Part shown: piece by piece, positions 1 through 64,000 of the stretch
Layout of the letters: each line of letters begins with the position of its first letter
How positions within the stretch are numbered: the stretch's first letter is position 1
Sequence record: OP312987.1
Origin: Escherichia phage vB_EcoS_Uz-1
Direction: 5' to 3' (one strand)
Length of the DNA stretch: 64,000 bases
Notes under the pieces: model-generated
Told to the model about the DNA's origin: nothing
The model's input: the letters and a program-made list of their open reading frames with translations, nothing else
The model's database searches: none
Translations under genes and position numbers: made by a program

Positions 1-2015
1 TCTATTTTTCTGTAGGTGTAGACTTGGGTGGATACAAAGTCATTTATGATAAGACTACTCAACGCGCTTACTCATTGCCCGTACTTCCAGTAGGAACCAC
101 TGCTGTAAGTCTTAGTGAACATGCAGTCTTGGTTCATTCGGCAGGTACAGTTGATTTGGGTGAACTGGCTGCTGCACGTAGAGAGTTTGTATGCTTATCT
201 GATTCATTTACTACGGGCTTAGTAGTAAATACTCGAAATGAGCTTTTGATGCATAATGGTATTGGTTATACCTACTTAGGTTCTCTACCCGTAACTATTG
301 TTGAAGGGGCCAACCCTGTTGGCAACACGGATTGGAAGTCCCAAACGGATCCTAATTTGCGTGCTCAGTTGGCATCTCAGGATGGTATGACTTTAATTGG
401 TAGTGTACCCGACGTAACTGCCCTGGCTTCTGTTGGAGCAACAGTAGGGTCTAGTATAATGCTAGATTCGTACTCAGGCTCTTCCGTTGGTGGGGGTATT
501 ATGATTGCGGTTCCTAATACTACTCCTGTAGATGAAGTTGTAACTTTCACCGGTGCAGGAGTGGTCTGGAAGCGTAAGTTCTTTGATGGCACTGCTACGG
601 TATACGATGCAGGTTATACTGGTACGGGGGATATTGCCCCATTCATTAACAAGGTAAACTCTGCCGGTTACGATTGTCTTGTACCTACATCAGGGACTAT
701 TAGTACACCTATCTTACTGGATGTAGCTAAGGGGGCTTTAGTAGGAGCCAATAAGTGTACCCTTACGGAAATGGAAGGTGTAACAGGAGAGTATTATTTA
801 ACCGTAATCAATTCTAATACAGATTACACAGCCCGTGATGCCATTAATGCTACTGCCCTATTAACAGGTATTTCCTTTGTAGGTAAAGGTACTCGAAAGA
901 TGTGCTTGGGCAGTAGTACTGGAGGGGAGATAGCAGAATTACGTATATCTAACTGCGGGTTTATATCTACCGCAGGTATTGAGTTTAAAGATAATGCATA
1001 CCGTATCCTGTTTGATAAGTGCACCATTTCTCGCAGTTTTACTAACTCTGTAATCTTTAATTCCCCGGTTAATGCTGGTGAGGTTATAAAATTCAACCAC
1101 TGCTGGATGGTTGATAATGGGGGTCCATTTACATTTGAGAATGGGCAGTTCATCTTTGATTCATGCTCATTACCAGCAGGTAAAAAGGCAGGCTACTTCG
1201 ATCCAGTAGTGGCATTAAGTGATAATGCTACCTTAGTATTTGCTAACGGTAATATTGAGTATCAACCCGGGCAGAGTTTTGTAGGCTTTACTGTGAGTGG
1301 AAGCTCACGCCTCAGTATTAAAGATTCTACTATTCTGCTTCCAGAAGGCTACAGTACAGTGCCTATTGTTAGTAATGGTGATGGGGTAGTTAGTTTAAAT
1401 AACTGCTCATTGCCCCTCTACGGTAACACAACGATTGCTACTGGATTTGCTACAAGACAGTTGATAGGCGGTGCAAGTAAAAAAGTAATGTCCAGAGGGT
1501 GCTTCCCTCGTGCAGGATTTATTACAACTAACTGGAATCTAGGGAGCATTGTAAGCCCATATATTAATAGTATTAGCAATGGCTCAGGACAGTTTGGAAA
1601 TACATCTAACTGGACACTCTCGCAAACTGGAACAGGTGCTGTCACTGCTACTACAGCAAATGATGTTCCTAACGATTTAATGTTTACAACTTCTTTTGTT
1701 TTATCTGTACCATCAGCAGATGCAGCAGCTAACTTCACTCAAACAATCATTGATTGTGAACCGGGTCGTTATTTTCAGTTTGGTTTTTGGGCTAAAAATA
1801 CAACAACCACCTTGGCGTCAATTAGATTCCTGGACCAGCAAGGAAATGCTGTTGCGGATTCCATAGGATATATCATTCCAGTAGTAAACACGTTCAACTT
1901 TTACGCTTTGGTGGATTGCGTTCCTCCAGGAGCTTACAAAGCTGAAATTAATTTTAATGTTTCTTCAGTTGTTGGAGGCGTCGTAATACACAATGCAGTT
2001 TATGGATTGATTTAA
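1..2015 (+). CDS. tail fiber/tailspike-like protein with beta-helix-type repeats; 5' end probably outside the window
   Basis: ORF track 24..2015 begins with TTG and the frame stays open to the window edge. Repetitive G/N/S/T-rich segments resemble a right-handed beta-helix. Sits at the distal end of the late structural module. Confidence 0.5.
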   Translation, partial: YFSVGVDLGGYKVIYDKTTQRAYSLPVLPVGTTAVSLSEHAVLVHSAGTVDLGELAAARREFVCLSDSFTTGLVVNTRNELLMHNGIGYTYLGSLPVTIVEGANPVGNTDWKSQTDPNLRAQLASQDGMTLIGSVPDVTALASVGATVGSSIMLDSYSGSSVGGGIMIAVPNTTPVDEVVTFTGAGVVWKRKFFDGTATVYDAGYTGTGDIAPFINKVNSAGYDCLVPTSGTISTPILLDVAKGALVGANKCTLTEMEGVTGEYYLTVINSNTDYTARDAINATALLTGISFVGKGTRKMCLGSSTGGEIAELRISNCGFISTAGIEFKDNAYRILFDKCTISRSFTNSVIFNSPVNAGEVIKFNHCWMVDNGGPFTFENGQFIFDSCSLPAGKKAGYFDPVVALSDNATLVFANGNIEYQPGQSFVGFTVSGSSRLSIKDSTILLPEGYSTVPIVSNGDGVVSLNNCSLPLYGNTTIATGFATRQLIGGASKKVMSRGCFPRAGFITTNWNLGSIVSPYINSISNGSGQFGNTSNWTLSQTGTGAVTATTANDVPNDLMFTTSFVLSVPSADAAANFTQTIIDCEPGRYFQFGFWAKNTTTTLASIRFLDQQGNAVADSIGYIIPVVNTFNFYALVDCVPPGAYKAEINFNVSSVVGGVVIHNAVYGLI

Positions 2016-2023
2016 TTAAAACT

Positions 2024-2047
2024 AAGGCCCAAACTGGGCCTTTTCTT
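2024..2047. terminator. bidirectional intrinsic terminator between convergent genes
   Basis: Hairpin AGGCCCA-AAC-TGGGCCT followed by TTTTCTT, lying between the stop at 2015 (+) and the stop at 2046 (-). Confidence 0.5.
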
Positions 2048-2672
2048 ATATAGAGTTTACTGTTTGCATTACCTCAACCGATACTGCTGTTAGGGTAATT
2101 ACTTGCCCGGATAAGTTAAACATACCCAACTGAATACCATCTACCATGAAAGGGTCAGATGAACCAAGTGTGTAAGTAGCTAGTACGTTATCCCTATTAG
2201 CTATGTCCGTACCCTGTACCTTAACACTAGTGTCTGAACCAACTACTGTAGTTCCATTGGTTCGTCTTGTTTGTGTTCTCCATTCTCTTGCTGTACCAGC
2301 ACCTCCTGTAATAGTTCCTGATATACGTACACTGAACATTACCTGGGTATTCCTGGTTCTAATAGGGAATTTAAGATTACCTCCTTCAATTGTTAATGCT
2401 GCTGTACCCCCAGGTGATTTAGTTATCCATGGTAATGAAAAGTAATTGAGCCAGGACTGGTCATTTACTACCTGGCTCCCGGTCCATGTATACAAGTCCA
2501 GAAGGAAAGTATCTTCTAACTCTGTTGGTGGGATGGGTAGTAGTTCAGGGGGAAGCTCTGAAACGTTATTAGCAGAAACTATTCGTTCCCCATAGCTTCC
2601 CACGACCAACAAACCACCCTTCATTTTGCACACAACATCCTTACCACTTTGGAAAATATCTTTAATAGACAT
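2046..2672 (-). CDS. hypothetical beta-rich protein encoded opposite to the late module
   Basis: ORF track 2046..2699; the more likely start is the second Met (MSIKDIF) at 2672. Convergent with the tail fiber gene and divergent from the lysis genes. Confidence 0.45.
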   Translation of the reverse strand: MSIKDIFQSGKDVVCKMKGGLLVVGSYGERIVSANNVSELPPELLPIPPTELEDTFLLDLYTWTGSQVVNDQSWLNYFSLPWITKSPGGTAALTIEGGNLKFPIRTRNTQVMFSVRISGTITGGAGTAREWRTQTRRTNGTTVVGSDTSVKVQGTDIANRDNVLATYTLGSSDPFMVDGIQLGMFNLSGQVITLTAVSVEVMQTVNSI

Positions 2673-2796
2673 AGATACCTCGTAGTTGATACCAGACACT
2701 ATGTCTGGATGTACTCCATCATACTAAGTATTATCTAAGAGTCATCTTATGATACGACCCTATTGGGGTTTCTAACTTTACAACTACGGTAATATT

Positions 2797-3126
2797 ATGA
2801 ATGAATCGGGTGAACTGCTCCTAGTCAGACTGGAGGAACGATTGAAGACTCTGTTTGAGAACCATACAAGGGAAAGGCAGGACCGTGAGAAACTGGAGGA
2901 AACTCTGGTGGAACTACGGGATTCAATCAATGACATAGGCAATAGACTGAAAAATGTGGAAGAGAGCATCACTAAGTCTGAACCCACCATTGAAGAGTTC
3001 ATCACCATTAAACATAAGGTTGCTGGTGCTGGGATTTTTGGTAAGTGGGTATGGGCTGGAGCAGGTGCAATTATTGGTGTATTGGCTGCTGCAAGACGGG
3101 AGATATTCGCATGGTTCGCAGGCTAA
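2797..3126 (+). CDS. membrane protein with coiled-coil N-terminus and C-terminal TM helix; holin/antiholin candidate
   Basis: 109-aa ORF with a charged N-terminal half and a G/A-rich hydrophobic C-terminus (AGAGIFGKWVWAGAGAIIGVLAA). Immediately upstream of the holin-like gene and endolysin. Confidence 0.4.
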   Translation: MNESGELLLVRLEERLKTLFENHTRERQDREKLEETLVELRDSINDIGNRLKNVEESITKSEPTIEEFITIKHKVAGAGIFGKWVWAGAGAIIGVLAAARREIFAWFAG

Positions 3127-3371
3127 AAAGAAAAGTAGAGTTAGTACCTAACTGGAAAAGATGCTGGAAGTGGGCATCCATTCAGATTAGTACATTTGGG
3201 TTAATTATGTTTTCTGCTATAGATATCATTCAACCAATGCTGACAGGATTACCCCGTCACATCCTAGAAGACATTCCCCATGGTTCAAATATTGCAATCG
3301 CACTCTTTGCCTTAAACATCATAGGCAGATTAATACGATTCCGACCAAAGGAAGATTCACATGAAAGCTAA
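3111..3371 (+). CDS. holin-like protein with two TM helices
   Basis: Start re-derived as ATG 3111 with GGGAGA 7 nt upstream (track ORF starts at 3045). Two hydrophobic helices and a charged C-terminus, directly before the muramidase gene. Confidence 0.4.
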   Translation: MVRRLKRKVELVPNWKRCWKWASIQISTFGLIMFSAIDIIQPMLTGLPRHILEDIPHGSNIAIALFALNIIGRLIRFRPKEDSHES

Positions 3372-3996
3372 ACAGAAACTTGCTGCTAAAGGTGGTGCAG
3401 TGGGAGGAGTTGTCGCTGCTATCCTGGGGGCAGTGTTCTATATGGAAGGGGGATATGTAAATAATCCCCGTGACCCAGGTGGGGAAACTAATCATGGTAT
3501 TACCCAATCGGTAGCTAAGACTCATAAAGAAGTTCTGGCTACTGAGTACGGTTGGGATGGTTCTATGAAGGGTTTATCTAAAGAGATGGCTGCTGAGATA
3601 TACATTGATGACTACGTACTCAAACCTAACTTCGTAGCCTTCGCTGATATATCCCCTGCTGTAACACATAAGCTGGTAGATGCTGGTGTTAACACTGGTG
3701 TAACCCGTCCGGCTAAGTGGTTACAGTTATCTCTTAATGAAATGTCCCGTGATGGCAAAGACTACCCTAAAATACAGGTTGATGGTAAAGTCGGTACAAG
3801 TACTGTTAATGCATATAAAGCATTACAGAAAAAACGAGGCAAAGTTGCAGCATGTCAGGTAATGATTAAGCTGCTTGATGCTAAACAACTGAACCACTAT
3901 ACCTCATTAAACATGCCAGACTTTACGTATGGTTGGGTAGCTAACCGAATTGGCAATGTGCCACTGGAGGCATGTAATGAAGATGCTAATCTCTAA
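3361..3996 (+). CDS. endolysin, N-acetylmuramidase (GH108-like) with N-terminal signal-anchor (SAR-type)
   Basis: EGGYVNNPRDPGGETNHGIT motif typical of GH108 muramidases. N-terminal G/A-rich hydrophobic segment GGAVGGVVAAILGAVFY. AAGGAAG RBS before ATG 3361. Confidence 0.7.
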   Translation: MKAKQKLAAKGGAVGGVVAAILGAVFYMEGGYVNNPRDPGGETNHGITQSVAKTHKEVLATEYGWDGSMKGLSKEMAAEIYIDDYVLKPNFVAFADISPAVTHKLVDAGVNTGVTRPAKWLQLSLNEMSRDGKDYPKIQVDGKVGTSTVNAYKALQKKRGKVAACQVMIKLLDAKQLNHYTSLNMPDFTYGWVANRIGNVPLEACNEDANL

Positions 3997-4483
3997 AGGT
4001 TGGCCTTATCTTCTGGTGGTGGTCCTTGGGGCCACCATTTACTTTTGGGGTAATTCCAATGGACAGTCTACTGTTCAAAAGAAGTGGGATGCCCAAAAGG
4101 TTGAAGACCAGAAGGCAACGCAAAAACTACAGGATAAATACAATGCTCTCCAAAGAAACCATAGTTATGAAGTCGGGTTACTTACTTCCCGGTTGCAGAC
4201 GGCTGAGAGTAATTACGCAAGTGAGCTTGCTCGCGTTAGCAGTGATTACGACAGCCGGATGCAACAGTCTGAAAGACGAGCATCGGTATATAAACGTCAA
4301 GCCGAAGCCGGAACCCTTGAGTGCAGAAGTCTTGCAAGCCATGCAGCCAGACTCGACAACAGTCTTGAAGAAGGCAGACGTTTGGTTGAAGAACTCCGGG
4401 CAACTGTTAGACTCCGTGACAACCAACTAATTGAGTTGGGTAAACAAATTCAGGCTGACCGTAAACTTTTTGAACAGGAATAA
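3977..4483 (+). CDS. i-spanin (Rz-like): N-terminal TM plus coiled coil
   Basis: Start re-derived at ATG 3977 with GGAGG 6 nt upstream. N-terminal TM ([13 protein letters not shown]) then a long Q/R/E-rich predicted helix. Contains an embedded +1 frame lipoprotein ORF. Confidence 0.6.
4167..4430 (+). CDS. o-spanin (Rz1-like) lipoprotein embedded in the i-spanin gene
   Basis: +1 frame ORF wholly inside the i-spanin. [32 protein letters not shown] reads as a signal peptide with a lipobox-like TAGC. Start taken as ATG 4167 within track ORF 4026..4430. Confidence 0.55.
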   Translation: MKSGYLLPGCRRLRVITQVSLLALAVITTAGCNSLKDEHRYINVKPKPEPLSAEVLQAMQPDSTTVLKKADVWLKNSGQLLDSVTTN

Positions 4484-4485
4484 CT

Positions 4486-6756
4486 ATGGAACACCAAGAC
4501 ACTTTTAAGCCTTTACCAGACCCGGCTCAATCAGATAAGTTAACGGACTGGAAGAAGGAACCAAGTATCCAATTACTGAAGGGTGATTTGGAATCTGCTA
4601 AACCTGCTCACGATGCAATCATGGCACAGATTCGTGAGTGGAATGACTTAATGGAAGTTAAGGGTAAGGCTAAACCCCCAAAGGTTAAAGGACGCTCACA
4701 AGTCCAACCCAGACTGGTTCGCCGTCAGGCAGAGTGGCGATATGCTCCATTGTCTGAGCCGTTCCTCTCATCTAATAAACTCTTTAAGGTAACTCCGGTT
4801 ACTTTTGAAGATGAGTTAGCTGCTCGTCAGAATGAACTAGTCCTTAACTACCAATTCCGTACTCAGCTTAATAAAGTAAAACTGGTAGATGATTACGTGC
4901 ATAGTGTCGTAGATGACGGTACTGGTATTGCTCGTATTGGTTGGGAACGTAAGACTGTTAAGATTAAAACGGAAACTCCAGTCTTCCAGTTGTATCCTAT
5001 TGAGAACCAGGAACAAGCAGATGTTCTTCAGCAGGCTTTGCAGCTTCAGGCAGAGAATCCTCGTGAGTATGACGAAACAATGCCAGAAGATATTAAGGAA
5101 GCTGTTAACTACTTCAATGAAACTGGGGAAGCTACTTACGCAATCCAGACAGGAGTTACTGAAGTAGAAGTAGAGAAAGCACTGGTTAACAGACCTACCG
5201 TTGAGATGCTTAACCCTAATAATGTAGTTATTGACCCAAGCTGTAATGGTGATTTGGATAAGGCTCTGTATGCAGTTATCTCCTTTGAAACTTGCAAAGC
5301 AGACCTTATGAAAAACAAAGACCGTTATCACAATCTGGATAAGATTGACTGGGAGAGTTCCAGTCCCATTACTGACCCAGACCATGAAAGTAAAACTCCT
5401 AGCGACTTCCAGTTTAAGGATGCTCTGCGTAAGAAAGTAGTTGCTTATGAGTACTGGGGATTCTACGACATTAATGATGACGGTTCCCTGGAACCAATTG
5501 TTGCTACCTGGATTGGTTCTACTCTTATTCGTATGGAGAAGAACCCATTCCCGGATGGCAAGTTACCATTGGTAGTTGTTCCTTACATGCCACGTAAACG
5601 TGAACTTTACGGTGAAGCTGATGCTGAACTCTTGGGTGATAACCAAGCAATCCTTGGTGCAACTATACGTGGGATGATTGACTTGTTGGGCCGAAGTGCA
5701 AATGGGCAACGTGGTTACCCTAAAGGGATGTTAGATACTCTGAACCGACGTCGATATGATGATGGACAAGACTATGAATATAACCCAATGCAGGGTAATC
5801 CTAGTCAGTCCATTATGGAACACAAGTTTCCTGAGTTACCACAGTCGGCAATAGTGATGACTCAGATGCAAAACCAGGAAGCAGAAGCATTAACTGGGGT
5901 TAAGGCATTCTCCGGTGGTGTAACTGGTTCAGCTTACGGTGATGTTGCTGCTGGTATTCGTGGTGCACTTGATGCAGCATCCAAACGTGAGATGGCAATC
6001 CTTCGTCGATTAGCTAAGGGTATGGCAGACATTGGTACTAAAATTTGTGCAATGAATGCTGTGTTCTTATCTGAGAAAGAAGTAGTACGTATTACTAACG
6101 AGCAGTATGTAGAGATTAACCGTGAAGATCTTAAAGGTAATTTCGACATTGAGGTTGATATTAATACTGCTGAAATTGATAACCAGAAATCCCAGGACTT
6201 AAGCTTCATGGTTCAAACGTTAGGTAATACAGTTGACCAGACTATTACGTTATCCCTTGTAGCTAAGATTGCAGAACTTAAACGTATGCCAGACCTTGCA
6301 CATGAGTTACGTACATGGCAACCACAACCAGACCCTATGGAAGAACAGCTTAAGCAATTGGCAATTCAGAAAGCACAGCTTGAGAATGAAGAGTTGCAAA
6401 GTAAGATTGCACTCAATATGGCTAAGGCTAAAGAGGCTGCTTCTAGTGGTGACCTTAAAGACCTGGATTATCTGGAGCAAGAATCTGGTACTAAACATGC
6501 TCGTGATATGGAGAAACAAAAAGCACAATCCCAAGGAAACCAGAACCTTCAGATAACTAAGGCGTTGACAACACCTACTAAAGAAGGTGAAACTACCCCC
6601 AACATATCTGCTGCTGTTGGATATAACGCTTTGACTAATGGGAACTCTATACCAGAACGTGATTTAGCTGCTCAGCAAGACCCAGCTTATTCGCTTAGTT
6701 CCCAATACTATGACCCTAGCCAAGACCCAGCATCGGCTCTTGGCATGAACTTGTAA
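4486..6756 (+). CDS. portal protein (N4 gp59-like by size and position)
   Basis: 756-aa ORF directly after the lysis cassette and upstream of scaffold and capsid genes; size matches N4-like portal proteins. No motif search run. Confidence 0.6.
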
Positions 6757-6769
6757 GGCAGACCTTCAT

Positions 6770-7114
6770 ATGAGTAAAGAATCAACAATCGCTGGACTGG
6801 AACATCGACTGGAAGCTGCTAAAGGTGCAGTTGCACATGCAGAAGATGTACGTAAACTTCTGGAGAATCCACTGTTCCGTAAAGTAATTCTTCGCCAGTT
6901 CTGTGTGGAAGATTGTGCACGTTACGTGCAAGAGTCTGGTGACCCACTGCTTGAACCAAATAACCGTGCAGATGCATTGAACATGGCTCAAGCTGCTGGT
7001 CACTTACGTCGTTGGCTCGACCTCGCCATTCGTATGGGCGAAAACGAAGCTGACGTTATTCTACAGGTAGAAGAAGAACTCGACGCAGTTCGTGCTGAAC
7101 CTGAAGACGAATAA
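6770..7114 (+). CDS. hypothetical head-module protein
   Basis: 114-aa ORF between portal and scaffold-like genes, tightly packed on the same strand. Confidence 0.45.
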   Translation: MSKESTIAGLEHRLEAAKGAVAHAEDVRKLLENPLFRKVILRQFCVEDCARYVQESGDPLLEPNNRADALNMAQAAGHLRRWLDLAIRMGENEADVILQVEEELDAVRAEPEDE

Positions 7115-7133
7115 TTAACCGGAGATATTTCCT

Positions 7134-8354
7134 ATGACTACGGAAGCTGCAACCACAGCTTCCGACATTCTCGCAATGTCGGATGATGAGATTCTGAATA
7201 TGGAAGCCCCAGCAATTATTGCTGAGGAAGATACTTCCACTCAGAACAACCCAGAAACCAACGGCGTACAGGCTCCTGAAGAAGAAGTTGACACCCCTGC
7301 TGTTGAAGACCTACCAACCGAAGAAACCTCCCCCGAAGCCGAACCAGATGAAGAAGATTCAGCAAATCCTTTAACTTCTGATAAAGTTGATGATAAAGTT
7401 GTTGACACAGAAGTTGATAGTAACGGCGAGCCGATTACTAAAGCTGAACCTTCTACTACTGAACCAGGCCAGGAACAGGAAGAAGAAGGCAAACAGTCTG
7501 AAGGTCTGCCTGCTGACTTCAACTATAAGGAAGGTTACGAGAAGTTGATGGCTCCTTTTAAAGCTAACGGCAAAGTGATTACTCCCCGTTCACCGGAGGA
7601 GGCCATTAGCCTGATGCAGATGGGTGCTAACTATACTCGTAAGATGCAAGAACTAAAGCCTTACCGTAAGGTAATGCTGATGTTACAGAACAACGGTTTA
7701 ATGGATGAGGATAAACTTTCTTTCCTGATTGATCTGGATAAAAAGAATCCTGAAGCTATTAAGAAGTTGCTCAAAGACTCTGGTACAGACCCTCTGGATT
7801 TTAACCCAGATGAGGAAATTAACTACCAGGGTGGCAATCACCGTGTTACCGACACCGAAGCAGATTTTGCAACCGAAATTGACGACTTAAAGTCTACTCA
7901 AGAAGGACAAGCTACATTAGGTGTTATCGGCTCGACATGGGATGCTGCCAGTAAAGATGCTCTTTACCAGAATCGTGGCCTACTTCAGACTATTCACGAA
8001 CAACGTGAGAATGGTATTTATGACACCATTGCAAACGAAGTGAACCGTCTTCAGATGTTAGGCCAGATTCCGGTAGGTACTCCGTTCATTCAGGCTTATA
8101 ACCACGTCGGTAACCTCCTTGCACAGCAAGGGGCATTTAACCGAGTGACTAAGCCTGAACCGGTACAAGCAGTTAAACCAGTAGTTCAGCCGGTAGTGCG
8201 TGTAGCACAACCTAAGCAGACTCTGGCTAACAGTGAGCAAGCTAAAGCAGCTTCCCTTAATCGGGCTGCTACACGTAAAGCTACACCTATTGTAAACCCA
8301 CTCGCTATGAGTGATGAAGATTTCGCTAAACTCCCAGTACCGGGTAGTCTTTAA
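7134..8354 (+). CDS. putative scaffolding protein
   Basis: 406-aa ORF immediately upstream of the capsid gene with a highly acidic, low-complexity N-terminal region (E/D/P/T-rich). Confidence 0.4.
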   Translation: MTTEAATTASDILAMSDDEILNMEAPAIIAEEDTSTQNNPETNGVQAPEEEVDTPAVEDLPTEETSPEAEPDEEDSANPLTSDKVDDKVVDTEVDSNGEPITKAEPSTTEPGQEQEEEGKQSEGLPADFNYKEGYEKLMAPFKANGKVITPRSPEEAISLMQMGANYTRKMQELKPYRKVMLMLQNNGLMDEDKLSFLIDLDKKNPEAIKKLLKDSGTDPLDFNPDEEINYQGGNHRVTDTEADFATEIDDLKSTQEGQATLGVIGSTWDAASKDALYQNRGLLQTIHEQRENGIYDTIANEVNRLQMLGQIPVGTPFIQAYNHVGNLLAQQGAFNRVTKPEPVQAVKPVVQPVVRVAQPKQTLANSEQAKAASLNRAATRKATPIVNPLAMSDEDFAKLPVPGSL

Positions 8355-8370
8355 ACAGGAATAAGATGAT

Positions 8371-9573
8371 ATGTTAAACTATAACGCCCCAATTGACGGC
8401 CAGAAATCTAGCATTGATGGTGCTGGTTCCGACCAGATGAATACCTATTACTGGCTGAAGAAAGCTATTATTCAGTCTCGTAAAGATCAGTACTTCATGC
8501 CACTGGCTAACACCATTAACATGCCGAAGAACTATGGCAAGACTGTTAAGGTGTATGAGTACGTTCCGCTGCTTGACGATAAGAACATTAACGACCAGGG
8601 TATTGATGCCAACGGTGCTACCATTGTTAATGGTAACCTGTACGGTTCTTCCAGAGACGTTGGTAACATCACCTCTAAACTGCCTCTGCTGACAGAGAAT
8701 GGTGGTCGTGTTAACCGTGTAGGCTTTACTCGTCTGTCTCGTGAAGGTTCCATCCATAAGTTTGGTTTCTTCTACGAATTTACTCAAGAGTCCCTGGACT
8801 TTGATTCTGATGACCAACTGAAAGAACACCTGTCTCGTGAGCTGATGAACGGTGCTGTACAGTTGACTGAAGCTGTTCTCCAGAAAGACCTGTTGGCTGC
8901 TGCTGGTACTGTACTGTATGCAGGTGCTGCTACCTCTGATGCTACCATCACTGGTGAAGGTGCTACCCCGTCTGTAGTTTCTTATAAGAACCTGATGCGT
9001 CTTGACCAGATTCTTACTGAGAACCGTACTCCGACTCAGACTACTATCATCACTGGTTCTAAACTTACTGATACCAAAGTACTCGGTGGTACTCGTGTAA
9101 TGTACGTTGGTTCTGAACTGGTTCCAGAACTGAAAGCGATGAAAGACCTGTTCGGTAACAAAGCATTCATCGAGGTTCAGCACTATGCTGATGCTGGTAC
9201 TCTGATGAATGGTGAGATTGGTTGTATCGACAAGTTCCGTATTATCCAGGTTCCTGAGATGCTGCATTGGGCAGGTGCTGGTGCTCAGGTTACTACTAAC
9301 CCGGGTTATCGTTCTTCTATGGTTAGTGGTCAAGAACACTACGACGTATTCCCAATGTTGGTAGTTGGTGATGACTCCTTCTCTACTATTGGCTTCCAGA
9401 CTGATGGTAAGTCTGTTAAGTTCTCCATCATGACTAAGATGCCTGGTCGAGAAACTGCTGACCGTAATGACCCGTATGGTGAGACTGGCTTCAGTTCCAT
9501 CAAGTGGTACTACGGTATCCTGGTTAAACGTCCGGAACGTCTGGCTCTGATTAAGACTGTTGCTCCTCTGTAA
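8371..9573 (+). CDS. major capsid protein (N4 gp56-like by size and position)
   Basis: 400-aa ORF after the scaffold-like gene, followed by a strong intrinsic terminator; size matches N4-like major capsid proteins. Confidence 0.6.
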
Positions 9574-9589
9574 TAGTCCTAAATAAAAC

Positions 9590-9615
9590 GAGGGGGACTT
9601 ATGTCCCCCTCTTAA
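9590..9615 (+). terminator. intrinsic terminator after the capsid gene
   Basis: Perfect 9-bp GC-rich stem GAGGGGGAC-TTAT-GTCCCCCTC followed by TTAAC. Confidence 0.5.
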
Positions 9616-9640
9616 CAAAACTAATTGAACCACAGGAAAT

Positions 9641-10282
9641 ATGAACATGAGCATTAACGATAAACCGACCACTGACGTAGAACTGGGCGTACAGGGCAAC
9701 GAAGATACCGTTAACGATATTGCAATGCCTAGCGAACTTGAAGTTCTTAAGCAACGTGCAACGTTGATGAATATTAAGTTCTCTAACAACATCTCCGTTG
9801 AGAAACTCCGTGAGAAGATTGAAGCTGCACAAGCAAAAGATGAACCAGAAGTAAAAGAAGCTGCTGTTAACCCTTTAGGCGAAAAACAAGAAGCTGGTGT
9901 TAAGAAAATGACTCTGGGTCAGAAGATTCGTGCAGAGCAGACTCGACTGATTCGTGTACGTATTCAGAACCTTGACCCTAAGAAGAAAGATCTGCCAGGT
10001 GAGATTATCACCGTAGCTAACGAATATATGGGTACTGTACGTAAGTTTGTTCCATTCGGTGAAGTCACCGACAATGGTTATCATATTCCGTACTGTATCT
10101 ACGAGTTCCTTAAAGAACGTAAGTTCATCAACATTACGACTCGTAAAGGTAAGAATGGCTTACCGGATATCCGTGCAACAGAAGCACGAGAGTTCTCCAT
10201 TGAAGTATTGCCTCCGCTGACTGAAGCAGAATTGGCTCAACTGGCTCAAGCACAGATTGCTGCTGGTAGCCTGAACGATTAA
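9641..10282 (+). CDS. hypothetical virion-module protein
   Basis: 213-aa ORF in the structural gene block on the late strand. Confidence 0.45.
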   Translation: MNMSINDKPTTDVELGVQGNEDTVNDIAMPSELEVLKQRATLMNIKFSNNISVEKLREKIEAAQAKDEPEVKEAAVNPLGEKQEAGVKKMTLGQKIRAEQTRLIRVRIQNLDPKKKDLPGEIITVANEYMGTVRKFVPFGEVTDNGYHIPYCIYEFLKERKFINITTRKGKNGLPDIRATEAREFSIEVLPPLTEAELAQLAQAQIAAGSLND

Positions 10283-10300
10283 CGTATAAGCTACAGTTCA

Positions 10301-10338
10301 ACACGGCTCACTGGGGTAACTCCGTGGGCCGTTTCTTT
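10301..10338 (+). terminator. candidate intrinsic terminator
   Basis: ACGGC ... GCCGT stem enclosing a structured loop, followed by TTTCTTTTT. Confidence 0.35.
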
Positions 10339-10352
10339 TTGAACCAAGAGGA

Positions 10353-11195
10353 ATGATTATGTCTTGTTCTGCTGAGGTAGAAGCTAACCGACTCCTAGAA
10401 GAGTTGACTAAGGGTGATGACTTTACCCTTCCCGATGTTGATATGACTGGTCCCGAATGGGATATCCCTGGTGGGGATGATTCTCCAATCTTTGGTGCTA
10501 TTGATAAAATATCCAACGAATCTCTTACTACTCGAGAAGTGGGTGGTAGTGGTACGTTTGATGCATTAATGGAATCTGCTCACAATCATCTTAAAGCTGA
10601 GTTTAAAGCTAACCGTATTACTGGTGGTGAATATACCAAAGCATACATTGCTATGATGGAATCTTGCATGAGCAATGCTGTTCAGTTCTTACTTGGTCGT
10701 GACCAGGCATACTGGGCTGCTGCTATGGCACAGATTCAAGCAGTTACTGCTCGTGTTCAACTGGCAACGTCTAAAGCACAGTTTGTGCTGGCTAAGATTC
10801 AGGCACTGTCTGCTAAGAGTGAGTATGCTCTTACTAAGATGAAGATTGCTACTGAGTCTGAAACGTACTGTGCTGCACTGTTTAACGCTAACCAGATGTT
10901 ACCTCAACAGCTTAAATTGCTTACTGAGCAGACTGAAGCACAACGTGCACAGACACTTGATACCCGTAGTGATGGAGCTACTGTTACTGGTTCTGTAGGT
11001 AAACAGAAAGAGTTGTACTCACAACAGATTACTTCTTACCAACGTGATGCAGAAGTTAAAGCATCCAAGCTGTTTACTGATGCATGGATTACTCAGAAGA
11101 CTATTGATGAAGGCTTGAATCCACCTAATGGTTTCACTAATGCAAGTATTGATACCATTCTGACCAAGCTGAAGTCTAACAACGGGCTGAACTAA
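10353..11195 (+). CDS. hypothetical virion protein
   Basis: 280-aa ORF in the structural block; helical, Q/A-rich. Confidence 0.45.
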
Positions 11196-11196
11196 T

Positions 11197-13850
11197 ATGG
11201 GCTTATTCAGTGGGAAGACCAAAGTATACGTAGCATCCTCTGTCTATAACATGGCAGGGGATATACATAAGCGTCCAAACTATATGAAGACTGTAGTCAT
11301 CGGTAAGATTGTTGCTGATACAGGATTCACTATGGCAGATACTATCTCTGATAGTTATCTGAATGGACCGGGTATTCGTATGCGACTGTTCTCCAGCTGG
11401 AGTAAGAACCACTATGACTCAGAAGTTGGTATGGCAGGAGCTTCATTAGGTGTGCTGGCAAAGATTGACCCTACTGTTATAGAGGGTCAAATTACCCCAC
11501 CTGCTGGAGAATCAGTCTATGTTCAGGCAGCAGAGATTGGCTTTGCTGACTTTGAGCAATGGTGTGACCAGTATCTTTATGAGAATGCTCCAAGTCGAAT
11601 CATGGAACGATTCGACATAGACATTGATGAAGATACCAATGAAATTACTATGACCTCCCTTGATGGAGGTTCTACCATTACATTCACACCTACTAACTTT
11701 GAACCAGGTGCTTTATATCTCTATGCTGATTACTCATTCTATAAGTCCCCGGCTACCAATCCACCGGTAGTAGGACCGACTACTGTCTATGATGATGAAG
11801 ATGACTTACCGTCTACTTTGTTGTGGACTACCATCTCAAGTGATACGACAGCTAATACAACCAATCTTACTAAGACTATACAGACCCATTCTGTTTACTC
11901 TGATGGTAGGCCGGATGAAGACAGTACTGTTACTGAACCAAGTGTGGATAACTGGAACTCTTATGTTAAGGTTTACCGTAGAGGATTCACTGAAAAGCCT
12001 GATGACGTAACTGTAGTTGTATCTGACAGAGTAATGACTCATACAAAGTTTGGTGAGGTTCAATCCAGTACTACTGTAACTACCAATGTTGTTAATTTAG
12101 GTGGTGGTGTTACTCGCACTGACACAATCACCACAACTACAGAGACACTGGTTCGTAAGTACTCATCCCAGACTACTCGTACTGATACTGAGATGACTGC
12201 TGTTGGTACACCTAAGATGCTTATCTATAAGCAGAACTCTGGCAACGTTGCACTTGATTCCCTGTTTGAGACTGAAGCTACTGATAATCGATTCTACCAT
12301 TTATTCCAATCAGGAATGATAAACAATGGGTAGAGAATGACCCAATCTATCCTCACTGTAAGAAGGCACTCTATAAAGCTACTGGTGGTAAGCTCAATAA
12401 AGTAGTGACGGAGCTTAAGAAGAATGACGACATAGGTGATATTCAATACATCTATGGTACATTTGGTGTATCTCTTAATACTCCAGAAGATACGGCTAAG
12501 GAATACATCTACCGTTTCTTTCAGATGGCTACTGAAGCATTCCCACCTGACCCAACTTACCCTACATTGGAAGCAGTGATTGCAGGTTATCAGGCAGCAA
12601 ATGATGCAGTCGATGCATACGTAGAATGGTGGAACAGGCAGGAAGGTCAGATTGTTGGAACACCTCCATCTCTTCCAGAATACCCTGTTATACCTAAGCG
12701 AGAGTTTAGGATACATAGTAATAAGCAGTATAAGTACGACATGACCATTGGTTGGAACTACGTGTCTGAAACTACCCATTCCGGTGAAGCATGGGCTGGT
12801 GCTAAGCAAGGACAACTTCGAGCCAGATATGCAGGAGATATAACTCTTACCCGTAAGAACATACGTACTGCTAGTACCTACTGCTATGCTAACAAACTAG
12901 AAGTTACCACTACGTTTTATTCTATGCAGGAATACGAGTTACTTTGGCAGGATGGTAATGACACTTACCGTAAACTTAGAGTACTGGGTCTAAATCACAA
13001 CAATAGGGTATATAAGAATAAATCAGTAAGTATTGATGTTGCCGAAGCAATGGGAGATGCAGAGGAGAGTGGGTTCATTATCCCACTACACACTAATATT
13101 TACCGTTCAATGTCACTGGTTCGTAGTACACAACTGTCTACTGCCTGTTCCTACTTAGTGATGAACTCATACAAGAAAGTTAAGCAGAAATGGTATCAAA
13201 CCTCTGCTTTTAAGATTGTGGTCGTTGTAGTTGCTGTCGTTGTATCTGTATTCACTATGGGTACGGGTGGTGCAGGTATACTTGGGGCATATGGTGCAGT
13301 TGGTGCATCTCTGGGTTTTGTTGGATTAGCTGCTGTAATAGTTGGTGCTGTAGCAAACGCCATAGCTGCAATGATTCTGGTATCCATTATTACTAAAGTA
13401 TCTACTTCACTGTTCGGTGATAAGCTAGGTTTTATCATTGCTGCTATTGCCTCAATGGTAGCCATGAACGTTGGTACTGCTTTGTCTACTGGTACATCCT
13501 TATCCTCCCTAGCTGGTGAAATGATGAATGCTCAAAACATCATGCAACTTACCAGTTCGGTAGGTAATGGTATTAGTCAGTATATTAATGCATCCACGGC
13601 TGCTACTATTCAGAAAGCAGAGAATGTAATGCAGCAGTACAATACTGATATGATGGCAATCAATAAGCAGTATGAAGAAATGTTTGGTACTGCTGGGCAG
13701 GGTGTAATTGACCCTATGCAATTTGTGTCAATGGAGTCGTTGGATTCTTTCCTCTCACGTACTCTTATGACTGGTTCGGATATAGCTGACATGTCTTTAA
13801 ACATGGTTGGCAGCTACTCTGATATGACTCTTAATACAGACCTTGTTTAA
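11197..13850 (+). CDS. large virion protein with a long G/A-rich hydrophobic segment; apparently split by a frameshift near 12290-12400
   Basis: Track ORFs 11197..12333 and 12405..13850 (GTG start). The downstream frame is open and protein-like for about 39 codons before its annotated start, overlapping the end of the upstream ORF. Combined length about 884 aa. Hydrophobic glycine-zipper-like stretch encoded around 13196-13470. Confidence 0.4.
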
Positions 13851-14307
13851 CAGGAGAATCCCCATGGATTTGTCATTCTTAACAGGCAACCAAACCCCAC
13901 AGCCAGCTGCTATGTCTTGGATGTCTAATAACAATCAGAACTTTAATACCCCAGCTATGAACTACAATCCGGGTGCAGCTATTGGTATGAATGCAGGTAC
14001 AGGATTAACTACCCCTACCTCTTTCTTATCTGGTTCAGCTAATCAGTTGGGTATGAACGTACCTACCTTCCAGCTAGGACTTGGTGCACTTGGTTCATTA
14101 GCCAATATCTATAGTGGTTTCCAAGCTAATAAGTTAGCCAAAGACCAGTTGAACTTTACTAAGAGTGTTACTAACACTAACCTGAATAACCAGATTAAGT
14201 CTTATAACACTGCACTGGAAGATCGTGCTCGTAGCCGTGCTACAGCAGAGAACCGTGACCAGTCTACTGCTGATGCTTATATTGCAGCTAATAAACTAAC
14301 TCGTTAA
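13843..14307 (+). CDS. hypothetical virion protein
   Basis: 154-aa ORF, N/Q/G-rich, overlapping the upstream gene end by 8 nt. Confidence 0.45.
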   Translation: MFNRRIPMDLSFLTGNQTPQPAAMSWMSNNNQNFNTPAMNYNPGAAIGMNAGTGLTTPTSFLSGSANQLGMNVPTFQLGLGALGSLANIYSGFQANKLAKDQLNFTKSVTNTNLNNQIKSYNTALEDRARSRATAENRDQSTADAYIAANKLTR

Positions 14308-14319
14308 TAGGAAACTATC

Positions 14320-15186
14320 ATGGCTCAGATAACCTGGCGTAATGTTGATGCACCTAACTTCTCTGGAGTTGGTGACAGCATTCGCACATTTGGCAACATG
14401 ATTGGTAACGCCACCTCCGGCTTAAGTGATGCACTGGGTAATTTCCAGAACGCTGCCAAGCAGGAGGCTGGTAATGCCGTCATGATGAATGCTATGCAGT
14501 ACCAAGACCCAACTGAGTATCGTAATGCATTAGCATCTGGTGCACTGTTTCAGGGGGTTGACCCTTCATTGGTAAACCAGCGTACTCTCCAGAATCTGGA
14601 TGAGCGAGCAGGTACTCTTCTGTCTCAGCAAGGTCAGCAGGGGATCAATGACTACAATGCTTATCGTTTTGGTCGTTTACAGAATACTGACTCTGCATTA
14701 GATAATGCTTCCCCAGCTATTCGTTTACTGTCTGAGGCTTATCAGTCTGGTGACCAGAATCGTATTAATGCTGCATTAGGTCAGACCCGTGAGGCATTAT
14801 CTGCATTACCTGCTGACCAACAACTGGATATGTTGAGTCGTCTACAAGGACAAGGTGGTCAGGCTATTAACCAAGCACAGAATCGTTTTGATTTGGGTGT
14901 GGCTCAACGTAATGATGCGGATAGTCAGGCAGCTATGGGTGTAATGTCACAGATTACCCGTGGTTCTGAGAACCTAATGATGCTCGTTTGTTGGCAGAGG
15001 CGTATAGTAAAAACCTGTCCCCTGTTGCACAGGCACGTTTACAGGAAATGCTTGCTCGTGCATACCGGTGTTTATGGTAATAATGTTGGTGCTACGTCTG
15101 CTCCGGGTACTGCTGGTACTCGTCAGGGTTCCCCTTATGATGTTACTTACCAATTTGCTGGTACATCTACCCTATTACTCAAATGA
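14320..15186 (+). CDS. hypothetical virion protein; possible internal compensated frameshift pair near 14975 and 15070
   Basis: 288-aa ORF. Between about 14975 and 15070 the annotated frame reads as garbage (LMMLVCWQRRIVKTCPLLHRHVYRKCLLVH) while the +1 frame reads protein-like (EPNDARLLAEAYSKNLSPVAQARLQEMLARAY) and is bounded by stops. Confidence 0.4.
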   Translation: MAQITWRNVDAPNFSGVGDSIRTFGNMIGNATSGLSDALGNFQNAAKQEAGNAVMMNAMQYQDPTEYRNALASGALFQGVDPSLVNQRTLQNLDERAGTLLSQQGQQGINDYNAYRFGRLQNTDSALDNASPAIRLLSEAYQSGDQNRINAALGQTREALSALPADQQLDMLSRLQGQGGQAINQAQNRFDLGVAQRNDADSQAAMGVMSQITRGSENLMMLVCWQRRIVKTCPLLHRHVYRKCLLVHTGVYGNNVGATSAPGTAGTRQGSPYDVTYQFAGTSTLLLK

Positions 15187-15446
15187 GTATTGGTGATGTA
15201 ATTAAACACCAGGATGGTATGAAGACGAACCAAGGTGCTTCACCTGTTGGTGCATTCCAAATTAACCAAGCTACTCTGAAAGACTTCGCTCCTAAAGTTC
15301 TTGGTTCAGATTGGCAAAGCCAGCCTCTTTCTCCTGAGAACCAGGATAAGATTGGTAAGGCTATCTTTGAGGCCCGTAAGAATGGCAACCTTAAAGATAC
15401 CTGGGCTGCACTTCCTAACTCTACCCAGGTGCTTATAAGGATATGA
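15183..15446 (+). CDS. hypothetical protein, ATGA-coupled to neighbours
   Basis: 87-aa ORF; start overlaps the upstream stop (ATGA) and its stop overlaps the next start. Confidence 0.4.
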   Translation: MSIGDVIKHQDGMKTNQGASPVGAFQINQATLKDFAPKVLGSDWQSQPLSPENQDKIGKAIFEARKNGNLKDTWAALPNSTQVLIRI

Positions 15447-16279
15447 CTTGGGAACAGATTAAACCTGTTATTGCTCAAGCCGAGGTGGGAGCTGACCCAC
15501 TCGCTATGGTTCAGAATAATCAAGGTAATCAGGCAGTATCTACTCTGGCTCAGGGTATGATTGGTACACGTTCTATGCAGGATAACACCGGTAGTCTTAA
15601 CACTGACTTCCTTGGTACTGTCACTGATAATACCCCAGTAGGTGAGATTGCTAACCGTTTGTTGGAAGGTGACTTTAAAGGTGCTGACCGTAACTGGGTA
15701 CTGAACCGACTGAATGATATTTCTCAACGTGGGAATATGTCACCAGCTATGGCTGCTGCTGTTATGCAACGTGCACAGACCGGTGTTCCAGAAGGTTATA
15801 TTAGTCGTGCTATTGATGCAGTTAACCCATTCATTACCAATGAAGCTGGTAATGGTATGCGTCTTAATGACCGTCTGGTAGATCAGTTAATTGAGGGTGT
15901 ACAACGTGGTGAACCACTGGAAGGTAGTGTGCGTAATCTTGGACGTGCTCAAGCTATGCAGAATATTCAGGCAGCACAGACTGCTTATGATGCTGCTGTA
16001 GCTGCACTGACAAATACCCAGAACAAGATTAACACTGGACAAACTGGACTTACTGCACTGTTACCTGCACGTCAGGAAGCTGTTACTAAAGCTGCTGCAA
16101 TGCTTCAAGCTGCCCAAGCTCAAGTACAGGCTGACCCAGCTAACCTGGCTCCAAGAGGTTTTCAGTCTCAGGCTAGTGTGGACAGGGCACGAGCCAAGGA
16201 AGATGAAGAACGTGCTGCACGATACTTACGTCAGGCACAAGGTTTGCCTGAGTATATGCAACCAAGACAAAATCGGTAA
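15443..16279 (+). CDS. hypothetical virion protein immediately upstream of the virion RNAP
   Basis: 278-aa ORF, A/Q-rich, ending 76 nt before the giant polymerase gene; may belong with the two preceding ORFs as one gene. Confidence 0.4.
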   Translation: MTWEQIKPVIAQAEVGADPLAMVQNNQGNQAVSTLAQGMIGTRSMQDNTGSLNTDFLGTVTDNTPVGEIANRLLEGDFKGADRNWVLNRLNDISQRGNMSPAMAAAVMQRAQTGVPEGYISRAIDAVNPFITNEAGNGMRLNDRLVDQLIEGVQRGEPLEGSVRNLGRAQAMQNIQAAQTAYDAAVAALTNTQNKINTGQTGLTALLPARQEAVTKAAAMLQAAQAQVQADPANLAPRGFQSQASVDRARAKEDEERAARYLRQAQGLPEYMQPRQNR

Positions 16280-16285
16280 TACTAA

Positions 16286-16310
16286 TAAAAGCCCTTCGGG
16301 GCTTTTTTCT
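16286..16310 (+). terminator. intrinsic terminator
   Basis: AAAGCCC-TTCG-GGGCTTTTTTC, a GC stem followed by a T-run. Confidence 0.5.
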
Positions 16311-16354
16311 TAACAGGCTTACTGTAGAGTAAGCTTCCTATATACGATATAAGT

Positions 16355-19300
16355 TTGAACAGGAAACATGCTATGTCAACATTTGACCGTCTGGCAGGTT
16401 TCGCAGACAGCATCACTAATGCTAAGCAAGTCGATGTCTCTACTGCAACCTCCCAGAAGCAAGCTGCACAAGGGCAAAGCCCTTTCCAATTAACCCCAGA
16501 GAATGCTTACAATCTCCAAACAGGTCGTGTAGGTAATCTTGGAATCGGTGCATTCGAACCAGGTTCACTTCAGGCAGATTTCACTCAAGCCTCCCCATTA
16601 GAAATTCTTAATAAATACGGTAATGAGCAAGGTCTACAGATTCTTAATAGCCGAGCTAATGCTGCTGATGCTGTACGTCAGGACTTATCTAAACAACGTA
16701 CTAACGCAGAAGCATTTGGCGATACTCTTTCTGGTGTTGGTCTTGGTGTTGCTAATACCCTTGGGGGCATTGCTGCTCTTGGTACAGGTCTGGTCAATGA
16801 TAATGCCGGGGCATCCATTGCTTCTGGGATGGATTGGCTGAATGAAGGTGTACATAATCTACAGTCTGATGCACTGAATGCTACCCGTAAGGTTGTTCAG
16901 AATCAGAACCAGATTTCTGCACAAAAGAACCAGAAGCTCTATAAGCAAGACATTAAAAATGGGGAGAGCAATTTAGTTGCCTCCTTGTCTCGTATTGGTC
17001 GTGACGCTTTTGATTCTGTTGCTAATACACTCGATAATGGTATGTCTGCTACTGACGGGTTAAGTGAGGGTGTTGGTTCCCTCTTTACTGGTGGTCCACT
17101 CATCCGTGGTGTATCTGCACTTGGTAAAGTAATGGTAGGTGGTAATAAAGCTGTTAAAGGCATTACCCTAGCTGCTGAGTTAGGTTCACGTCCTGCACAG
17201 GTTGCATTGTCTGCTGGTCGTGTTGCTGCACCTGCTATTGCAATTGGTGGTATGGAAGCAGGTGGTGCATACCAACAGACTGCTTCTGAAATCATGAAGA
17301 TGCCCATCAATGAATTGGCAAGTAAGTCTCCTGTTTATCAACAACATATTGCTGATGGTTTATCTCCTGATGAAGCACGTCGTCAGACTGCATCTGAGAC
17401 AGGTATCACTGCTGCTGGCTTAACTGCTCCAGTTGCTGCTGCTACCGGTCCACTGGTATCTCGCTTTGAACTTAACCCACTTAAGGTAGGTTCACTGGCT
17501 GGTGCTGGCTCTAATATGCTGCGTGAAACTGTAGAAGAAGGTATTCAGTCTGGTACAAGTCAGTTTGCACAGAACAAGGCAATTCAGGGTAATGTAGATG
17601 CTAAGCGTGATTTGCTTAAAGGTGTCGGTGAGCAAGCAGGTCTTGGTGCACTTTATGGCTTCGGTAGTGCTGGTGTTGCTCAGGCTCCAGGTGCAACTGT
17701 TAAAGCTGTTGGTGCTTCTGCTGGGCCTGCTTTACGTACTACTCTGGCAGGTGCTTCTCTGGTTGGTAAGGCATTAGCAAAAGTAGCCTCTCCTCTTACT
17801 AACATCCTGGTTCAACGTGGGGAAGAAGTTGCTAAGCGCAATGAGCAAGCATCCCCTGTAGCTGATGCTACGGTTAATGCTGCTGCACAGGAAGCTGCTT
17901 CTCAGGCAGAACAAGCACAGGCAACTGTACAGGAAGCAGTAGATGCAATGGACATCTCTCCAGAAGAGAAGGCTGCTGCTACCCAGTATGCTGCTGACTT
18001 AACTCAGGCAATGAAGTTTGACCCTGTAGAATTGGAACAAGCTAACCCAGTAATCCGTGAAGCTGTTTCTGGTTCCACTAACCGTGTAGAAGCTATTCAG
18101 AAAATGGCTGACTTGGTTAATACTGCTGAAGACCCTAACGTTCAAATGGAAGCTGCAATCCAGATGTATGACAATATCATGTCTATGGATAGCTTCATTA
18201 ATCGTGACCCGGGTGCTCTGGCTAATCTGGAACAGGGATCTCCTGCTGCTACAATCGTAGACCAGTTCTCCGGCCTGATGGCTAACGTACAGAATACCCC
18301 TAAAGTACTTCGTGCATTCCGTGCCATCCATTCCATGATTCAGGAACAGGCTGAAGCAGGTAAGCTGAAGGCTACTGAAGAAGCTAATCAAGCCCAAGCA
18401 AACAACATTGCTATGGCTGCCGATGTATCTCCAGAAGTACTGGATGCAGATTCAGTGAACATGGTTCTGAAACATGCAAGTGAAGGTAAGATTACACTGG
18501 GGAATCGTCAACGTGCTGCCCTGCAATCTGCTGCTGCCTTGTTACAGGGTGCACGAGAGTTCGACGCTAAAGCAGAAGAACTAGGCTTACGTCCTCAGGA
18601 CATTGTTAGTAAACAGATTAAAACCGACGAGTCTCGTTCTAATGAAGGACAGTACTCTGCGTTGCAACATGCGAAACGCATTCGTTCTGCGTATAACTCT
18701 GGTAACTTCGATTTGGCCTCCGCTTATCTGAGCGACTTTATGAAGTTCGCCCAGCACATGCAGAATAAGGTCGGAGCGTTGAATGAGCATCTGATTTCGG
18801 GGAATGCGGATAAGAATAAGTCTGTCCATTATCAGGCTCTCTCGCCTTCCCGTGAATGGGTACGTAGTCGTACTGGTCTTGGTGTCAATCCGTATGATAC
18901 CAAGTCGGTTAAGTTTGCCCAGCAAGTAGGACTGGAGGCCAAGACCGTAGCTGATATTGCTAACGCACTTGCTACGGCTTACCCGGAGCTTAATGTTTCT
19001 CATGTGAAAGTTACCCCATTGGATTCACGTCTGGACAAGCCTGCTGCCCAGGTAGTTAAAGAGTTCCGTCAAGGTGGTCTTGATGCCACTCAGTCTCAAC
19101 AGACTAATGAACCAGTGAATCAGGTTGATGAAACTCCTGCACCTGTGCAAGAGGCCACTACTACTGTACAGCCTAAAGCTAAACCAGTGGTAGAAAATAA
19201 GACTGTTCCTGTTAAGGAGACTAGTTCAAAAGCAGAAGAAGTCTCTACTACCGAATCCGAAAGGGATGCTTATGTGAAAGAAAATACTATTTCACAGGAC

Positions 19301-22300
19301 ATCCTCAATAAGAGTGGTGATCGTAGAGAGAGTCCTTGGCTCTTTGCTGATGGTACTGTTGTTGGTTCTAACGGTGATCACATTAGCCTGTCCGATGTAT
19401 TTGGTCACGATGGTTATCGTGATATGTCTCTGGACACTGGTGCTGTACGCTCCACTTTCTACAAAGGTAGTGAGCAACCATTTGTATCTCTGCAATTGTT
19501 TGATAATCAGAAGTTGACTGCTAAACAGTTTGATACTGTTAAGTCCTTTGTTGATGCTAACAATGCACTGATTCAAGTAGGTGTAGATACTTCTGGTCGT
19601 AATACCAATAACGTTGAGAAGGTAGAGGTATCACTGGCTCAACTGAAAGCAGACTATACTGTTGGTGGTAAACCTTTGTCTGAGATGGAAACAGTGTTCC
19701 CTGTTTATAACAATGACAAGACACCGAACCAGTTCCTTAAAGCATTTACCCTACCAGAAGAACCTAAGTCTCGTACCATTGGCTCTGAATCTCCTTTGAC
19801 TGATGTTAAGAAAGCACTGTCTTCTGCTGCTCGCTTTGAAGCATTCACTCAAAAAGAAAATAACGCTCTCACAAGTGATGTGATTAAGCGTTATCAGGAC
19901 TTAATGGACTTTGGTGAAACCCTGAAGACTACCCTGTCTGACCGTCTGACTAAGTTCCTTGCTAACAAGAATGTCGGTAAACGCTTTGCAGAAGGTACTG
20001 AGGCTAACCGTTGGGTAGGTGGTAAGTTACTTAACATCGTAGAGAAAGATGGGGATACCTTTAAGTTTAATGACCAGTTGTTAGAGACTGCTGTACTTGC
20101 TGGTCTGCAATGGCGATTGACTGCTACACAGAATGCTGCCGTTAAAGATATGAAAGACGTAGCTGCTATTACTGGTGTAGAAGCATCTCTGTTACCTGAA
20201 GGTATTCTGGCTGACTTCGAGAATGCTCAGACCCTGGTTGAAGCTACTAACTCACTGGCTCAAAAGATTGAATCTTATTGGGGTCTGAATCGTAATCCTA
20301 ATGCACCACTGGGTTATACCAAAGGTATCCCAATGGCAATGGCTACGGAGATTCTGTCTTCTCTCATTGAGATGGGTGAAGTTAAAGAATCTATGCTTGA
20401 TGTGTCTGAGATTGACCCAGATTCCAATAAGACTGTTGGTCTGTATACCATTGAGAAGCTGGATGACAATGATGCCATTAATAAATTCCCTACTGCTATT
20501 GAGGAAGCTGTCCTCTTAGAACCAGAAGAGAAAATGTACTTCGGTGACGACATTCCTTCCGTGGCTCAAACTCAGTTACGTAACCCGGCTGTTAAGAATA
20601 CCCCTGAGCAGAAAGCTGCACTGAAAGCCGAACAGGCTACCGAGTTCCGTGTACACATGCCGATGGTTAACTTCTATGAAGCATTGGGACGTGACAACAT
20701 TCTGGAACTGATGGGTGCTGGTACTCTTAACCCAGAACTACTGAACGTGAACACTGCTAAATCTCTGGAAGGTAAAAACCTGTCCGTATCCATGGCATAT
20801 GATTCTCTGTTTGGTGTAATCAGCCAGATACGGGAACAAGAGAATGGACTGGATACACCTATCCATTACGGTTACAACATGACCCGTGTAGGTCGTATGC
20901 AGATGCTTGGTAAGAACAACCCACAATCCAGTAAACTGGTTCGTGAAGCAATCTTACCGACTTTCTCTACTATCGACTTGAGTAATGAAAACAGCCAAGC
21001 GTTCTCTGACTTCCAGTTAGGACTGGCTCAGGCATTAGGCATCAAGGTACATAACATGTCCCGTGAAGCTATGTCTGAAAAGTTGACCAAGGCTCTGGAA
21101 GGTAATCTGAAACCTGCTGTTGATATGATGGTTGAGTTTGATAAGTCTGGGCACTTACCTGCTGATGCAGTAGATATTCTGAAGACCTCCTGGGTGGATG
21201 ATAAATCCTTCGTAGCTCTCATGGCTCTGATGGAATATGCCCGTTACCTGAACAGTGATGACCGTGCCAACTTTACTACTCCACTTTACGTTGAAGCTGA
21301 TGGAGTAACCAACGGCCCGATTAACGCAATGGTATTAATGACTGGTGGTAAGTTCACCCCAGACTGGATTAAGAATACTGCCAAAGGTGGCTTGTTCTTC
21401 GGCAAAGCTGGTAAGACTATGAACGAACATCGTTCACAGGATGACAGTGTTGACCTGTATGAAGCATCTACCAATGGTCTGCAACAAGCCCTGAATGAGT
21501 TACGTACTACTTACCGTAACAACGTTCCGGTTATGAGCCAGATGAATCATCTCCAGAAGTTAATGGACCTGTTCATCAAAGACTTTAACCTGAACGAAGA
21601 CGGTACTCTGGACCTGAAACGTGGTATCGCTAAAAACCCACTGACCATTACCATCTATGGCTCTGGTGCACGTGGTATTGCTGGCAAGATGGTTAGTGCA
21701 ATTACTGACACCATCTATGAACGCTTCAGTGACGTTCTGCAAGCACGGGCTGCTGACCCTAGCATTTCCCCGGCTATGGCAATGTTTGGTAAGGAGGCTG
21801 CGTCTGAGGCTGATGCTCAGGCTATGCTGGATACTTTCCTTACTTCTATGGAAGCACTGACTGGTAATGTTCCAGTTATGCGTAAAGGTGAATTGTCTAT
21901 TCAGCAAGTAGAGGGTGCTCTGACTGGTAAGTTAGACCCTCAGAAATTTACCGTATCCGGTAACGCCCTGAAGAACTTACAGGAGAACATGCTCCATCTG
22001 TTCGTTGAACCAATGCGTACTGGTATCCGTAATACTGTTGGTGAAGGTCTGATGCACTCTACCGAGAACTTGCAGAAGGCTACCCAGATTCAGTCTCTGG
22101 TATTGCAGGATATGTTCCAACAAGCAGTACAGGCTAAGCTGGCAGAAAAAGAAAAAGACCCAACCTGGAAGAAGGGTGATTTCTTAACCCAGAAAGAACT
22201 GAATGAAATCCAGGAATCATTGTCTCCATTGGCTCCAATGATTGAGACTGGTTCGCAGACTTTCTACATTGCTGGTAGTGAGAATACTGATGTTGCTAAC

Positions 22301-25300
22301 CAAGTGCTGGCTACCAACTTAGATGACCGTATGCGTGTGCCAATGAGCATCTATGCTCCTTCGCAGGCAGGTGTTGCAGGTATTCCATTTATGACCATTG
22401 GTACTGGTGATGGCATGATGATGCAGACCCTTTCTACTATGAAAGGTGCTCCGAAGAATACCCTTAAAATCTTTGATGGTATGAACATTGGTATCAACAA
22501 CATCACCGATGCAAGTCGTAAAGCTAACGAGGCTGTGTACACTTCCTGGCAGGGTAACCCTATCAAGAATGTTTATGACTCCTTCTCTAAGTTCATGAAG
22601 AATGTAGACTTCAGCAAACTGTCTGATGAAACCAAACAAGCCATTGCTAAGTCTGCTCTGGAATATGACCAGCGTGAAGGTGCTACTGATGACCTGTTAC
22701 GTGTTGGTGCTGAACAGATTGAACGTAACCTGCGTAACATTGCTCTGGGTGTAGATATTCGCCACAAAGTAATGAACCAGGTACAGACTACTGTTGACCA
22801 GATGGCAGCTGTAGGTGCTCCTTACGTTAATAATGGTAAAATCTCTCTGGAAGGTCTGACCGTAGACCAGCAAGTAGCTAAGCTGAACGAACTGTTTGAT
22901 GCTGAGTTAAACAAGCGTCGTGATGCAGTACGTGCTGCTAAAACAGAACCAGAGAAAGAAGTACCAGCAATGGAACAGGTTGGTCGTGTACTGAAGTCTG
23001 GTGTACGTCTACTGTCTAATACTGCTATCTCTAAGCTGGCTAAAGAGATGTCTCCGGAACAGCAAGCAGTATTGAAAGAAGTACAGAAATCCCTTGCTGC
23101 TAAAGACTACAAGGTTGTTTACGGTACACCTTCTCAACTGGATGCATACGCTATTGAGAAGAATATTACTCGCCCAGCACCGGAAGATATTGAAGCTGCT
23201 GAAGCAGGTAATGCGTATGGCTGGACTAATTTCGAGGATAAGACCATCTACTTAGTTACCCCTTCCTTAGAGACTCTGGTTCATGAATTGGTACATGCTT
23301 CTACTTTTGAATCTGTACTGGCTCACTATGAGGGTACTCCTAATGAAGCAGTCCAGAACATTGAAGACCTGATGAACCAGTTCCGTGCTCTGGATGTTAA
23401 GGATGAAACTCCGGCAGTACGCGAAGCATACGCAGATGCACTTAATACTATTAATGGTCATTTATCTAATGGCTTCATTGAACCAGCAATGGCTAAAGCT
23501 GCTGCATTAAATGAGTACATGGCGTGGGGCTTAACCAACCGTGAACTGATTAGTAAGCAGAAGAAAACTACTGCACTTAAGACTATGGTTCAGGCTGTAT
23601 ACGAAGCAATCAAGCGTCTGGTATTTGGGCGTAAGAAAGCACCAGCTAATGCAGATGATATGTTCTCAGGCTTACTGTTTAACTCTGCTGTAGTAATGCG
23701 TGGACAAGCTCCTACTGCTGCTGTAGCCAAAGATACTACCTTGTTCCATAACAAAGCATACGGTGACAATACTCGTCTGGAAGAGCTAGGGAAAACCTTT
23801 GATAAGTTGATTACTGATTACATTGGCTCAGAACCAGTACAGCAAGTAATTCGTAAAGGTAAGTTCTCTGATGCAGTAGTGAATGCAACTAAAGTAACTC
23901 GTGATGTTCAGGCTCATGGCTTCACTATGAATATGCAGGAACAGCGTCTCTTTACTAACATCGTTGCTGCTCTGGCTATTGAAGCTGCTATTAATCCTGC
24001 TGTCCCGGCTCGTGCACAGGAATACTATACGCATGTTACTAAGAACCTGACTGTTGAAGCATTCATGGCTGACCCAGATAGTACTAACCCTGCTGACCGT
24101 TACTATGCTCAACAGAAGTTCGATACCATCATGGGTGCTAACAACATTGAGTTTGATGCACAAGGTCGTTCTTCCTTACTGCCTACCTTTGTTGGTCTGG
24201 CAATGGTAAGTGAAGAAGTACGTAGAGTATTGGCTGACATTCCAGTTATGAAAGCAGATAAGCAATCCGGTAATACAGTTGATGCAATGCTGACTAACAT
24301 CGGTACTGCTGCAATGGCTAGTCTTAATGCTCGTGTAGCAGGTGATACCAAAGCTACCAACGTACAGGAAGGTATGGATGCACTGGCTCAGACAATCATG
24401 CAGACAAGTCTTAATGCACAATCCTTCTACGATTCCGTTGCTACTCCTAGTGGTAATGCTATTGATCGTGCTAACCAGTATCTGGTGGACTCTATTGATG
24501 TACTGTCTACCCGTGCTTTAGAAGGTGCTCGTGAAGTTGCAGCTAATACTAAGAACCCGTTGGTTAAAGGTGCTGCTCATGCTGCACAACTAATAGCTGC
24601 TATTGCCACAGAAAAGAATGGTGCAATCGTAGCTGAGGGTGTTATGGCTGCAATGAACCAGGGTAAGGTATGGCAACCTTTCCATGACCTGGTTAATGAC
24701 TTAACTGGTCGTACTAAGAGCAATGCTTCTGTATATGATTTGATTAAAGCAGTTCGTGCACAGGTACAAGCTGACCGTCAGCAGTTCCGTGAACATTTGC
24801 CTACCACTATCGCATCTAAGTTCAGCCGTAAGCTTACTAATGATGAGTGGAAAGCAATGCATACTGGTATGGGTAAAGCTGACTTAGCTGTTTTACGCGA
24901 CACTATGTCTCTGGCTGAAATCCGTGACTTGCTGACTGACCAGAAGATTGTTGACCGTGAAGTGAATAAGCTGGAAGCAGACTTGCAGAAACAAGCAGGA
25001 CGTAACTGGCCTCTGATTAGTCGTAAATCTAAGCAACTGGCTCAGTACATGATTAATGGCACAGTTGGTAATAATCTGCTGCGTAATGCTACTGCAATTT
25101 CCCGTATGCTGGGTGAACGTCAGGCTGCACGTTCTACTGTAGATGTAGCTCAACTGGATAAACTGATTACTCTGTATGCACTGGAAGCAATGAGTAAGAC
25201 TGACCGTGAGATGTTATCTTCACTGGCTCAGACAGAAGTTGAGGGAATGGACTTTGCTACTTCTTATCTGGTTGGGCAGCGTAAGGATGAAATGGCTAAA

Positions 25301-27085
25301 GCCAAATCTGATACTCGTGCAACCCTGAACCAGTACAAAGGGTATATCCCCAGTGAGACTAAACAGGGTGTTAACCTGATTGTTGCTGAAGATAGTCAGT
25401 TTGCTGATTTGATTGAGAAGTCCTACGTACGTTTAGGTACATATCAAGGTAGTTCTGCTAATCGTGGTCCAGCACGTAGCTACTATTTTGCACCGGTACA
25501 GGCACAGGCTCCATTCTCACAGGGTATCCTACAGAACGTTCGCAATACTGCTGGTGGTGTAGACCTTGGCACAGGCTTTACGATGGGTTCTATGGTAGCT
25601 GGTCGTATCACTGACAAGCCGTCCGTAGACCGAATCACTAAAGCACTGGCTCGCGGCGAGCGTGGGAATGAACCACTGCTGCCTGTATATGATGATAAAG
25701 GTAATGTAGTTGCTTATGAGCAATCTATTGACCCTAATATGCTGAAGCACATTGAGGGTGAAAATCATCTTGCTCGTGCAATCGGTGTATGGCGTGGTCG
25801 TCAGGTAGAGGAAGCTAAGGCTCAGCGTTTCAACGATATGCTGATTGAAAACCTGCATAACATGTATGAGAACGACATTAAGATGTCTGCCTCTAATAAG
25901 TCCCAGTACGTGAATCTCCTTGGTTCTAAACTGGACCCAGTAACTGCCGATGCACTTAAACTTATGAACAGTGAAACACGTCAGAAAGCTGAAAGTCTGT
26001 TTGGTGAAGGTGAACTGTGGGTACGGCGTGACATGCTGAATGATGCATTGGGTTATCGTGCAGCTTCTGTAGGGGATGCCTGGTCTGGTAATTCTCGTTG
26101 GTCCCCGGAAACACTGGATACCTTCAAGAAAGCTATGCTAGGTGTATTCGGTAACCGTGCTTATAAGTATGTAATGGGTGGTGAGAACCTGGTTCAGAAT
26201 TTAGTTAAAGAAGCCAAAACTCTGATTGTAGTTAAGTCAGTAGTTGTACCTGCTGTTAACTTCTTAGCTAACCTTTACCAGATGGTTGGTCGTGGTGTAC
26301 CTGTTAAGAACATTGCCAAGAGCATTCCACAGAAAACTGCTGAGATTAACCAGTACCTGAAATCTCGTCTGCGTCAGGTAGATGCAGAAGCAGAATTACG
26401 CGCAGCTACTAACCCGAACCAGATTCGTAAGCTTAAGGCTGAAATTCAGTCCATTACTGATAGCCATAAGCGTATGAGTATCTGGCCTCTGTTAGAAGCT
26501 GGTGAGTTCTCTTCAATTGCAGATGCTGGTATTGGTCGTGATGACATCCTGATTACTGAAGGTAAACTTCACGAATACATGGATAAGCTGGCTGATAAGT
26601 TACCTAAGTCTGTACGTAATGCTGGACGTTATGCACTTATAACCAAGGATACTGCTCTCTTCCAGGGTATCCAGAAGACGGTTGAGTACTCTGACTTTAT
26701 TGCTAAAGCAATCATCTATGATGACTTAACTCAGCGTAAAGGTAAGACTAGTGAAGAAGCACTTGGACGTGTAACAGAAGAGTTTATTAACTATGACCGT
26801 CTGCCAGGTCGATTCCGTGGGTATATGGAGAGTGTCGGTTTAATGTGGTTCTATAACTTTAAGATTCGTTCTGCAAAAGTTGCAGTATCCATGATTCGTA
26901 ATAACCCGGTACATGCAGCTATGGCTATGTTGGCTCCAACTCCTACCATGTTTGGTAACGTTGGTCTGCCTATTCAGGACAACATCTTCAGTATTGCTGC
27001 ACAAGGTAATCTCGGTTACTCCTGGGGCTTCGGACAAGGGCTACGTGCCCATAACCTGAACCCTTGGCTCAATCTTACTAACTAA
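16355..27085 (+). CDS. virion-encapsidated RNA polymerase (N4 gp50-like giant vRNAP)
   Basis: Single uninterrupted 3576-aa ORF (10.7 kb) at the end of the structural module. This size and placement is the hallmark of N4-like phages. Polymerase motifs were not verified by alignment. Confidence 0.85.
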   Translation: MNRKHAMSTFDRLAGFADSITNAKQVDVSTATSQKQAAQGQSPFQLTPENAYNLQTGRVGNLGIGAFEPGSLQADFTQASPLEILNKYGNEQGLQILNSRANAADAVRQDLSKQRTNAEAFGDTLSGVGLGVANTLGGIAALGTGLVNDNAGASIASGMDWLNEGVHNLQSDALNATRKVVQNQNQISAQKNQKLYKQDIKNGESNLVASLSRIGRDAFDSVANTLDNGMSATDGLSEGVGSLFTGGPLIRGVSALGKVMVGGNKAVKGITLAAELGSRPAQVALSAGRVAAPAIAIGGMEAGGAYQQTASEIMKMPINELASKSPVYQQHIADGLSPDEARRQTASETGITAAGLTAPVAAATGPLVSRFELNPLKVGSLAGAGSNMLRETVEEGIQSGTSQFAQNKAIQGNVDAKRDLLKGVGEQAGLGALYGFGSAGVAQAPGATVKAVGASAGPALRTTLAGASLVGKALAKVASPLTNILVQRGEEVAKRNEQASPVADATVNAAAQEAASQAEQAQATVQEAVDAMDISPEEKAAATQYAADLTQAMKFDPVELEQANPVIREAVSGSTNRVEAIQKMADLVNTAEDPNVQMEAAIQMYDNIMSMDSFINRDPGALANLEQGSPAATIVDQFSGLMANVQNTPKVLRAFRAIHSMIQEQAEAGKLKATEEANQAQANNIAMAADVSPEVLDADSVNMVLKHASEGKITLGNRQRAALQSAAALLQGAREFDAKAEELGLRPQDIVSKQIKTDESRSNEGQYSALQHAKRIRSAYNSGNFDLASAYLSDFMKFAQHMQNKVGALNEHLISGNADKNKSVHYQALSPSREWVRSRTGLGVNPYDTKSVKFAQQVGLEAKTVADIANALATAYPELNVSHVKVTPLDSRLDKPAAQVVKEFRQGGLDATQSQQTNEPVNQVDETPAPVQEATTTVQPKAKPVVENKTVPVKETSSKAEEVSTTESERDAYVKENTISQDILNKSGDRRESPWLFADGTVVGSNGDHISLSDVFGHDGYRDMSLDTGAVRSTFYKGSEQPFVSLQLFDNQKLTAKQFDTVKSFVDANNALIQVGVDTSGRNTNNVEKVEVSLAQLKADYTVGGKPLSEMETVFPVYNNDKTPNQFLKAFTLPEEPKSRTIGSESPLTDVKKALSSAARFEAFTQKENNALTSDVIKRYQDLMDFGETLKTTLSDRLTKFLANKNVGKRFAEGTEANRWVGGKLLNIVEKDGDTFKFNDQLLETAVLAGLQWRLTATQNAAVKDMKDVAAITGVEASLLPEGILADFENAQTLVEATNSLAQKIESYWGLNRNPNAPLGYTKGIPMAMATEILSSLIEMGEVKESMLDVSEIDPDSNKTVGLYTIEKLDDNDAINKFPTAIEEAVLLEPEEKMYFGDDIPSVAQTQLRNPAVKNTPEQKAALKAEQATEFRVHMPMVNFYEALGRDNILELMGAGTLNPELLNVNTAKSLEGKNLSVSMAYDSLFGVISQIREQENGLDTPIHYGYNMTRVGRMQMLGKNNPQSSKLVREAILPTFSTIDLSNENSQAFSDFQLGLAQALGIKVHNMSREAMSEKLTKALEGNLKPAVDMMVEFDKSGHLPADAVDILKTSWVDDKSFVALMALMEYARYLNSDDRANFTTPLYVEADGVTNGPINAMVLMTGGKFTPDWIKNTAKGGLFFGKAGKTMNEHRSQDDSVDLYEASTNGLQQALNELRTTYRNNVPVMSQMNHLQKLMDLFIKDFNLNEDGTLDLKRGIAKNPLTITIYGSGARGIAGKMVSAITDTIYERFSDVLQARAADPSISPAMAMFGKEAASEADAQAMLDTFLTSMEALTGNVPVMRKGELSIQQVEGALTGKLDPQKFTVSGNALKNLQENMLHLFVEPMRTGIRNTVGEGLMHSTENLQKATQIQSLVLQDMFQQAVQAKLAEKEKDPTWKKGDFLTQKELNEIQESLSPLAPMIETGSQTFYIAGSENTDVANQVLATNLDDRMRVPMSIYAPSQAGVAGIPFMTIGTGDGMMMQTLSTMKGAPKNTLKIFDGMNIGINNITDASRKANEAVYTSWQGNPIKNVYDSFSKFMKNVDFSKLSDETKQAIAKSALEYDQREGATDDLLRVGAEQIERNLRNIALGVDIRHKVMNQVQTTVDQMAAVGAPYVNNGKISLEGLTVDQQVAKLNELFDAELNKRRDAVRAAKTEPEKEVPAMEQVGRVLKSGVRLLSNTAISKLAKEMSPEQQAVLKEVQKSLAAKDYKVVYGTPSQLDAYAIEKNITRPAPEDIEAAEAGNAYGWTNFEDKTIYLVTPSLETLVHELVHASTFESVLAHYEGTPNEAVQNIEDLMNQFRALDVKDETPAVREAYADALNTINGHLSNGFIEPAMAKAAALNEYMAWGLTNRELISKQKKTTALKTMVQAVYEAIKRLVFGRKKAPANADDMFSGLLFNSAVVMRGQAPTAAVAKDTTLFHNKAYGDNTRLEELGKTFDKLITDYIGSEPVQQVIRKGKFSDAVVNATKVTRDVQAHGFTMNMQEQRLFTNIVAALAIEAAINPAVPARAQEYYTHVTKNLTVEAFMADPDSTNPADRYYAQQKFDTIMGANNIEFDAQGRSSLLPTFVGLAMVSEEVRRVLADIPVMKADKQSGNTVDAMLTNIGTAAMASLNARVAGDTKATNVQEGMDALAQTIMQTSLNAQSFYDSVATPSGNAIDRANQYLVDSIDVLSTRALEGAREVAANTKNPLVKGAAHAAQLIAAIATEKNGAIVAEGVMAAMNQGKVWQPFHDLVNDLTGRTKSNASVYDLIKAVRAQVQADRQQFREHLPTTIASKFSRKLTNDEWKAMHTGMGKADLAVLRDTMSLAEIRDLLTDQKIVDREVNKLEADLQKQAGRNWPLISRKSKQLAQYMINGTVGNNLLRNATAISRMLGERQAARSTVDVAQLDKLITLYALEAMSKTDREMLSSLAQTEVEGMDFATSYLVGQRKDEMAKAKSDTRATLNQYKGYIPSETKQGVNLIVAEDSQFADLIEKSYVRLGTYQGSSANRGPARSYYFAPVQAQAPFSQGILQNVRNTAGGVDLGTGFTMGSMVAGRITDKPSVDRITKALARGERGNEPLLPVYDDKGNVVAYEQSIDPNMLKHIEGENHLARAIGVWRGRQVEEAKAQRFNDMLIENLHNMYENDIKMSASNKSQYVNLLGSKLDPVTADALKLMNSETRQKAESLFGEGELWVRRDMLNDALGYRAASVGDAWSGNSRWSPETLDTFKKAMLGVFGNRAYKYVMGGENLVQNLVKEAKTLIVVKSVVVPAVNFLANLYQMVGRGVPVKNIAKSIPQKTAEINQYLKSRLRQVDAEAELRAATNPNQIRKLKAEIQSITDSHKRMSIWPLLEAGEFSSIADAGIGRDDILITEGKLHEYMDKLADKLPKSVRNAGRYALITKDTALFQGIQKTVEYSDFIAKAIIYDDLTQRKGKTSEEALGRVTEEFINYDRLPGRFRGYMESVGLMWFYNFKIRSAKVAVSMIRNNPVHAAMAMLAPTPTMFGNVGLPIQDNIFSIAAQGNLGYSWGFGQGLRAHNLNPWLNLTN

Positions 27086-27091
27086 ATAAAA

Positions 27092-27119
27092 AAGCCCCTC
27101 TATTGAGGGGCTTCTATTT
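27092..27119. terminator. bidirectional intrinsic terminator between convergent late and early/middle units
   Basis: AAGCCCCTC-TATT-GAGGGGCTT with A-run on one side and T-run on the other, between the stop at 27085 (+) and the stop at 27120 (-). Confidence 0.55.
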
Positions 27120-27611
27120 TTACTGAGCTAACACCCAATCTTCTGCTAATACATCTGATTGAGATGGAACCCATGGCATAAACTGGTTATCAACGGTTTT
27201 AATACCCAGCCAATCCCGTTTCTCACAAACGGTATTTTCATGTTTATCCATGGCCCAATTTTCACCAGATACTAAGGTGATATACATTCCTTTTCCGTTC
27301 CAACCTTTACGGGTCATTCTAAAGCCTGATTTGAGAATCTCTACTGCATGACCAAAGGTACAACCTTTTTCTACGTCACGGTATGCAGCTTCGAATGTAG
27401 CTTTAGGTGACCAGCTAATATAGCCACGGAATTGGGGATGGTTGGACTTAGAGTCTGGATACTCGACTAAGTAGCCTTCTTCTAGCGGGTCTTCATCTGC
27501 TGGTACATCCCAACCACGAAGTTTGCAGTATGTTTCTTTGCTCATCGGGAAACCATTTACACACTTGGTTCCAATGTAGTTGGTGAAATGGACTTTAATT
27601 TCTTCTGACAT
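27120..27611 (-). CDS. DUF2829-like phage protein
   Basis: C-terminal KGWNGKGMYITL ... DW motif typical of DUF2829-type phage proteins, recalled from memory. Start re-derived at ATG 27611 with GAGG RBS. Confidence 0.45.
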   Translation of the reverse strand: MSEEIKVHFTNYIGTKCVNGFPMSKETYCKLRGWDVPADEDPLEEGYLVEYPDSKSNHPQFRGYISWSPKATFEAAYRDVEKGCTFGHAVEILKSGFRMTRKGWNGKGMYITLVSGENWAMDKHENTVCEKRDWLGIKTVDNQFMPWVPSQSDVLAEDWVLAQ

Positions 27612-27729
27612 AACTACCTCAAATGAGAAAGCCCTCACTAGGAGGGCTTGTTTTGTTTTGGCTTCATGAGCTTACTACTTTGTCGGGTAGTTCAGTACCT
27701 TTCGGTAAAAACTACCATACACCTTTGAA

Positions 27730-28110
27730 TCAAATGGTGCAACCACCACCATCACAGGTATTGTTTTCTGCAAAAGAAGCCAGAGCCTTAGCTGTTTCTT
27801 CTTTCTCATGCATTGCTTGACGTAGCAGGTAACCTTCTAATTCCCAAATCTTATTGAATGCAATTTCGTATGCATACTGACGGCCCTTCTGCTCATCATA
27901 GATGGCCGGGTCAACGCAGGCAGATACACCTTCAACTTTGAAGTCGTTTTCCAGGATGATAACACAATAGGTTACTAGACCCAGGTTAGCCAAATCGTCT
28001 GCCGGTAGTGCAGATGGATCAACGAATGCAGACTTCACTGCATCAGCACCATTAAAATAGTAAACGCTCTTAATCTTAGCTTCGATTGCTTCTTTACTTA
28101 CTGTTGCCAT
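27730..28110 (-). CDS. hypothetical protein
   Basis: Start re-derived at ATG 28110 (MATVSKEAI) with GAGG RBS; followed by a hairpin terminator. Confidence 0.45.
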   Translation of the reverse strand: MATVSKEAIEAKIKSVYYFNGADAVKSAFVDPSALPADDLANLGLVTYCVIILENDFKVEGVSACVDPAIYDEQKGRQYAYEIAFNKIWELEGYLLRQAMHEKEETAKALASFAENNTCDGGGCTI

Positions 28111-28170
28111 TATTAGCCTCATAGAGTGGTTTGAGTTTGTACTTAAACATGACTGCGTTCATTAATACTC

Positions 28171-28198
28171 AAATAAAAAAGTCCCCCAGAGGAGGGAC
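28171..28198 (-). terminator. intrinsic terminator (minus strand) downstream of the tRNA region
   Basis: On the minus strand a GTCCC/GGGAC stem is followed by TTTTTTTATTT. Confidence 0.5.
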
Positions 28199-28423
28199 TT
28201 AGTAGCTTTAACGCAGCTAACGAGGCTAGGCCAGTCAACTACTACCACTAGTGTTTGTACCAGCGATGCGGGTTGATAGCCCGATAGTAGTAAACTGGGT
28301 TTGAGATTTTTAGTGTTCTCATAGCGAAACCGTCAGGGAGAATAACAATAAATAGAGCCACGGACTGTCTTACCAGTGTTGTCTTTAGAATGCTATGCAA
28401 TCAGGACTATGTTCTCTATTAAT

Positions 28424-28500
28424 GGGTGTCCACTACTGGATTTGAACCAGTGACCTTCCGATTATTAGTCGGTTGCTTTCCCAGTCTAAGCTAAGTGGAC
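28424..28500 (-). tRNA. tRNA, canonical cloverleaf; anticodon reads AAU by hand fold (Ile-type), isotype unconfirmed
   Basis: Minus strand GTCCACT-TA-GCTT-AGACTGGGA-AAGC-A-ACCGA-CUAAUAA-UCGGA-AGGUC-ACUGG-UUCAAAU-CCAGU-AGUGGAC-A. Perfect 7-bp acceptor stem, D-arm, T-arm with TTCAAAT loop; anticodon stem has one mismatch. Confidence 0.6.
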
Positions 28501-28945
28501 ATAAATGAGTGAGTCATGCCAGGCTCTAACTGGCTCCTTCTTCGCAATCCTTACATACCCCTACATAATTATTGCGTTAAGCTTTTATTGTTTAAGTTTA
28601 AGTGAAGGCGTTCTTGCTGACTCATAATTGGGTGGGCGTTTGACGAATGACTAGTTCGTTACTACCCGTTTGCCATAAGTACCTGGCGACTTTGGTTTGA
28701 GGTGGGAGTCCGAGTCCTGTACAGCCTTACCGTTCACACATTGGCAGCATATCTAGAATTGCACTTCCGGCAACTGGATTTAACTGTTACACCTCAAATA
28801 TGGTAGGGGCGTCCAGAAGTCTCATCTGGTACTTACGCCGTCGTATGGTTACGACTTACCCCCATAATCTTACTAATTCAGAGTAGCACTGCTCCATGTT
28901 TGGCCTTTGAACTCCGGGATGGATTAGTGCAATGCTACTTTGAAT

Positions 28946-29069
28946 TGGTTACCAGTGAGGGATTCGAACCCCCGGTTGGAGTCTATAGCTTACCGCAGCA
29001 GCTCTCCAATCTAGCGGTGTCACACTTAGTCCAAACTTGAACATATCAAGCTATCTCGTGCAACTGATA
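28946..29069 (-). tRNA. tRNA-like element with encoded CCA; about 124 nt, non-canonical by manual folding
   Basis: T-arm GGGGG-TTCGAAT-CCCTC, then ACTGGTA-A-CCA. The only partner for the 3' acceptor strand (TATCAGT, one G-U) lies about 120 nt upstream. Confidence 0.3.
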
Positions 29070-29071
29070 AT

Positions 29072-29137
29072 TGGTTCCGGCGTCTGGACTCGAACCAGAA
29101 CACTTATGCCGTGCACGACACTAGTACCTACACCGGA
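29072..29137 (-). tRNA. tRNA-like element with encoded CCA; about 66 nt, lacks a foldable D/anticodon region
   Basis: Acceptor TCCGGTG pairs with CGCCGGA (one G-U). T-arm TCTGG-TTCGAGT-CCAGA, discriminator A and CCA, but only 29 nt between acceptor and T-arm. Confidence 0.3.
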
Positions 29138-29203
29138 ATTAATTGCCAGGGATTCCACCTGGTCCATCTGTTTTTATAGTCACTCAGATATCGTCTGGAC
29201 TGT

Positions 29204-29279
29204 AGGCATGGGTGGGAATCGAACCCACAAACCATTCAGCACTGTAGCCTCACGCTCTACCTATTTGAGCTATCACACA
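29204..29279 (-). tRNA. tRNA-like element, 76 nt, with canonical D-arm and T-arm but unpaired acceptor and anticodon stems in my fold
   Basis: D-arm GCTC-AAATAGGTA-GAGC and T-arm GTGGG-TTCGATT-CCCAC at canonical spacing; acceptor and anticodon stems do not pair by eye. Confidence 0.35.
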
Positions 29280-29572
29280 CCATTGATTAACTCCCCGTTT
29301 CTAATACACGGACGAGGACACTCCATGGTCGTTTGATAATCAGGACGACTCACTCCCGACTGACGCTTGGCTTATTAGGCTGCCATCAGAACAACATCAT
29401 CGTTTGCATTTATGTTATTGGTTCGTTTCTAAAAAACCGCATAATCGCTTACGAAAACTATCAAAGAGTACACTAAGCACAGGTAGCTACCCTGCCGTCT
29501 TCTCCACCTACACCGGCTACAGTGTAAACCTCCGCACGTTAGCTTAATGTACTCATTGATAGGATGTCAGTA

Positions 29573-29642
29573 GGTCGGGGGCTGGATTCGAACCAGCGAG
29601 AGAAGTAGCGACCATCTGCACATGCCTACGTGCTACCTCGAC
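29573..29642 (-). tRNA. tRNA-like element with acceptor, D-arm and T-arm but no clear anticodon stem
   Basis: GTCGAGG ... CCCCGAC acceptor (6 of 7 pairs), D-arm GCAC-GTAGGCAT-GTGC, T-arm GCTGG-TTCGAAT-CCAGC; only 20 nt between D-arm and T-arm. Confidence 0.35.
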
Positions 29643-30027
29643 CATTATAATAGGAGGGAGGGGACGAATCCTCCCTTTATATCCTATATTGCATGTAAGA
29701 TCTAACAGTTCGATGTTGTAGGTAGCTAGGCTATCCGACATTTAACCCAGCCATATAGGGCTTATGTGATTAGAATGCTCAACATTGAGCGGTTAGTTTG
29801 ATAAGGGATCTGAAGCCTTATCCTAAAGATACTAACCTTTGGGATATAGCCTAAGATTCAGAAATGGCCCCTATAGGGAGAGGCCATTGATTAACCCGAA
29901 TGTTGCTTTACATTTTCTGTGATAACCAATTCTTAAAATAGTCTACCTGACGGATGGGGGCCACCCCTAGCGTCAGTGCCATACGGCAAAGATTAAGTTA
30001 AGAAAGGTTATGATAGGAGTTCCTATC

Positions 30028-30228
30028 TCAAAGGATTCTAACAGAACCATTTACGATATTAACTACTCTTTTTAATGCTTCTACTTCACCCTCTCTATAC
30101 CAAGCATATGGTACTAAGATTTTGCAGCCTTCTGATTCAATGTGAAATGCTTTCTTTCCTTCAACGGGTTCTCCACCCATGAAAGAACTAACCTTTCCAT
30201 TGAGCCAGTGAATAGTAAATTTGTTCAT
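30028..30228 (-). CDS. small hypothetical protein
   Basis: Track ORF 30028..30327; the N-terminal 33 codons are poly-N/low-complexity, so the internal ATG at 30228 (MNKFTIHWLNGK) is preferred. Weak RBS. Confidence 0.3.
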   Translation of the reverse strand: MNKFTIHWLNGKVSSFMGGEPVEGKKAFHIESEGCKILVPYAWYREGEVEALKRVVNIVNGSVRIL

Positions 30229-30462
30229 ATTAGTCTCAGTTGAACCAATGGACTGGGGAGAGTATTCCAATCCACTGGTTCGGTTATTGTTGTTATTCTG
30301 GCGGCTTGTCACCACCGTGTTTACCACTGCATTTCCACAGGATAATGACAGTGATGATAAAAGCTATGTATGGAGCCGACACGTCTATAATCCTGACCAG
30401 TAGTAGCATCAGGACTATAAACACTACCACACCTAGCAGCAGCTTCTGAGCCACCTACCAGA

Positions 30463-30903
30463 TTAACTACGTTTAAGGCCAGCGAACAGTGAAGGCTTAG
30501 TAGCAGGTTTCTCTGCTGGTTCTTCAGCCTTAACTACTTCCTGCACAATTTCTTCTTGTGCTTCTGGTTCAGCTACAGCTTCTTCGTTAGGCTCCGACGT
30601 AGAACTCCCGTTCGGACCACCAGTAGAGGTCTGGGTTTCTTCTTCCTTTACCTCTTCAACCACTTCTTCCGGTTCCGGTTCTACCGGACGGTGTTTGGCT
30701 TCCTGTGGGTTCTTACGAGAACGACGTGTCTTCTTCTCTACTCCCACGGGTGGAGCATCATGACTTACCTCTTCGTTGATACCAACGGAGGCTGTACCAT
30801 CTGCATTGATGACAATACTAATGTCACCTGCAAGATTGATTTGATCATCGACATAAGCCTGTACAGCAGCTTCTACTTCGGACTGGTTCAAAATGATTTG
30901 CAT
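30463..30903 (-). CDS. hypothetical protein with acidic, proline/glutamate-rich C-terminal half
   Basis: 146-aa ORF with a folded-looking N-terminal 50 aa followed by a low-complexity E/P/V/K-rich tail. Confidence 0.45.
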   Translation of the reverse strand: MQIILNQSEVEAAVQAYVDDQINLAGDISIVINADGTASVGINEEVSHDAPPVGVEKKTRRSRKNPQEAKHRPVEPEPEEVVEEVKEEETQTSTGGPNGSSTSEPNEEAVAEPEAQEEIVQEVVKAEEPAEKPATKPSLFAGLKRS

Positions 30904-30904
30904 G

Positions 30905-31459
30905 TTACGCCTTTAATAATTTAATGAGGTTCTGGAAAGCTGGGAGATTTACACCAGCGTGGATTGCACCGATTGCATCTGCTAAGTGCTCATTCTTATT
31001 CAGAAGTTTGCCTTTCTTATCAGTGAGCCAGTTGGCTTCTGGATAGATGGCATGAGCAGCACGAATCATCGTGTCCTTAGATGCAGTTTTATCACCGACC
31101 AGTGCAAGTTTGTTTTCAATTGGGGATACTTCAAAGATTGGACAACCCAATGCACGAAATGCACCAATTAATCCTACGCATACACCATAGGATTTCATAC
31201 CGTTAGCAGACTGGGAGCCTACTGGTACTTCTACGAATACTGCTTTAGCAGACCGTAACCATTCCTCGCAACCGAGAAACAAATCATGAGCGGCTTGTAT
31301 ATCTTTGGAGTTGGTTCGAACTTGTTTGTTGTGGTCAACTTCAGTTTGAACCAGTTTAAGTTCGACCTGCTCGAAAACGCCGGACTCAATGTCCAGCATC
31401 CCACGAGCTAAACCCCAATTGCGGAGACTAATGTCTGCACCAACAATTGGGATTTTCAT
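30905..31459 (-). CDS. RuvC-like Holliday junction resolvase
   Basis: N-terminal MKIPIVGADISLRNWG and C-terminal EHLADAIGAIHAG resemble the RuvC catalytic and C-terminal motifs; by eye only. Confidence 0.5.
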   Translation of the reverse strand: MKIPIVGADISLRNWGLARGMLDIESGVFEQVELKLVQTEVDHNKQVRTNSKDIQAAHDLFLGCEEWLRSAKAVFVEVPVGSQSANGMKSYGVCVGLIGAFRALGCPIFEVSPIENKLALVGDKTASKDTMIRAAHAIYPEANWLTDKKGKLLNKNEHLADAIGAIHAGVNLPAFQNLIKLLKA

Positions 31460-32262
31460 TAACGCTTACCGAACAGTGATTTACCACCAGCAGGAGCAGT
31501 ACCCGTGCCAGCACCTGGTTTAGGTTTAGGAGGCAAGCCACCTTTGCCATTACCACCAGCAGAACCCTTGGTCTTATCACGGGTTTTGCCTTTGTTTTTC
31601 TCCAGCCATGCTGCATAGAATACAGCCAGTTCTGGGGTCAGTTCTTTTTCAGCCTTCTCTGCTTCCTGAGCCTCGACGACTGTGACCAGCAGTTCCGGAT
31701 GAAATACTTTCTGAATCTCGTTTACTTCACGAGTTTCACCGGAATCAACGTAACCGTTGTCACCCTTAACCTGCTTGGATTCCAGAACTTTTTCCAGAGC
31801 GAAGGTAACAGTCTGACCAACCAGGTCAACTGGAACCATGACAGATTTATTAACTTCTGCTTTGGCATCGAAGTCATAGACTTTAACAATCTTCTCTTCG
31901 AAGTCAGCTTCAGGCAGTTCCGTACCGGTAGCCATCAGCATCATGTCATTGATGACGGTATAACCTGGCAGGAAGTATTCTTTACCGTTCTTCTCGTAAG
32001 TAGGCTTATTACCTTTAGAATTACCAGAAGTGAAGTACACCTGTGCACGGAACTCACCAGCATGCATGCCAGCGGAACCTTTCAGGTTTTCAATGATTAA
32101 CTGCATCCAGTCTGCACCAGAGTCAGCTTTACCAACGTAAGCTACTTTGACCTCTCCGGTGTAGATATCAGTCTCTTTTGCACCGAATCCACCACCACCA
32201 AGGGTGTCTTTTACAGCTTCAACGTTTTTGGTTTTTTCTTTCAAGTTACTGAACAGGGACAT
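31459..32262 (-). CDS. putative single-stranded DNA-binding protein with G/K-rich C-terminal tail
   Basis: 267-aa ORF in the replication/recombination block, with a C-terminal KGSAGGNGKGGLPPKPKPGAGTGTAPAGGK tail. Size and position fit an N4 SSB-like protein; not alignment-verified. Confidence 0.35.
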   Translation of the reverse strand: MSLFSNLKEKTKNVEAVKDTLGGGGFGAKETDIYTGEVKVAYVGKADSGADWMQLIIENLKGSAGMHAGEFRAQVYFTSGNSKGNKPTYEKNGKEYFLPGYTVINDMMLMATGTELPEADFEEKIVKVYDFDAKAEVNKSVMVPVDLVGQTVTFALEKVLESKQVKGDNGYVDSGETREVNEIQKVFHPELLVTVVEAQEAEKAEKELTPELAVFYAAWLEKNKGKTRDKTKGSAGGNGKGGLPPKPKPGAGTGTAPAGGKSLFGKR

Positions 32263-32301
32263 AATATTTTCCTAATAAGTGATTAACAACCAGGCAAACG
32301 C

Positions 32302-33054
32302 TTAAGCGTAGTATTCAGCCAGATGGTCTAAGAGTTTCTGGGCATCGTTATCAATATAAGTCTCGGACTTATCGAACATACCCATTGGGGAACGAAGTCG
32401 TTTACCAACCGACTTCTTAGTTGGACGGGTCTGGAATACGTGCTTATACCCTAAGTCACGTTCTTCTTCCGTAATTTCAAGCATCTTGTTGCCATACTTC
32501 TCCAGTTCCTTAATGTCTACACGCTCTGCGTAAACCACTGTAGAGAAGTAAGCCTCAAGGCCATTGTTCTTCAGAGAGCCTTTCACTGGGATGAACGTTT
32601 TAATCACACCAGCAGCTTCGTCGAGTTCATCTTTGGCATGGGCAGTAATAATTACCGGCTTACCAAACTTAACAACTTTCTGTTGCAGCAGTATTTTAAA
32701 GAACTGTGCAAAGTCACCCCATGCTTTCTGGGTATTAGCAGATGGCAGTACATACTGGGATTCCAGCATATCCATCATGAAGGTAGCAGAGTCGATAATG
32801 ATACCGTCAACATCGTCTGCCATTTCTCCACCCGGGGATGCAACATCAAACGCTTCCCAAATCTGGTATGGGTCTTCAATGTTGTAGGTATTGAACTTGT
32901 TACGGAAAGGCAGACGTTTACCTGCTTCTGTATTCAGGTAGAGCCAGCGTTCCTGGTTCCTGATGTTACGCAGTGATGCTGATTTACCACTCGCTGAGAA
33001 TCCTGCAATCAGGATTAGCTGAGTGTTCATATCATTGGAGATTTCTTCGGACAT
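32302..33054 (-). CDS. RecA-like/Sak4-like P-loop ATPase
   Basis: Walker A GFSASGKS and Walker B IIIDSATF in a 250-aa protein. Confidence 0.5.
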   Translation of the reverse strand: MSEEISNDMNTQLILIAGFSASGKSASLRNIRNQERWLYLNTEAGKRLPFRNKFNTYNIEDPYQIWEAFDVASPGGEMADDVDGIIIDSATFMMDMLESQYVLPSANTQKAWGDFAQFFKILLQQKVVKFGKPVIITAHAKDELDEAAGVIKTFIPVKGSLKNNGLEAYFSTVVYAERVDIKELEKYGNKMLEITEEERDLGYKHVFQTRPTKKSVGKRLRSPMGMFDKSETYIDNDAQKLLDHLAEYYA

Positions 33055-33110
33055 TATTTTTCCTCGTTTAATTTAGGAGTCCTTCAAACCAAAGAAAGAC
33101 TCCTGTTTAC

Positions 33111-35263
33111 TTATTTGCCAGCGTAGCGTTTAGCCACGGTGACCATTACGGTTGCATTCAATTCATCATCAGGTAATGGATTAGCCAGCTTCTTATTGAA
33201 TGAGTGGACGGCTTGCTGTACTTGAGCAAAGTCCCAACCACTGTCAACCAATGCCAGTGCGTACTTAATCATTTGATTATTACGATTACCGGAGGCAATA
33301 CGACTAGCGAACCAACGCTCCAGATTATCCAACGACTGTACTTCCTTCATCTGGTTCTGGAACTGCTCGTTCTTACTAGTACGAGGAATAAAGTCACGCA
33401 CATCTAACAGATTTGCATCAAGGTTGTAATGATAAGAACCAGTCTCACAGGACATCCACTTCTTGGCTCGTTGGTTAGCTGACTCATCTGTTTCGAATGG
33501 TAGCCAAGCCATAACGTTATTCATGAACTCTTTGTATTCCTCTGTATCGAGGTGTAACTCATAGTTCATTGGAATAATCAGACGGAAGCGGTTCTCTTCA
33601 TCAGTATGACGCTTGGTGGTATAGGTCATGAACTTATATTCCTTCATCAGTTCATGGCACGTATGCAGTGGTACTCCACCATCACAGTCAATAACAATCA
33701 TGTTAAATCCTGGGATAACGTTCTCTTCAGAACGATGCCCATTCTTCATGTGATGGTTTACCCAGTGCATACCGGGAGCTTGGGTTAATACATGCAACTG
33801 GTCGAACGGTACGCGTTCACCAATGTAGTCATAAGCAAAGCTATCACTATATGCCACTATCATCTCATTGATGTCAGTCTCTTTAAGAGTTTCACCACGG
33901 AAGAACTCAATACCCTCATTGAAGGTCTTCTTAATGATGATGTGCTGTTTGTAACCCCATGCAGTAGCAAGAGTCATCATTTCATTACGAGCTGCATTAC
34001 CACTCTTATAGAATGGTAAAGACTCCAGCAAGTCAGCATGAGTTACTTCTTTACCTACGGAGGCAATGTACTTAGCCAGCTTCACATAGGCTTTTTCACG
34101 ATTAAGGATTGTCTGGAATGCTGCCCCAGATTCCTCTACAAGCAGAATTGCTTGTTTAAGGTGAGCCATCTCAATAAATGAACTCTGGTCAACAAATGCC
34201 AGTGCACCTGCCAGCTTAAGAGCTTTGAAGTAACGGTGGGAGATTTCAGCTTTACGAATCTCTTCGTGGTCAGCCATAGCTTCTGCTTGTTTCTCACAAT
34301 CAATTTTGTAAGTAATCAGGGCAATACCTACAGCATCTTCCACAATCATCTTAAAGCCAAACAAGTTTGGGTCAGCCAGACTATGGAAGTGGTTAGCCCA
34401 TTTACCAAGAGACTGTACGTTATCCTGTTTAATCAGGTTACGGTAGATTTCTTCTGGGGTTAGTGTTGCATGTGCTCGTTTGTCTAAATGCCCGATGGCA
34501 AACAAACAACGACGTGCATAACCTGTATCAAGGAAGTCATAGAACTGGTCCTCAGTCTGACCACCATCCAGCAGTTTACTCGGAGTACCAAACAACAGCA
34601 GGTTAGTTGGAGTCTTACCGTCCAGTTCTTCACCACGAACGCTTTCAGCAGTATTCTTGGTCAGCTTCTGCTTAACCTTACCCTGGTCATATAGCTCCAG
34701 AAACAGAGTTAATACATCAGAGTTAGCCAACAGATTTGAACCAATTTCATCAATTTGAAGATTGATTGAACCACATCCAGCCATTAACAGTTTATGACGT
34801 AGCTGTTTAACTGCTGGTGGAGTACCTGAGTCAAACGTAAACGGATATGCTCCGGCACGTTTATATTCTGCTTCAACTTTATCAAACTCTTCCTGCTGGT
34901 CAGTACCTTGACGTGCAGAGCGTTCGTTAGCAATCTTCCATAGACGGTCATTTGCAATGACGGGCATGGTGTCTTCCATAAAACGTTTACGGAAGCCAGT
35001 CATGAACCCGTCTTCGATGATATTACTGAGTGACCTTTACCGAAACCAGATGTAGCCAACGCTATAGCGTAGATGTTTACCGGCAGGTCACCACGGTCTT
35101 TAGTTACGATGGTTGCACCCATGCAGGATGCCATTTTAGCCAAGAAGTAGGCTACTTCGACACGGAAGAATCCCCGGTCATTGTTCTGGGTTTTATTGCA
35201 GAGCACATCTACGATTTCTTCAATCGCTGGATGGTGCACTACTCCGGTAAGGTCAATACTCAT
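33111..35263 (-). CDS. primase-like replication protein; apparent frameshift near 35028-35041
   Basis: Track ORFs 33111..35003 (630 aa) and 35000..35320, with real start at ATG 35263 overlapping the upstream stop as ATGA. The frames join at GGTAAAGGTCACTC (coding strand), consistent with a 1-nt deletion. Primase assignment is tentative (acidic DxD-type motif VIDCDGG). Confidence 0.4.
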
Positions 35264-36240
35264 GATGGAAAATATCTCTCTCTTTGTTTGCAAATGGTCG
35301 CGACAGGGCAGTATAAACAACGCTTAACCTGCCCCTCCACGACCTTGATAGCACCCTTGCCACCTTTTTCAGCCATGAAGATACGGGCAGATGCCATATC
35401 GTCAAAGTTTTTGGTACTTCTGGCTCCAGGCACATCTACCTTAGAAGCATCAGAGAAGTATTTGAATTGTGGCTCTGTTCGCCACAACTCCTCGTCAGTA
35501 CATTCAGGAATTTCCTCTTCAGGAGCATCCCAGTACTTTTCGATGAGGTGAATCTTCTCTTCCACCCAACGTTCAGTCTTCTCGACAGATAGCAGCGGAA
35601 TATCCTTATGCATAATACGATTAGCAGGATAGTTCGGGTTGCTATTAGCCATGTGTTTCATGAAGTCAGTGAAGATGTAGTTAATACGGATTACATCCTC
35701 CGTAATGATGTCGTTATGAATCCAACGGTACAAGCTGCCTTGCATCTTGTGTTCATCATCACGGGAACCGGCAACCCAGGAATAGGTTGAGGTAGACTTA
35801 AAGTCTTGCAACAGACCTTCCGTTACGATGTCGAACTTACCACCGATAGTCCAACCCTTAACTACCCTGGTTCCACGTTGTTCAATGTAGATTGGGATAA
35901 GGTCTGGGTTAGCATCAAAGTCTGCTTTGGTTGGGTTAATGACTACTGCATCAATGACTCGCTGAGGATAGCCTAGTTTCTTCAATGCAGTCTTATGCCC
36001 CAGCTTCCAGGCTTTCTCAATAGAATCATGCAAGCCAGTACCCATTGATGTGGAGACGAAATCCATAACATCAATGGATTGTTCACTGAGATCTACGCGA
36101 TGCTTCATGACGATTTGCTTAATGGGTTTAAGCAATGTAGTAGCAGACAAGTACTTAGGATTGTCTACATAATCATACTCGTCATGTAATAGCCATACAG
36201 CTAGTGCAAGACTAACGTCGTGTTTGTTGGTAAGTTTCAT
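35260..36240 (-). CDS. PD-(D/E)xK nuclease with C-terminal cysteine cluster (Cas4/RecB-like)
   Basis: GKFDIV ... LQDFK motif plus C-terminal CLYCPVATIC and an upstream Cys, compatible with a Cas4-like Fe-S nuclease. Its first 21 codons are duplicated upstream of the adjacent HNH gene. Confidence 0.5.
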   Translation of the reverse strand: MKLTNKHDVSLALAVWLLHDEYDYVDNPKYLSATTLLKPIKQIVMKHRVDLSEQSIDVMDFVSTSMGTGLHDSIEKAWKLGHKTALKKLGYPQRVIDAVVINPTKADFDANPDLIPIYIEQRGTRVVKGWTIGGKFDIVTEGLLQDFKSTSTYSWVAGSRDDEHKMQGSLYRWIHNDIITEDVIRINYIFTDFMKHMANSNPNYPANRIMHKDIPLLSVEKTERWVEEKIHLIEKYWDAPEEEIPECTDEELWRTEPQFKYFSDASKVDVPGARSTKNFDDMASARIFMAEKGGKGAIKVVEGQVKRCLYCPVATICKQRERYFPS

Positions 36241-36734
36241 AACAGTCCCAATTGCTTATTAGTTTTAGCAAACTCACCATAATGAGTTATAGCAGCTTCA
36301 TCATAGAGAACAGCAGCTTCTCTTGGGTCATCTGTAAAACCTAATGTAATTGGTTTACTGTTAACCCAAATAGTTGCTCTGTATTTACCTAAATTCTTTG
36401 AAAAGGATACCCCCTTAAATCCAGATGTGTTTGTTTTAGATAAAACAGCACTCTGGTTATTCTGCTTGTGGGTCGCTTCTCTGAGGTTATCTATCCAGTT
36501 GTGATGGCGAATATTGTCCTTATGGTCAATCCTATCCGTAGGCCATACACCGTGCACATAGAACCATGCAAGGATATGCCCATAGTACAACACACTATCT
36601 ACACGGAGTTGAACGTAACCACTCTTCATTAGGTAACCAGATACCTTTCCGGTATTCCTACGAGTAAAAATCCCGGAAATAGGGTCATAACTAACAAGCT
36701 GTAAAAGCCTGTCATGGGCAATCCTCTGTTTCAT
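36237..36734 (-). CDS. HNH homing endonuclease with AP2 DNA-binding domain (intact)
   Basis: HNH_3-type core (HGVWPTDRIDHKDNIRHHNWIDNL) and AP2-like C-terminus (SGFKGVSFSKNLGKYRATIW ... AAVLYDEAA). 165 aa, free-standing between replication genes. Confidence 0.7.
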   Translation of the reverse strand: MKQRIAHDRLLQLVSYDPISGIFTRRNTGKVSGYLMKSGYVQLRVDSVLYYGHILAWFYVHGVWPTDRIDHKDNIRHHNWIDNLREATHKQNNQSAVLSKTNTSGFKGVSFSKNLGKYRATIWVNSKPITLGFTDDPREAAVLYDEAAITHYGEFAKTNKQLGLL

Positions 36735-36740
36735 AATTAG

Positions 36741-36803
36741 TTACTCGTCATGCAATAGCCATACAGCCAGGGCCAGTGATACATCATGGTTGTTGGTTAT
36801 CTT
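36741..36803 (-). repeat. recoded duplicate of the first 21 codons of the nuclease gene, ending in a stop, directly upstream of the HNH gene
   Basis: 36741..36803 encodes MKITNNHDVSLALAVWLLHDE then stop; 36177..36239 encodes MKLTNKHDVSLALAVWLLHDE as the true gene start. About 76 percent nucleotide identity but 19 of 21 amino acids identical. Confidence 0.6.
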
Positions 36804-36805
36804 CA

Positions 36806-37282
36806 TTAGTAAGTAATCCTGTATCTGTGAACCCAGTTCCACTTAATTTCACTTAGCTGATTGAAGTTATACGAGTAAATTTCATCTCGTTCATCTTTAT
36901 AAACAATCTCAATGAATGAAAATTCTTTAGTGAAGTGAGGTTTACCATTGTTTGTATGGTGCCAATAACTACCAACGGTATTTACATTCGTAGCAGGATC
37001 CGGAAATAACTCACTAGCTAACTTCTCTTTAGCGAGAATACGATTAGCGTAATGAACCAGCTTCTCAGCATCATACACCGAAGAGTTTCCTGGTTTACCA
37101 TTACCCATACGGGCAGCAGCATTTCGCCATAGAGCCTTAAAGGCACAACCTTCATCGAAGGTCATGCCCAGTGCCTGGATAATATCCTCACACTCTGCTT
37201 GGTATGGCTCTTGCTCTTTCCGTTGGGGGTTCTTAACTGGTACTACATACCAGTTATTCAATCCACCGGAGAGCTTAGTCAT
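36806..37282 (-). CDS. hypothetical protein
   Basis: 158-aa ORF between the DNA polymerase region and the HNH insertion. Confidence 0.45.
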   Translation of the reverse strand: MTKLSGGLNNWYVVPVKNPQRKEQEPYQAECEDIIQALGMTFDEGCAFKALWRNAAARMGNGKPGNSSVYDAEKLVHYANRILAKEKLASELFPDPATNVNTVGSYWHHTNNGKPHFTKEFSFIEIVYKDERDEIYSYNFNQLSEIKWNWVHRYRITY

Positions 37283-37587
37283 TATTCCCCCTTGGGAATC
37301 ATGTTTGCCTGGAACTCTGGTTCAGACATCAGACCCAGGTTGTTAATGGACAGATAAACAATGTCTTTCAAATCAACCGAAGTGTCGAAACGCTGGTCCA
37401 GACTAATTTTAAGAGAGTGATTGGCACGGGCCAAATCTTTATAGGTCACATGAGGCTCGTCAGTGAGCAGCATTGTGTTCATAGTAAGCAGGGAGCCATC
37501 ATCAGCTTTGGGAAGCTGGAAGATTACCTGTGCTGCTACCATCCAATGATATTTTCTGACAACGGTTTCTTTAGTACTTTTAGTCAT
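37282..37587 (-). CDS. hypothetical protein
   Basis: 101-aa ORF directly downstream of the DNA polymerase gene. Confidence 0.4.
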   Translation of the reverse strand: MTKSTKETVVRKYHWMVAAQVIFQLPKADDGSLLTMNTMLLTDEPHVTYKDLARANHSLKISLDQRFDTSVDLKDIVYLSINNLGLMSEPEFQANMIPKGE

Positions 37588-40050
37588 GCGAATGCCTTTT
37601 GAATTATTTGATGAACTTCATCTGGGGTAGCGTGATTTGGAATTTCAATCTCGTTAGCCCACGTTGGATAAAACAAGGATAGTTCCCCACCCAAACCAAC
37701 TTCTGGATGAGCAATATCAGGATGGTCTTGCCAGTTAACGGCTTCAACCAAGTGCTTGTTCGTATACTGTAAGGTATCCATGTTGTCACGGATCATGAAG
37801 TATTGGGCATCATGAATGTGAATACAAGGACGGATATCTAACCTGAACTCACTGGTTCTGACTTTACGCATAAACTCTGAGCCAGCACGGTTATTAAGTA
37901 GACACCAGCTTTGACCTAATGCATTACCAGCAGTTCTGCCTTCAGCTTCTGCTTCATACGGAGTCTTACATGTCCCACGTAATACCTGAGCCAGTAAAGG
38001 AGTACGCACTCTTAAACCAAATGCAGCAGTTACATAACCAGTCTTAGCAGCTTCGTCTAGCTTAGCCTGAACCCACAAATCACTAACTACATAGAGATCG
38101 TGATAACGTTTCTCCGTAGTTTTAGCCTTCTCTTCGGAGAAGCCACAGTTTTCATTAAGCCCATGTAAGTACCACCATAGGTAAGCAGGAAGGTTGGAGC
38201 CTTCGAGTCACTACGTAATGATTTGTACTTATGCTGAATGGAATTAATGGATTCTACTGTGTCTTCTATGTCTGGCATCTGCTCACCAAAATAAGCATAT
38301 GCACGGAGACTGTGACCATCATAGCCATCGGTATATACCTTAAGCTTCTGCGGGTCTTTAGTAGTTAAAGCTGAGATACGGTCTTCAAGGCTTGCAAAGT
38401 CCAGTCCACAAAATATCCAACCTGGTGGTGCTTCGAAGCATTTCTTAATCTTCTTGGCGTATTTGGAACCACTGGGGATGGTCTGTAGATTAGGCTCGGA
38501 CGCTGAGAGACGTCCTGATACTGTGCCTCCAAATTGAGGTTACCGAACAGGTAGTGCCATCCATCTGGTCCAGGTTGTGCATTACGGAAAGCTGGGATGA
38601 ATGAAGTGATGATCTTATCCACCAGCTTATAGTCGATAAGTGCATTGAGCAGTTCCTTAACATCTTCACTCTGCGTATGTGTACGCAGTGCTTTAATAGT
38701 GTCACCGTCAGTAGCAGGTTGCTTGCTCTTAGTAAGACCAAGAACCGGTAAGCCGATGTAGTCAAATAACAATTTCTGTAATTGTGGACCAGAGTTAGGA
38801 TTAAACTCTATGTCACAATCAGCCAACGTTACCTGCTTCTTCTTAAGCTTGGCATTCTTATCGTCTACCCATTCCTGACGAAGCATCAGGGTGAAGTTCT
38901 TCATGAGCTTAGACTCACGAATAGTTTTCAGAGCCTGGTTCCTGTCAGTTTCCATTTCTTCAGCTACTTGGTTAACGGTTTCCATATTCATGGGCATACC
39001 GGTTAACTGCATCTGAATAATGTCTTCGCAGGCTGGTTTAAAGATGTTGTTATAAACATCTAGTTGGTTATCAGCTACCAGGGTATCCCAGTGTTTCTCG
39101 TAGGTGTACCAGGTACACAAACCATCAATAAGGTTGTATCGTAACAGTTGCTCATTAGGAATGAGACGAATGTCTTTAATATCATCCTGAGCATAGTTAC
39201 CAGCATACTCCTGAGCCTGCTCTTTTAGACTAAGGTGATTACCAGCACAACTGTTAGTAGCTAAATAAGTAATTAATTTAGTACAGTCCCAGTTACGCAG
39301 CATGATGTCCATGCCATGCAGTAAGCCTCCAGTATCAATCAGGTTATCCATGAATAACTGATAAATAAGTATGTACACATCATAACTAATGTTGTGATAC
39401 ATCTGCCGTTGGGTGTACTTAATGAAGAACTCACGGAGAAGATTTCGAACAATATCATTACGATTGATTCTCCCATAAGGTGCTTCAGTAGCTCCCCTAA
39501 TTGGCTCGTAATCCACATTAAAGGCTATGCCCTGTGTCTTACTCCAACAGAACGTAATTGTTCCTATACCTGCGTTATAGTGCTTTAAACCGAATGCCTC
39601 GATGTCTATAGCCAGAGGCTTATTCATCTCAAGCAACTGGTCTAGCCAGGCTTTAATCTTTTCTGGAGTATCTGGATAGGCTTCAAACTCAATGATTCCC
39701 TGACCTGGTTCAGCATACTGCCCACGTATGTGGTTTAGTAATGCATCCATACCCTGAGCAATTTTGGCTCTCACTACAGGTGGGTCATAAAAGACCTGTC
39801 TGTAACTAGGCGTATAGATAACTTTCTGTTTACCCCATACTGAATCACAAACATAGCCGAGATTAGCCTCTGCTTTAGCCTCTTTAGTCAGTATTTTGAA
39901 GTAATCAGAATCGGTGCAGATAATGTACTGGGTCTCTGCATCATCCAGTACTTGCTGCAATTCCTGCTTTATGAACTCCTTAATCTCTCTTGCTGGGGTC
40001 TTCTTCTTGCCCGGAGCAGAGTGAAGTTCAATAAAGATGAAGTCTTCCAT
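37584..40050 (-). CDS. DNA polymerase, family A, with 3'-5' exonuclease domain; at least two apparent frameshifts
   Basis: Fragments 38365..40050, 38087..38278 and 37584..38078. Exo motif LAIDIEAF; FNPNSGPQLQKLLF; motif A (GLDFASLEDRISA) readable only in a shifted frame after a break near 38531-38546; motif B (KAPTFLLTYGG); motif C (IHDAQYF). Second break at an A-run (ATGAAAACTGTGG) near 38143-38155. Confidence 0.7.
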
Positions 40051-40169
40051 GCTTAGGTCATAAGGCAGCAGGTAGGTTTAATCATCTCCTCCCTTCGGAT
40101 TTGATGACCGAGGATAGCAATAGGATACTTACCAGTATCCTGAGAGGTGATGTAACGCATAGCTTTACC

Positions 40170-40700
40170 TTAAAAGATCAGATGGGAAGCTGCATAATAC
40201 TCAATAGAGGGCAGAATCTTCTCATACTGCTTGATTGCCATAGCATCACCAGCAAGTGTCCAGGCTGCTTCACGAGTACGTGGCAGACCTTTGTACTGAC
40301 CAGTCTGATCTTGTGCTACCAGACATTCAGGCAGGGCATCTCGTACATCCTGATAAGACATACAACCACGAACCAGGCGATATACAGTCTGGTTCACAAG
40401 GTGTACTTCCATAATCAGACGACTGGAGGCTTTCAGATACTTGTCCATTGCAGGCCATAGTTCTGGATTAAGCGTTAATCGTTCACCATAGGTTGGGGGT
40501 CTGGTAGCATTAGAACGCTGATAGAACTCCCCTTGGTGAAGGAATCCAGCCGATACATCTACACCATTGATGCGATCATTCTTATCAATGATACCGTTTA
40601 ACACACCATCAAGACGAACCAGTTCTGCTAAGAACAGGTGTTTGACTATCTCGCTGCTATTGGCAACTTGACCAATAGTCGCTGAACCAATCTGAGGCAT
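40170..40700 (-). CDS. hypothetical protein
   Basis: 176-aa ORF between helicase and DNA polymerase. Confidence 0.45.
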   Translation of the reverse strand: MPQIGSATIGQVANSSEIVKHLFLAELVRLDGVLNGIIDKNDRINGVDVSAGFLHQGEFYQRSNATRPPTYGERLTLNPELWPAMDKYLKASSRLIMEVHLVNQTVYRLVRGCMSYQDVRDALPECLVAQDQTGQYKGLPRTREAAWTLAGDAMAIKQYEKILPSIEYYAASHLIF

Positions 40701-40710
40701 ATATCCTCCC

Positions 40711-42021
40711 TTAGAAAGTTAGACCACCATACTTACTGGCAAGATTGCCATAGAACACTACACGCTTACGGGCACGAGACACAGCTACGTAAAGCAGACG
40801 AGCAACCATATCCGGTTGGCGACAACTTGAGAGGTCATTTGCATCAATGAAGATTGTGTCGTAAGTAGAGCCTTGTGATTTATGGACAGTACATGCATGG
40901 GTAGCACGTAGGTCTGGAATGGTTTCTTTAAGACGGAAGTAAGGTTCCCAGTTTTTCTCTTTACCTAACCATTTAACCAAACGGTTGAAGTAGTCTGGAT
41001 CAGTAGGAACTGGAACTTCACTTACGATACCACCGTAACCAAGGTCAAGAGTACTATCACGAACTTCCAGTTCCAGGTCACCTGTAACCTTAATCATGCG
41101 AGTACTACTATCCTGGTCGATGAGTTTTACGTCTTGCTCGATAGACAGACGATTATCCACACCTAAGCGAACAGCAGAGTTAGATACTAGTTGCTCGCCG
41201 ATGGAGTACTCACCTACGTAACCATTAGCTTCACGGATGTAGTTATTGTAATTAATAACCTGGTCATTCGTATAAGCAACAATACGGCTGTTGGTAGGTT
41301 GAGTGAAGTGACTGAGAACCAGTCTCTCCATCTCTTCTTCCTGTACCCAGTCAATGATACCCGGAATACATTTAATAGGCAGGAAGCCTGTCTTACCCTC
41401 CACCGTATCACGCAATTGCTGGTGCAATGCTTTAAGTTCCGGTGCATCAGTACGCATCTGTTCAGTCAGATAGTGTGTTGGGATATTACCTGCATACACT
41501 GGAGACTTATTCTCTTTAACAGGTAAAAGCTGAGAAGCATCGCCTACGAATACCAGTTTGCACTGGTGAGTACCTTCACGAGCATACTTAAGTAACTGGC
41601 GGTCAATCATGGATGCTTCATCTACGAAGATGATTTTGTTCTTCTTAATATTGAATGATTTAGATGGTACGACATTAGCCTCACCAGTCTTAAAGTCATT
41701 CTTAACAATCAGACCCTGGAAGGAGTGATAGGTAGATGTTGGACGTCCTGTAGCTTGAGCCAGTACTTCAGCAGCTTTGTTCGTGGTCGCAGTCATGACA
41801 ACTTCGTTATACAGAGGCTTGGTTCCCATTAGAGAACAAGTTTCTATATATGCAGGCATAGTGTCATCAATGAGGTGCGACATCAGGAATGTCTTACCAG
41901 TTCCCCCAGGTCCACTAATATTGAATTCTGAGGCATTAGGGTCGAGCAGGAAGTCGAAGAACTCCTTCGCAACCGCTTCTTGCCCCTGGTTCAGTGGGGC
42001 TTTGGTAGGTTTGGAAAACAT
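40711..42021 (-). CDS. SF1 DNA helicase (Dda/RecD-like)
   Basis: Walker A GPGGTGKT, Walker B FVDEASM, motifs TVHKSQGSTYD and AVSRARKRVVF. GGAGA RBS before ATG 42021. Confidence 0.7.
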   Translation of the reverse strand: MFSKPTKAPLNQGQEAVAKEFFDFLLDPNASEFNISGPGGTGKTFLMSHLIDDTMPAYIETCSLMGTKPLYNEVVMTATTNKAAEVLAQATGRPTSTYHSFQGLIVKNDFKTGEANVVPSKSFNIKKNKIIFVDEASMIDRQLLKYAREGTHQCKLVFVGDASQLLPVKENKSPVYAGNIPTHYLTEQMRTDAPELKALHQQLRDTVEGKTGFLPIKCIPGIIDWVQEEEMERLVLSHFTQPTNSRIVAYTNDQVINYNNYIREANGYVGEYSIGEQLVSNSAVRLGVDNRLSIEQDVKLIDQDSSTRMIKVTGDLELEVRDSTLDLGYGGIVSEVPVPTDPDYFNRLVKWLGKEKNWEPYFRLKETIPDLRATHACTVHKSQGSTYDTIFIDANDLSSCRQPDMVARLLYVAVSRARKRVVFYGNLASKYGGLTF

Positions 42022-42032
42022 TAAAATCTCCA

Positions 42033-42056
42033 GTAAAAAACCCTCCGTAGAGGGTT
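42033..42056 (-). terminator. intrinsic terminator (minus strand)
   Basis: AACCCTC-CGTA-GAGGGTT followed on the minus strand by TTTTTTAC. Confidence 0.45.
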
Positions 42057-42516
42057 AGATGTATGGGGTTAAATCCGGGGGAGTGTAGTCTTTCCCCTTC
42101 ATGACTTTCTTGTTCTCATTGAAGACAGGTTCCCCATCCTCAAACTTAGAGTAGTTAGAGCGATTGACCTCACTCAATGCTCCCGGGACATTCATCCCAA
42201 GGAAAGTACCGACGCCAGTTGCTGTAACAATCTGGTCTGCCAGTGAATCCAGCAAAGCCAAGCGATTGCTATTTGCTGGGAAGATAGCCATGTGGTCTGC
42301 TTTCATCAGCAGAGATAATTTACCCAAAGCAGCCTGTGCATCGGCTAACACTTGCATACTATCCTCGCAGGATGGGGTCAACTCATCTAACATTTCTGCT
42401 ACTTCTTCCAGATGACAACCAATCTGGGTACTAATGTTCTTACTCGTCGGATTTGGTACTGCTTTCCGGAACCAGGCTTCCGTATTTACCAGCGTACAAA
42501 CGGATGAACTTGTCAT
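42055..42516 (-). CDS. putative MazG-like nucleotide pyrophosphohydrolase
   Basis: AWFRKAVP ... HLEEVAEMLDEL helical EE-x-x-E pattern resembling MazG/HisE-type NTP-PPases. Start uncertain (GTG 42522 or ATG 42516); overlaps the upstream gene by about 77 nt. Confidence 0.35.
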   Translation of the reverse strand: MTSSSVCTLVNTEAWFRKAVPNPTSKNISTQIGCHLEEVAEMLDELTPSCEDSMQVLADAQAALGKLSLLMKADHMAIFPANSNRLALLDSLADQIVTATGVGTFLGMNVPGALSEVNRSNYSKFEDGEPVFNENKKVMKGKDYTPPDLTPYI

Positions 42517-42835
42517 GCTCACTCTCTTGGTTAAGGTGGCGATTATTATATGCTTCCAGAATCAAGTCTCTTACATATGAGCGAATCTCATAAGCAGGAC
42601 CAACTTGTTCTGACAGCCAATCTGCCACATGGGTTGGTAATGGACGGAGTACATTCTCCATGAACGTCCGACGTGTGTCGGCTGGTTCAATGTTTAAAGA
42701 ACGCAATCGCAGAGTAACCGTAGTGGGGTGAACCCCCAACGTCTTAGCGATAGTTGCGAGGGACAGACCAACAGCATTCATACGAATGATGTCTTCATCA
42801 GTTGCTTTGCGATTACTTCTGAATACTTTAGACAT
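42440..42835 (-). CDS. helix-turn-helix DNA-binding protein
   Basis: 131-aa ORF with HTH-like segment LSLATIAKTLGVHPTTVTLRL. Confidence 0.5.
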   Translation of the reverse strand: MSKVFRSNRKATDEDIIRMNAVGLSLATIAKTLGVHPTTVTLRLRSLNIEPADTRRTFMENVLRPLPTHVADWLSEQVGPAYEIRSYVRDLILEAYNNRHLNQESEHDKFIRLYAGKYGSLVPESSTKSDE

Positions 42836-42897
42836 AGCTTATTTCCTCTTCAAAGATAGCCTCACTTTATTACAAGTGAGGGCATTTGAACAGGCTA

Positions 42898-44946
42898 TTA
42901 CTTAACGTGCTTTGACAGCTTAGTAGCCAATTTGCTCTCTTCTTCAGTCAGACCCATTGCAGCTGAAGACTTCTTAGCTGCACGCTTATAGTCTTGTAGG
43001 GCATGACCTTTCTGATAGTCAGAGATAGGACTATCTTCAGGATGTACGCAGATTATCATGGCATGTTTACCAGTAATGGCAGGCTTATATTTAGTGGGTA
43101 GAACGGTCTTAGCTTGCTTCACTGGTTTTGGTTTGCCGATGGGTTTAGCTGTGTAAGTTGTACGTACATCAGCAATCTTAGCCACTACATCGGAACCAAC
43201 TCCTAAAGCAGCCCATGGCTTACGGGCCTTGCCTCGCATTTCCACAAGCAAATCAGCAGCAGCTAATTTATCTTCTGGGGTTGTTGCATTGAGGAACTCT
43301 TTGACCAGTTCCTGGATTTGTTCTTTCACAGTAGGAGCCTTCTTAATAACGGGTTTAAGGTCAGTAGCCTTCACTGGTTCAGAAGCTACAGTTTCATTCA
43401 GTGACTCTTCCATATTCAGTGCTTCTTTATTAGCAACTGTACGGAATTGTTCTACAGAACCAGATGTGAGATTAGTATATTTGAGGTTAGTACCACGATG
43501 TCCACCAACCATAACAAGTGTGGTAGGTGAACTATGGTTCCCAACGATGGCATCATTAAGCAACTTCTTACCTACTTCTGTCTTAGACAGATAGATACCG
43601 TTGTTAACGTTGCAACGTTCCTCTTCCGGCAGTTCAGCAATAATGTGATATGCAGATACACGCATCTTATTAGTGCTGTACTGAGGAACAGCAAATACAT
43701 CTTCTGGTGCTACTTTACCAAGGATAGTTACGTTACCACCGAAGCTACGAATGTAGCTCATGGATGCTACATGCAGACCATTAGAACAGTCCTGGCGACG
43801 GTCAGGGTCTACCAGGTCTTCGCGTACCTGCACTTTACATCCTACCCATTGACGAATGTTGCCTGAGTGACAATCAACGAATACACGTTTACCATTCTCT
43901 AGACTTCTATACTTCAGACGTTTCAGGAACAGGATTGAACCATCATCAGCAATAGGTAGCTCAGCAGTTTCCATGAACTTCATCAGGTCTTCAACTGAGT
44001 GTAGACGGTCTTTAATTACTGGAGCCAGACGCTCAAGGAACTTAGTAAAGCCCTTGTAGTCTTTCAGTTGGGCAGACTGACGCAAGTGACGTTGCAGGTT
44101 CTCAACTCCAGGGATAACCCCATCGTTGGTAACAGCAACAACCACTTCATCTTCCTTCACATCAGTGTGGAAGTTAGCGTCATCAGTACTAATAGCACCC
44201 AATGCAGCCAGTTTCTCAGAAGCAGCAGCCAGCTTATCCTGATTCGTAACTTTAACCTCTTCTACATAAGGCAGTGGAGTTTCATCGCGACTGGTAAATA
44301 CAATGTGTACTCCTTTGATATGTTTGGCTTGTTTAGCAAACTCACTCATTTCATCATCGGATACTGCACGAATTGCAATAGGCCATTCTTGCTTAAGAAT
44401 GCTGTCAGTATGCTTATAACTCCAACACAGTACATCATTAATAAAACGAACCAGTGCAGGATGGTTATGGTCCTTGTCCCAACCAGTAACCCACATCAGA
44501 TTGTCACGTTTATCGTAACAACCGTCTGCTACTGTTACTTCTGGTTCATTAGCCTGGACAGCCAGGAAGGTATCCATAGCTCTAGACACCAGCGTCTTAG
44601 TGGGATTTCCCAGCTTAATATCTGAGACGATTCGGGCTGGTTGAGTACTTGTACCATCTTCGAAGAACTCTTTGAGTTTAGCCTTAGCTACCTTGAAGAA
44701 ACGGACGAATCCGTTAGTGTTCTTCTCTGCTTCCAGATATTCAGTACGCAGGTTTACTTCTGGTGCAATGTTTACTTCTATCTGGTCTTTGGTAGTTCCC
44801 AGACCTTTGGTTTGTGCTTCAGATACAATACGAGCAACCCGTGGGTCGCTCTGAGGATATACAATCGTGGAGCCATCAGGCTTCCACAGTGTAAGGTTAC
44901 GACTGTCAACTGCCAGTGCGATGATAGAAATCAGTTCGATTTTCAT
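42898..44946 (-). CDS. large hypothetical protein immediately downstream of rIIA-like gene (rIIB-like by position only)
   Basis: 682-aa ORF following the rIIA-like gene on the same strand. No motif recognised; the rIIB label is positional. Confidence 0.3.
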   Translation of the reverse strand: MKIELISIIALAVDSRNLTLWKPDGSTIVYPQSDPRVARIVSEAQTKGLGTTKDQIEVNIAPEVNLRTEYLEAEKNTNGFVRFFKVAKAKLKEFFEDGTSTQPARIVSDIKLGNPTKTLVSRAMDTFLAVQANEPEVTVADGCYDKRDNLMWVTGWDKDHNHPALVRFINDVLCWSYKHTDSILKQEWPIAIRAVSDDEMSEFAKQAKHIKGVHIVFTSRDETPLPYVEEVKVTNQDKLAAASEKLAALGAISTDDANFHTDVKEDEVVVAVTNDGVIPGVENLQRHLRQSAQLKDYKGFTKFLERLAPVIKDRLHSVEDLMKFMETAELPIADDGSILFLKRLKYRSLENGKRVFVDCHSGNIRQWVGCKVQVREDLVDPDRRQDCSNGLHVASMSYIRSFGGNVTILGKVAPEDVFAVPQYSTNKMRVSAYHIIAELPEEERCNVNNGIYLSKTEVGKKLLNDAIVGNHSSPTTLVMVGGHRGTNLKYTNLTSGSVEQFRTVANKEALNMEESLNETVASEPVKATDLKPVIKKAPTVKEQIQELVKEFLNATTPEDKLAAADLLVEMRGKARKPWAALGVGSDVVAKIADVRTTYTAKPIGKPKPVKQAKTVLPTKYKPAITGKHAMIICVHPEDSPISDYQKGHALQDYKRAAKKSSAAMGLTEEESKLATKLSKHVK

Positions 44947-44950
44947 CAGA

Positions 44951-47516
44951 TTAGTTACCTTTCAGTTTATTTAGACGATTACGGTAGAGGGACTTAAACC
45001 CAGGAATATCCTCTGGATTCTTCTTAAGGTGTTTGACCAAACTACCTAAGTCCAGCGTCTGTAGGATGTCATTTTTATTCCAGCTATAACTGAATAATTC
45101 TTTGTAATCATTAAGTATTTTAAAGTACTTATGATTACGCGGATTAGTCATTATTGCATATGGCTCTAAGTCATCCACTGACTTAATACAACCCATTTCA
45201 ACAAGTTTTTCTTTGTTGTCGTGTGGTCGATTCCGTAGAAAGTCATATGCCCATTCATATTCTGGTTTAAAAATCAGATTCTGTAATGGTTTGAAGGTTA
45301 GACCAGTATGTCTAGGATTTCCCAGTATTCCCTGTCATCCAGTCCTACGTATTCCAGAATACCAATACGGTGTTCAGTAACATATTTCTTGAAGCCTTTA
45401 CTGGTAATAACTGGCATCAGCTCCATAAAGCGAACATCATCAATGTGGATAGCACCTCTCCGTTTGGCCTTGTTAGCTTCGATTTGATTACGGCAGACAA
45501 CAGTCTCTGCTCTCATCTCATCAGATAACTCATACCATTTCCACATGGTTCCAATTCGAGCAGTTACTGGGCTACCTGAACCAACCTGATTGGCTAGTAC
45601 GTAGTACTTAGGTTGCTCTACTTCAACGAAACCAGACTTATCATGGCGACTTGGGTCTGCAAATTCCTTCTGAATATAAGGCTTTGGTTCCCAATCCCCA
45701 TTTTTATTCCGTATTTGGGTAGCACCAAGAACTGCATTCAATGAAATCAGAGAATTAGTTTTACCTCCTGCCTTGGTTTTATTGGCAGCGATTGTCTTAG
45801 ACCGTTTCTCAGCAGCTATCTTAGCTTTCTCTCTACGGAAGTTAGTTGGTTTGTCCCACTCATTATATTGAGTAAGGTCGATTACCCGATAACCCATAGC
45901 AGTGAACTTAGCCACAGCTTCTTCTGCTGCACCCTTCTTAGGTCCAACGACGTGAACAAAAGCTGTACGCTCCAGGTCACCTCGATCGTACTCAGGGAAG
46001 TACGAGAAAGAGTCTGCACAGTCAGACAAACGTCGGGTAACTACAACGTTTTTGGTAGTGAATATGCCAATACTTTGGTGGGAGTTATTGTATATCCTAA
46101 AGTAGTCAGTAAGTTTACCTTTTACCAAGTCAACACGGTTACCTTGATTCATTATGTAACCAGACCACTTAATACCAGAGGTTTTCAAAGCAGCCAGCTG
46201 AGGTAAGTGCAGATGGCGATATACTAATTCCGAGAATGGGGAGTATGTACTTTCTTCACGAGTATCCTTAAGAGCACGCATAGCCTTACCATACAGTTTC
46301 TTAAGACCTGCGTATTCAGGACGAGCTAATAATGCCTTATTGGATAAATTACGCCAGTGCTTGATGTAATGCTTACGTTGCTTAGCCCACAAACTAGAGG
46401 ACATATAGCGTTGAACAGTTCTGTCTGTAACAGCACCCAGGAATGATGGATACTCCCAGAAGCGAGTAGAGGATTTAGAAGCATATTCTTCAACCTGCTT
46501 AATGGCTTCAGGAATCTTAGCCTTAATCTCTTTCTCCATACGGTCTACTAAATCTACACATAGAGTAGTAATACCATCGTCGGTTAACTTCTGGTTAGAC
46601 AGCGTTTCTCGACTAGGAGCAATAGCTAAAGTGTCTGGTGCAGCCTGAACTACTAGATTAGAAGCACCAATAATATTCATGAAGTTGAGGATAAGGCCTA
46701 CAGCTTCTTCACTAGCTGGGCTGGATACAATTGGTACATTACATTACCGTAGCGAACGTATATGTTACTGCTACCCATATAGCCTTGATACCATCTATCA
46801 GACATATCATATGAACCAGGTTCAAATGGCATGCCTAGTGTATCCAGTAGAGTGTAGTCGCCTTGTTGAATACTATTACTCTCGTCTGTTCTAATGAGTT
46901 TGGGAGTACTTAGCTCAGCTTTAATTTCACCGTTAAACACAATTGATTTGATGTAATGAATAAAGGTATTTAAATCATGTTTGCCTAACTGGAATTTAAC
47001 TTCCAGACCAGATTCCTCAGTAGGAATACCAGTAATAATAGGAACAATACCAGGCTTACCATCATTCTCAATTGCAGCCTTAGCTACGTTATATACAGAC
47101 ATCTTCCCTTGGTTCCATGATGTAACCTGGAAGCTATCTGTATAAGCGAATGGGGATTTACATCCCAGACCAAAGCCACCAGTAACACTACTGTTGGACT
47201 TCTTGGTAGATGCACCATAGACACCATAAATGGAGCCAATGAGTTCATCTTGGATACCGTTACCGAAGTCACGGAAGGTAATAAAGTTGTCAGTATCAAT
47301 GGTAATACGGATAGGAGTATCAGTCTTACCTGCTTCAATATGGGCATCCCAACTGTTACAGATAGTTTCACGGACTACTGCCAGAGTAGGGTTGTTATAC
47401 AAGGAAGTACTTAATACATGAAAGAATGCCGGGTCATCAGAGATGCCAAAGGCGATTGCTTCTTTGCCACCCAGTGTCGCTGAAGTGGCTGATTGATTGG
47501 TATCTGCAACTAACAT
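44951..47516 (-). CDS. rIIA-like protein with GHKL-type ATPase N-terminal domain; two apparent frameshifts
   Basis: Fragments 46698..47516, 45298..46680 and 44951..45196, about 855 aa combined. GHKL-like motifs ETICNSWDA, RDFGNGI, GGFGLG. Adjacent frames are open and protein-like across both junctions; the second is at an A3 run (TGGGAAATCC, coding strand) near 45315-45324. Confidence 0.55.
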
Positions 47517-47543
47517 TTATTTACTCTCCAGTTTAAATGTTGC

Positions 47544-47735
47544 TTACATTAGAACTTGTTTACACTTATCAAAAATAGCTTTACGAAGTTCAGCTTCTTC
47601 CCGTGGTTCATCATTAGGATGGTGACCTACAGGACTATTTTGAAAAGCATTCATTAGGAATAAGACCTGATACTCGGTTAAACCATTAATCTGAATGCTA
47701 TACGTTTTCTCTGAGGCGATATTTACATTAGCCAT
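47544..47735 (-). CDS. small hypothetical protein
   Basis: Track ORF 47544..47792; start preferred at ATG 47735 (MANVNIASEK), overlapping the upstream gene end by 8 nt. Confidence 0.35.
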   Translation of the reverse strand: MANVNIASEKTYSIQINGLTEYQVLFLMNAFQNSPVGHHPNDEPREEAELRKAIFDKCKQVLM

Positions 47736-48102
47736 TGCGTTTACCTGCCATTGCTTGTAATACAAACACAGCCATATCTGATGCCATGTCATCTGTTATA
47801 TCGTTGACCGTTCCATATGGTAGTGGGCCGTTCTCTTCCCAGTTATCTAACGTGTTTTGTACTTCAGCTAAACCAGCCTGAATCATTTCCTTGCTTGGTT
47901 CCAGCCATAACTTACGTTCCTCTGCTAGTGCAGCGATGCATATGCATAGAGAGGCAATGTTAGCTGGACAAGCAGCAATATCACCAGTTACTGCAATCTC
48001 ACTGAGTGGGACAGCCTTACCGGTTTTACTATGAATTACTTCAGGGTTAATCATGAATTTGCTCCAGGTTATGGGCAGGAATAGGGAAGCATGGATAGTC
48101 AC
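47728..48102 (-). CDS. hypothetical protein
   Basis: 124-aa ORF. Confidence 0.4.
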   Translation of the reverse strand: MTIHASLFLPITWSKFMINPEVIHSKTGKAVPLSEIAVTGDIAACPANIASLCICIAALAEERKLWLEPSKEMIQAGLAEVQNTLDNWEENGPLPYGTVNDITDDMASDMAVFVLQAMAGKRNG

Positions 48103-48259
48103 CGGTAGGGTCCAGTGTTACTGACACATGCAGTGTATTTGTCATTTGGGTTAGCATCTGAGCAGCATTGAAATCATCCTGGATACAGGCATATACAATG
48201 TCGCCCTTCTCACCCTCACACATTACGGGTGTGTCTTTGATACGGTATTTAGCAGGCAT
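48047..48259 (-). CDS. hypothetical protein
   Basis: 70-aa ORF immediately downstream of a terminator hairpin. Confidence 0.35.
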   Translation of the reverse strand: MPAKYRIKDTPVMCEGEKGDIVYACIQDDFNAAQMLTQMTNTLHVSVTLDPTGDYPCFPIPAHNLEQIHD

Positions 48260-48286
48260 ATGCCCTCCTGAAAGAGTTAATTGAAA

Positions 48287-48314
48287 CCAAAAAAGACCTC
48301 CCGGAGGAGGTCTT
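48287..48314 (-). terminator. intrinsic terminator (minus strand)
   Basis: AAGACCTCC-CGGA-GGAGGTCTT followed on the minus strand by TTTTTTGG. Confidence 0.5.
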
Positions 48315-48318
48315 AGGT

Positions 48319-48534
48319 TTACTTACGATTTTGTTCTACAAATCGTATCATTTGTTTTTTCACTTCTTCTTGCTCACGAATTGCTTCGTAGTCACGAGCA
48401 AAGTAGTAAACACACCATAAACCAATCTCGCTTACAAAGAACAGAATACTAGCTCGAATGAACTGCATATCTGTTTCTACGACAAAGGCAACTTTGTATG
48501 CGTAGGTCAGTGTTAGTAGGGTACTAATTAGCAT
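48319..48534 (-). CDS. small membrane protein
   Basis: 71-aa ORF with two hydrophobic helices. Confidence 0.4.
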   Translation of the reverse strand: MLISTLLTLTYAYKVAFVVETDMQFIRASILFFVSEIGLWCVYYFARDYEAIREQEEVKKQMIRFVEQNRK

Positions 48535-48553
48535 TGCGTATAGAGCTAGTTTT

Positions 48554-49498
48554 TCATTCTGTAATTGTTTCTCCGGGGATTAGTTTACGGAATTGGATGA
48601 AATCCAGTAAGTTGCCAGAATACAGCTTACCTTCACGGTCCATAGATGTAACACCCTGTTCCCATGTTAATGGGTTCTGGTTGTTCACATACTTATCACC
48701 AACAGTCATAGGAGTTGCCTGGTGTTCGGTAGGGGATGCATGAATAGGTTGGTTTTCAACTAACTTAGCAAACAATCCTAAGTCCTCTTCAATAGTAGAT
48801 GGACGGCCTTCGAAATTGTTGTAAGAAGCACGAGCACAACGAGCAGCACTTACTTTAAGAAGTAAGCCATACACTTCTTCACGACTTGGCTCATCACGAG
48901 TAATTCGCTGATGTTTGCAGTAATTATAAGCCCCGACACGATCAATATGAGCAATATACGGTAAATGCCATTCCCCTTGTGGGAGTGCTCTCGTAGTGCT
49001 TTCATTGTGTGCCTTACGCATTGCTTGAGCCAGTTCACGAATCTCTGGTTGAGCGTCCTCATGGTCACGCAATCCATAGAAGTTAGTCCAGCTAGTTGAA
49101 GTTACCACTACACGGATATGTGTGAATGGTTCCAGAATACGGTTAACAATCTGCTTATGTACTTGACCACGACGAAGCATTTCTGCATAGGTAGCAGCAC
49201 TGGACGCAGCCTGATTCCAGATAAAGATTGCATCTACGTTGGTCTTCGGACTGAGTTCCTCAAATGCCTGCATACCCTTCTGGTTCTTACCCCAGTGACT
49301 TGGCATCACTGGTTCATTACGAACCTGTTCGATGAACTTAGAAGTAGGGATAGCACGACTACTTGAAGCATTTCGGTTGAATACACGGTGAGTCATAAAC
49401 TCACTGTGGATGAATCGGGGGTAAACCAATTCAAAGGTAGTAATACGAGTTCCTGTTTCTGGGTGAACGGAATCTGCAATGACAGTTGCCTTAATCAT
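48554..49498 (-). CDS. thyX: flavin-dependent thymidylate synthase (ThyX)
   Basis: ThyX signature RHRxxxxxS present (EFMTHRVFNRNASSSRAIP); 314 aa. Confidence 0.7.
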   Translation of the reverse strand: MIKATVIADSVHPETGTRITTFELVYPRFIHSEFMTHRVFNRNASSSRAIPTSKFIEQVRNEPVMPSHWGKNQKGMQAFEELSPKTNVDAIFIWNQAASSAATYAEMLRRGQVHKQIVNRILEPFTHIRVVVTSTSWTNFYGLRDHEDAQPEIRELAQAMRKAHNESTTRALPQGEWHLPYIAHIDRVGAYNYCKHQRITRDEPSREEVYGLLLKVSAARCARASYNNFEGRPSTIEEDLGLFAKLVENQPIHASPTEHQATPMTVGDKYVNNQNPLTWEQGVTSMDREGKLYSGNLLDFIQFRKLIPGETITE

Positions 49499-49941
49499 TA
49501 GAATGACCTTAGATAGTTGGTGATACCACTTCTCGTCTCTGTAATCCTCTTAACCTGAACATATACCAGCTTAAACTCACTACGAGGTAGTTCTTGTAAT
49601 ACTGCTATACCTTCGGTAAGGGCCACAGAACACGCTACAGCGGTTTCTTTTTTAAAGGAGTACAAGTCTTCATACATGAGGGCTTCATACTCCCTACGGA
49701 GCATACAGAGAGCATCTCTTGCTTTATCACTTACTTCTTGTGAACCAGCAGACATAGCTAAGCTGTATATGATAAAGACTTGTTCAAAAACAAAGTCCAG
49801 TAATCTATCAGGATTGTTAGTCCCCATAAATAATTTTGTTGTGTAGGAACGAGCTTTACGGTTGAGTTCATACTCATCCTCTATGCCTTTATTGTAAAGA
49901 ACAGGATTTCGTTCCCTTTTCCGTAGGAATGGGATACGCAT
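49498..49941 (-). CDS. hypothetical protein
   Basis: 147-aa ORF, start overlapping the upstream stop. Confidence 0.4.
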   Translation of the reverse strand: MRIPFLRKRERNPVLYNKGIEDEYELNRKARSYTTKLFMGTNNPDRLLDFVFEQVFIIYSLAMSAGSQEVSDKARDALCMLRREYEALMYEDLYSFKKETAVACSVALTEGIAVLQELPRSEFKLVYVQVKRITETRSGITNYLRSF

Positions 49942-50321
49942 TAGTATTTACTGCCTCTTCTATACCAAGGATAGTGATGGGTAGTACTTTTACCTTTGAA
50001 CACATCCTTAGTACGCGGATTCTTTTGTATTTGAGCCAGGTAAAGAGGTATTTCGTCATAACACGGGTTAAGCCAAAACAAATCTATGATTCGGTCTACC
50101 TTAGTTTTCAGATTAGGTTCTAGGGGAATGTATGAATTAAAAGGTCTGCTAGTAGTCCATCCTCTCTGAACAAGAACCTGCATTGTTGTATAAAGATCTA
50201 ATTCATTTCCATTCTCTACTTGATCATGAATAGTTTTACCTAAAGTAAGCATTGCAGTTTGTTCCAGCTTACTTAAGTCCAATCCTTGCAGGATAGACTT
50301 ACCATTTTGTCTACTTGACAT
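49941..50321 (-). CDS. hypothetical protein
   Basis: 126-aa ORF following a terminator. Confidence 0.4.
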   Translation of the reverse strand: MSSRQNGKSILQGLDLSKLEQTAMLTLGKTIHDQVENGNELDLYTTMQVLVQRGWTTSRPFNSYIPLEPNLKTKVDRIIDLFWLNPCYDEIPLYLAQIQKNPRTKDVFKGKSTTHHYPWYRRGSKY

Positions 50322-50334
50322 AAGAGTACCTGTA

Positions 50335-50364
50335 AATAAAAAAGCCCACTGGTTAGGTGGGCTT
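50335..50364 (-). terminator. intrinsic terminator (minus strand)
   Basis: AAGCCCAC-TGGTTAG-GTGGGCTT followed on the minus strand by TTTTTTATTT. Confidence 0.5.
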
Positions 50365-50476
50365 GGGTTAGGAGATGGATAAGCAATGAGCTGGAAGTAA
50401 CTTCCGCAAGCACCACTATGTAATGATGCTTAGATTAGTTACTCTGCTTTGCTACTACCGTTTGAGACTACAACAG

Positions 50477-50716
50477 TTACGATTGTAGTCTGAGACTGCC
50501 TTTATTAGACAGTGCCCAAATTAGTGCTACTACCCAGAAGACTAAAGACCAGCCTAATACGATATTGAGCACACCAATGCCCCACTTGGAGGCATGGCCT
50601 CGTGCAAAAGCAATGATAGTAGGGATGAGGTATACAGCTATTATGAATAAGAAAACAAGGATTGCTGCTAAAGATTCCATGATGGTTCCTATGTGGGGTT
50701 GAGTTAGTTTCTTCAC
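50477..50716 (-). CDS. small membrane protein (two TM helices)
   Basis: 79-aa ORF, strongly hydrophobic. Confidence 0.45.
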   Translation of the reverse strand: MKKLTQPHIGTIMESLAAILVFLFIIAVYLIPTIIAFARGHASKWGIGVLNIVLGWSLVFWVVALIWALSNKGSLRLQS

Positions 50717-50753
50717 AAATAGCCCAACTATGCTGGGCTATTTAGGCAGCTAC

Positions 50754-50963
50754 TTACTCAGCATCTTTGCTTGCAGAAGCAAGAGCTTTCTTCAGGTAAT
50801 TACGTACTGAACGATAGGTTTCTTTAGTATCCATAGCATTATCATTTACGAAAGTGATACGTGCACAATCAGACAGCGGAATCTGCTCCACTGCAATTAC
50901 ATTTGCAGCATTAATGGTTACACGTACATCTGAGGTTGCATGAGTTACTTGAAATACTGACAT
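50754..50963 (-). CDS. hypothetical protein
   Basis: 69-aa ORF. Confidence 0.35.
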   Translation of the reverse strand: MSVFQVTHATSDVRVTINAANVIAVEQIPLSDCARITFVNDNAMDTKETYRSVRNYLKKALASASKDAE

Positions 50964-50972
50964 GTTGTTTCC

Positions 50973-51479
50973 TTAATTAAGCCGTCTAGCAGCTACTGGT
51001 TTATCTTCCTGGTTCTGATACTTGCCATTGTAATTAGCAGGTTCTTGAACCAGATGAAATAATACTTGAGCTATCCCAGCACCAGCCGGGATATGCAATT
51101 TCTTACGACCATGATAGACCAGTTCGAGGGTAAGATACCCTTTCCATCCTGGTTCTATTACGGTATTGAACACTGATAATGCACGTCTTGCCCACGTAGA
51201 CTTATCGTGAACGATGGCTACACAGGACGGGGACATATTAAACTTCTCAATTGCTGAGGCCAAGGCGAACTTACCGAGATGGCGTGATACTTGATTTCCA
51301 TCAACGACTTTCACCATTGGAATCAACCCAAATAAGCGATAGAAGGTAATATCCTGTTTGATACGAATATCATAACCAGCTTCACCTAATCCGTAGCTTA
51401 CACCATGCTTAGATACCTTACGGTCTGGGACATCCAGCAGCTGAGATGAACGGTATAGAGAATTACCATTAACAACCAT
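50973..51479 (-). CDS. dCTP deaminase/dUTPase-family protein
   Basis: SYGLGEAGYDIRI and GWKGYLTLEL motifs resemble the dCTP deaminase/dUTPase fold. Confidence 0.55.
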   Translation of the reverse strand: MVVNGNSLYRSSQLLDVPDRKVSKHGVSYGLGEAGYDIRIKQDITFYRLFGLIPMVKVVDGNQVSRHLGKFALASAIEKFNMSPSCVAIVHDKSTWARRALSVFNTVIEPGWKGYLTLELVYHGRKKLHIPAGAGIAQVLFHLVQEPANYNGKYQNQEDKPVAARRLN

Positions 51480-52651
51480 TATTTCATTCCTTTAGGGATA
51501 TGAACTACCTCCCCAAAAGGTACGGTAGCATTGGGATTATTCAGAACACACCAGATGATAGGAATATCAAATGGCAATTCTTCCATTGGACGAACATACA
51601 TATCGGAGAATATGATTGCAGCGGTTGGCTTATTCTTAATAATCCAATCACGTACTGGTTCCAGGTTTGTACCACCACGACCTGTAATCTTAATCTCTTC
51701 AAATGTATCTTCTTCAGTGATGTCTATCTCTTCTTGGATAATATCGTCGAAGGTAATTAGGGACATCTTCTTAGGATTGAACTGGCTTTTAACGTAGGCA
51801 ACCTCTGAGTTAAATCGCAGAGAGTCTGCACTACTAATAGAACCAGATACATCTTCAAAGTAGGCCAGGTGTCGTAAACGTCCTTCATCATCTTCCATAG
51901 AAGGTAGATAGATATCAGTAAAACGACGGTTAGGTCTGGCCCATGTATAACGTGATTCATCAATGTCGGTAAAAAGTTCATCAGAACTTCTTGCCATGGA
52001 ACCACTGGTTTAAGAAATTGGGTAATAACCTCTTCCATACGACCAGCACCCTTACCTGGCATCTGTCCACCAGCCATTTTCTGGCTTTGCATTGCACGTA
52101 CTACGTTGTTGACAACAGCACCCTGGGACTGCCCGGAGTGGGGATTTCATGTCGCCAGCAAGACCTGCTCCAGCACCCCCTGACGGCTTCTGCCTTTTCT
52201 GAGGGTTCTTCATCAAGTCATCGTAGATATCTTCTTCGACCCATCCTTTATATTGAGGGTCTTTGCAAATACCTTTGTCGATACCAGTGAATTTGTAACC
52301 ATCTTCTTCTAACTGAAGGTTAATGAAGTGGTCACATGCCTGGTTCCAGACTTCTGGGTCACGGCTTCCACGACGGATGTCATGTAGATATGCCACATGC
52401 CAGAGTTCGTGCATTAACACTGTTTCTCTTGCGTCTGGACACATCCAGATAAAGAAATCTGGATTGAAATGGAGTTCTATCCCATCGGTACATGCAGTGG
52501 GACAATCCTCGCGTTTCCACGAGAACTTAAGACTACATAGTAATGAACCAAAGAACGCAGCGCTTCGACCTAGGAAAGCCTGAGCTTGAATACGATCATA
52601 TTCACGCATGAGTTGTTCATCTGTGAGACTATGCGTAGGTATACTGTTCAT
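51479..52651 (-). CDS. metallopeptidase-like (HExxH) plus VWA domain protein; two apparent frameshifts
   Basis: Fragments 52052..52651 (HELWH motif), 51757..52092 and 51479..51997 (VWA MIDAS-like DVSGS). First break at a C4 run on the coding strand (plus strand GGGG at 52140..52143). Confidence 0.5.
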
Positions 52652-53129
52652 TAGGGTGCTCCATGATTGGGGTGATAGCCATACAGTTTTTCAGCCGCTT
52701 TTCTGGCGTCTATGGCATCTTGCTTGTCTGCAAAAGTGCCCAAACTTACCAGACGTGTTCCATCAGATATAGCTGCATACCAGATGGAATCACGCTTGTG
52801 CCAGTACACACCAGTAACACCACTGGAATTAGTTACCCGTTTCTTTTGGTTTCTGGTGTTAGTTCTGCTGTCTACTAATCTAAAGTTACTTAGAAGGTTA
52901 TTAACCCTATTGTGGTCTAGGTGATCAATCTGCATACCTTTCGGGATAGGTCCATTGTGCATTTCCCATATGACACGGTGCACTTTGTAACTTTTGCCCT
53001 TATAGTTGAAGCATAAATAACCATCGCTATTTAGATTACCTACCTTTTTCCAGCAATGCCTCTGGAGGCTACTGTAACTTTCCAGAATAGCTCCCCATTT
53101 ATGTAAACGAGTATGTCATTCCAGTTCAT
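52651..53129 (-). CDS. HNH homing endonuclease with AP2 domain; disrupted by a 1-nt deletion in an A-run
   Basis: True start ATG 53129 gives MNWNDILVYINGELFWKVTVASRGIAGKR then stop; the downstream frame continues VGNLNSDGYLCFNYKGKSYKVHRVIWEMHNGPIPKGMQIDHLDHNR (HNH_3) and an AP2-like C-terminus. The frames join at GGAAAAAGG (plus strand T5 at 53045..53049). Confidence 0.6.
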
Positions 53130-53136
53130 GTTGTGA

Positions 53137-54188
53137 TTATCCGTGAATGTAGCGGGAGATGTTAGCAGCAGCCTTACGCCATTCAGGGGTAGCCTGAAGT
53201 TCTGGCAATGCTCTGCCTACTGTACGAAAGTACAGAATCTTATGAGTGAACGTTTTAAAGCGTTCAATGTACTGAAGAACATCAGCGAAGTTTTCCTCAG
53301 TAGTTTTGTTAGCCAGATGGTTAACGGTAGCCCAACACAGGTTATTATCTTCCGGTAGTGTACAGCCCATAGGGTCTTTGACTACCTTATCAATCGTAAT
53401 GATACGATTGTACACCTGTGTAAATTGAACAAACTCTGTAGCCTTACCAGCAGTAACGTGTCCTGCATAGTAGATAGAATCTTCATCAGGCAGAGCACCT
53501 TCAGGACGGTTCTTGAGGTCTTTGTTAACAAAGTCCCAGGTACGAGGGCAACAGAACGTTTTGTTCTTATGTGCTGGGTCGAAGTCATGCAGATAACCGG
53601 GGTTAGCATGTAAGAATGCAACCAGACGTTCATCCATTGTTGTGGAATCATTACGTCTTCAACAAAGATGTCGAAGTTAAGTTCCATTTCGAAGTGGACA
53701 ACACGGGACTGCATTGCAGTACCCAGTGGGTTAACGATGGCACGGTCAGTAGCTTTGTTACCAGCACAGATAATCATCACATTAGGATGAAGTTTTTTCT
53801 GACCAGTCATACGGTCTAGAATCAGTTTATATGCAGCAGCTATTACTTCTTTGCGAGCAGATGGGAACTCATCAAGGAATAAGAGCCAGCCATTATATCC
53901 TTCCGGTATTTTATCCCCTTCAATTGGGAATAAGTCAGCGAATGGAATAAACTCTGCACGGTCACCATTACGGAATGGTAAGCCAGAAAGGTCTTCCGGG
54001 GCAGAAGTTGACAGACGATGGTCTATCAACTTCATACCAAATTCTTCTGCAATAGAACGAATGATTGCAGATTTACCCATGCCAGGTGATGAAGTCAGGA
54101 ACGGTACGTTACCTGCTTTCAAAGCACGGATAATAAAGTTACGAGCTTGACGTGAATTACATACGGTCAAGGAGTCAATGCTTGCCAT
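53137..54188 (-). CDS. MoxR-like AAA+ ATPase; N- and C-terminal parts in different frames
   Basis: Walker A SSPGMGKS, Walker B LLFLDEF, sensor-1-like ICAGN in 54188..~53650; a protein-like C-terminal ORF 53137..53637 in another frame, while the N-terminal frame continues as low-complexity garbage. Could instead be two genes. Confidence 0.5.
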
Positions 54189-54222
54189 TTACTTACTCTC
54201 CTAAAGCTAATGGAATTACTGA

Positions 54223-54552
54223 TTAAGATTTAGTGCAGGGATAGGCCTTGTGTACTGAGTACACAACAATTTGAGATGTATTCTTCATCTTGAGGATTGC
54301 AGAGTCATAAATAACCACTTTGGCAATCTTAGGCAGAATGACCGAATATTTAATACCTTCTGGAACACAGTTATCTGTGCTCTCGATGTAAGAGATCATA
54401 CTGCCCATGAAGAAACCTTGTCCGAACGCATCACGAGTGTCATCCAGGTAAGCCTGAGCACCTTCCAGAATTGGTTCTGGTTCAATTGCTTGTGCACTTG
54501 GGGCTAAAGCTATCAGTGCAGCTACTGCAATACCTTTAAGTAAAGTTTTCAT
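54223..54552 (-). CDS. small secreted protein with Sec-type signal peptide
   Basis: N-terminus MKTLLKGIAVAALIALAPSAQA with an AxA cleavage-like site; 109 aa. Confidence 0.5.
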   Translation of the reverse strand: MKTLLKGIAVAALIALAPSAQAIEPEPILEGAQAYLDDTRDAFGQGFFMGSMISYIESTDNCVPEGIKYSVILPKIAKVVIYDSAILKMKNTSQIVVYSVHKAYPCTKS

Positions 54553-54738
54553 TTAGTTACCTTTCATTTCATTGAGTTTAAGTACACCGATAGGGGTTAA
54601 TGACCACCCAAGACCAGCATTGAACTGAACTAAGCCCAGCTTCTTAAGAGACTGTGCGGTTTTGTTATTACGGTTGCTGGTGGCAGAACCACCTTGAACC
54701 ATACGAAGGAAGATTGCTTGGGACTGAGTTAATTTCAA
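54553..54738 (-). CDS. hypothetical protein
   Basis: 61-aa ORF, start overlapping the upstream stop. Confidence 0.35.
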   Translation of the reverse strand: MKLTQSQAIFLRMVQGGSATSNRNNKTAQSLKKLGLVQFNAGLGWSLTPIGVLKLNEMKGN

Positions 54739-54944
54739 AGGTAATATCCTTCCAGGTTTATTGGTGTTACAAATGTATTTGCTGATAGATAGAATGATTT
54801 ACCAGTTTCTACAGCAACAGCAGCAGGTTTGCCTTCAGGTAGGTGAATCTTTAAACACACTGTCTGGTTATAAATAAAACCATTAGCAGGCTCTACATCA
54901 CCGAAAGTTACTTCATTGTTCTCAGAACGATTTGTTACTTTCAC
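54735..54944 (-). CDS. hypothetical protein
   Basis: 69-aa ORF, ATGA-coupled. Confidence 0.35.
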   Translation of the reverse strand: MKVTNRSENNEVTFGDVEPANGFIYNQTVCLKIHLPEGKPAAVAVETGKSFYLSANTFVTPINLEGYYL

Positions 54945-55201
54945 TCATCTTCTCCTTCATCCGGTAGCGGTGATAAATCTACACCTAAATGCTTCAGGCG
55001 TTTCTCTAAGTCATCTACCTTATTTTGATAAAATGACAGTAGCTCAGGTAGTATTCTTGTACGAGCTTGCGGTCCTAAATCCTTATCGTAAAAGGATACT
55101 TTCACCATATGTGGAGCTTTCTTCAAACTAGCTAATTGCTGTCGGTTGTCGTTGTATTCTTCATACAATTTCTCAACCAAATGTAGATTGTGGATATTCA
55201 T
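54941..55201 (-). CDS. hypothetical protein
   Basis: 86-aa ORF, ATGA-coupled. Confidence 0.4.
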   Translation of the reverse strand: MNIHNLHLVEKLYEEYNDNRQQLASLKKAPHMVKVSFYDKDLGPQARTRILPELLSFYQNKVDDLEKRLKHLGVDLSPLPDEGEDE

Positions 55202-55386
55202 TTCTTCTCCGGTACGAACTGCATTACACAGCTTTGATTACGAGGGATATTAAGTTCACATTCATGCTTGAGGGTTTGTGTTACAGAGTTTGGAGTAGAA
55301 CCAAAATAGGTATTGGAGATAGCTACGAATCCTGCACCTATTAAACCACCTAGTAAGAATGAGAAGAATGCAATCTCTTTATACAT
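55198..55386 (-). CDS. small membrane protein
   Basis: 62-aa ORF with an N-terminal TM helix. Confidence 0.4.
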   Translation of the reverse strand: MYKEIAFFSFLLGGLIGAGFVAISNTYFGSTPNSVTQTLKHECELNIPRNQSCVMQFVPEKK

Positions 55387-55446
55387 TTCCTGGCTCCAGA
55401 TGTAGAAAACCCAGTCAATGCTGGGGTTTATCTATCAGTTTATACT

Positions 55447-55707
55447 TTATAGACCATGTGGTCGGCATAGACTACCCGAACCAAACGAACGGTGTCCAAG
55501 TCGGCCCAGGATTAGATTGCTTACTTCAGCAGCAGCACGACTGAATGCTTTAAAGTCAAAAACTACGATACCAAAGAGTGGGGCTGCAATAGCAGCTACC
55601 ATGATTGGAGTCAGGTCAACCAGTGACATACCCAAGATTAAGTGAGCAGCGTAGGCAATAATACCCATTCCAACACCACAACCATATCCAATAGCAATTT
55701 TACGCAT
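55447..55707 (-). CDS. small membrane protein
   Basis: 86-aa ORF with two G/A-rich hydrophobic helices. Confidence 0.4.
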   Translation of the reverse strand: MRKIAIGYGCGVGMGIIAYAAHLILGMSLVDLTPIMVAAIAAPLFGIVVFDFKAFSRAAAEVSNLILGRLGHRSFGSGSLCRPHGL

Positions 55708-55844
55708 AGTTACCTTCTTAGTTAGTAAGTTGATTTACATATTCATATAACAGACAAACAATAGTCAAAAAAGACTCCCTTCAATAGGGAGGTCAAACTT
55801 GAGGGTTTCATTTCAGGGTTTATAACCCCAAACAAAGAATACCC

Positions 55845-56678
55845 TTATTCTGCAACAGTAATAGCGATGGTTACATCGACCTTACCGTTGGTAACTACTA
55901 CAGAAGTAGCTTCACCAGCAGCTACAGGTTTAACTGTCAGTACATTACCAGCAATGGTAGCTGTAGCACGGGCAGAATCTGGGGCAGTCTTGATAGACAA
56001 AGTACCCGCAGATGAACCAACAGGCATAGCAATAATGGTTACAGTCTTACCATCAGTGGTATCGTCAGCAACAGACAGAGCCAGTGAAGCAGGAGTAGCT
56101 ACCAGTGAGCTTGCTTCGTAGTAGCCTACAGCCAGCAGTGATTCATCTTCTACAGTGGTTCCATTAGCATCAGTAACAATCACTTTATAAGTACCAGCAG
56201 AAGCAGCGGTTACGTCATTAAGAGTCAACGTTGCAGTAGCAGCAGATGCGTTATCACCAGAATCAATATCAGCGAATGCTGCACCAGCAGTATCAGCTTT
56301 GAATTGCCATTTATAAGTAAATGGTGCTTTACCGCCTGCTACATCAACATGCCAGTTAATGTCTTCGCCTTCGATAGCGGAGACTAAACGGGGCAGTTTG
56401 GTAGCAATAGTTAATCGTGGGGTAGCTTTCATATCAATAGAGATGGACTGCATATCCACGATGTTGTTAGGCCAGAAGCCTTCTTCAGCTGGGTCTTTAG
56501 CAGAACGTTTATATAGCAGATCACGTACACCATGAAAGATAACTAAGCTATCTGGGTAAGTGGCATCTGGATGTACAAAAGTACCTACTTCTACGGAACC
56601 ACCTGGGATAGAACCACTGGCATCCAGTACAGTTGCGACATTGGTGGTTTTGTTAAAACCTACTTTTAAAGTTGGCAT
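55845..56678 (-). CDS. Ig-like domain protein; capsid decoration protein candidate (N4 gp17-like by position)
   Basis: Start re-derived at ATG 56678 with GAGGA RBS. Ig-like patterns (APFTYKWQFK ... GTYKVIVTDANGT) and a Big_2-like C-terminus, adjacent to the RNAP II genes. Confidence 0.5.
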   Translation of the reverse strand: MPTLKVGFNKTTNVATVLDASGSIPGGSVEVGTFVHPDATYPDSLVIFHGVRDLLYKRSAKDPAEEGFWPNNIVDMQSISIDMKATPRLTIATKLPRLVSAIEGEDINWHVDVAGGKAPFTYKWQFKADTAGAAFADIDSGDNASAATATLTLNDVTAASAGTYKVIVTDANGTTVEDESLLAVGYYEASSLVATPASLALSVADDTTDGKTVTIIAMPVGSSAGTLSIKTAPDSARATATIAGNVLTVKPVAAGEATSVVVTNGKVDVTIAITVAE

Positions 56679-56724
56679 ATCAATTTCCTCATAAGTAAAT
56701 AGCAGGATTAGTATACATGACATG

Positions 56725-56753
56725 TAAAAAATAAACCCTCCGTTAAGAGGGTT
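56725..56753 (-). terminator. intrinsic terminator (minus strand)
   Basis: AACCCTC-CGTTAA-GAGGGTT followed on the minus strand by TTTATTTTTT. Confidence 0.5.
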
Positions 56754-56934
56754 AGTTGTTTACACAGTAGATAGCGAAAGCTATCCATCCTGCCATTACA
56801 AAGCATCCTAGTGAATATGCCCCATAGTAGCAGTAAGCAAACTTAGACTTGTGGGCACGGACTATCGTAGCCAGAACCAGTACAGATAAAACTATCAGTA
56901 TTAACTGAGAGATTACTTCAAAAGGGATTAGCAT
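56752..56934 (-). CDS. small membrane protein
   Basis: Track ORF 56752..56967; internal start at 56934 (MLIPFEV) preferred because the first 11 codons overlap a terminator hairpin. Confidence 0.35.
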   Translation of the reverse strand: MLIPFEVISQLILIVLSVLVLATIVRAHKSKFAYCYYGAYSLGCFVMAGWIAFAIYCVNN

Positions 56935-56951
56935 AGTTGTTACCTCCAAGC

Positions 56952-56984
56952 AAAAAATATGCCTCACTCCCGAAGGAATGAGGC
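56952..56984 (-). terminator. intrinsic terminator (minus strand) after RNAP II large subunit gene
   Basis: GCCTCA-CTCCCGAAGGAA-TGAGGC followed on the minus strand by ATATTTTTTG. Confidence 0.45.
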
Positions 56985-56991
56985 TAGTTTA

Positions 56992-58209
56992 TTAACTCAA
57001 CGCATAGTCTGTTTCAAGAATGTCCTGCCAGAGGCTGTCATCCAGCTTACCAGCAGAGAACTCTTGCCCCAGTACCTGAGACAGGATGAAGCCCAGTAGG
57101 TCACTCTTAGCAATATCAGACAGGATCTGATTGTACTGACGACGCAGGTCATTACCGTAGTTAGGATGGCAACGGAAGCAGTCATGTACAGTCATTACAG
57201 GGAATGGTTTCTTAGGCAGAGTGTCAATCATATCTGCTACTACCTGACGGTCTACATAAGCAATAGTACATGGGTCAAGATAGTCCAGGATGGATAAAGA
57301 TAAGAAGCCAGACTTCTCATAATGGCTCCATAGCTCTTGTACCTTCTCCAGATTACCTGCAATCTCCCCATATTCTGATGGACCTTCATCACAGAGTTCT
57401 CGCACAGCTTCCACTAAGTCACGTTCGAAGTTACAACGACGTAGCATCTCACGCACTACCATCCCATCAATAGAGTGAGTGATGTTAGCAGAGAGCATAC
57501 GGGTCTTCTCTTCAGTACCCTGAACCATACGGGTGATATCAAATGGTTTACCTAAGAAGTTAACAGTCTGTACTTCTGGAACCATGACCTTAATCACAGC
57601 ATGGAAGTTGTCAGGCAATACCCATACGTAACGATTAGCATCCGGGTTACCACATTGCAGTAAGAACTTGTTCAATGCCCAAGGACCACTCGCAACCGTT
57701 TCCATTACATTCTCAAAAGTCTTGAGACGAATACCTTCACCGAATACTTCTTTAGGCTTAGCTTCTGAACCGTAGAACGCAGTCATAACTGCCTGCTTAG
57801 TGTCACTACGTTTAATACGTGAAGCTTCACCAAGGATGTCCAGCATCTTGTGATAGATAACTGTATAAGCATCACGACGTAATGGCTTACCATTCTCTCC
57901 CATGTAGTTAACTACGTTACACAGTTCAGCAGCAGAGCGGTCACCAGTCAGACAGGCCAGTAACTGTAAGCCAGATGATGTAGCATCCAGAGCTACAGCA
58001 TAACCAATAGGCTTACCAGCTTTCATATCCTTCCATGCGTTTACACCAGCATAAAACAGTGCAGATTCTTCAGCTTCATCTACCAGATTAAGTAGGTTAG
58101 CTTCATTCTCATCGAACCAGCTAATACGTTCATCCCATGTCTTCTTATCTAAGCCATAGTTGTTAGCGATATCTATTTTCAGGTATTGTTTAGCGGTTAA
58201 CAGTTGCAT
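56992..58209 (-). CDS. phage RNA polymerase II catalytic (large) subunit, T7-like single-subunit RNAP C-terminal half
   Basis: T7-RNAP-like motifs LDATSSGLQ (A), TAFYGS (B) and HDCF (C). Start re-derived at ATG 58209 with AAGGAA RBS; the track ORF starts at a GTG 30 nt upstream. Confidence 0.75.
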   Translation of the reverse strand: MQLLTAKQYLKIDIANNYGLDKKTWDERISWFDENEANLLNLVDEAEESALFYAGVNAWKDMKAGKPIGYAVALDATSSGLQLLACLTGDRSAAELCNVVNYMGENGKPLRRDAYTVIYHKMLDILGEASRIKRSDTKQAVMTAFYGSEAKPKEVFGEGIRLKTFENVMETVASGPWALNKFLLQCGNPDANRYVWVLPDNFHAVIKVMVPEVQTVNFLGKPFDITRMVQGTEEKTRMLSANITHSIDGMVVREMLRRCNFERDLVEAVRELCDEGPSEYGEIAGNLEKVQELWSHYEKSGFLSLSILDYLDPCTIAYVDRQVVADMIDTLPKKPFPVMTVHDCFRCHPNYGNDLRRQYNQILSDIAKSDLLGFILSQVLGQEFSAGKLDDSLWQDILETDYALS

Positions 58210-58415
58210 TTTATGTTCCTTTTGCTTCTTGCTCCCCACTATGGAGAGCCTGCTTATTGGATGGTTAGGCAGTTACTACGTCGGCAGATAGTTTATAAAT
58301 AATGGTTTTACTCTCAGGGTTTTGAAGCTTGTAAAGCTTCTCAAAGTATAAGCACTTCACATATGTACCTGAGTAGACACACTCTTCATTAACCCATAAT
58401 TCATAGGAGCCAATG

Positions 58416-59234
58416 TTAGTCTTCATTTACTAACTCTTTATCTGCGAACTCTATGACTGCTTTGTTATAAGAGGTTCCCGCATAGTTAATGTGGTATCCA
58501 CAGGCATAGGTTCGCCCACTCTTGTCATACTTATGCGCTAGTGAGAAGTTATTACCTTCTTTGGTCACTAATTCCATTACTTCCTTAGCAGTACGGCTGT
58601 ACTTTTCAAAGGCTTTAACACGTTTCTCATATTCCTGACGGGTTTCACCCTCTTTGGGCTTATCCATATTAGGACGAGAGTCTTTTACATAGTTAGCAAC
58701 GTCCCAGTTAATGCTTAGGCGTTGATTATTCATACGGTTGATATGGTCAAGACAGACATCCATCTCGTGATGGTTCTTCTTGAGGATGATGCTTCCCCTG
58801 CTCTCGTAGTAACCTGTATCACGGTTACACAGAACAGGCTTAGGAGCACTTACAATAGGTAATGGATACTGGAATGCTTCCAGTTCCATCTGAACATCTT
58901 CACTAATCTCATAGATAACACCGAACTTGTCGATGGTAGGGTCATAGTTGAAGCAGTCATTCTCTGCCATCTTATACAGACAGTCAGCAATGTACTGAGC
59001 ATCATCTGAGTGACTCATTAGGGAGCCAATCATAGTCTGAATGTCAGCACGTTTATGTAGGGCAATCTGCACCATTGCATCAATGAGCAGCTTATAATCA
59101 ATTTCCAAATAGGCAGCAAATGCCTTAAAGTCAATTTCTTCGGAGTCCTCAAATTCCTTCCTCATGCGAGGCAGTAATTGATTTTTATTGAATAGGACTT
59201 CAAGCTGCTTCTGATGTTCAATAGATGAGTACAT
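58416..59234 (-). CDS. phage RNA polymerase II small subunit, T7-like RNAP N-terminal half
   Basis: 272-aa ORF immediately upstream of the catalytic subunit on the same strand, AGGAG RBS. Assignment by synteny with two-subunit N4-like RNAP II. Confidence 0.55.
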   Translation of the reverse strand: MYSSIEHQKQLEVLFNKNQLLPRMRKEFEDSEEIDFKAFAAYLEIDYKLLIDAMVQIALHKRADIQTMIGSLMSHSDDAQYIADCLYKMAENDCFNYDPTIDKFGVIYEISEDVQMELEAFQYPLPIVSAPKPVLCNRDTGYYESRGSIILKKNHHEMDVCLDHINRMNNQRLSINWDVANYVKDSRPNMDKPKEGETRQEYEKRVKAFEKYSRTAKEVMELVTKEGNNFSLAHKYDKSGRTYACGYHINYAGTSYNKAVIEFADKELVNED

Positions 59235-59268
59235 CGCATATTCTCCTAATTGTTATTTAAATCCTTAA

Positions 59269-59283
59269 GCTGCGGAGCAGCTA
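59269..59283 (-). promoter_or_regulatory. candidate virion-RNAP hairpin promoter (5-bp stem, GGA loop) upstream of RNAP II genes
   Basis: Plus-strand CCTTAA-GCTGC-GGA-GCAGC, 35 nt upstream of the start at 59234. Shares the CCwTAA-NNNGC-GGA-GCNNN pattern with two other sites. Confidence 0.6.
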
Positions 59284-59287
59284 TTAC

Positions 59288-59548
59288 CTAACGCTTAGTC
59301 CAAAAGGTAATACGAATACTGTTCTCTTGGCCAAGGTAGTTGATACGTACATATAAACCATTACCGCTAAATTCATTACTTTTTTCTTTATAAGGCCATA
59401 CTAGACTACGCATTGGTATTTTAACGAAACCTGATATGTGACCTAGCTTAGTACGACCCTTTAGTTCGTTCTGCAATGCACAGTAGATATCATGCCGTGT
59501 GAGTGCTCTGGCTCTAACCTGAGCAGCCCATAGTTCTTCATATGTCAT
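59288..59548 (-). CDS. hypothetical early protein
   Basis: 86-aa ORF, ATGA-coupled to the upstream gene. Confidence 0.4.
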   Translation of the reverse strand: MTYEELWAAQVRARALTRHDIYCALQNELKGRTKLGHISGFVKIPMRSLVWPYKEKSNEFSGNGLYVRINYLGQENSIRITFWTKR

Positions 59549-59928
59549 GAGAAGGTTCCCCAGTAGATATAGTCATCTCCCAGAATAGGCTTCCAGGCTT
59601 CATCAAACATGACATTGCCTGTAGCATTGGCAAACATAGGAGCAATTTCTTCATCCTTATAGCCAGCCAATCCACAACCAATACGTGTTACTTTAAAGTC
59701 CCACTCTGGGTGTGCTGCTGCATATCCCATGAAATATTTTACGAACATATCAATAGCTTCTAAGGGCATTGTTTTAATGTTCTGGTCTTTAGTAGGAATT
59801 GCATAGCTGCAACCATAATGACCAGCTCCCATACCCCAGCGAGCACCGTGTTTCTTATACGCAACTTTCGCTGCACCAGCACCGTGACGGCCTGCTAAAT
59901 TACTACCGAATACGAAGATTTCTTTCAT
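59545..59928 (-). CDS. hypothetical early protein with glycine-rich nucleotide-binding-like motif
   Basis: 127-aa ORF; N-terminal IFVFGSNLAGRHGAGAAKVA resembles a Rossmann-like phosphate-binding loop. Family not identified. Confidence 0.4.
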   Translation of the reverse strand: MKEIFVFGSNLAGRHGAGAAKVAYKKHGARWGMGAGHYGCSYAIPTKDQNIKTMPLEAIDMFVKYFMGYAAAHPEWDFKVTRIGCGLAGYKDEEIAPMFANATGNVMFDEAWKPILGDDYIYWGTFS

Positions 59929-60004
59929 TTGCAGTGATTCCTTACTTCTTTATAAAAGATAAGTGCAGTCGGCCTTGTATTCACATTGGCTAGCTCTGAA
60001 CACA

Positions 60005-60109
60005 TCAGAGCATACTCATGTCATGCTGTTCTTTCTTGGTTCGACAGTGACCACACTTGCTATCCCATTGGGATGCATAGCCTTTCCCACAATTACATTG
60101 TTTGTTCAT
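60005..60109 (-). CDS. 34-aa zinc-ribbon-like micro-ORF (below the 60-aa track cutoff)
   Basis: MNKQCNCGKGYASQWDSKCGHCRTKKEQHDMSML with a four-Cys CxC...CxxC pattern; its ATG overlaps the upstream stop as ATGA. Confidence 0.3.
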   Translation of the reverse strand: MNKQCNCGKGYASQWDSKCGHCRTKKEQHDMSML

Positions 60110-60354
60110 TTAAAAGTACTCCATGGTATGGACTCCAAGTAATTAATTTTGTAAATAATCTTACTTCTTATTTCTCCACCAACATCTTGTACATGGATTA
60201 GGTTTAACCTTTGTGCTTGGGTTATAGTAGCTGCAAGAGTTCTCCCCATAATATTTGATATTTCTATAAAAGATTTATTGGATTCTACTAGTATCTTTAA
60301 ATTAGTATTATCTAAGTTACTCCACTCTTTAGAATGATTTGCTGGCTTATCCAT
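60106..60354 (-). CDS. hypothetical early protein
   Basis: 82-aa ORF. Confidence 0.4.
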   Translation of the reverse strand: MDKPANHSKEWSNLDNTNLKILVESNKSFIEISNIMGRTLAATITQAQRLNLIHVQDVGGEIRSKIIYKINYLESIPWSTFK

Positions 60355-60727
60355 TTGGATTCTCCACGAAATAGTTATACATAGCCTTCACTAGCTTCTC
60401 TTTAATAACCTCACCATGACATGGTTTCGGATAACAGAAGCACTGTAAGGCCAGTCCTTTCTCGTCAATGGCTTTATTACCCAGACGATTGAGTTCATCC
60501 AGTACAACTGGATTCTTTATCATTATCTGTTCTTGCAGCCAGACTTTATACTTAGCAATTACTTGCTCCCTGGTTCCATGTTTACCAATGACGAATGGAT
60601 TTCCAAGAGGTGAACCACGTCCAATATACTCACCGGATTTACCGTGATGTTTGTTAACAATACTAATTGGACGTGCAGATACACCCAGCAGAGCATTGGT
60701 GTTATCACCTAATGAGATAGTTTTCAT
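60347..60727 (-). CDS. DUF4326-like protein
   Basis: YIGRGSPLGNPF motif followed by a conserved W, recalled as characteristic of the DUF4326 phage family. Confidence 0.45.
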   Translation of the reverse strand: MKTISLGDNTNALLGVSARPISIVNKHHGKSGEYIGRGSPLGNPFVIGKHGTREQVIAKYKVWLQEQIMIKNPVVLDELNRLGNKAIDEKGLALQCFCYPKPCHGEVIKEKLVKAMYNYFVENPNG

Positions 60728-61038
60728 GGTTTAAGTACCTGGAATGCGAATACTGGACGTTTACTACGCCATTGGTTCATGGCTAGTTCACTGGCAGGAG
60801 AGCCATCATGTAAGTCATATATGAATGTAATCATATACTCTGGTTCTTCCGGGAAGTTCTCTGTAGAGAAGGGTAAACCAGCTTCTTTAATACAGGTAAT
60901 CAATGGTGATTCTGGTTCACAATAAACAGTGAACTCTTCGTTGAATGCTTTACTAGTCTGAGATACATAATCAATATTACGCATCATCTTATCGACGTCA
61001 GTAAATGTATTATCATGTACTACTACAATAGTTTTCAT
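60724..61038 (-). CDS. hypothetical early protein
   Basis: 104-aa ORF, ATGA-coupled. Confidence 0.4.
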   Translation of the reverse strand: MKTIVVVHDNTFTDVDKMMRNIDYVSQTSKAFNEEFTVYCEPESPLITCIKEAGLPFSTENFPEEPEYMITFIYDLHDGSPASELAMNQWRSKRPVFAFQVLKP

Positions 61039-61226
61039 ACTGGCTCCCTGCCTGTAAATGCTACTACTTTTCCTGACATATTCCGTAGGGTTACCTGTGC
61101 TGAGTTAACATCAGCAAATTGCTCTGCAACCCAGTTAAGCATCTCAGGGTCATTATTTAATTGTTTGTTAATCACAGTTTTACTGTCTGCTGTTACTAAA
61201 GTGATTTCATAATTTTCAATATTCAT
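61035..61226 (-). CDS. hypothetical early protein
   Basis: 63-aa ORF, ATGA-coupled. Confidence 0.35.
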   Translation of the reverse strand: MNIENYEITLVTADSKTVINKQLNNDPEMLNWVAEQFADVNSAQVTLRNMSGKVVAFTGREPV

Positions 61227-61480
61227 GCTACTTTCTCCAGCGTTAGGTAAACGTTATTATTGACAATACTCAAATCACAAAAACCAATCTCTTCTTGTCT
61301 CCCAGAGGATACCCAGATATTGTTTTCTGTTAGCTTAGGTTTTTTAGAGAATCCTATTAGTGAGGTATTAGCACTCTTATATTGACGAGGTAGTAATGCT
61401 ATATACTTAACCCAGTGAGGCACTTGAATAGTATGCTTCATATATTCCACAGTCTTGCCTGTAGGATATGCAATAATCAT
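61223..61480 (-). CDS. hypothetical early protein
   Basis: 85-aa ORF, ATGA-coupled. Confidence 0.35.
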   Translation of the reverse strand: MIIAYPTGKTVEYMKHTIQVPHWVKYIALLPRQYKSANTSLIGFSKKPKLTENNIWVSSGRQEEIGFCDLSIVNNNVYLTLEKVA

Positions 61481-61698
61481 TTCTGATACCCCTGTATATA
61501 GTTAATACGGCGAATACGTTGAGTAGATGCTTTAACAGCCATCTGTTGATTCTCTTCTTTATGCTGATTATTCAGCACCTTATCCCATTCTTTCTGATTC
61601 CGTTGTTTCTGTAATATACGACTACACTTCTTATGATTAGCAACTCCTCTTCCTTTATTGCAAATTGGGCAAATACCATAATTAGTGCTGAACAACAT
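61477..61698 (-). CDS. small basic protein with CxxC motif
   Basis: 73-aa ORF; GICPICNKG near the N-terminus and a K/R/Q-rich remainder. Confidence 0.35.
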   Translation of the reverse strand: MLFSTNYGICPICNKGRGVANHKKCSRILQKQRNQKEWDKVLNNQHKEENQQMAVKASTQRIRRINYIQGYQK

Positions 61699-61703
61699 TT
61701 TGT

Positions 61704-61934
61704 TTATTCCTTAGTAATGTGATTGGCAGTATAGAAGTCATTAATCTCTGATTGGGTAGTATCAGCATAACCGGATACACCGGTTTCTTTATTAACCCAT
61801 TTATCGAAGCACTCACTGTGTCCATGTGTACTAACTTTTACCCATGTACTGGTTCCAAAGAATGTTTTTTTCTCTACTTCTGCACCAATACCACGTTCAT
61901 TATCTGCAAAGCGTATTACCTTATATTTAGCCAT
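61704..61934 (-). CDS. hypothetical early protein
   Basis: 76-aa ORF. Confidence 0.35.
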   Translation of the reverse strand: MAKYKVIRFADNERGIGAEVEKKTFFGTSTWVKVSTHGHSECFDKWVNKETGVSGYADTTQSEINDFYTANHITKE

Positions 61935-62235
61935 TTAAAGCCTCCATTAATATTTTGCGAATAACGTTAACATCAGATTCAGTACCAATTAAACCAACAG
62001 GTTTCTTTGTACTATCTGTGACAAAGGATGCAATCCTTTCCATCTCTGCTGTAATTAGTTTGTCCCCACTAATAAGACGATTACGGAGGTAAGCTTCATA
62101 AGCTACCTCTACATCTTCTACTGTGGTTCTTTCATTACGAGTGAATGGATTACTTAATTGAAAGGGTAAGTGGATACGGATATTCCTGTCAGCTATCTTA
62201 GCTGATTGAGGAAGTATACAAACAATTTCATTCAA
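61927..62235 (-). CDS. hypothetical early protein
   Basis: 102-aa ORF. Confidence 0.4.
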   Translation of the reverse strand: MNEIVCILPQSAKIADRNIRIHLPFQLSNPFTRNERTTVEDVEVAYEAYLRNRLISGDKLITAEMERIASFVTDSTKKPVGLIGTESDVNVIRKILMEALNG

Positions 62236-62277
62236 GGTTATTTCTCCTATTTAAATACATATCTAACTATTCAGGAA

Positions 62278-62306
62278 TAAAAAATAGAAGCCCTCCTAAT
62301 GGAGGA
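62278..62306 (-). terminator. candidate intrinsic terminator (minus strand)
   Basis: CCTCC-TAAT-GGAGG stem followed on the minus strand by CTATTTTTTATT. Confidence 0.35.
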
Positions 62307-62426
62307 CTCCTAGTTACTTGATACATGAATGGTTGAAGGTAACAATCTTACGTACTGGTTCAGACGTCTGTTTCTTAGCAACCAGACGTTCTTTCATCTT
62401 TTGCACGTCTTCTCTGGTTCCCATGA

Positions 62427-62609
62427 TTAATGATTTACGCATGATTTAGTACTCCACATAAAGTTAAAAGGTTTATTCTTACGTACAATTCTTACAACCA
62501 TTTGATAGCCATTGAGTTGTACAACACCATAGTGTCGTTTCTGTACACCAGTGTGATACCTACGAAAGATACATTCTTCAATGGCATCATCTATGTTAGT
62601 GAATATCAC
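62427..62609 (-). CDS. hypothetical early protein
   Basis: 60-aa ORF, ATGA-coupled to the upstream membrane protein ORF. Confidence 0.3.
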   Translation of the reverse strand: MIFTNIDDAIEECIFRRYHTGVQKRHYGVVQLNGYQMVVRIVRKNKPFNFMWSTKSCVNH

Positions 62610-62794
62610 TGGTTCCTCTTTGCAAACTCTTCTGCTTGTTGCTTGTAGTACTGAGTCATTGCTTTCTTGTGTTTAATACTAGCAATGAGACACTCGATAG
62701 TAACGAATGGCAGTTTAGCAATAAGCAACCATTTATGACGTAACTTCCAACCCAGAAAGTAGAAGATTACACAGAAAGCGATGAAGTCTAACAT
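62606..62794 (-). CDS. small membrane protein
   Basis: 62-aa ORF with an N-terminal TM helix. Confidence 0.35.
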   Translation of the reverse strand: MLDFIAFCVIFYFLGWKLRHKWLLIAKLPFVTIECLIASIKHKKAMTQYYKQQAEEFAKRNQ

Positions 62795-62896
62795 GGTTAC
62801 TCCTTCATCTAATATAAATCTATATCTATCTGGTTACTGTTTTAGTACCCTTCGTCTAAAGATGCTCAAAAAGTAGAAATAGTTTATCGTCTAGTT

Positions 62897-62926
62897 AAAA
62901 ATAAAAGACTCCCCGAAGGGAGTCTT
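62897..62926 (-). terminator. intrinsic terminator (minus strand)
   Basis: AAGACTCCC-CGAA-GGGAGTCTT followed on the minus strand by TTTTATTTTT. Confidence 0.5.
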
Positions 62927-62934
62927 ATGGTTGA

Positions 62935-63315
62935 TTAGAAAGTCAGTTTACGAGCATATTTATTCTCGTCTGCTGGGATGTCAGCAGCCTCTGCTTTCAC
63001 ACGACGAAGTTGAACTTGCAGGTTAATGATACCTTCTTCACCTGGTTCCAGGTTCTGAGCATATTCGATTAACTGTTCCAGCAAATCGTTCTGTGCACAA
63101 CGCATAGCACGGAAGTCAGCATTGCTGCTGTTAGTAGGCAGTGGTTCCTGAGTATCCAGTGGAATACCAGTAGGCAGAGAGATGAATTTCTCATCTTCAG
63201 AGCCTTCATTAGCAATATAACCAATGTTCAACCAGAACTGAGCCTTAGGCTTAGCAGTTTTAGCAGTGGTAGCAGCAGTGTTAGATTGACCGAAAGTGAA
63301 TTTTTGAATAGACAT
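62935..63315 (-). CDS. early protein with acidic C-terminal tail
   Basis: Start re-derived at ATG 63315 (MSIQKF) with GGAGA RBS 8 nt upstream; track ORF 62935..63408 extends further. C-terminus [18 protein letters not shown]; lies 100 nt downstream of a hairpin promoter. Confidence 0.45.
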
Positions 63316-63421
63316 TTTGTACTCTCCAGATTTATGTGATTTACGGGTGAACTCGTCGGTGAGAACACCCAAACAAAGGGATAAAAGTTCAATGATTAGT
63401 GGATGCATTTACATCATCCAT

Positions 63422-63438
63422 AAGACGCGGAGCGTCTT
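63422..63438 (-). promoter_or_regulatory. candidate virion-RNAP hairpin promoter (GGA loop)
   Basis: Plus-strand CCATAA-GACGC-GGA-GCGTC (stem extendable to 7 bp), upstream of the gene starting at 63315. Confidence 0.6.
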
Positions 63439-63533
63439 GGTTTTTAGAAGTAGAAGTAAAGTAGATAGTTATCTACTTTTGACTATCTATCTAATGTTCA
63501 AAACAGGAGACTCCGAAGAGCCTCCCAGGTGAT

Positions 63534-63857
63534 TTAGTCTTTAGTCAGGATGTCAATTACTTTTGAATATTCTGCGTTATAGATACGAGCGTTTTCTGAA
63601 TCTTTGCAGAATTCCTCAATACTTTTCTTACGCAGAGTCTCGTTCATAGCTGTTTCTTCAGCTAATTTGTTTACGAATGTATGCATTTCTAACTTAGTAC
63701 GGATGGCTTGTTTCTCTGCCATAGTAGATACATATGAGTTAAGCATACCTACTGCTTTAGTAGCTGTGCCAAATGTATCTGCAACAGTAGTAGCAGCTGA
63801 GTTAACAGTACCAAGTAAAGTTCCTGCGGTCATACGTACAGTAGCTTGAGTAGTCAT
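63534..63857 (-). CDS. hypothetical early protein
   Basis: 107-aa ORF directly downstream of a hairpin promoter. Confidence 0.4.
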   Translation of the reverse strand: MTTQATVRMTAGTLLGTVNSAATTVADTFGTATKAVGMLNSYVSTMAEKQAIRTKLEMHTFVNKLAEETAMNETLRKKSIEEFCKDSENARIYNAEYSKVIDILTKD

Positions 63858-63900
63858 GATGATAGCTCCAATAGTTGATGATAGGACGACATGTCCATAA

Positions 63901-63913
63901 CATGCGGAGCATG
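63901..63913 (-). promoter_or_regulatory. candidate virion-RNAP hairpin promoter (GGA loop)
   Basis: Plus-strand CCATAA-CATGC-GGA-GCATG, 44 nt upstream of the start at 63857. Confidence 0.6.
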
Positions 63914-64000
63914 TGTAACGTGTAAGGTGGGGTAGGGTAGTGGCTACAGGGTCAACATACCGGGGGGGGTAGTTGAGTGTAAGGGTGTAGCCCCTGCCAC

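What the first reader, a model, noticed from the sequence alone, without database searches (positions are those of the whole stretch)
28424..29642. tRNA region with one canonical tRNA and four tRNA-like elements that do not fold as standard cloverleaves
Five minus-strand elements carry good T-arms (GGTTCGAATCC-type). Only 28424-28500 folds cleanly, and its anticodon reads AAU, which is unusual. Two elements end in an encoded CCA but are 66 nt and about 124 nt long; two others have a canonical D-arm and T-arm but unpaired acceptor or anticodon stems. These may be degenerate or noncanonical tRNAs, tRNAs damaged by the same indel errors, or tRNA-like RNAs with another role; my hand folding may also be wrong.
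Basis: seen in the sequence. Interest (0 to 1): 0.5.

Follow-up and report, generated by a model that had tools for sequence, protein, structure and literature searches.

The report
Phage RNA island with anti-tmRNA module
The odd "tRNAs" are real, conserved tRNA-like RNAs in a gene-free RNA operon of an N4-like coliphage, and between them lies an unannotated RNA, shared by P1, lambda-like, T1-like, Felix-O1-like and other enterobacterial phages, that is antisense to the host's ribosome-rescue RNA (tmRNA) and carries its own 10-codon degradation-tag template.

Summary
The window has exactly five T-loop motifs, all on the minus strand at 28438-29594 (0.16 expected). Only 28424-28500 is a canonical tRNA. 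The rest are non-canonical, and they are not indel artefacts: 29200-29660 is 100% identical to phage Bp4.

The window is a Gamaleyavirus (N4-like coliphage). The elements lie in a ~1.85-kb ORF-poor, terminator-bounded RNA island.
- E5 has a tRNA-Ile2 (ileX-type) body with C34 changed to A.
- E3 and E4 (encoded A-CCA) and E2 are structurally conserved, with compensatory changes in other phages.

It has a resume context (U-5, A-4), a 10-codon tag ANDDVVLMAA, UAA UAA stops, an H-type pseudoknot and a hairpin, but no tRNA-like domain of its own.

The module is unannotated in 710 phage records from many unrelated lineages and in 12% of complete E. coli genomes. Across 54 variants the tag is always 10 codons, has no indels, and changes synonymously.

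The module's 5' arm is the reverse complement of host tmRNA nt ~68-106 (PK1 3' strand, resume codon, tag codons 3-6).

Best reading: a processed RNA operon whose cargo pairs with host tmRNA and probably substitutes a phage tag. All evidence is in silico.

The parts
28173..30027 (-). The whole ORF-poor structured-RNA island. It lies between the ORF ending at 30028 and the gp48-like ORF at 27730-28122, and is co-oriented with both.
   Evidence: ORF list. In the Bp4 annotation, orf34 to orf33 flank the same gap. N4 has the same gap between gp47 and gp48.
28173..28200 (-). Intrinsic terminator that closes the island (AAGUCCCUCCUCUGGGGGACUU + U-tract).
   Evidence: Terminator scan: 9-bp stem, 5 GC pairs, T-run. 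Coordinates.
28424..28500 (-). E5: canonical tRNA with anticodon AAU. It has a tRNA-Ile2/ileX-type body with C34 changed to A, and no encoded CCA (ACCC).
   Evidence: Rfam tRNA at 65 bits; ARAGORN. Homologues in P1, T1-like and Ackermannviridae phages all read CAU, whereas four Gamaleyavirus variants read AAU and show acceptor covariation. E5 is 74-75% identical to P1 trnI.
28946..29069 (-). E4: 124-nt tRNA-like RNA with a 7-bp acceptor, T arm, A-CCA, an enlarged 'D' domain and an extended 'anticodon' arm.
   Evidence: Sequence. The acceptor covaries: UAUCAGU/ACUGGUA here, UACCAGU/ACUGGUA in PhAPEC5, UACUGGU/ACCAGUA in KP8. The inner hairpin and T stem covary as well. No Rfam tRNA hit.
29072..29137 (-). 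E3: 66-nt tRNA-like minihelix RNA with a 7-bp acceptor, a 5-bp T arm, a 14-nt D-loop-like linker, a capped hairpin and A-CCA.
   Evidence: Sequence. 98.6% identical to N4 EF056009 32866-32937. Compensatory changes in the hairpin and T stem in KP8 and L192.
29146..29200 (-). Conserved structured module GUCCAGACGAUAUCUG...CAGAUGGACCAGGUGGAAUCCCUGG. It also precedes E3 in N4.
   Evidence: Shared with N4, KP8 and PhAPEC5, and a siphovirus contig L161.
29202..29281 (-). E2: tRNA-like RNA with canonical D and T arms, a non-Watson-Crick 'anticodon' stem and no CCA. It belongs to a family also found in T4-like and jumbo Klebsiella phages.
   Evidence: ARAGORN 'tRNA-Cys(aca)'. Alignment with Klebsiella phages ATCCa and Muenster: the acceptor covaries, the G.G mismatches are conserved, and the 'anticodon' is ACA, CUG or AAA.
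29291..29317 (-). Hairpin HP3 of the tag module, with the conserved loop GUGUAUUAGAA.
   Evidence: Stem sequence and length vary across the family while the loop is kept.
29328..29359 (-). H-type pseudoknot (PK2-like) downstream of the tag.
   Evidence: RNAalifold stem 1: 3 pairs with 11-26 double changes, paired in 54/54 sequences. Stem 2 variants are GUCGU:ACGAC, CCGA:UCGG and CCAA:UUGG. It resembles the beta-proteobacterial tmRNA PK2 in the Rfam alignment.
29372..29407 (-). Tag reading frame GCA AAC GAU GAU GUU GUU CUG AUG GCA GCC (ANDDVVLMAA), followed by UAA UAA.
   Evidence: Rfam tmRNA_permuted at 33.4 bits, E=2e-4. ARAGORN -ps90 reads the same tag. In the family there are 28 nucleotide variants and 19 peptides, all 10 codons long. 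The alignment columns are gap-free and codon 10 uses all four Ala codons.
29408..29429 (-). Conserved single-stranded linker with the resume-codon context ...AUAAAU|GCA (U-5, A-4).
   Evidence: A-4 is present in 54/54 and U-5 in 53/54 variants. A86 and U85 are the frame-setting nucleotides of E. coli tmRNA (PMC2481249).
29430..29460 (-). Antisense arm UAGUUUUCGU-aa-GCGAUUAU-GCGGUUUUUUA. It is the reverse complement of E. coli tmRNA nt 97-106, 84-91 and 68-78.
   Evidence: see the full report.
29458..29563 (-). 'Clamp' hairpin (CCUAUCAAUGAGUACAUUA...UAGUGUACUCUUUGAUAG) with a variable insert, here containing a copy of the E3 5' half (29497-29517).
   Evidence: MFE fold. Equivalent clamps with different inserts occur in KP8, PhAPEC5, HK620, P1 and lambdoid prophages.
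29572..29643 (-). E1: tRNA-like element, found only in the Bp4 subgroup, inserted immediately 5' of the clamp.
   Evidence: ARAGORN 'tRNA-Ala(cgc)' with an irregular acceptor and D stem. Rfam tRNA-Sec at 26.3 bits, below 47. Only 13 phage records, 92-100% identical.

Best explanation
**What it is.** The interval is the core of a ~1.85-kb protein-free operon of structured RNAs in an N4-like (Gamaleyavirus) coliphage. It is transcribed with the flanking genes and ends at a strong terminator.

**Contents.**
- One working tRNA: a tRNA-Ile2-type body with A34.
- Four conserved tRNA-like RNAs.
- A ~170-nt tmRNA-derived module (29291-29460), possibly released as a ~290-nt RNA that also includes the upstream clamp hairpin (29282-29571).

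**The tRNA-like elements (inferred).** Host tRNA-processing enzymes (RNase P, 3' trimming, CCA enzyme) recognise them. That would cut the long transcript into individual small RNAs. E1 abuts the 5' end of the module's clamp hairpin and E2 abuts its 3' end. E3 and E4 would persist as stable CCA-ending tRNA mimics.

**The module (shown in sequence).** It has no tRNA-like domain of its own. Its 5' arm is antisense to host tmRNA from the PK1 3' strand across the frame-setting U85/A86 and the resume codon to tag codon 6. Downstream it carries its own resume context and a 10-codon tag template.

**How it most likely works (inferred).** The arm pairs with host tmRNA and masks the host template. The host tmRNA still supplies the alanyl-tRNA-like domain and SmpB. 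The phage template, tethered next to PK1, is read instead. Rescued proteins would then receive AANDDVVLMAA rather than AANDENYALAA.
For: **Observation and context:**

**tRNA-like elements are under structural selection.** Compensatory changes are seen in E2 and in E3 and E4. E3 is 98.6% identical in N4.

**The module is a real, widespread family.**
- Sub-threshold hits only to tmRNA families, in every phage tested.
- 710 phage records, with named hosts all Enterobacterales among the ten commonest name groups.
- 657 of 5426 complete E. coli genomes, with nothing annotated there by PGAP.
- Present in P1 (ban-operon leader, next to a dicF-like sRNA), HK620 and lambdoid late leaders, T1-like/Akira, Ackermannviridae and Felixounavirus.

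**The tag looks translated.**
- 19 peptides from 28 nucleotide variants, all exactly 10 codons.
- No gaps in the tag columns, while the flanks carry indels.
- Codons 1, 2, 9 and 10 vary mainly at third positions. There is no AUG or SD start, and a UAG lies in frame 7 codons upstream in the window (reading).
- A-4 is kept in 54/54 and U-5 in 53/54. These are the determinants shown essential in E. coli.

**Structure:** PK2 covariation.

**Antisense arm.**
- 51 of 54 variants keep at least 8 nt of Watson-Crick complementarity to ssrA 96-106.
- Local alignment scores to the reverse complement of ssrA are 26 (window), 33 (P1), 31 (Akira), 41 (SG01) and 42 (L174). The null is mean 14.6, max 28, over 15,988 windows of this phage.
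- 12 of 5000 shuffles reach the window's score.
- Thirteen divergent arms all map to ssrA 64/67-106.
- The arm matches host tmRNA better than its own template in 55/55 variants, mean 33 against 14.
- Six non-enterobacterial tmRNAs score 15-24.
- Cofold of the window arm with ssrA 60-115 gives -33.5 kcal/mol, ddG -23.9.
- In Akira-type and Felixounavirus phages a sigma-70 promoter places the RNA 5' end right at the arm.
Against: - Everything is in silico. No expression, processing, pairing or tagging data were available.
- Reading a template tethered in trans to tmRNA has no precedent, and the geometry is untested.
- The window's own arm is among the weakest in the family: score 26, about rank 18 of 15,988.
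- Raw RNAduplex energy is not a genome-wide outlier.
- Arm block 2 also covaries with the phage's own pre-resume sequence (UUAU:AUAA against CUUUG:CAAAG; read by eye from the sequences). It may therefore form an intramolecular pseudoknot instead of, or alternating with, host pairing.
- N4 has the island and E3 but no module.
- PhAPEC5 has the module without adjacent tRNA-like elements, so 'tRNA punctuation' is not universal.
- No role is established for E3 or E4.
Confidence: 0.45

Rival explanations
1. Antisense-only inhibitor or decoy. The module pairs with host tmRNA, or titrates SmpB or S1, to shut down or modulate trans-translation. Its tag-like frame is never translated.
For: The arm complementarity is the best-supported feature. 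The module has no tRNA-like domain. In P1 it sits next to a dicF-like antisense sRNA. Pairing over U85/A86 should block host template use.
Against: This does not explain the tag features. The tag is always 10 codons with a stop and no indels, shows synonymous third-position variation, and keeps a tmRNA-style composition (AN[DE]x..L[MA][AV]A). The U-5/A-4 resume context is also conserved.
Confidence: 0.22
2. Split (multi-piece) phage tmRNA. The tag module is a coding piece that works with one of the neighbouring CCA-ending tRNA-like RNAs (E3 or E4) as a separately encoded acceptor piece.
For: E3 resembles an isolated tmRNA tRNA-like domain: acceptor plus T arm, a 14-nt D-loop analogue, a capped helix and A-CCA. 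A copy of the E3 5' half lies in the clamp insert upstream of the tag. The Rfam hits are to two-piece tmRNA families. ARAGORN at lowered thresholds proposes tmRNAs.
Against: - No G3.U70 in any candidate acceptor (reading).
- E3 and E4 show no complementarity to the module above shuffles.
- E3 occurs in N4 without the module.
- P1, HK620 and SG01 have the module without E3 or E4.
- The ARAGORN low-threshold partners differ from phage to phage, and in L177 the partner lies upstream of the promoter.
- No default ARAGORN tmRNA call in 204 loci.
Confidence: 0.12
3. The tRNA-like elements are decoys or substitutes aimed at host tRNA-targeting defences (anticodon nucleases) or tRNA-modifying enzymes, rather than processing signals.
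For: The E2 family keeps its fold while the 'anticodon' triplet changes between ACA, CUG and AAA. E5 has a fixed anticodon-loop change, C34A. Anticodon-loop changes in phage tRNAs have been proposed as a way to evade defences (title and abstract of PMC10264068, listed).
Against: E3 and E4 have no anticodon-loop-like structure. No defence-related test was possible. This explanation is compatible with the best explanation rather than exclusive of it.
Confidence: 0.15
4. Evolutionary debris: decaying tRNA pseudogenes plus a captured, rearranged ssrA fragment, with no present function.
For: The region is mosaic, and close relatives carry different element combinations. E1 is confined to one subgroup. 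Thermodynamic z-scores are unremarkable.
Against: Compensatory changes maintain the stems. The tag frame is intact in all 54 variants. The module is conserved across many unrelated phage lineages and in 710 records. The arm tracks the host rather than its own template.
Confidence: 0.06
5. Assembly or sequencing indel errors broke ordinary tRNA genes.
Against: The region aligns without gaps to Bp4 over 1701 nt and is 100% identical over 29200-29660. The same elements occur in ECBP1, PD38, N4 and KP8.
Confidence: 0.01

Closest known systems
Bacterial tmRNA (SsrA, Rfam RF00023), E. coli type
   Same: A resume-codon context with U-5/A-4. A short alanine-initiated tag frame ending in hydrophobic-Ala-Ala plus stop(s), with the stop region in a helix. 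An H-type pseudoknot downstream. The first 9 nt of the frame are the same as in the host (GCAAACGAU/C).
   Different: No tRNA-like domain, no G3.U70, no P2 helix and no PK1. In their place is a segment antisense to the host tmRNA. There is only one pseudoknot plus one hairpin. It falls below the Rfam and ARAGORN thresholds.
Two-piece (circularly permuted) tmRNAs of alpha- and beta-proteobacteria and cyanobacteria (RF01849, RF01850, RF04321)
   Same: These give the best, though sub-threshold, Rfam matches. The coding part is similar from the pre-resume sequence through PK2.
   Different: No acceptor piece precedes the module, and the coding part does not begin with an acceptor 5' strand. No partner RNA with complementary helices was found.
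Complete tmRNA genes carried by some phages (mycobacteriophages, huge phages; from my own knowledge, not tested here)
   Same: A phage-borne tag template that could change the fate of rescued proteins.
   Different: Those are full tmRNAs that standard tools detect. This module is TLD-less and carries an anti-host-tmRNA arm.
Prophage-encoded trans-acting antisense sRNAs such as DicF
   Same: Encoded in phage operon leaders and processed from longer transcripts. They have extended complementarity to a host RNA. In P1 the module lies directly after a dicF-like region.
   Different: The predicted target is tmRNA itself rather than an mRNA, and the RNA also carries a tag template.
tRNA-like elements used as processing signals or stable mimics (T4 tRNA-cluster stable RNAs, YrlA/Y-RNA-like tRNA mimics; from my own knowledge)
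   Same: T-arm and acceptor mimicry embedded among tRNA genes. In relatives, some tRNA-like domains are embedded in long closing helices.
   Different: No YrlA match (RF02553 reaches at most 25.6 bits against a cut-off of 69, and only on true tRNAs). No Ro/Rsr context. E3 and E4 have free CCA ends.
tRNA-Ile2 (ileX-type, CAU anticodon modified to lysidine) carried by P1 and many phages
   Same: E5 shares the body, including the anticodon stem and loop GACUxAUAAUCG and the T arm. It occupies the same position in the operon as the CAU tRNA of the other phages.
   Different: Position 34 is A, not C, so lysidine formation is impossible and the tRNA should read AUU (or more codons if deaminated). 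There is no encoded CCA.

Membership tests
Canonical tRNA (RF00005) | Covariance-model score at or above the 29-bit gathering threshold. | tested here: met
   E5 only: 65 bits.
Canonical tRNA (RF00005) | The same threshold applied to the other four T-arm elements. | tested here: not met
   The best hit for E1 is tRNA-Sec at 26.3 bits, below 47. For E2 only the T arm matches, at 15.5 bits. E3 and E4 have no hit at E<=10. ARAGORN accepts E1 and E2 with mismatched stems.
tRNA-Ile2 (ileX type) | A CAU anticodon (C34, the substrate of TilS) in an Ile2-type body. | tested here: not met
   The body matches at 74-75% to P1 trnI, but position 34 is A in all four Gamaleyavirus variants.
tmRNA (one-piece, RF00023) | A tRNA-like domain: paired 5' and 3' ends, G3.U70, T arm and CCA. 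| tested here: not met
   No default ARAGORN tmRNA call in the window or in 204 related loci. Low-threshold partners are inconsistent and lack G3.U70. In Akira-type and Felixounavirus phages the promoter abuts the arm.
tmRNA (one-piece, RF00023) | An mRNA-like domain: conserved upstream A-4/U-5, a resume codon, a short tag ORF and a stop. | tested here: met
   determinants.
tmRNA (one-piece, RF00023) | Pseudoknot PK1 immediately upstream of the resume codon. | tested here: inconclusive
   The upstream segment is antisense to host tmRNA. Short pairing of block 2 with the phage's own pre-resume sequence covaries (read by eye), so a PK-like fold cannot be excluded.
tmRNA (one-piece, RF00023) | Rfam gathering score. 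| tested here: not met
   15.5 bits against a cut-off of 47.
Two-piece tmRNA (RF04321, RF01849, RF01850) | An acceptor piece (T arm, 3' strand, CCA) encoded upstream of a coding piece that starts with the acceptor 5' strand; gathering score reached. | tested here: not met
   Scores of 33.4, 24.7 and 23.2 bits against cut-offs of 47, 50 and 84. The required arrangement is absent. E1-E5 are not complementary to the module.
YrlA / bacterial Y RNA (RF02553) | Covariance-model match; a tRNA-like domain closed by a Ro-binding stem. | tested here: not met
   Only weak hits (at most 25.6 bits against 69), and only on genuine tRNAs.
Trans-acting antisense sRNA against a host RNA | Conserved, statistically significant complementarity to a defined host target. 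| tested here: met
Trans-acting antisense sRNA against a host RNA | Demonstrated duplex formation or an effect on the target in vivo. | not testable with these tools
   Needs RIL-seq/CLASH, gel shift and compensatory mutagenesis.

The most novel reading that the evidence does not exclude
A 'tag-swap' RNA. Phages of many unrelated lineages encode a TLD-less template RNA that docks by antisense pairing onto the host's own tmRNA. The docking masks the host resume codon, and the rescued ribosome then translates a phage-specified tag. This would be trans-translation reprogrammed by a third RNA, which would be a new mode of template delivery to the ribosome. E3-type CCA-ending minihelices might in addition act as mimics of the tmRNA tRNA-like domain.
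Probability: 0.3. Interest if true: 0.95.

Novelty: new variant of a known kind. Interest (0 to 1): 0.8.

Why it matters
If the arm works as its sequence predicts, ribosome rescue is a direct target of phage RNA in Enterobacterales.
- **Scale.** The module is in 710 of 50,697 phage records and 12% of complete E. coli genomes (mostly P1-like plasmids and lambdoid prophages). It is annotated in none of the records inspected.
- **Possible link to known biology.** Some temperate phages are known to depend on tmRNA. The module could be connected to that dependence.
- **Testable prediction.** Proteins ending in AANDDVVLMAA-type tags should be detectable in infected cells.
- **Possible tool.** It could provide a natural scaffold for programmable C-terminal tagging.
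- **Annotation.** The 'tRNA-OTHER/Undet/Cys/Ala/Gln' calls in N4-like, T4-like and jumbo phages are conserved tRNA-like RNAs, not decoders. The N4 gp47-gp48 gap is an RNA operon.

Tried and rejected
**1. ARAGORN with introns or lowered thresholds.**
- It proposes a one-piece tmRNA at 29204-29496 that uses the E2 T arm. The acceptor has a G.A mismatch, C3-G70 and no CCA. E2 is an autonomous family elsewhere, and the partners differ from phage to phage. I rejected it as a real TLD.
- The 'tRNA-Pro with an 82-nt intron' spanning E3 and E4 is spurious. So is the 'AGTNYQLHEIA' tmRNA call.

**2. YrlA/Y-RNA membership.** No match.

**3. Raw RNAduplex energies as evidence for pairing.** Uninformative, because GC-rich windows dominate. 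I replaced them with alignment-based statistics.

**4. Column-wise covariation for h5, PK2 stem 2 and HP3 on the MAFFT alignment.** The registers differ between subfamilies. I used RNAalifold for stem 1 and per-sequence pairing for the rest.

**5. The one genome-contig scan.** It yielded only six unrelated tmRNAs, which I reused as negative controls.

**6. The P1 genome paper.** Not available.

**7. Literature searches.** Searches for phage tmRNA-like or anti-tmRNA RNAs found nothing relevant. The KP8 paper only lists six tRNA genes, two of them unidentified.

**8. The opposite strand of the arm as a sense tag fragment.** The frame is not conserved between lineages, so I rejected it (my own reading of the sequences).
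Full report
**Observation**

The pattern GGTTCRANTCC occurs five times in the 64-kb window. All five are on the minus strand between 28438 and 29594, against 0.16 expected by chance.
- Rfam at its gathering threshold recognises only 28427-28500 as tRNA, at 65 bits.
- ARAGORN also accepts 29202-29280 ('Cys, aca') and 29572-29643 ('Ala, cgc'), but with mismatched acceptor, D or anticodon stems.
- With permissive Rfam settings, 29573-29643 reaches only 26.3 bits on tRNA-Sec. The two CCA-ending elements give no hit.
- Their exact limits are 29072-29137 (66 nt) and 28946-29069 (124 nt).
- Minimum-free-energy folds are not cloverleaves, and z-scores are unremarkable, as is usual for tRNA-sized RNAs.

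**Source and context**

- The region is 95.9% identical, without gaps, to Escherichia phage Bp4 (Schitoviridae, Gamaleyavirus). It is similarly close to ECBP1 and PD38.
- 29200-29660 is 100% identical to Bp4, so indel errors are excluded.
- The 3576-aa ORF at 16355-27085 corresponds to the virion RNA polymerase.
- The elements lie in a ~1.85-kb ORF-poor gap, co-oriented with the flanking gp46/47-like and gp48/49-like genes. A strong intrinsic terminator at 28173-28200 closes it.
- Phage N4 has the equivalent gp47-gp48 gap. It contains four canonical tRNAs, an E3 copy and further shared structured segments.

**The five elements**

- **E5 (28424-28500).**
  - It aligns with the CAU tRNA that occupies the same operon position in P1 (annotated tRNA-Ile2, ileX-like), T1-like phages and Ackermannviridae.
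  - All of those read CAU. The four Gamaleyavirus variants read AAU and show acceptor covariation.
  - Identity to P1 trnI is 74%.
  - E5 is thus an Ile2-type tRNA with a fixed C34A change and no encoded CCA.
  - AUU is the commonest Ile codon in the large ORFs, at 32 per 1000.
- **E3.** It is 98.6% identical in N4. It keeps its hairpin and T stem through compensatory changes in KP8-type phages.
- **E4.** Its 7-bp acceptor covaries: UAUCAGU/ACUGGUA, UACCAGU/ACUGGUA, UACUGGU/ACCAGUA. Its inner hairpin and T stem covary as well.
- **E2.**
  - It belongs to a family also present at the end of the tRNA cluster of T4-like Klebsiella phages (annotated tRNA-Gln-CTG) and in jumbo phages.
  - In that family the acceptor covaries and the two G.G mismatches of the 'anticodon stem' are conserved.
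  - The central triplet varies between ACA, CUG and AAA.
- **E1.** It is confined to the Bp4 subgroup.

These are conserved tRNA-like RNAs, not decaying genes.

**The overlooked module**

- Permissive Rfam search gave a hit to permuted tmRNA (33.4 bits, E=2e-4) and to beta-proteobacterial tmRNA at 29327-29478.
- The sequence reads ...AUAAAU GCA AAC GAU GAU GUU GUU CUG AUG GCA GCC UAA UAA, which encodes ANDDVVLMAA.
- ARAGORN at 90% threshold reads the same tag.
- There is no AUG or SD start, and an in-frame UAG lies seven codons upstream.

**Distribution of the module**

BLAST finds this ~170-nt module unannotated in many lineages:
- P1, P7, D6 and SJ46. In P1 it lies in the ban-operon leader, between a 'dicF-like region' and tRNA-Asn.
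- HK620 and other lambdoid prophages, downstream of pR'/qut/tR' and upstream of the holin gene.
- T1-like and Akira-type siphoviruses, with their own TTGACA-17-TAGATT promoter, followed by tRNAs and a terminator.
- Ackermannviridae, KP8 and PhAPEC5.
- Felixounavirus.

An Akira-type query matches 710 phage records. The ten commonest name groups are all Enterobacterales phages. The module is present in 657 of 5426 complete E. coli genomes, at 555 plasmid and 150 chromosomal places, with no RNA annotation. Every copy tested gives only sub-threshold tmRNA-family hits.

**Evidence that the frame is a tag template**

Figures are for 54 non-redundant variants.
- There are 28 nucleotide versions and 19 peptides. 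All are exactly 10 codons followed by UAA. A Felixounavirus copy, not among the 54, ends in UGA UAG.
- The tag columns contain no gaps, whereas both flanks carry indels.
- Codon 1 is GCA or GCU and codon 2 is AAC or AAU. Codon 10 uses all four Ala codons. Codon 9 is Ala or Val, each with synonymous variants.
- The peptides follow the tmRNA pattern AN[DE]x..L[MA][AV]A.
- A-4 is invariant and U-5 is present in 53/54. A86 and U85 are the frame-setting nucleotides of E. coli tmRNA, and pairing around the resume codon blocks function (PMC2481249).
- Downstream, an H-type pseudoknot is supported by covariation. Stem 1 has three pairs with 11-26 double substitutions and is paired in 54/54 sequences. 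Stem 2 occurs as GUCGU:ACGAC, CCGA:UCGG and CCAA:UUGG.
- A hairpin with the conserved loop GUG(U)AUUAxxAA follows.

**No tRNA-like domain**

- Default ARAGORN finds no tmRNA in the window or in 204 related loci.
- Low-threshold proposals use different, imperfect partners in each phage and lack G3.U70. In L177 the proposed 5' strand lies upstream of the promoter.
- In Akira-type and Felixounavirus phages the promoter places the RNA 5' end directly at the module.
- E1-E5 are not complementary to the module above shuffled controls. A 10-nt match between E2 and the clamp insert has p~0.05.
- E3 occurs without the module in N4. The module occurs without E3 or E4 in P1, HK620 and SG01.

**The antisense arm**

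The conserved segment 5' of the linker (window 29430-29460: UAGUUUUCGU-aa-GCGAUUAU-GCGGUUUUUUA) is the reverse complement of E. coli tmRNA in three collinear blocks:
- nt 97-106 (ACGAAAACUA, tag codons 3-6),
- nt 84-91 (AUAGUCGC, which includes U85, A86 and the first two bases of the resume codon),
- nt 68-78 (UAAAAAGCCGC, the PK1 3' strand).

Supporting statistics:
- 51 of 54 variants keep at least 8 nt of Watson-Crick complementarity to nt 96-106.
- Local alignment to the reverse complement of ssrA:

| Arm | Score |
|---|---|
| Window | 26 |
| Felixounavirus dune | 29 |
| Akira | 31 |
| Magnus | 32 |
| P1 | 33 |
| SJ3 | 36 |
| L182 | 37 |
| SG01 | 41 |
| L174 (lambdoid) | 42 |
| Null: 15,988 48-nt windows of this phage | mean 14.6, sd 2.2, max 28 |

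- 12 of 5000 dinucleotide shuffles reach the window's score.
- The optimal duplex of 13 divergent arms always falls on tmRNA 64/67-106.
- The arm is complementary to the host template and not to the phage's own: mean 33 against 14, and higher in 55/55 variants.
- Six non-enterobacterial tmRNAs score 15-24.
- Cofolding the window arm with tmRNA 60-115 gives -33.5 kcal/mol, ddG -23.9.
- The paired blocks are more conserved (0.95 mean column identity) than the spacer between blocks 1 and 2 (0.83), and that spacer carries length-variable, gap-containing columns.

Caveats:
- Raw duplex energies are not outliers genome-wide.
- Block 2 also covaries with the phage's own pre-resume sequence, so an intramolecular pseudoknot may compete.

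**Interpretation**

Shown:
- A conserved RNA operon.
- One tRNA with an unusual A34.
- Four structurally conserved tRNA-like RNAs.
- A widespread TLD-less tmRNA-derived module with a protein-like constrained tag frame and an arm antisense to host tmRNA.

Inferred:
- The tRNA-like elements provide RNase P and 3'-processing sites that release the neighbouring RNAs. E1 ends 8 nt before the clamp hairpin. E2 starts 9 nt after HP3. In KP8 a tRNA and E4 occupy those positions.
- E3 and E4 persist as CCA-ending mimics.
- The module pairs with host tmRNA, masks its resume region, and presents its own template from roughly the same place next to PK1. Rescued proteins would then receive a phage-specified tag.

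Alternatives are an antisense-only inhibitor, a split tmRNA that uses E3 or E4, anti-defence tRNA decoys, and non-functional debris. They are weighed in the rival explanations.

**Comparison with known systems and novelty**

- The module fails the defining tests for one-piece and two-piece tmRNA (no TLD, below all thresholds), and for YrlA.
- It meets the in-silico criterion of a trans-acting antisense RNA.
- I found no description of it. Six full-text searches returned nothing relevant, the KP8 paper lists only tRNA genes, and GenBank and PGAP leave it blank.
- I classify it as a new variant of a known kind, a tmRNA-derived RNA. The tag-swap mechanism, if true, would be categorically new.

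Noticed in passing
L002 (P1 AF234172) 2393-2670; window 29291-29460: In P1 the tag module lies in the C1-controlled ban-operon leader. It sits directly after the annotated 'dicF-like region' and ~290 nt before tRNA-Asn and tRNA-Thr, so the leader is a string of small-RNA cassettes.
   Followed up: partly
L126 (HK620) 1244-1951; L174, L129, L130, L153: In HK620 and other lambdoid prophages the module lies downstream of pR'/qut and the 6S-like terminator and upstream of holin S. It would therefore be made only under Q antitermination, late in infection.
   Followed up: partly
window 29458-29563; L123 1665-1770; L174 -95..-20 and +150..+225 relative to the module: There are repeated 'clamp' hairpins (CAACAGG-UAAGAGCAUU ... 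AGUGCUCUU-UCC-GUUG) with highly variable apical inserts, some of which are tRNA-like with a T arm. Each is followed by a helix GUUGUGG...CCACAAC. The motif CACAAC / GUUGUGG / CCACAAC allows mutually exclusive pairings. Function unknown.
   Followed up: partly
window 29146-29200; L202 (N4) 1437-1497; L161: The segment GUCCAGACGAUAUCUGAGUGACUAUAAAAACAGAUGGACCAGGUGGAAUCCCUGG precedes E3 in both this phage and N4. It also occurs in a siphovirus contig. It allows alternative CAGA/UCUG/CAGA pairings.
   Followed up: no
window 28702-28792; L202 (N4) ~1860-1955: A ~90-nt segment (GUGUAACAGUUAAAUCCAGUUGCCGGAAGUGCAAUUCUAGAU...GGACUCCCAC) is nearly identical in N4, although the flanks diverge. It is another conserved RNA of unknown role.
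   Followed up: no
window 28549-28566; L123 ~1895-1915: The motif AUGUAGGGGUAUGUA upstream of E5 also precedes the CAU tRNA in Akira-type siphoviruses and occurs in N4 (CAUAGGGGUAUGUUAGGG).
   Followed up: no
window 29497-29517 versus 29117-29137: The clamp insert upstream of the tag contains a second copy of the E3 5' half (GCCGGUGUAGGUGGAGAAGAC against UCCGGUGUAGGUACUAGUGUC). Its format (a 7-nt strand plus a 14-nt loop ending in GAC) recalls the 5' end of E. coli tmRNA. Seen only in the Bp4 subgroup.
   Followed up: partly
window 29239-29248 versus ~29516-29525: The 'anticodon' region of E2 (GGCUACAGUG) is perfectly complementary over 10 nt to CACUGUAGCC in the clamp insert. 24 of 500 shuffles score as well, so this may be chance.
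   Followed up: partly
L202 (N4) 1572-1680: N4 carries a tRNA-like domain (T arm UUAGGUUCGAAUCCUAA) embedded in a long closing helix (UUCGUAAGAACUCUUA...UAAGAGUUCUUUCGAA). The architecture is YrlA-like, but there is no Rfam YrlA match.
   Followed up: partly
L326 (Felixounavirus dune) 631-830: The Felix-O1-type copy has its own TTGACA-17-TATAGT promoter at the arm. It lacks arm block 3 but extends block 2 into the host A-run. Its tag ANDNVFLAVA ends in UGA UAG.
   Followed up: partly
window 29037-29336 (+) and 29553-29741 (-): Mechanical ORFs of 99 and 62 aa overlap the RNA elements. Several GenBank records annotate 'hypothetical proteins' across this island, and these are probably spurious.
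   Followed up: no
window 28426-28500 (+) and tRNAs in the related loci: The Rfam family 'Plastid-ycf2 5UTR' repeatedly hits the antisense strand of genuine tRNAs at 28-38 bits. This is an artefact of that model, not a feature.
   Followed up: no
window 29656-29675: The hairpin GGGAGGAUUCGUCCCCUCCC, followed by UCCUAUUAU, lies just upstream of E1 and is conserved in PhAPEC5. It could be a terminator or a promoter or processing hairpin at the start of the module RNA.
   Followed up: no

What the first reader, a model, noticed from the sequence alone, without database searches (positions are those of the whole stretch)
33111..35263. Primase-like gene with N-terminal 87 codons in a different frame
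The ORF starting at ATG 35263 (ATGA-coupled to the upstream nuclease gene) ends at 35000 exactly where the 630-aa primase-like ORF begins. The 630-aa frame is open for 13 codons upstream of its ATG, and the frames can be joined at GGTAAAGGTCACTC by one inserted base. This fits the same single-base-deletion pattern seen elsewhere.
Basis: seen in the sequence. Interest (0 to 1): 0.35.

Follow-up and report, generated by a model that had tools for sequence, protein, structure and literature searches.

The report
Primase gene split by sequencing error
The phage's DNA primase gene looks broken in two only because one A is missing from an AAA run, an error that this genome record shares base for base with the older Bp4 record, so it is an artefact and not biology.

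Summary
On the minus strand an 87-codon ORF (35263..35000) and a 630-codon ORF (35003..33111) overlap in ATGA and lie in different frames. Together they are one gene, the N4 gp43-family DNA primase. About 60 related Gamaleyavirus genomes and 5,326 database homologs carry it as a single gene of about 717 codons.

The break is one missing A: GTAATATC at 35026-35019, where relatives have GTAAATATC. Adding it back gives a 717-aa protein that aligns without gaps, at 98% identity, to the nearest intact homolog.

The missing base is an artefact. The window is Escherichia phage vB_EcoS_Uz-1. It aligns without a single gap to positions 8584-72583 of the phage Bp4 record, which has the same length (72,583 nt), despite 6% natural-looking substitutions. 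Phage PD38 differs from Bp4 by 4 substitutions in 41.8 kb, yet it has an extra base at 30 places. All 30 are shorter in the window, and 26 of the 30 lie in homopolymers. They also break the DNA polymerase, rIIA, gp51, gp53, gp25 and gp24 genes.

Interest is low. In passing: distant N4-like phages carry group I introns 21 nt upstream of this site.

The parts
33111..35263 (-). Whole N4 gp43-family DNA primase gene. It is 2153 nt as recorded and 2154 nt / 717 codons once the missing A is restored.
   Evidence: The repaired translation matches PHROG 2135 over positions 2-711 of 713 in one stretch. It aligns to P0047 over 717/717 residues without gaps at 98% identity. Relatives annotate one 2154-nt CDS.
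35000..35263 (-). 5' fragment ORF of 87 codons. Codons 1-80 are authentic primase sequence. Codons 81-87 (ISSKTGS) are out-of-frame read-through, followed by TGA.
   Evidence: PHROG 2135 positions 2-79.
35023..35024 (-). Site of the lesion: AA where relatives have AAA (TT versus TTT on the + strand), at codons V80/N81.
   Evidence: Alignment A1. Gap at window 35023 against PD38. All listed records except the two Bp4 records are one base longer across this site.
33111..35003 (-). 3' fragment ORF of 630 codons, equal to residues 88-717 of the real protein. Its ATG is an internal Met codon.
   Evidence: Residue 88 is M in only 17 of 39 aligned homologs and L/I/Q in the rest.
35027..35050 (-). Codons 72-79, SGFGKGHS. 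This is an invariant SGxGKGxS motif resembling a P-loop, immediately before the break.
   Evidence: S72, G73, G75, K76, G77 and S79 are invariant in 39 homologs of 71-89% identity.
33513..33752 (-). Primase catalytic-region match, residues 505-584, including IVIDCDGG.
   Evidence: PHROG 9765 'DNA primase' and PHROG 256/695 matches. This is the well-predicted part of the model, residues about 460-628, pLDDT mostly 76-91.
33147..33305 (-). PriCT_1 (primase C-terminal 1) domain, residues 654-706.
   Evidence: Pfam PF08708, 29.8 bits against a cut-off of 21.1.
35260..36240 (-). Upstream gp42-homolog exonuclease gene. Its TGA overlaps the primase ATG (ATGA).
   Evidence: The same 4-nt overlap is annotated in VTCCBPA_322, G7C and PD38.
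32302..33054 (-). Downstream gp44-homolog (Sak4-like / AAA_24 ATPase) gene, which completes the conserved gene order.

Best explanation
The two ORFs are one gene: the DNA primase of a G7C-like (Gamaleyavirus, N4-like) phage, homologous to N4 gp43. It has a conserved N-terminal region carrying an SGxGKGxS motif and a C-terminal primase region with a PriCT_1 domain.

The split comes from one A missing from an AAA run. That missing base is a sequence-record artefact, not a property of the phage.

The window comes from Escherichia phage vB_EcoS_Uz-1. Its record has the length and coordinate frame of the older Bp4 record. The most likely history (inferred) is that Uz-1 reads were turned into a substitution-only consensus on the Bp4 reference. 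That would carry over every homopolymer under-call of Bp4 and would leave reference sequence wherever no reads mapped. The real phage is inferred to encode an intact 717-aa primase translated in one frame.
For: Shown:
- One missing A relative to VTCCBPA_322 and G7C. The repaired protein aligns 717/717 without gaps to P0047 and end to end to PHROG 2135.
- In the phage collection, every listed record spanning the site is 1 nt longer except the two Bp4 records.
- The deletion allele has 0 matches in IMG/VR, the metagenome contigs and the GTDB genome contigs. The intact allele has 11 IMG/VR matches.
- All 64,000 nt align ungapped to Bp4 8584-72583, with 5.95% mismatches and no indel.
- Exact protein look-up names the source as vB_EcoS_Uz-1 on a 72,583-nt contig, the same length as Bp4.
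- PD38 differs from Bp4 by 4 substitutions in 41.8 kb. It has an extra base at 30 places (32 nt), and all 30 are shorter in the window. 26 of 30 lie in runs of 3 or more, where only 12.8% of bases lie.
- These deletions fall in the primase, DNA polymerase (3 sites), rIIA (2), gp51 (4), gp53, gp25 (3) and gp24 homologs.
- The substitutions against Bp4 are natural. In the 630-codon ORF 104 changed codons are synonymous and 14 are not, and 212 of 325 differing sites carry the VTCCBPA_322 allele.
- A natural pair, ECBP1 and PD38 at 97% identity, has 5 indels in both directions in 25 kb.
- Blocks of 100% identity to Bp4 include the tailspike (1-2960) and the optional HNH gene (36191-37027).
Against: - No reads and no paper describing the Uz-1 or Bp4 assemblies could be consulted, so the reference-guided history is inferred.
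- Not all 100%-identity blocks are variable regions. The rIIA block 44684-47096 is 91-93% conserved among relatives, so missing read coverage or recombination must be assumed there.
- An AAA run is short for a classic homopolymer error.
- The ATGA overlap, and a stable hairpin just downstream (-29.2 kcal/mol, z = -3.1), are features a real coupled or recoded gene pair could also show.
Confidence: 0.93

Rival explanations
1. The deletion is a real mutation of this phage lineage. The primase would then be made as two polypeptides (87 aa and 630 aa), with the second translated by termination-reinitiation at the ATGA overlap.
For: The ATGA overlap of stop and start is there. Two records, Uz-1 and Bp4, carry the same allele.
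Against: - The two records are not independent, because they share coordinates without a single gap.
- PD38, almost identical to Bp4 in substitutions, is intact.
- The break falls one residue after an invariant motif.
- Met88 is not conserved (17 of 39), and no Shine-Dalgarno-like sequence precedes it (CGAAGACGGGTTC).
- The same record would also need a DNA polymerase in three pieces and a split rIIA.
- No other assembly has this allele.
Confidence: 0.03
2. The gene is recoded. A programmed -1 ribosomal frameshift or transcriptional slippage within the 11-codon overlap would restore a full-length protein, perhaps helped by the downstream hairpin.
For: A hairpin at 34959-35012 folds at -29.2 kcal/mol, z = -3.1, and 0 of 200 shuffles fold as well. 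The required shift is -1.
Against: - There is no X XXY YYZ slippery heptamer between TAA 35039 and TGA 35000, and no A or T run longer than 3.
- All relatives encode the protein in a single frame.
- The hairpin is not kept in distant homologs, and its pairs are broken without compensation in L007, L008 and L010.
- There is no Rfam match.
Confidence: 0.01
3. The small upstream ORF is exon 1 of an intron-split primase gene, or a separate gene, as in some distant N4-like phages.
For: Distant relatives have 74-76-aa ORFs upstream of 649-655-aa primase ORFs. Group I introns lie between them (RF00028, 91.9 and 60.9 bits).
Against: In the window the ORFs overlap by 4 nt with no intervening sequence. 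There is no Rfam match at E <= 1 in 32000-37500. The intron site is between codons 73 and 74, which is 21 nt upstream of the window's break.
Confidence: 0.01

Closest known systems
Coliphage N4 gp43 (dns) / Schitoviridae core 'DNA primase', as in G7C gp43 (YP_004782173.1)
   Same: Same gene order: gp42 exonuclease, gp43, gp44 Sak4-like ATPase, gp45 SSB. Same length once repaired (717 aa). End-to-end match to PHROG 2135, and a PriCT_1 domain. It is listed among the 17 conserved proteins of the family (PMC7650795).
   Different: Only the recorded 1-nt deletion differs. Otherwise it is 98% identical to the cluster representative P0047.
Escherichia phage Bp4 orf40 + orf39 (YP_009113222.1 + YP_009113221.1), annotated as two 'DNA primase' CDS
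   Same: The identical missing A, the identical 630-aa ORF boundaries when shifted by 8583 nt, and the same record length.
   Different: Bp4 differs from the window by about 6% substitutions. Its annotators began the small ORF at an internal ATG, giving 47 aa.
Homopolymer under-calling in assemblies, propagated by reference-guided consensus building
   Same: All events go in one direction, 26 of 30 lie in runs of 3 or more, they sit in essential genes, and they are absent from a near-identical genome.
   Different: The sequencing platform and pipeline are unknown. Four events lie in runs of 1-2 bases.
Group I intron / homing-endonuclease-split phage replication genes
   Same: Distant N4-like phages really do split this gene near the same motif.
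   Different: The window has no intron, and its break is a frameshift 21 nt downstream of the intron site.

Membership tests
N4 gp43-family DNA primase (PHROG 2135) | Collinear full-length match to the family profile | tested here: met
   The repaired protein covers residues 3-715 against profile positions 2-711 of 713, 1240.9 bits. The fragments cover positions 2-79 and 87-711.
N4 gp43-family DNA primase (PHROG 2135) | PriCT_1 C-terminal primase domain | tested here: met
   PF08708, 29.8 bits against a cut-off of 21.1, residues 654-706.
N4 gp43-family DNA primase (PHROG 2135) | Position between the gp42 exonuclease and gp44 AAA_24/Sak4-like genes | tested here: met
N4 gp43-family DNA primase (PHROG 2135) | Primase activity, or AEP fold of the catalytic region | tested here: inconclusive
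   The model has mean pLDDT 61 and is good only for residues about 460-628 and 650-717. No Foldseek PDB match reaches E <= 0.001, and human PrimPol appears only at E = 2. There are no PDB sequence hits. The activity itself cannot be tested with these tools.
Sequencing/assembly indel artefact | Lesion absent from a near-identical independent genome | tested here: met
   PD38 has 4 substitutions against Bp4 in 41.8 kb and an intact gene.
Sequencing/assembly indel artefact | Many like lesions, one direction, enriched in homopolymers, hitting essential genes | tested here: met
   30 of 30 events are shorter in the window. 26 of 30 lie in runs of 3 or more, against 12.8% of bases. DNA polymerase is hit at 3 sites, rIIA at 2, and so on.
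Sequencing/assembly indel artefact | Read-level evidence of the true base count | not testable with these tools
   No reads are available.
Programmed -1 ribosomal frameshift | Slippery heptamer X XXY YYZ in the frame overlap | tested here: not met
   None is present in GGT AAA GGT CAC TCA GTA ATA TCA TCG AAG ACG GGT TCA TGA.
Programmed -1 ribosomal frameshift | Two-frame arrangement conserved in relatives | tested here: not met
   All relatives use a single frame.
Programmed -1 ribosomal frameshift | Conserved downstream stimulatory structure | tested here: not met
   A hairpin is present (z = -3.1), but its pairs break without compensation and it is absent in distant homologs.
Group I intron-split gene | Intervening sequence matching RF00028 between the exons | tested here: not met
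   The ORFs overlap by 4 nt, and there is no Rfam match at E <= 1 in 32000-37500.

The most novel reading that the evidence does not exclude
The one-base deletion is real in the Bp4/Uz-1 lineage, and the phage still makes a working primase. It would do so either as two chains, through reinitiation at the ATGA overlap, or by a non-canonical -1 shift helped by the hairpin at 34959-35012.
Probability: 0.02. Interest if true: 0.4.

Novelty: not a real feature. Interest (0 to 1): 0.05.

Why it matters
Its value is for curation. The vB_EcoS_Uz-1 record (OP312987.1, as cited in PMC11927229) and the Bp4 records (KJ135004.2 / NC_024142.2, a RefSeq entry and species exemplar) carry about 30 false frameshifts that fragment core replication and structural genes. 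The Uz-1 record probably also contains Bp4 reference sequence where its own differs, for example in the tailspike and the HNH gene. Pan-genome, core-gene and host-range analyses that use these records will be misled. Nothing here bears on primase biology.

Tried and rejected
- Programmed frameshift or slippage: no slippery site, and relatives use a single frame.
- Intron or separate small gene: the short homologous ORFs are exon 1 of intron-split genes with different boundaries, and the window has no intron.
- Independent occurrence of the allele: pattern scans of three collections found none. The exact 630-aa product is on no contig of the assembly index. Only Uz-1 and Bp4 carry it in the protein collection.
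- Naming the N-terminal domain by structure failed. The AlphaFold model has pLDDT below 50 over residues 55-101 and 134-262. Foldseek gives only weak MCM hits, E >= 0.04. PDB sequence and profile searches and NCBIfam were empty.
- The Bp4 paper could not be read, and no paper describes the Uz-1 assembly.
- The idea that every 100%-identity block is a hypervariable region does not hold for the rIIA block.

Full report
**What is in the sequence.** On the minus strand an ORF starts at ATG 35263. This ATG overlaps the TGA of the upstream 326-aa gene (35260..36240) as ATGA. The ORF runs 87 codons to TGA 35002-35000. A 630-codon ORF starts at ATG 35003, again in an ATGA overlap, and ends at 33111. 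The second frame is -1 relative to the first.

**What the gene is.** The window is a G7C-like (Gamaleyavirus, Schitoviridae) phage genome. The region corresponds to the gene called 'DNA primase' or 'DNS protein', the homolog of N4 gp43. It lies between the gp42 exonuclease and gp44 Sak4-like ATPase genes.
- VTCCBPA_322, G7C, PBM-2, PD38 and ECBP1 each annotate it as one 2154-nt CDS.
- A protein search with the 630-aa piece found 5,326 homologs. Nearly all of the best 120 are 714-720 aa long.
- Against PHROG 2135 ('DNA primase', 713 positions) the 87-aa piece covers positions 2-79 and the 630-aa piece covers 87-711.
- Pfam finds PriCT_1 at residues 654-706 of the repaired protein.
- DNA primase (gp43) is one of the 17 proteins conserved across the family (PMC7650795).

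**The lesion.** Alignment A1 shows GTAATATC in the window where VTCCBPA_322 and G7C have GTAAATATC. One A of an AAA run is missing, leaving AA at 35024-35023, at codons V80/N81. Restoring it gives a 717-aa protein. That protein aligns to the cluster representative P0047 over 717/717 residues, without gaps, at 98% identity. The break comes one residue after an SGxGKGxS motif (residues 72-79) that is invariant in 39 homologs of 71-89% identity. The ATG of the 630-aa ORF is an ordinary internal Met, present in only 17 of those 39 homologs.

**Who else has it.** Among the records of the phage collection that span the site, all listed ones are one base longer, except the two Bp4 records (KJ135004.2 and NC_024142.2). 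Bp4 annotates two 'DNA primase' CDS there. A degenerate pattern for the deletion allele has no match in IMG/VR, the JGI metagenome contigs or the GTDB genome contigs. The intact allele matches 11 IMG/VR contigs.

**Why it is an artefact.**
- *The window sits in Bp4's coordinate frame.* The whole 64,000-nt window aligns without a single gap to Bp4 8584-72583, which is the end of that record. There are 3,811 mismatches (5.95%). An exact-sequence look-up names the source as Escherichia phage vB_EcoS_Uz-1 (UWJ04330.1, a 630-aa 'DNA primase') on a 72,583-nt contig, exactly Bp4's record length. PMC11927229 gives the accession as OP312987.1.
- *The substitutions are natural.* They are mostly at third codon positions and synonymous. 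In the 630-codon ORF 104 changed codons are synonymous and 14 are not. In the 4.7-kb region aligned to VTCCBPA_322, 212 of the 325 sites that differ from Bp4 carry the VTCCBPA_322 allele.
- *A near-identical genome lacks the deletions.* PD38 differs from Bp4 by only 4 substitutions in 41.8 kb. Yet it has an extra base at 30 places (32 nt). All 30 are shorter in the window and in Bp4. 26 of the 30 lie in runs of 3 or more identical bases, where only 12.8% of bases lie.
- *The deletions hit many core genes.* They break the primase, DNA polymerase (3 sites), rIIA (2), gp51 (4), gp53, gp25 (3) and gp24 homologs.
- *Real deletions would not fit the phylogeny.* They would have to be shared by two genomes 6% apart, and be missing from a genome 0.01% from one of them.
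- *Natural pairs do carry indels.* ECBP1 and PD38, at 97% identity, show 5 indels in both directions in 25 kb.
- *Some stretches are pure Bp4 sequence.* Eleven blocks of 523-2,960 nt are 100% identical to Bp4. They include the tailspike (1-2960) and the optional HNH gene region (36191-37027), where VTCCBPA_322 has a different gene.

The simplest history is a substitution-only consensus of Uz-1 reads built on the Bp4 reference. That would inherit Bp4's homopolymer under-calls and fall back to reference sequence where nothing mapped. This history is inferred. No reads or methods could be consulted. One identical block (rIIA, 44684-47096) is not a variable region.

**Rivals.**
- *Real mutation with two coupled products.* This is disfavoured by everything above, by the lack of a Shine-Dalgarno-like sequence before ATG 35003, and by the position of the break next to an invariant motif.
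- *Programmed -1 frameshift or transcriptional slippage.* There is no slippery heptamer and no long A/T run in the 11-codon overlap. Relatives use a single frame. A hairpin at 34959-35012 (-29.2 kcal/mol, z = -3.1) is not conserved in distant homologs, and its pairs break without compensation in several Gamaleyavirus contigs.
- *Intron-split or separate small gene.* A search with the 87-aa piece returned many 73-82-aa proteins ending ...ATSGL(K/N/Q)*. On long contigs, 300-950 bp follows these ORFs, and then a 649-655-aa primase ORF. The intervening DNA is a group I intron (RF00028, 91.9 bits in L021 and 60.9 bits in L018). In L018-L020 it carries a NUMOD4/HNH_3 endonuclease gene. The intron lies between codons G73 and F74 (L021 intron 353-668), which is 21 nt upstream of the window's break. 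The window has no intervening sequence and no Rfam match, so this does not apply to it.

**Limits.** The N-terminal domain could not be named.
- The AlphaFold model of P0047 is poor there: mean pLDDT is 61, and below 50 over residues 55-101 and 134-262.
- Foldseek gives no match at E <= 0.001.
- PDB sequence and profile searches and NCBIfam gave nothing useful.

**Verdict.** The feature is a record artefact in a well-known gene. Interest is low, apart from the warning about the Uz-1 and Bp4 records.

Noticed in passing
window 1-64000 (whole window): The window aligns ungapped to Bp4 (NC_024142.2) 8584-72583, with 5.95% substitutions and no indel. Exact protein look-up names the source as Escherichia phage vB_EcoS_Uz-1, on a contig of the same 72,583-nt length as Bp4. 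This suggests a reference-templated consensus.
   Followed up: yes
window 12299, 14975, 15067, 15173, 15427, 16312, 27671, 29163, 29751, 29758, 29956, 30069, 38149, 38524, 40077, 45303, 46733, 48289, 48550, 50499, 51971, 52132, 52140, 53045, 53634, 55410, 55767, 55775, 56726: There are 29 further 1-2-nt deletions relative to PD38. All are shorter in the window and most lie in homopolymers. They fragment the gp53, gp51, DNA polymerase (37584-38078 and 38365-40050), rIIA (three pieces, 44951-47516), gp25 and gp24 homologs.
   Followed up: yes
window 1-2960, 27115-27735, 28882-29667, 36191-37027, 44684-47096, 47533-48559, 52617-53139, 53920-55796, 56872-57423, 61027-61938, 62021-62799: These blocks are 100% identical to Bp4 within an otherwise 6%-diverged genome. 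Several cover variable genes (the tailspike, and the HNH endonuclease at 36237-36734), as expected if reference sequence filled unmapped stretches. The rIIA block is not a variable region, so recombination or low coverage remains possible there.
   Followed up: partly
L021 353-668; L018 about 4208-5177 (also L019, L020): Distant N4-like metagenomic phages carry a group I intron (RF00028, 91.9 and 60.9 bits) in the primase gene, between codons G73 and F74 of the invariant SGFGKGHS motif. In L018-L020 the intron carries a NUMOD4/HNH_3 homing endonuclease gene. Many 73-76-aa 'proteins' in the databases are its exon 1. A full-text search for 'group I intron', 'N4-like' and 'primase' returned 7 papers; judged from titles and abstracts only, none is about such an intron.
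   Followed up: partly
window 34959-35012 (- strand): A stable RNA hairpin (-29.2 kcal/mol, z = -3.1) spans the artefactual ATGA junction inside the primase coding sequence. Its pairs are broken without compensation in L007, L008 and L010, and it is absent in L018 and L021, so it is probably fortuitous.
   Followed up: partly
L004 438-953 (PBM-2); also U1G, PGN829.1, PBM-3, UE-M6: In PBM-2 a free-standing HNH homing endonuclease gene (about 513 bp) is inserted between the exonuclease and primase genes. U1G, PGN829.1, PBM-3 and UE-M6 show a similar extra segment and an HNH annotation in the blast table, but its position was not checked. The window lacks this insert but has an HNH gene upstream of the exonuclease (36237-36734), where VTCCBPA_322 has a 'nucleotide kinase' gene.
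   Followed up: no
L005 29011-29084 and 29788-29863 (Bp4), corresponding to window about 28427-29280: The tRNA region between the gp48 and gp46 homologs is annotated oddly in Bp4 ('tRNA-Xle', and 'tRNA-Cys(aca)'; ECBP1 calls the second one tRNA-Thr / pseudo-ACA). Five of the homopolymer deletions (29163-30069) lie just downstream of these tRNA genes, in the same poorly annotated stretch. The tRNA calls were not checked.
   Followed up: no

What the first reader, a model, noticed from the sequence alone, without database searches (positions are those of the whole stretch)
36177..36806. HNH homing endonuclease inserted with a recoded duplicate of the neighbouring nuclease gene's first 21 codons
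Immediately upstream of the intact HNH-AP2 gene (36237-36734) lies a 21-codon ORF ending in a stop (36741-36803) that encodes MKITNNHDVSLALAVWLLHDE. The nuclease gene downstream of the HNH (start 36240) begins MKLTNKHDVSLALAVWLLHDE. The two 63-nt segments are only about 76 percent identical in DNA yet 19 of 21 residues match, so the differences are almost all synonymous. This looks like the footprint of a homing or insertion event in which the target gene's 5' end was duplicated and the copies diverged under coding constraint, or a target site recoded to resist cleavage.
Basis: seen in the sequence. Interest (0 to 1): 0.6.

Follow-up and report, generated by a model that had tools for sequence, protein, structure and literature searches.

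The report
Homing endonuclease cassette with replacement gene start
A selfish HNH endonuclease gene entered the start of a G7C-like coliphage's exonuclease gene carrying its own foreign copy of that gene's first 21 codons, which left the phage's original 21 codons behind as a dead-end mini-ORF; relatives show the element both spreading and being lost, so this is a clear natural example of a known process, not a new kind of system.

Summary
A 65-nt direct repeat (36176-36240 and 36742-36806, minus strand, 78% identical) flanks an intact HNH gene (36237-36734), and the two 21-codon copies match at 19 of 21 residues.

Comparison with 25 or more related G7C-like (Gamaleyavirus) genomes changes the interpretation:
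- The upstream mini-ORF (copy A) is the phage's own original gp42 start. It is about 95% identical to HEG-less alleles and has the same TAATG overlap with gp41.
- The copy now in use (copy B) arrived with the endonuclease gene (HEG). In the other eight HEG+ genomes it is only 65-68% identical to native over exactly 21 codons, and the sequence is native-like from codon 22.
- HEG relatives at about 56% identity in two distant N4-like phages sit in the same place, with their stop overlapping the gp42 start and no remnant upstream. The HEG-gp42 start linkage is therefore ancestral.

The best model is a single one-sided (illegitimate on the left, homologous on the right) break-repair event at codon 21/22. 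The window's copy B is a secondary recombinant: B-type at nt 1-39 and native at nt 51-63. HEG-less "scar" alleles with the reciprocal pattern exist in at least three independent forms. Cleavage activity and the target site are untested. This is a new variant of a known kind, of moderate interest.

The parts
36806..37282 (-). gp41 homologue (158 aa). Its TAA stop shares one base with the ATG of copy A (TAATG).
   Evidence: HEG-less relatives have the same one-base overlap (TAATG/TGATG) with the true gp42 start.
36741..36806 (-). Copy A: the native first 21 codons of gp42, left as a 21-codon mini-ORF (MKITNNHDVSLALAVWLLHDE) closed by a TAA at the insertion joint.
   Evidence: About 95% identical to the gp42 start of 10 HEG-less genomes. 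Same position relative to gp41. Present in 9/9 HEG+ genomes.
36735..36740 (-). 6-nt spacer (CTAATT) between the mini-ORF stop and the HEG ATG. Together with the TAA it forms the left joint of the cassette.
   Evidence: Joint GAG|TAACTAATT|ATG is identical in 7/9 HEG+ genomes. The variant GGG TAA CTAGTT ATG (3-nt shorter) occurs in EC1-UPM and 24-32N.
36237..36734 (-). Free-standing HNH (HNH_3 plus weak AP2-like) homing endonuclease gene, equivalent to G7C gp41.1. Its TGA overlaps the gp42 ATG (ATGA).
   Evidence: Pfam. A marginal AP2 match is the only PDB hit. Intact in 9/9 genomes with pN/pS 0.04-0.12. Absent from most relatives. No Rfam intron match. No promoter or terminator signal above chance.
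36202..36240 (-). Copy B, nt 1-39 (codons 1-13): the cassette-borne, foreign version of the gp42 start. All 10 diagnostic sites here are B-type.
   Evidence: Identical to Bp4, PD38 and ECBP1 here.
36191..36201 (-). Crossover interval (nt 40-50, GCTGTATGGCT, shared by the A and B types), where the window switches from cassette-type to native-type sequence.
36178..36190 (-). Copy B, nt 51-63 (codons 17-21): native-type in the window only (LLHDE). The other 8 HEG+ genomes have CTTGTWACRGATGAT (LVTDD).
   Evidence: No other phage record has this arrangement next to the HEG.
35260..36240 (-). gp42 homologue, a PD-(D/E)XK-type exonuclease (326 aa). This is the functional gene, which uses copy B as its start.
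   Evidence: source names: exonuclease, PD-(D/E)XK endonuclease-like. From 36193 to about 36074 the body is identical to the HEG-less phage VTCC322 rather than to Bp4.

Best explanation
This is a free-standing HNH homing-endonuclease cassette whose family lives immediately upstream of the N4 gp42-type exonuclease gene. It entered the G7C-like (Gamaleyavirus) lineage once, by repair of a break at about codon 21/22 of gp42. The repair was homologous on the right (in gp42) and illegitimate on the left. The copied tract ran from donor codon 21 back through the donor's own first 21 codons (copy B), the HEG and a few spacer bases. It was then joined at a TA microhomology to the recipient's broken end. 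The recipient's original 21 codons (copy A) were stranded as a mini-ORF ending in a TAA at the joint, and gp42 now reads from copy B. All four reading frames are chained: gp41 TAATG A ... TAA-6 nt-ATG HEG ... ATGA gp42. The HEG has no promoter of its own and probably rides on translational coupling. The cassette has since spread among G7C-like phages by recombination or homing. It has also been lost repeatedly by recombination between copy B and copy A (or a native allele), which leaves HEG-less scar alleles. The window's copy B is the reciprocal recombinant class. Shown: which copy is native, the step in divergence, the single shared joint, the ancestral HEG-gp42 linkage, purifying selection on the HEG, and the recombinant and scar alleles. 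Inferred: the break position, the one-sided repair route, translational coupling, homing activity and immunity.
For: (1) HEG-less genomes start gp42 with the A-type sequence at the same overlap with gp41. (2) Step function: full copy B is 65-68% identical to native codons 1-21, while HEG-less alleles are 94.5% identical to each other there. Codons 22-42 are 84-95% identical, later segments 93-96%, and copy A about 95%. (3) 16 fixed diagnostic sites separate the B and native types. (4) All nine HEG+ genomes share one left joint, and B subtypes co-vary with HEG subtypes. (5) A-B synonymous differences are saturated (pS 0.8-1.0), while the HEG's own maximum is pS 0.33. The A/B divergence therefore predates the cassette's radiation. 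(6) HEG relatives at 56-57% identity in two distant N4-like contigs (77 kb and 71 kb) sit in a true intergenic spacer with their stop overlapping the gp42 start by 4 nt. They have no A remnant and no repeat. (7) The repeat extends 2 nt (TA) past codon 21, which is microhomology at the joint. (8) The window is identical to Bp4/PD38/ECBP1 from 37024 to about 36194 and then switches to a VTCC322-like sequence. (9) HEG-less scar alleles come in three forms: L020 (NNNNNNNN-BBBBBBBB), L019/L021, and NAN33P5/K57alpha1.2, which have the G7C-subtype B. In a sample of the gp42 cluster, 2 of 15 members are scar-type. (10) One-sided illegitimate DSB repair at microhomology is an established route for ectopic invasion by T4 introns and HEGs (PMC2988022).
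Against: No donor lineage with a native B-type gp42 start was found. Scans of IMG/VR, JGI metagenomes and GTDB genomes gave only G7C and ECBP1 or nothing. None of the 120 best gp42 homologues outside this clade begins MKLT..VTDD. Endonuclease activity and the cut site are untested. The window's copy B is native from nt 51 onward yet sits beside an intact HEG. This is awkward if the target lies wholly in codons 14-24. The crossover points in the window (at or before nt 51) and the original joint (nt 63-65) do not point to one exact cut position. Three gp42 alleles that deviate at the HDE motif had no HEG upstream (0/3), so there is no independent support for the target location.
Confidence: 0.7

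Rival explanations
1. Local duplication then divergence. The insertion duplicated the recipient's own 63 nt. The in-use copy then diverged rapidly at synonymous sites under selection to escape cleavage or to suppress repeat-mediated deletion.
For: Differences are mostly synonymous. Diverged repeats would stabilise the HEG against the A x B deletion that demonstrably occurs. No donor was found.
Against: Copy B is saturated at synonymous sites (pS 0.8-1.0), while the HEG itself reaches pS 0.33 at most across the same genomes. No intermediate stages exist among nine genomes. Distant relatives already have the HEG-stop/gp42-start overlap without a remnant. Copy B also carries 4-5 amino-acid changes in a strongly conserved motif.
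Confidence: 0.12
2. The mini-ORF (copy A) is not just debris. It is retained because translating it delivers ribosomes from gp41 to the HEG start 6 nt after its stop, acting as a translational-coupling leader. This is compatible with the main explanation.
For: It is open and in frame in 9/9 genomes, with a stop 6 nt before the HEG ATG, even in the joint variant with a 3-nt deletion. It keeps gp42's original TAATG coupling. It has no own promoter.
Against: Every A polymorphism is shared with functional native alleles, so no constraint on copy A itself can be shown. The peptide end differs (HDE* against HG*) in two genomes. Retention may simply reflect homology-driven spread of the whole unit.
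Confidence: 0.25
3. The arrangement, or at least the window's chimeric copy B, is an assembly or sequencing artefact.
For: The window contains four single-base homopolymer deletions that break the polymerase and primase genes, so read quality is imperfect. The chimeric copy B is unique to the window.
Against: The A-HEG-B architecture is present in eight independently sequenced phages. The chimeric copy B differs by clustered substitutions, not indels. The switch lies in only 11-14 nt of identity, too short for a k-mer assembler to jump. Reciprocal scar alleles exist in independent genomes.
Confidence: 0.03

Closest known systems
[quoted passage not shown]
   Same: The mobile endonuclease element is acquired with homology on one side only. 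The other junction forms at microhomology, which allows invasion of an ectopic or poorly homologous site. Here the right side is homologous, the left joint has a 2-nt TA, and the sequence between the cut and the element is duplicated.
   Different: The T4 work used engineered plasmid-phage crosses with intron-borne endonucleases. This is a natural, fixed, free-standing HNH gene in Schitoviridae, and the duplicated piece restores the gene's start. The primary paper was not available to me, so whether it reports the same duplication geometry is unchecked.
Aeromonas phage Aeh1 mobE insertion splitting nrdA ('genes in pieces', Friedrich et al. 2007, cited in PMC2988022)
   Same: A free-standing HNH HEG lands inside the coding region of a replication or nucleotide-metabolism gene without an intron or intein, and gene function survives.
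   Different: In Aeh1 both fragments are needed and reassemble as protein. Here the upstream fragment is redundant, because the cassette supplies a complete replacement N-terminus.
T4 mobA plus the gene 60 50-nt bypass cassette (Bonocora et al. 2011; recalled from memory, not checked here)
   Same: A HEG travels with adjacent sequence that alters the target region of the host gene while preserving its product.
   Different: There is no translational bypass here. The accompanying sequence is a divergent copy of the gene's first 21 codons.
Typical intergenic free-standing phage HEGs (T4 seg/mob genes; HNH genes of ICP1, PMC10448857)
   Same: Presence/absence polymorphism at a fixed site between conserved genes, mosaic flanks, and an HNH catalytic domain with a separate DNA-binding domain. 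L022 and L023 show this ordinary form for the same HEG family.
   Different: The Gamaleyavirus copy lies 63 nt inside the target gene and is flanked by a diverged direct repeat of coding sequence.

Membership tests
Free-standing HNH homing endonuclease gene | HNH catalytic domain | tested here: met
   Pfam HNH_3, E=2.8e-9, 36.9 bits against a cut-off of 24.8, residues 50-94.
Free-standing HNH homing endonuclease gene | Separate sequence-specific DNA-binding domain (here AP2-like) | tested here: inconclusive
   Pfam AP2 19.2 bits, below the cut-off of 33.3. Marginal PDB match to the plant AP2 protein WRI1, E=0.0048. Many relatives carry a precomputed PF00847 annotation.
Free-standing HNH homing endonuclease gene | Presence/absence polymorphism at one fixed site among close relatives | tested here: met
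   9 HEG+ genomes, against 12 HEG-less native isolate genomes plus scar-bearing genomes, all at the gp41/gp42 junction.
Free-standing HNH homing endonuclease gene | Not inside a self-splicing intron or intein | tested here: met
   Separate ORF with its own start and stop between ORFs. No Rfam match at E<=1 in 35000-38500.
Free-standing HNH homing endonuclease gene | Mosaic or co-converted flanks with recombination breakpoints next to the element | tested here: met
   Window is identical to Bp4 through the HEG and then switches inside copy B. Scar alleles exist. The HEG is found on both gp41 allele classes.
Free-standing HNH homing endonuclease gene | Site-specific cleavage or nicking of the HEG-less allele, and super-Mendelian inheritance | not testable with these tools
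   Needs enzyme assays and phage crosses.
Genes-in-pieces HEG insertion (Aeh1 nrdA/mobE type) | Host gene split into two fragments that are both required | tested here: not met
   gp42 downstream of the HEG is full length (326 aa) and collinear with HEG-less gp42 from residue 1. The upstream 21 codons are redundant.
Transposon-type target-site duplication | Short, initially identical direct repeats generated from the target by staggered cleavage | tested here: not met
   The repeat is 63-65 nt, and in 8/9 genomes it is only 63-68% identical (36-37/57 to 42-43/63 nt). One copy is native-like and the other foreign. No transposase is present.

The most novel reading that the evidence does not exclude
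The HEG and the 21 foreign codons form a self-sufficient mobile unit. By carrying a divergent replacement for the part of the essential gene that holds its own target, the element can sit inside a coding region without an intron or intein. It would immunise its carrier and exploit the stranded native start as a translational on-ramp. This would be a third general strategy for HEGs to live inside genes, one that may be widespread but goes unannotated because the remnants are tiny ORFs.
Probability: 0.25. Interest if true: 0.6.

Novelty: new variant of a known kind. Interest (0 to 1): 0.42.

Why it matters
This is a natural case that preserves several stages of a homing-endonuclease life cycle within one small phage genus:
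- an ancestral intergenic form in distant relatives;
- an illegitimate invasion into a coding region, rescued by a donor-derived gene start;
- spread onto different genetic backgrounds;
- repeated loss that leaves diagnostic scar alleles.

It gives a concrete substrate set for mapping the enzyme's target and immunity determinants: the native allele, the A-joint, full copy B, the window's chimeric copy B and three scar types. It also matters for annotation. The 21-codon ORF is unannotated in all the annotated HEG+ records retrieved, and gp42 N-terminal variants (LVTDD) in HEG-less phages are relics of the element rather than ordinary polymorphism. It does not reveal a new class of system.

Tried and rejected
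1. Donor search. IMG/VR (protein patterns and a B-type DNA pattern) returned only G7C and ECBP1. The B-core pattern had no match in JGI metagenomes or GTDB genomes. None of the 120 best gp42 homologues outside the clade has a B-type start.
2. Prediction that gp42 alleles deviating from the conserved HDE motif carry an HEG upstream. The result was 0 of 3 (P0082, P0076, P0117), so the idea was dropped as support for the target location.
3. Search for the same duplicate-and-replace architecture at the second HEG site (PhAPEC5-type HNH between gp42 and gp43) and in L022/L023. No repeat was found.
4. Own promoter or terminator for the HEG: nothing above the shuffled expectation.
5. Intron or structured RNA: no Rfam match.
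6. Solved structure of a close relative: none, only a marginal AP2 match.
7. Literature. G7C-group papers mention HEG module swaps but not this duplication. Parker et al. 1999 is not held.
It was replaced by tblastn, which led to NAN33P5 and K57alpha1.2.
9. Pure chance and assembly artefact were both rejected.
Full report
OBSERVATION

The genes in this part of the window run on the minus strand, in this order:
- gp41 (36806-37282).
- A 21-codon ORF encoding MKITNNHDVSLALAVWLLHDE. Its ATG is at 36806-36804 and shares one base with the gp41 stop (TAATG). Its TAA is at 36743-36741.
- A 6-nt spacer (CTAATT).
- A 165-aa HNH gene (36237-36734).
- gp42 (35260-36240). Its ATG overlaps the HNH stop (ATGA), and it begins MKLTNKHDVSLALAVWLLHDE.

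Otherwise the description is accurate.

The two 63-nt copies share 49/63 nt and 19/21 residues, and 9 of the 11 differing codons are synonymous. The probability of this by chance is about 7e-15. The repeat finder independently reports a 65-nt direct repeat (36176-36240 and 36742-36806, 78% identical, spacing 566), which extends 2 nt (TA) beyond codon 21.

On the protein side, the HNH product matches Pfam HNH_3 above its cut-off and AP2 below its cut-off. gp42 gives a weak PD-(D/E)XK match and is named exonuclease in public records.

WHICH COPY IS THE ORIGINAL

The window is a G7C-like coliphage (Gamaleyavirus, Schitoviridae). I retrieved the locus from eight other HEG+ phages: Bp4, PD38, ECBP1, PW8, G7C, Mimir124, EC1-UPM and 24-32N. 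I also retrieved it from twelve HEG-less isolates and several metagenomic contigs.

In every HEG-less genome with a native allele, gp42 starts with the upstream (A-type) sequence, at the same one-base overlap with the gp41 stop. It then continues ...GAG TAT GAT TAC. Copy A is therefore the phage's own gp42 start, cut off after codon 21. The copy in use (B) is the newcomer.

STEP IN DIVERGENCE

In the other eight HEG+ genomes copy B ends CTTGTWACRGATGAT (LVTDD) rather than CTATTRCATGAYGAR (LLHDE).

| Segment compared with HEG-less alleles | Identity |
|---|---|
| Full copy B against native codons 1-21 | 65-68% |
| HEG-less alleles against each other, codons 1-21 | 94.5% |
| HEG+ gp42, codons 22-42 | 84-95% |
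| HEG+ gp42, later segments | 93-96% |
| Copy A against native | about 95% |

Sixteen positions are fixed differences between the B and native types.

Between A and B the proportion of synonymous differences is 0.8-1.0, which is saturation. The HEG itself reaches at most pS 0.33 across the same genomes, with pN/pS of 0.04-0.12 and an intact ORF in 9/9. The A/B divergence therefore predates the cassette's radiation within the genus. This argues against a local duplication that drifted apart.

All HEG+ genomes share one left joint, GAG|TAACTAATT|ATG. EC1-UPM and 24-32N have a variant that is 3 nt shorter. B subtypes co-vary with HEG subtypes. This fits a single origin for a unit made of spacer, HEG and copy B.

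ANCESTRAL ARRANGEMENT

Outside this clade the nearest HEG relatives (P0122 and P0124, 56-57% identity) lie on contigs of 77 kb and 71 kb from distant N4-like phages, whose gp42 is about 50% identical. In both, the HEG sits in a real intergenic spacer between the gp41-region gene and gp42. Its stop overlaps the gp42 ATG by 4 nt. There is no remnant of a gp42 start upstream and no repeat.

The tight linkage between the HEG stop and the gp42 start is therefore a family trait. The Gamaleyavirus cassette looks like that unit, cut out together with 21 donor codons.

MECHANISM (INFERRED)

The geometry has five features:
- Native codons 1-21 are kept on the left.
- A TAA and a few foreign bases form the joint.
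- The HEG follows.
- Donor codons 1-21 follow the HEG.
- Native sequence resumes at codon 22.

This is what one-sided repair of a break at about codon 21/22 would produce. The right end finds homology in the donor's gp42. Synthesis copies leftward through donor codons 21-1 and the HEG. The product is then joined to the unresected left end at a TA microhomology.

One-sided, illegitimate double-strand-break repair at microhomologies is an established route for ectopic acquisition of T4 endonuclease-bearing introns (review PMC2988022). The primary paper was not available.

The break site falls in the most conserved part of the gp42 family...LAVWL[LVM][HYF]DEYDY. That is the kind of sequence homing endonucleases usually target. 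The target, the cleavage and the immunity are all untested.

EXPRESSION (INFERRED)

No promoter-like or terminator-like site above the shuffled expectation lies near the HEG, and there is no intron or other Rfam family. The four ORFs are chained by overlaps or a 6-nt gap. Translation of the stranded mini-ORF may therefore feed ribosomes to the HEG start. The mini-ORF is open in 9/9 genomes. However, its polymorphisms are all shared with functional native alleles, so no constraint on it can be demonstrated.

SPREAD, LOSS AND THE WINDOW'S OWN PECULIARITY

The window has no differences from Bp4, PD38 or ECBP1 from 37024 to about 36194. That stretch covers the 3' half of gp41, copy A, the HEG and copy B nt 1-39. 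The window then switches within the 11-nt stretch GCTGTATGGCT to native-type sequence, which is identical to the HEG-less phage VTCC322 for the next 120 nt or so. Its diagnostic pattern is BBBBBBBBBB-NNNNNN. No other record in the phage collection has this arrangement.

The reciprocal class also exists, as HEG-less gp42 alleles with a native 5' part and a B-type 3' part:

| Allele | Pattern or crossover | B subtype |
|---|---|---|
| L020 | NNNNNNNN-BBBBBBBB | Bp4 |
| L019 / L021 | switch between nt 9 and 27 | Bp4 |
| NAN33P5 and K57alpha1.2 (complete isolate genomes) | NNN-BBBBBBBBBBBBB | G7C |

They represent at least three independent events. In a sample of 15 sequences from the 594-member gp42 cluster, 12 were native, 2 were scar-type and 1 was full B-type.

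These alleles are what recombination between copy B and copy A, or between copy B and a native allele, would leave after deleting or failing to transfer the HEG. The HEG also occurs on both deeply divergent allele classes of the gp41 3' half. Together this documents gain, movement between backgrounds, and loss.

WHAT DOES NOT FIT OR REMAINS OPEN

- No donor lineage was found.
- The window carries an intact HEG next to a gp42 that is native from nt 51 onward. If immunity is sequence-based, the recognition site would have to include bases at or before nt 39 as well as bases beyond codon 21, which are disrupted in copy A. That implies a site of 28 bp or more. Alternatively, self-cleavage is tolerated.
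- The crossover positions and the original joint do not define one exact cut site.
- A test of the idea that deviant HDE-motif alleles mark HEG presence gave 0 of 3.

QUALITY NOTE

Relative to G7C, the window has four single-base deletions in homopolymer runs that break the DNA polymerase (three) and the primase (one). These are probably sequencing errors. The chimeric copy B is a cluster of substitutions across a junction with only 11-14 nt of identity. It has reciprocal counterparts in independent genomes, so it is unlikely to be an artefact, although resequencing would settle the point.

COMPARISON AND VERDICT

Functionally this is a free-standing HNH homing endonuclease. The HNH domain, the fixed-site presence/absence polymorphism, the absence of an intron or intein, and the mosaic flanks were tested and met. 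The DNA-binding domain is inconclusive, and cleavage is untestable here.

It differs from the usual intergenic HEG because it lies 63 nt inside its neighbour's coding region. It differs from the Aeh1 nrdA/mobE genes-in-pieces case because the upstream fragment is redundant. It is not a transposon-style target-site duplication.

I found no description of the remnant or of the imported gene start in the G7C-group literature I could search. I rate it a new variant of a known kind, with moderate interest.

Noticed in passing
window ~40080, ~38531, ~38153 (DNA polymerase gp39) and ~35025 (primase gp43): There are four single-base deletions relative to G7C, all in homopolymer runs (AAAA->AAA, GGG->GG, AAAAA->AAAA, AAA->AA). 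They split the polymerase into three ORFs and the primase into two. Bp4 is annotated with similarly split polymerase and primase genes. They are most likely homopolymer sequencing errors, not biology.
   Followed up: partly
window 36794-37024 (3' half of gp41): Among G7C-like phages the 3' half of gp41 occurs as deeply divergent allele classes (15-34 differences per 60 nt), with a sharp boundary near 37025. The 5' half is about 95% conserved. HEG+ and HEG-less genomes occur in both classes. A third, short gp41 form (94 aa, overlapping gp42 by 23 nt) exists in HK2, E20, Bas96 and L019.
   Followed up: partly
L005 (PhAPEC5) 1763-2278; L020 3478-3993; L024/L025 3001-3516; L010 (EC1-UPM) from 2132: A second HNH gene, 47-50% identical to this HEG, occupies a different site in some relatives. 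It lies between gp42 and the primase gp43 and overlaps both neighbours by 4 nt, with no duplication of flanking coding sequence. The window lacks it.
   Followed up: partly
L019 550-1227; L023 941-1537; L024 125-667; L069 440-973: Further HNH genes (with NUMOD1, NUMOD4 or I-HmuI-like domains) interrupt the DNA polymerase gene in several relatives. PhAPEC5 is annotated as having an intron there. The gp39-gp43 replication module is a hotspot for homing endonucleases in N4-like phages.
   Followed up: no
L074 (Klebsiella phage vB_Kpl_K57alpha1.2, OY979416.1 64365-66742): The record annotates portal, spanin, endolysin and holin pseudogenes on the opposite strand over what is clearly the gp41-gp42-primase region. 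This suggests that the annotation is out of register with the sequence.
   Followed up: no
L022 and L023, gp42 residues 17-21: The two distant phages that carry a related HEG upstream of gp42 have unusual residues at the conserved LLHDE motif (LVRDT, LVDDS), as does the Gamaleyavirus copy B (LVTDD). This hints at target-site immunity. However, three other deviant alleles had no HEG upstream, so the association is unproven.
   Followed up: partly

What the first reader, a model, noticed from the sequence alone, without database searches (positions are those of the whole stretch)
37584..40050. Family-A DNA polymerase split into three frames by two single-base deletions
The conserved polymerase motifs continue across frame boundaries. 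After HYLFGNLNL the annotated frame turns to garbage while the -1 frame reads QFGGTVSGRLSASEPNLQTIP and motif A. After motif B (KAPTFLLTYGGTYMGLMK) the next frame continues NCGFSEEKAKTTEKRYHDLY and the GYVT region through motif C. The second break is in an A4 run that would need to be A5. An essential replication gene is unlikely to be truly inactivated, so assembly indels are the leading explanation.
Basis: seen in the sequence. Interest (0 to 1): 0.5.

Follow-up and report, generated by a model that had tools for sequence, protein, structure and literature searches.

The report
Sequencing-error frameshifts in phage DNA polymerase
The broken DNA polymerase gene is an ordinary N4-like phage polymerase with three missing bases that come from the error-laden public genome of phage Bp4, whose coordinates this sequence follows exactly, so it is almost certainly a data artefact and not biology.

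Summary
On the minus strand, polymerase homology runs on across frame changes at about 38,532 and 38,150. A third 1-nt deletion at 40,077-40,079 was missed; it cuts off the first 28 codons, so the gene spans 37,584-40,160. Restoring three bases gives one 859-aa family-A polymerase (an N4 gp39 orthologue), 98.5% identical to the intact polymerase of phage VTCCBPA_322. dN/dS is 0.02-0.05 in every segment.

The same three deletions occur in only one other sequence, the GenBank/RefSeq record of phage Bp4. The whole 64-kb window aligns to Bp4 positions 8,584-72,583 with 3,811 substitutions and no gap. A natural relative of similar identity needs more than 200 gap openings. Around site 2 the window is nearly identical to VTCCBPA_322 and differs from Bp4 at 30 of 121 bases, yet it carries Bp4's gap.

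So the window looks like a related phage threaded onto the Bp4 scaffold, and its indel state comes from Bp4. That scaffold lacks 13 bases at 12 places in six conserved genes. All 12 are deletions, and 10 shorten runs of identical bases. No slippery site, stimulatory RNA structure or conservation supports recoding.

Verdict: sequencing or assembly artefact, low interest.

The parts
37584..40160 (-). Complete family-A DNA polymerase gene (orthologue of N4 gp39). It is 2577 nt here and 2580 nt in intact relatives. Restoring 3 bases gives one 859-aa ORF.
   Evidence: tblastn of the VTCCBPA_322 polymerase covers residues 1-859 over 40160..37587. The corrected translation has a single terminal stop and 98.5% aa identity to VTCCBPA_322. 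Pfam DNA_pol_A scores 132.4 bits.
40080..40160 (-). Segment 0: true start codon and codons 1-27 (MRYITSQDTGKYPIAILGHQIRREEMI). As written, this frame stops after 35 codons.
40077..40079 (-). Deletion site 1: AAA here and in Bp4, AAAA in VTCCBPA_322 and in 6 IMG/VR contigs.
38534..40076 (-). Segment 1: 3'-5' exonuclease region (motifs AIDIEAF, HNISYD, YNLIDG) and the N-terminal part of the polymerase domain. The mechanical ORF 38365..40050 (561 aa) lies in this frame.
38531..38533 (-). Deletion site 2: AAT-TTGG here and in Bp4, AATCTTGG or AATCTGGG in relatives (Leu codon).
38153..38530 (-). Segment 2: TVSGRLS / PNLQTIP, motif A (DFASLEDR) and motif B (RSDSKAPTFLLTYGG). There is no ATG, GTG or TTG in this frame upstream of motif A, so this segment cannot be made by separate initiation.
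38149..38152 (-). Deletion site 3: AAAA here and in Bp4, AAAAA in VTCCBPA_322, 2 IMG/VR contigs and 4 metagenome contigs.
37584..38148 (-). Segment 3: C-terminal part of the polymerase domain with motif C (IHIHDAQY), ending at the stop codon. The mechanical ORF 37584..38078 (164 aa) lies in this frame.

Best explanation
The gene is a normal, functional N4-like (Gamaleyavirus) family-A DNA polymerase. Its three frame breaks are base-calling or assembly deletions, not features of the phage DNA. They come from the public genome record of Escherichia phage Bp4 (KJ135004.2 / NC_024142.2), which lacks single bases, mostly in short homopolymer runs, in many genes. The window follows the Bp4 coordinate system base for base. 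It carries natural substitutions from a different Gamaleyavirus but no indel of its own, and it reverts to 100% Bp4 sequence where relatives lack homologous DNA. That pattern is what a reference-guided consensus gives when substitutions are called, insertions are dropped and uncovered stretches are filled from the reference. The match to Bp4 coordinates is shown directly; how the consensus was built is my inference. In the real phage the polymerase is expected to be a single 859-aa protein.
For: 1. The window aligns to Bp4 8584-72583 as one HSP of 64,000 nt with 3,811 mismatches and 0 gaps. The window against VTCCBPA_322, at similar identity, gives about 20 HSPs and more than 200 gap openings.

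2. All three polymerase deletions are shared with Bp4, which annotates the polymerase as two partial CDS of the same 561 and 164 aa.

3. Within 60 nt either side of site 2, the window differs from Bp4 at 30 positions and from VTCCBPA_322 at 1, yet it has Bp4's gap. The same holds at the gp51-like 2-nt gap (21 against 5 mismatches). Natural recombination cannot import the flanks without the indel.

4. Thirteen runs of 250-2960 nt that are 100% identical to Bp4 lie where VTCCBPA_322 homology breaks (tail spike, HNH gene, accessory ORFs).

5. No independent sequence has the short alleles. The top phage hits span +3 nt over the gene. All full-length hits, including N4, span +2 nt over sites 2-3. 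The IMG/VR and metagenome contigs all carry the long alleles.

6. The same scaffold lacks 13 bases at 12 places in six conserved genes: gp53-like, gp51-like, primase, polymerase, rIIA and the gp24-like ATPase. All are deletions, and 10 of 12 shorten a run of at least 3 identical bases. Bp4 annotates these genes as 'similar to part of' the N4 proteins.

7. dN/dS is 0.02-0.05 in each polymerase segment in the restored frame and above 2 in the other frames, for window-Bp4, window-VTCC and Bp4-VTCC.

8. The restored protein is 98.5% identical to an intact polymerase and passes Pfam DNA_pol_A. The largest fragment does not pass.
Against: No reads are available, so the homopolymer lengths in the real DNA are not directly verified. 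Site 2 is not a homopolymer in any relative I examined, so it is not a textbook run under-call. It can be explained if Bp4 truly has TTG-GGG-GGA (G6 read as G5), but that is untested. Three of the 12 gap loci fall in a gene covering about 4% of the window, a mild enrichment (Poisson p about 0.01, assessed post hoc). I could not identify the window's source record or read the Bp4 genome paper, so the sequencing platform and the consensus method are inferred.
Confidence: 0.93

Rival explanations
1. The deletions are real mutations: the phage, or a defective variant in the sequenced stock, has an inactivated polymerase pseudogene.
For: The sequence as given has the three breaks, and Bp4's depositors kept them in a revised record version.
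Against: N4 gp39 is the replicative polymerase, and Bp4 is a plaque-forming lytic phage (title of Zhang et al. 2016, cited in PMC7650795). The same record would also need frameshifted primase, two virion proteins, rIIA and an ATPase. dN/dS is 0.02-0.05 downstream of every break, across dS of 0.3-0.5 between the two carriers. The window's indel state is not independent of Bp4.
Confidence: 0.03
2. The breaks are real and are decoded by three programmed -1 recoding events (ribosomal frameshifting or transcriptional slippage) to give the full-length polymerase.
For: All three shifts are -1, the restored protein is intact, and it is under purifying selection.
Against: No X XXY YYZ slippery heptamer exists at any site: the contexts are G ATT AAA CCT, C AAT TTG and G AAA ACT (read directly). 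Runs of 3-4 bases are far too short for known transcriptional slippage (established knowledge). The 96-99 nt windows starting at each break do not fold unusually well (z = -0.25, -1.84, -0.57), and the one marginal hairpin is not kept in Bp4. More than 100 relatives, including N4, have the unbroken gene. Three serial events would multiply already low efficiencies. The other five broken genes would need the same special pleading.
Confidence: 0.01
3. The polymerase is truly split into separately translated fragments that assemble, as in relatives whose polymerase gene is interrupted by a homing endonuclease gene.
For: Several N4-like phages (PhAPEC7, Moonfish, ST4, PD205, SPSP, Pollock) are annotated with two polymerase CDS flanking an HNH endonuclease gene.
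Against: Nothing is inserted here; the segments abut with a 1-nt offset. The motif A/B segment has no start codon upstream of motif A. The breaks fall inside conserved structural elements, not at a domain boundary.
Confidence: 0.01

Closest known systems
Escherichia phage Bp4 DNA polymerase fragments (EpBp4_0046 and EpBp4_0045; KJ135004.2 / NC_024142.2)
   Same: It has the identical three 1-nt deletions and identical ORF lengths (561 and 164 aa) at a constant coordinate offset of 8583. An HNH gene lies downstream in the same place, and the primase, rIIA, gp51-like, gp53-like and gp24-like genes are broken in the same way.
   Different: About 8% nucleotide substitutions across the gene (6% over the window), nearly all synonymous. 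The window's bases are often those of other Gamaleyaviruses.
Intact Gamaleyavirus DNA polymerase I, for example Escherichia phage VTCCBPA_322 XFC51941.1 (859 aa); prototype N4 gp39
   Same: 94.5% nucleotide identity, and 98.5% amino-acid identity after restoring 3 bases. It has the same neighbours (helicase, gp38-like gene upstream; gp40-like and gp41-like genes downstream) and the same exonuclease and polymerase motifs.
   Different: The relatives have one uninterrupted ORF of 2580 nt; the window lacks 3 bases.
Homopolymer under-calls of flow-based or early long-read sequencing, and reference-guided consensus artefacts
   Same: Deletions only, mostly in runs of 3-5 identical bases, spread over many genes and absent from independent assemblies. 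There are zero indels relative to one database record, and 100% reference sequence where relatives lack homology.
   Different: Two of the 12 gap loci (polymerase site 2 and one gp51-like site) are not runs in the relative used for comparison. The platform and pipeline are not known to me.

Membership tests
Family-A DNA polymerase (Pfam PF00476, N4 gp39-like) | Profile match above the curated threshold | tested here: met
   The restored 859-aa protein scores DNA_pol_A 132.4 bits against a cut-off of 34.3, over residues 432-786. The 561-aa fragment as written scores only 24.6 bits, below the cut-off, and the 164-aa fragment has no hit.
Family-A DNA polymerase (Pfam PF00476, N4 gp39-like) | Catalytic motifs A (D...E), B (R..K...F..YG) and C (HD), plus 3'-5' exonuclease motifs I-III | tested here: met
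   Read directly from the restored translation: CGLDFASLEDR, RSDSKAPTFLLTYGG, IHIHDAQY; AIDIEAF, HNISYD, YNLIDG. Assignment of these strings to the motifs rests on my knowledge of Pol I and T7 polymerases.
Family-A DNA polymerase (Pfam PF00476, N4 gp39-like) | Orthology and synteny with N4 gp39 | tested here: met
   The region matches the annotated N4 DNA polymerase at 75.7% nucleotide identity (H44). The Bp4 annotation reads 'similar to part of YP_950517.1 gp39'. The gene is flanked by gp37 helicase and gp38 upstream and gp40/gp41 homologues downstream.
Programmed -1 ribosomal frameshift | Slippery heptamer X XXY YYZ at the shift site | tested here: not met
   The contexts G ATT AAA CCT, C AAT TTG GAG and G AAA ACT GTG do not fit the pattern.
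Programmed -1 ribosomal frameshift | Stimulatory RNA structure downstream of the site | tested here: not met
   z-scores are -0.25, -1.84 and -0.57 against shuffles. The only marginal hairpin is destroyed by synonymous changes in Bp4.
Programmed -1 ribosomal frameshift | The frameshift is conserved among relatives | tested here: not met
   Only the Bp4 records share it. VTCCBPA_322, the top 30 phage records, N4, the IMG/VR contigs and the metagenome contigs all have the in-frame alleles.
Homing-endonuclease-split polymerase (as annotated in PhAPEC7, Moonfish, Pollock) | An endonuclease gene or intron inserted between two polymerase halves, each with its own start | tested here: not met
   There is no insertion: the gene is 2577 nt against 2580 nt. 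The middle segment has no start codon before motif A.
Sequencing or assembly indel artefact | Indels absent from independent assemblies, biased to deletions in homopolymers, spread over many genes, with coding constraint intact across the breaks | tested here: met
Sequencing or assembly indel artefact | Raw reads or resequencing disagree with the assembled run lengths | not testable with these tools
   No reads are available.

The most novel reading that the evidence does not exclude
The short alleles are physically present in the phage DNA, and a full-length polymerase is still made by three non-canonical -1 recoding events. Alternatively, the phage replicates without its own intact polymerase.
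Probability: 0.02. Interest if true: 0.7.

Novelty: not a real feature. Interest (0 to 1): 0.06.

Why it matters
It matters only for data hygiene. The Bp4 RefSeq/GenBank record, and this sequence built on its coordinates, carry at least 13 missing bases that break six conserved genes. Gene callers therefore report fragmentary polymerase, primase, rIIA and virion proteins, and such fragments can be mistaken for split genes, pseudogenes or recoding. The analysis also gives a simple signature of a reference-threaded consensus. That signature is zero indels against one database record, near-identity to other phages in the flanks of each gap, and 100% reference sequence in variable regions.

Tried and rejected
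- Exact-sequence look-ups of the 561-aa fragment and of the intact helicase, meant to identify the source record, found nothing.
- The Bp4 genome paper (PMC8193434) is not held, so the sequencing platform is unknown. Two papers that mention Bp4 say nothing about frameshifts.
- I considered that the window might be an earlier version of the Bp4 record. I rejected this because the helicase differs at 13 residues, while its protein accession still carries version 1 in the current record (AHN83397.1).
- I considered natural recombination between Bp4-like and VTCC-like phages as the source of the mosaic. I rejected this because VTCC-like flanks carry Bp4-specific gaps and 64 kb is gapless.
- I considered random artificial mutation of Bp4. 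I rejected this because the window is closer to VTCCBPA_322 than Bp4 is (93.9% against 92.5% over the 25-kb structural block), and the substitutions are overwhelmingly synonymous.
- A scan of IMG/VR for the A4 allele alone found nothing. A scan of bacterial genome contigs found neither allele.
- Some fetched loci (L002, L004, L007) were not visible to the Python sandbox and had to be refetched.

Full report
**What is in the sequence**

The gene lies on the minus strand. Mechanical ORF calling gives three pieces: 38365..40050 (561 aa), 38087..38278 (63 aa) and 37584..38078 (164 aa).

- Frame 0 ends its sense at ...GWHYLFGNLNL.
- The -1 frame continues QFGGTVSGRLSASEPNLQTIP, motif A (CGLDFASLEDR) and motif B (RSDSKAPTFLLTYGGTYMGLMK).
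- A further -1 frame continues NCGFSEEKAKTTEKRYHDLY, GYVT and motif C (IHIHDAQY) to the stop at 37584.

Going from frame 0 to frame 2 to frame 1 means each break equals the loss of one base.

**What the window is**

Megablast places the window in Gamaleyavirus, the G7C/N4-like phages of the Schitoviridae. The best match is Escherichia phage VTCCBPA_322 at 94.5%. Its polymerase is one 859-aa CDS that starts 110 nt upstream of the window's ATG at 40050.

**A third break**

Nearly all top hits span 2804 nt for the 2801-nt query. Alignment shows three 1-nt gaps in the window, not two:
- Site 1, 40077-40079: AAA here, AAAA in relatives.
- Site 2, 38531-38533: AAT-TTGG here, AATCTTGG in relatives.
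- Site 3, 38149-38152: AAAA here, AAAAA in relatives.

The true gene is therefore 37584-40160. The first 27 codons (MRYITSQDTGKYPIAILGHQIRREEMI) are in a fourth piece that stops after 35 codons.

tblastn of the VTCCBPA_322 polymerase hits the window in contiguous query segments: 1-28, 29-544, 543-682 and 653-859. These lie in frames -3, -2, -1 and -3, with E-values from 5.5e-12 to 0.

**The restored gene is a normal, constrained polymerase**

Putting one base back at each site gives an 859-aa ORF with a single terminal stop. It is 98.5% identical to the VTCCBPA_322 polymerase.

It scores 132.4 bits on Pfam DNA_pol_A (cut-off 34.3). The 561-aa fragment scores 24.6 bits and the 164-aa fragment scores nothing. 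The exonuclease motifs and polymerase motifs A-C are all present.

Nei-Gojobori dN/dS in the polymerase frame is 0.02-0.05 in each of the three large segments. This holds for window-VTCC, window-Bp4 and Bp4-VTCC, at dS of 0.2-0.6. The two other frames give values above 2. So every segment has been translated in the single restored frame throughout the divergence of these sequences.

The middle segment has no ATG, GTG or TTG before motif A. Separate initiation therefore cannot supply it.

**Who else has the breaks**

Only phage Bp4 (KJ135004.2 = NC_024142.2) does. It annotates two partial polymerase CDS with exactly the window's lengths, and it has all three gaps.

Every other sequence examined has the long alleles:
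- The other top phage records span +3 nt over the gene. ST4 and Moonfish carry a larger insertion in the gene, so their spans are not informative.
- All full-length hits, including KP8 and N4 itself, span +2 nt across sites 2-3.
- Two IMG/VR contigs carry the long allele at site 3 and six at site 1.
- Four metagenome contigs carry the long allele at site 3. Those that also match the site 1 or site 2 pattern have the long form there too.
- A direct scan of IMG/VR for the A4 allele found nothing.

**Why sharing with Bp4 is not independent confirmation**

The polymerase ORFs sit at a constant offset of 8583 from Bp4, and 8583 + 64000 equals Bp4's length of 72583.

The whole window aligns to Bp4 8584-72583 as one HSP with 3,811 mismatches and no gap. 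The same window against VTCCBPA_322, at similar identity, breaks into about 20 HSPs with more than 200 gap openings.

The substitutions are natural ones:
- The window is closer to VTCCBPA_322 than Bp4 is (93.9% against 92.5% over 25 kb).
- They are almost all synonymous.
- Transitions outnumber transversions 2:1.

Thirteen stretches of 250-2960 nt are 100% identical to Bp4. They fall where VTCCBPA_322 homology breaks off: the tail spike, the HNH gene at 36237-36734 and small accessory ORFs.

The most telling evidence is local. Within 60 nt either side of site 2, the window differs from Bp4 at 30 positions and from VTCCBPA_322 at one, yet it carries Bp4's gap. At the 2-nt gap in the gp51-like gene the counts are 21 and 5. 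Recombination in nature cannot import both flanks and leave the indel behind. Threading another phage's bases onto Bp4 coordinates can.

I infer a reference-guided consensus in which substitutions are called, insertions are dropped and uncovered stretches are filled from the reference. The method itself is not shown.

The window is not an older version of the Bp4 record. Its helicase differs at 13 residues, while that protein's accession still carries version 1 in the current Bp4 record (AHN83397.1).

**The scaffold is error-laden**

Against VTCCBPA_322, the window and Bp4 lack 13 bases at 12 places in six conserved genes:

| Gene | Missing bases |
|---|---|
| gp53-like virion protein | 1 |
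| gp51-like virion protein | 1 + 2 + 1 + 1 |
| Primase | 1 |
| DNA polymerase | 3 |
| rIIA | 2 |
| gp24-like ATPase | 1 |

All are deletions. Ten of the twelve shorten a run of three or more identical bases. The only other indel in these genes is an in-frame 3-nt difference in a divergent tail of rIIA.

Bp4's own annotation splits these genes into pieces 'similar to part of' N4 proteins. A plaque-forming lytic phage cannot have all of these genes broken. This is the pattern of homopolymer under-calling.

Site 2 is not a run in any relative. In Bp4 it could be G6 read as G5 if the Leu codon is TTG. In the window it is exactly the VTCC-like sequence minus its C, as threading predicts. This part is inference.

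**Recoding**

- None of the three sites has an X XXY YYZ heptamer (read directly).
- Runs of 3-4 bases are too short for known transcriptional slippage (established knowledge).
- The 96-99 nt windows starting at each break do not fold unusually well (z = -0.25, -1.84, -0.57).
- The one marginal hairpin is abolished by synonymous changes in Bp4.
- The shifts are not conserved in any relative.

**Verdict**

The gene itself is an ordinary, already known N4-type replicative polymerase. The frameshifts are not a biological feature, so interest is low. Direct proof needs reads or resequencing, which I could not obtain.

Noticed in passing
window 1-64000 (= Bp4 KJ135004.2 8584-72583): The whole window follows Bp4's coordinate system: 64,000 nt, 3,811 substitutions, 0 gaps. 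Thirteen stretches of 250-2960 nt are 100% identical to Bp4 (for example 1-2960, 36191-37027, 44684-47096, 53920-55796), and they fall where a natural relative lacks homology. It looks like a reference-threaded chimeric consensus, so any indel-dependent or variable-region feature in this window should be distrusted.
   Followed up: yes
window 12296; 14972, 15066, 15170, 15423; 35025; 45305, 46735; 53636: Ten further missing bases at nine places break the gp53-like and gp51-like virion protein genes, the primase, rIIA and the gp24-like ATPase. All are shared with Bp4, and most shorten short C, G or A runs.
   Followed up: yes
window 36237-36734 (minus strand): A 165-aa HNH_3 (Pfam PF13392) homing-endonuclease gene sits between the gp41-like and gp42-like genes. 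It is absent from VTCCBPA_322 and lies inside a stretch 100% identical to Bp4, so it may belong to Bp4 and not to the phage that supplied the substitutions.
   Followed up: partly
relatives: H12 ST4, H20 Moonfish, H38 PD205, H39 PhAPEC7, H45 SPSP, H85 Pollock; L011 12203-13298: Several N4-like phages have a polymerase gene interrupted by an insertion of about 0.7-1.2 kb, annotated in several of them as an HNH endonuclease. Where I could locate it, it lies between the positions of sites 2 and 3, near motifs A and B, giving two annotated polymerase CDS. This would be a real split, or an intron, that is unrelated to the frameshifts here.
   Followed up: no
window 63590-64000: The last 411 nt match Bp4 positions 1-411 (93.4%) as well as Bp4's own end. 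This suggests the roughly 400-bp direct terminal repeat typical of N4-like phages, although the Bp4 record is described as circularly permuted.
   Followed up: no
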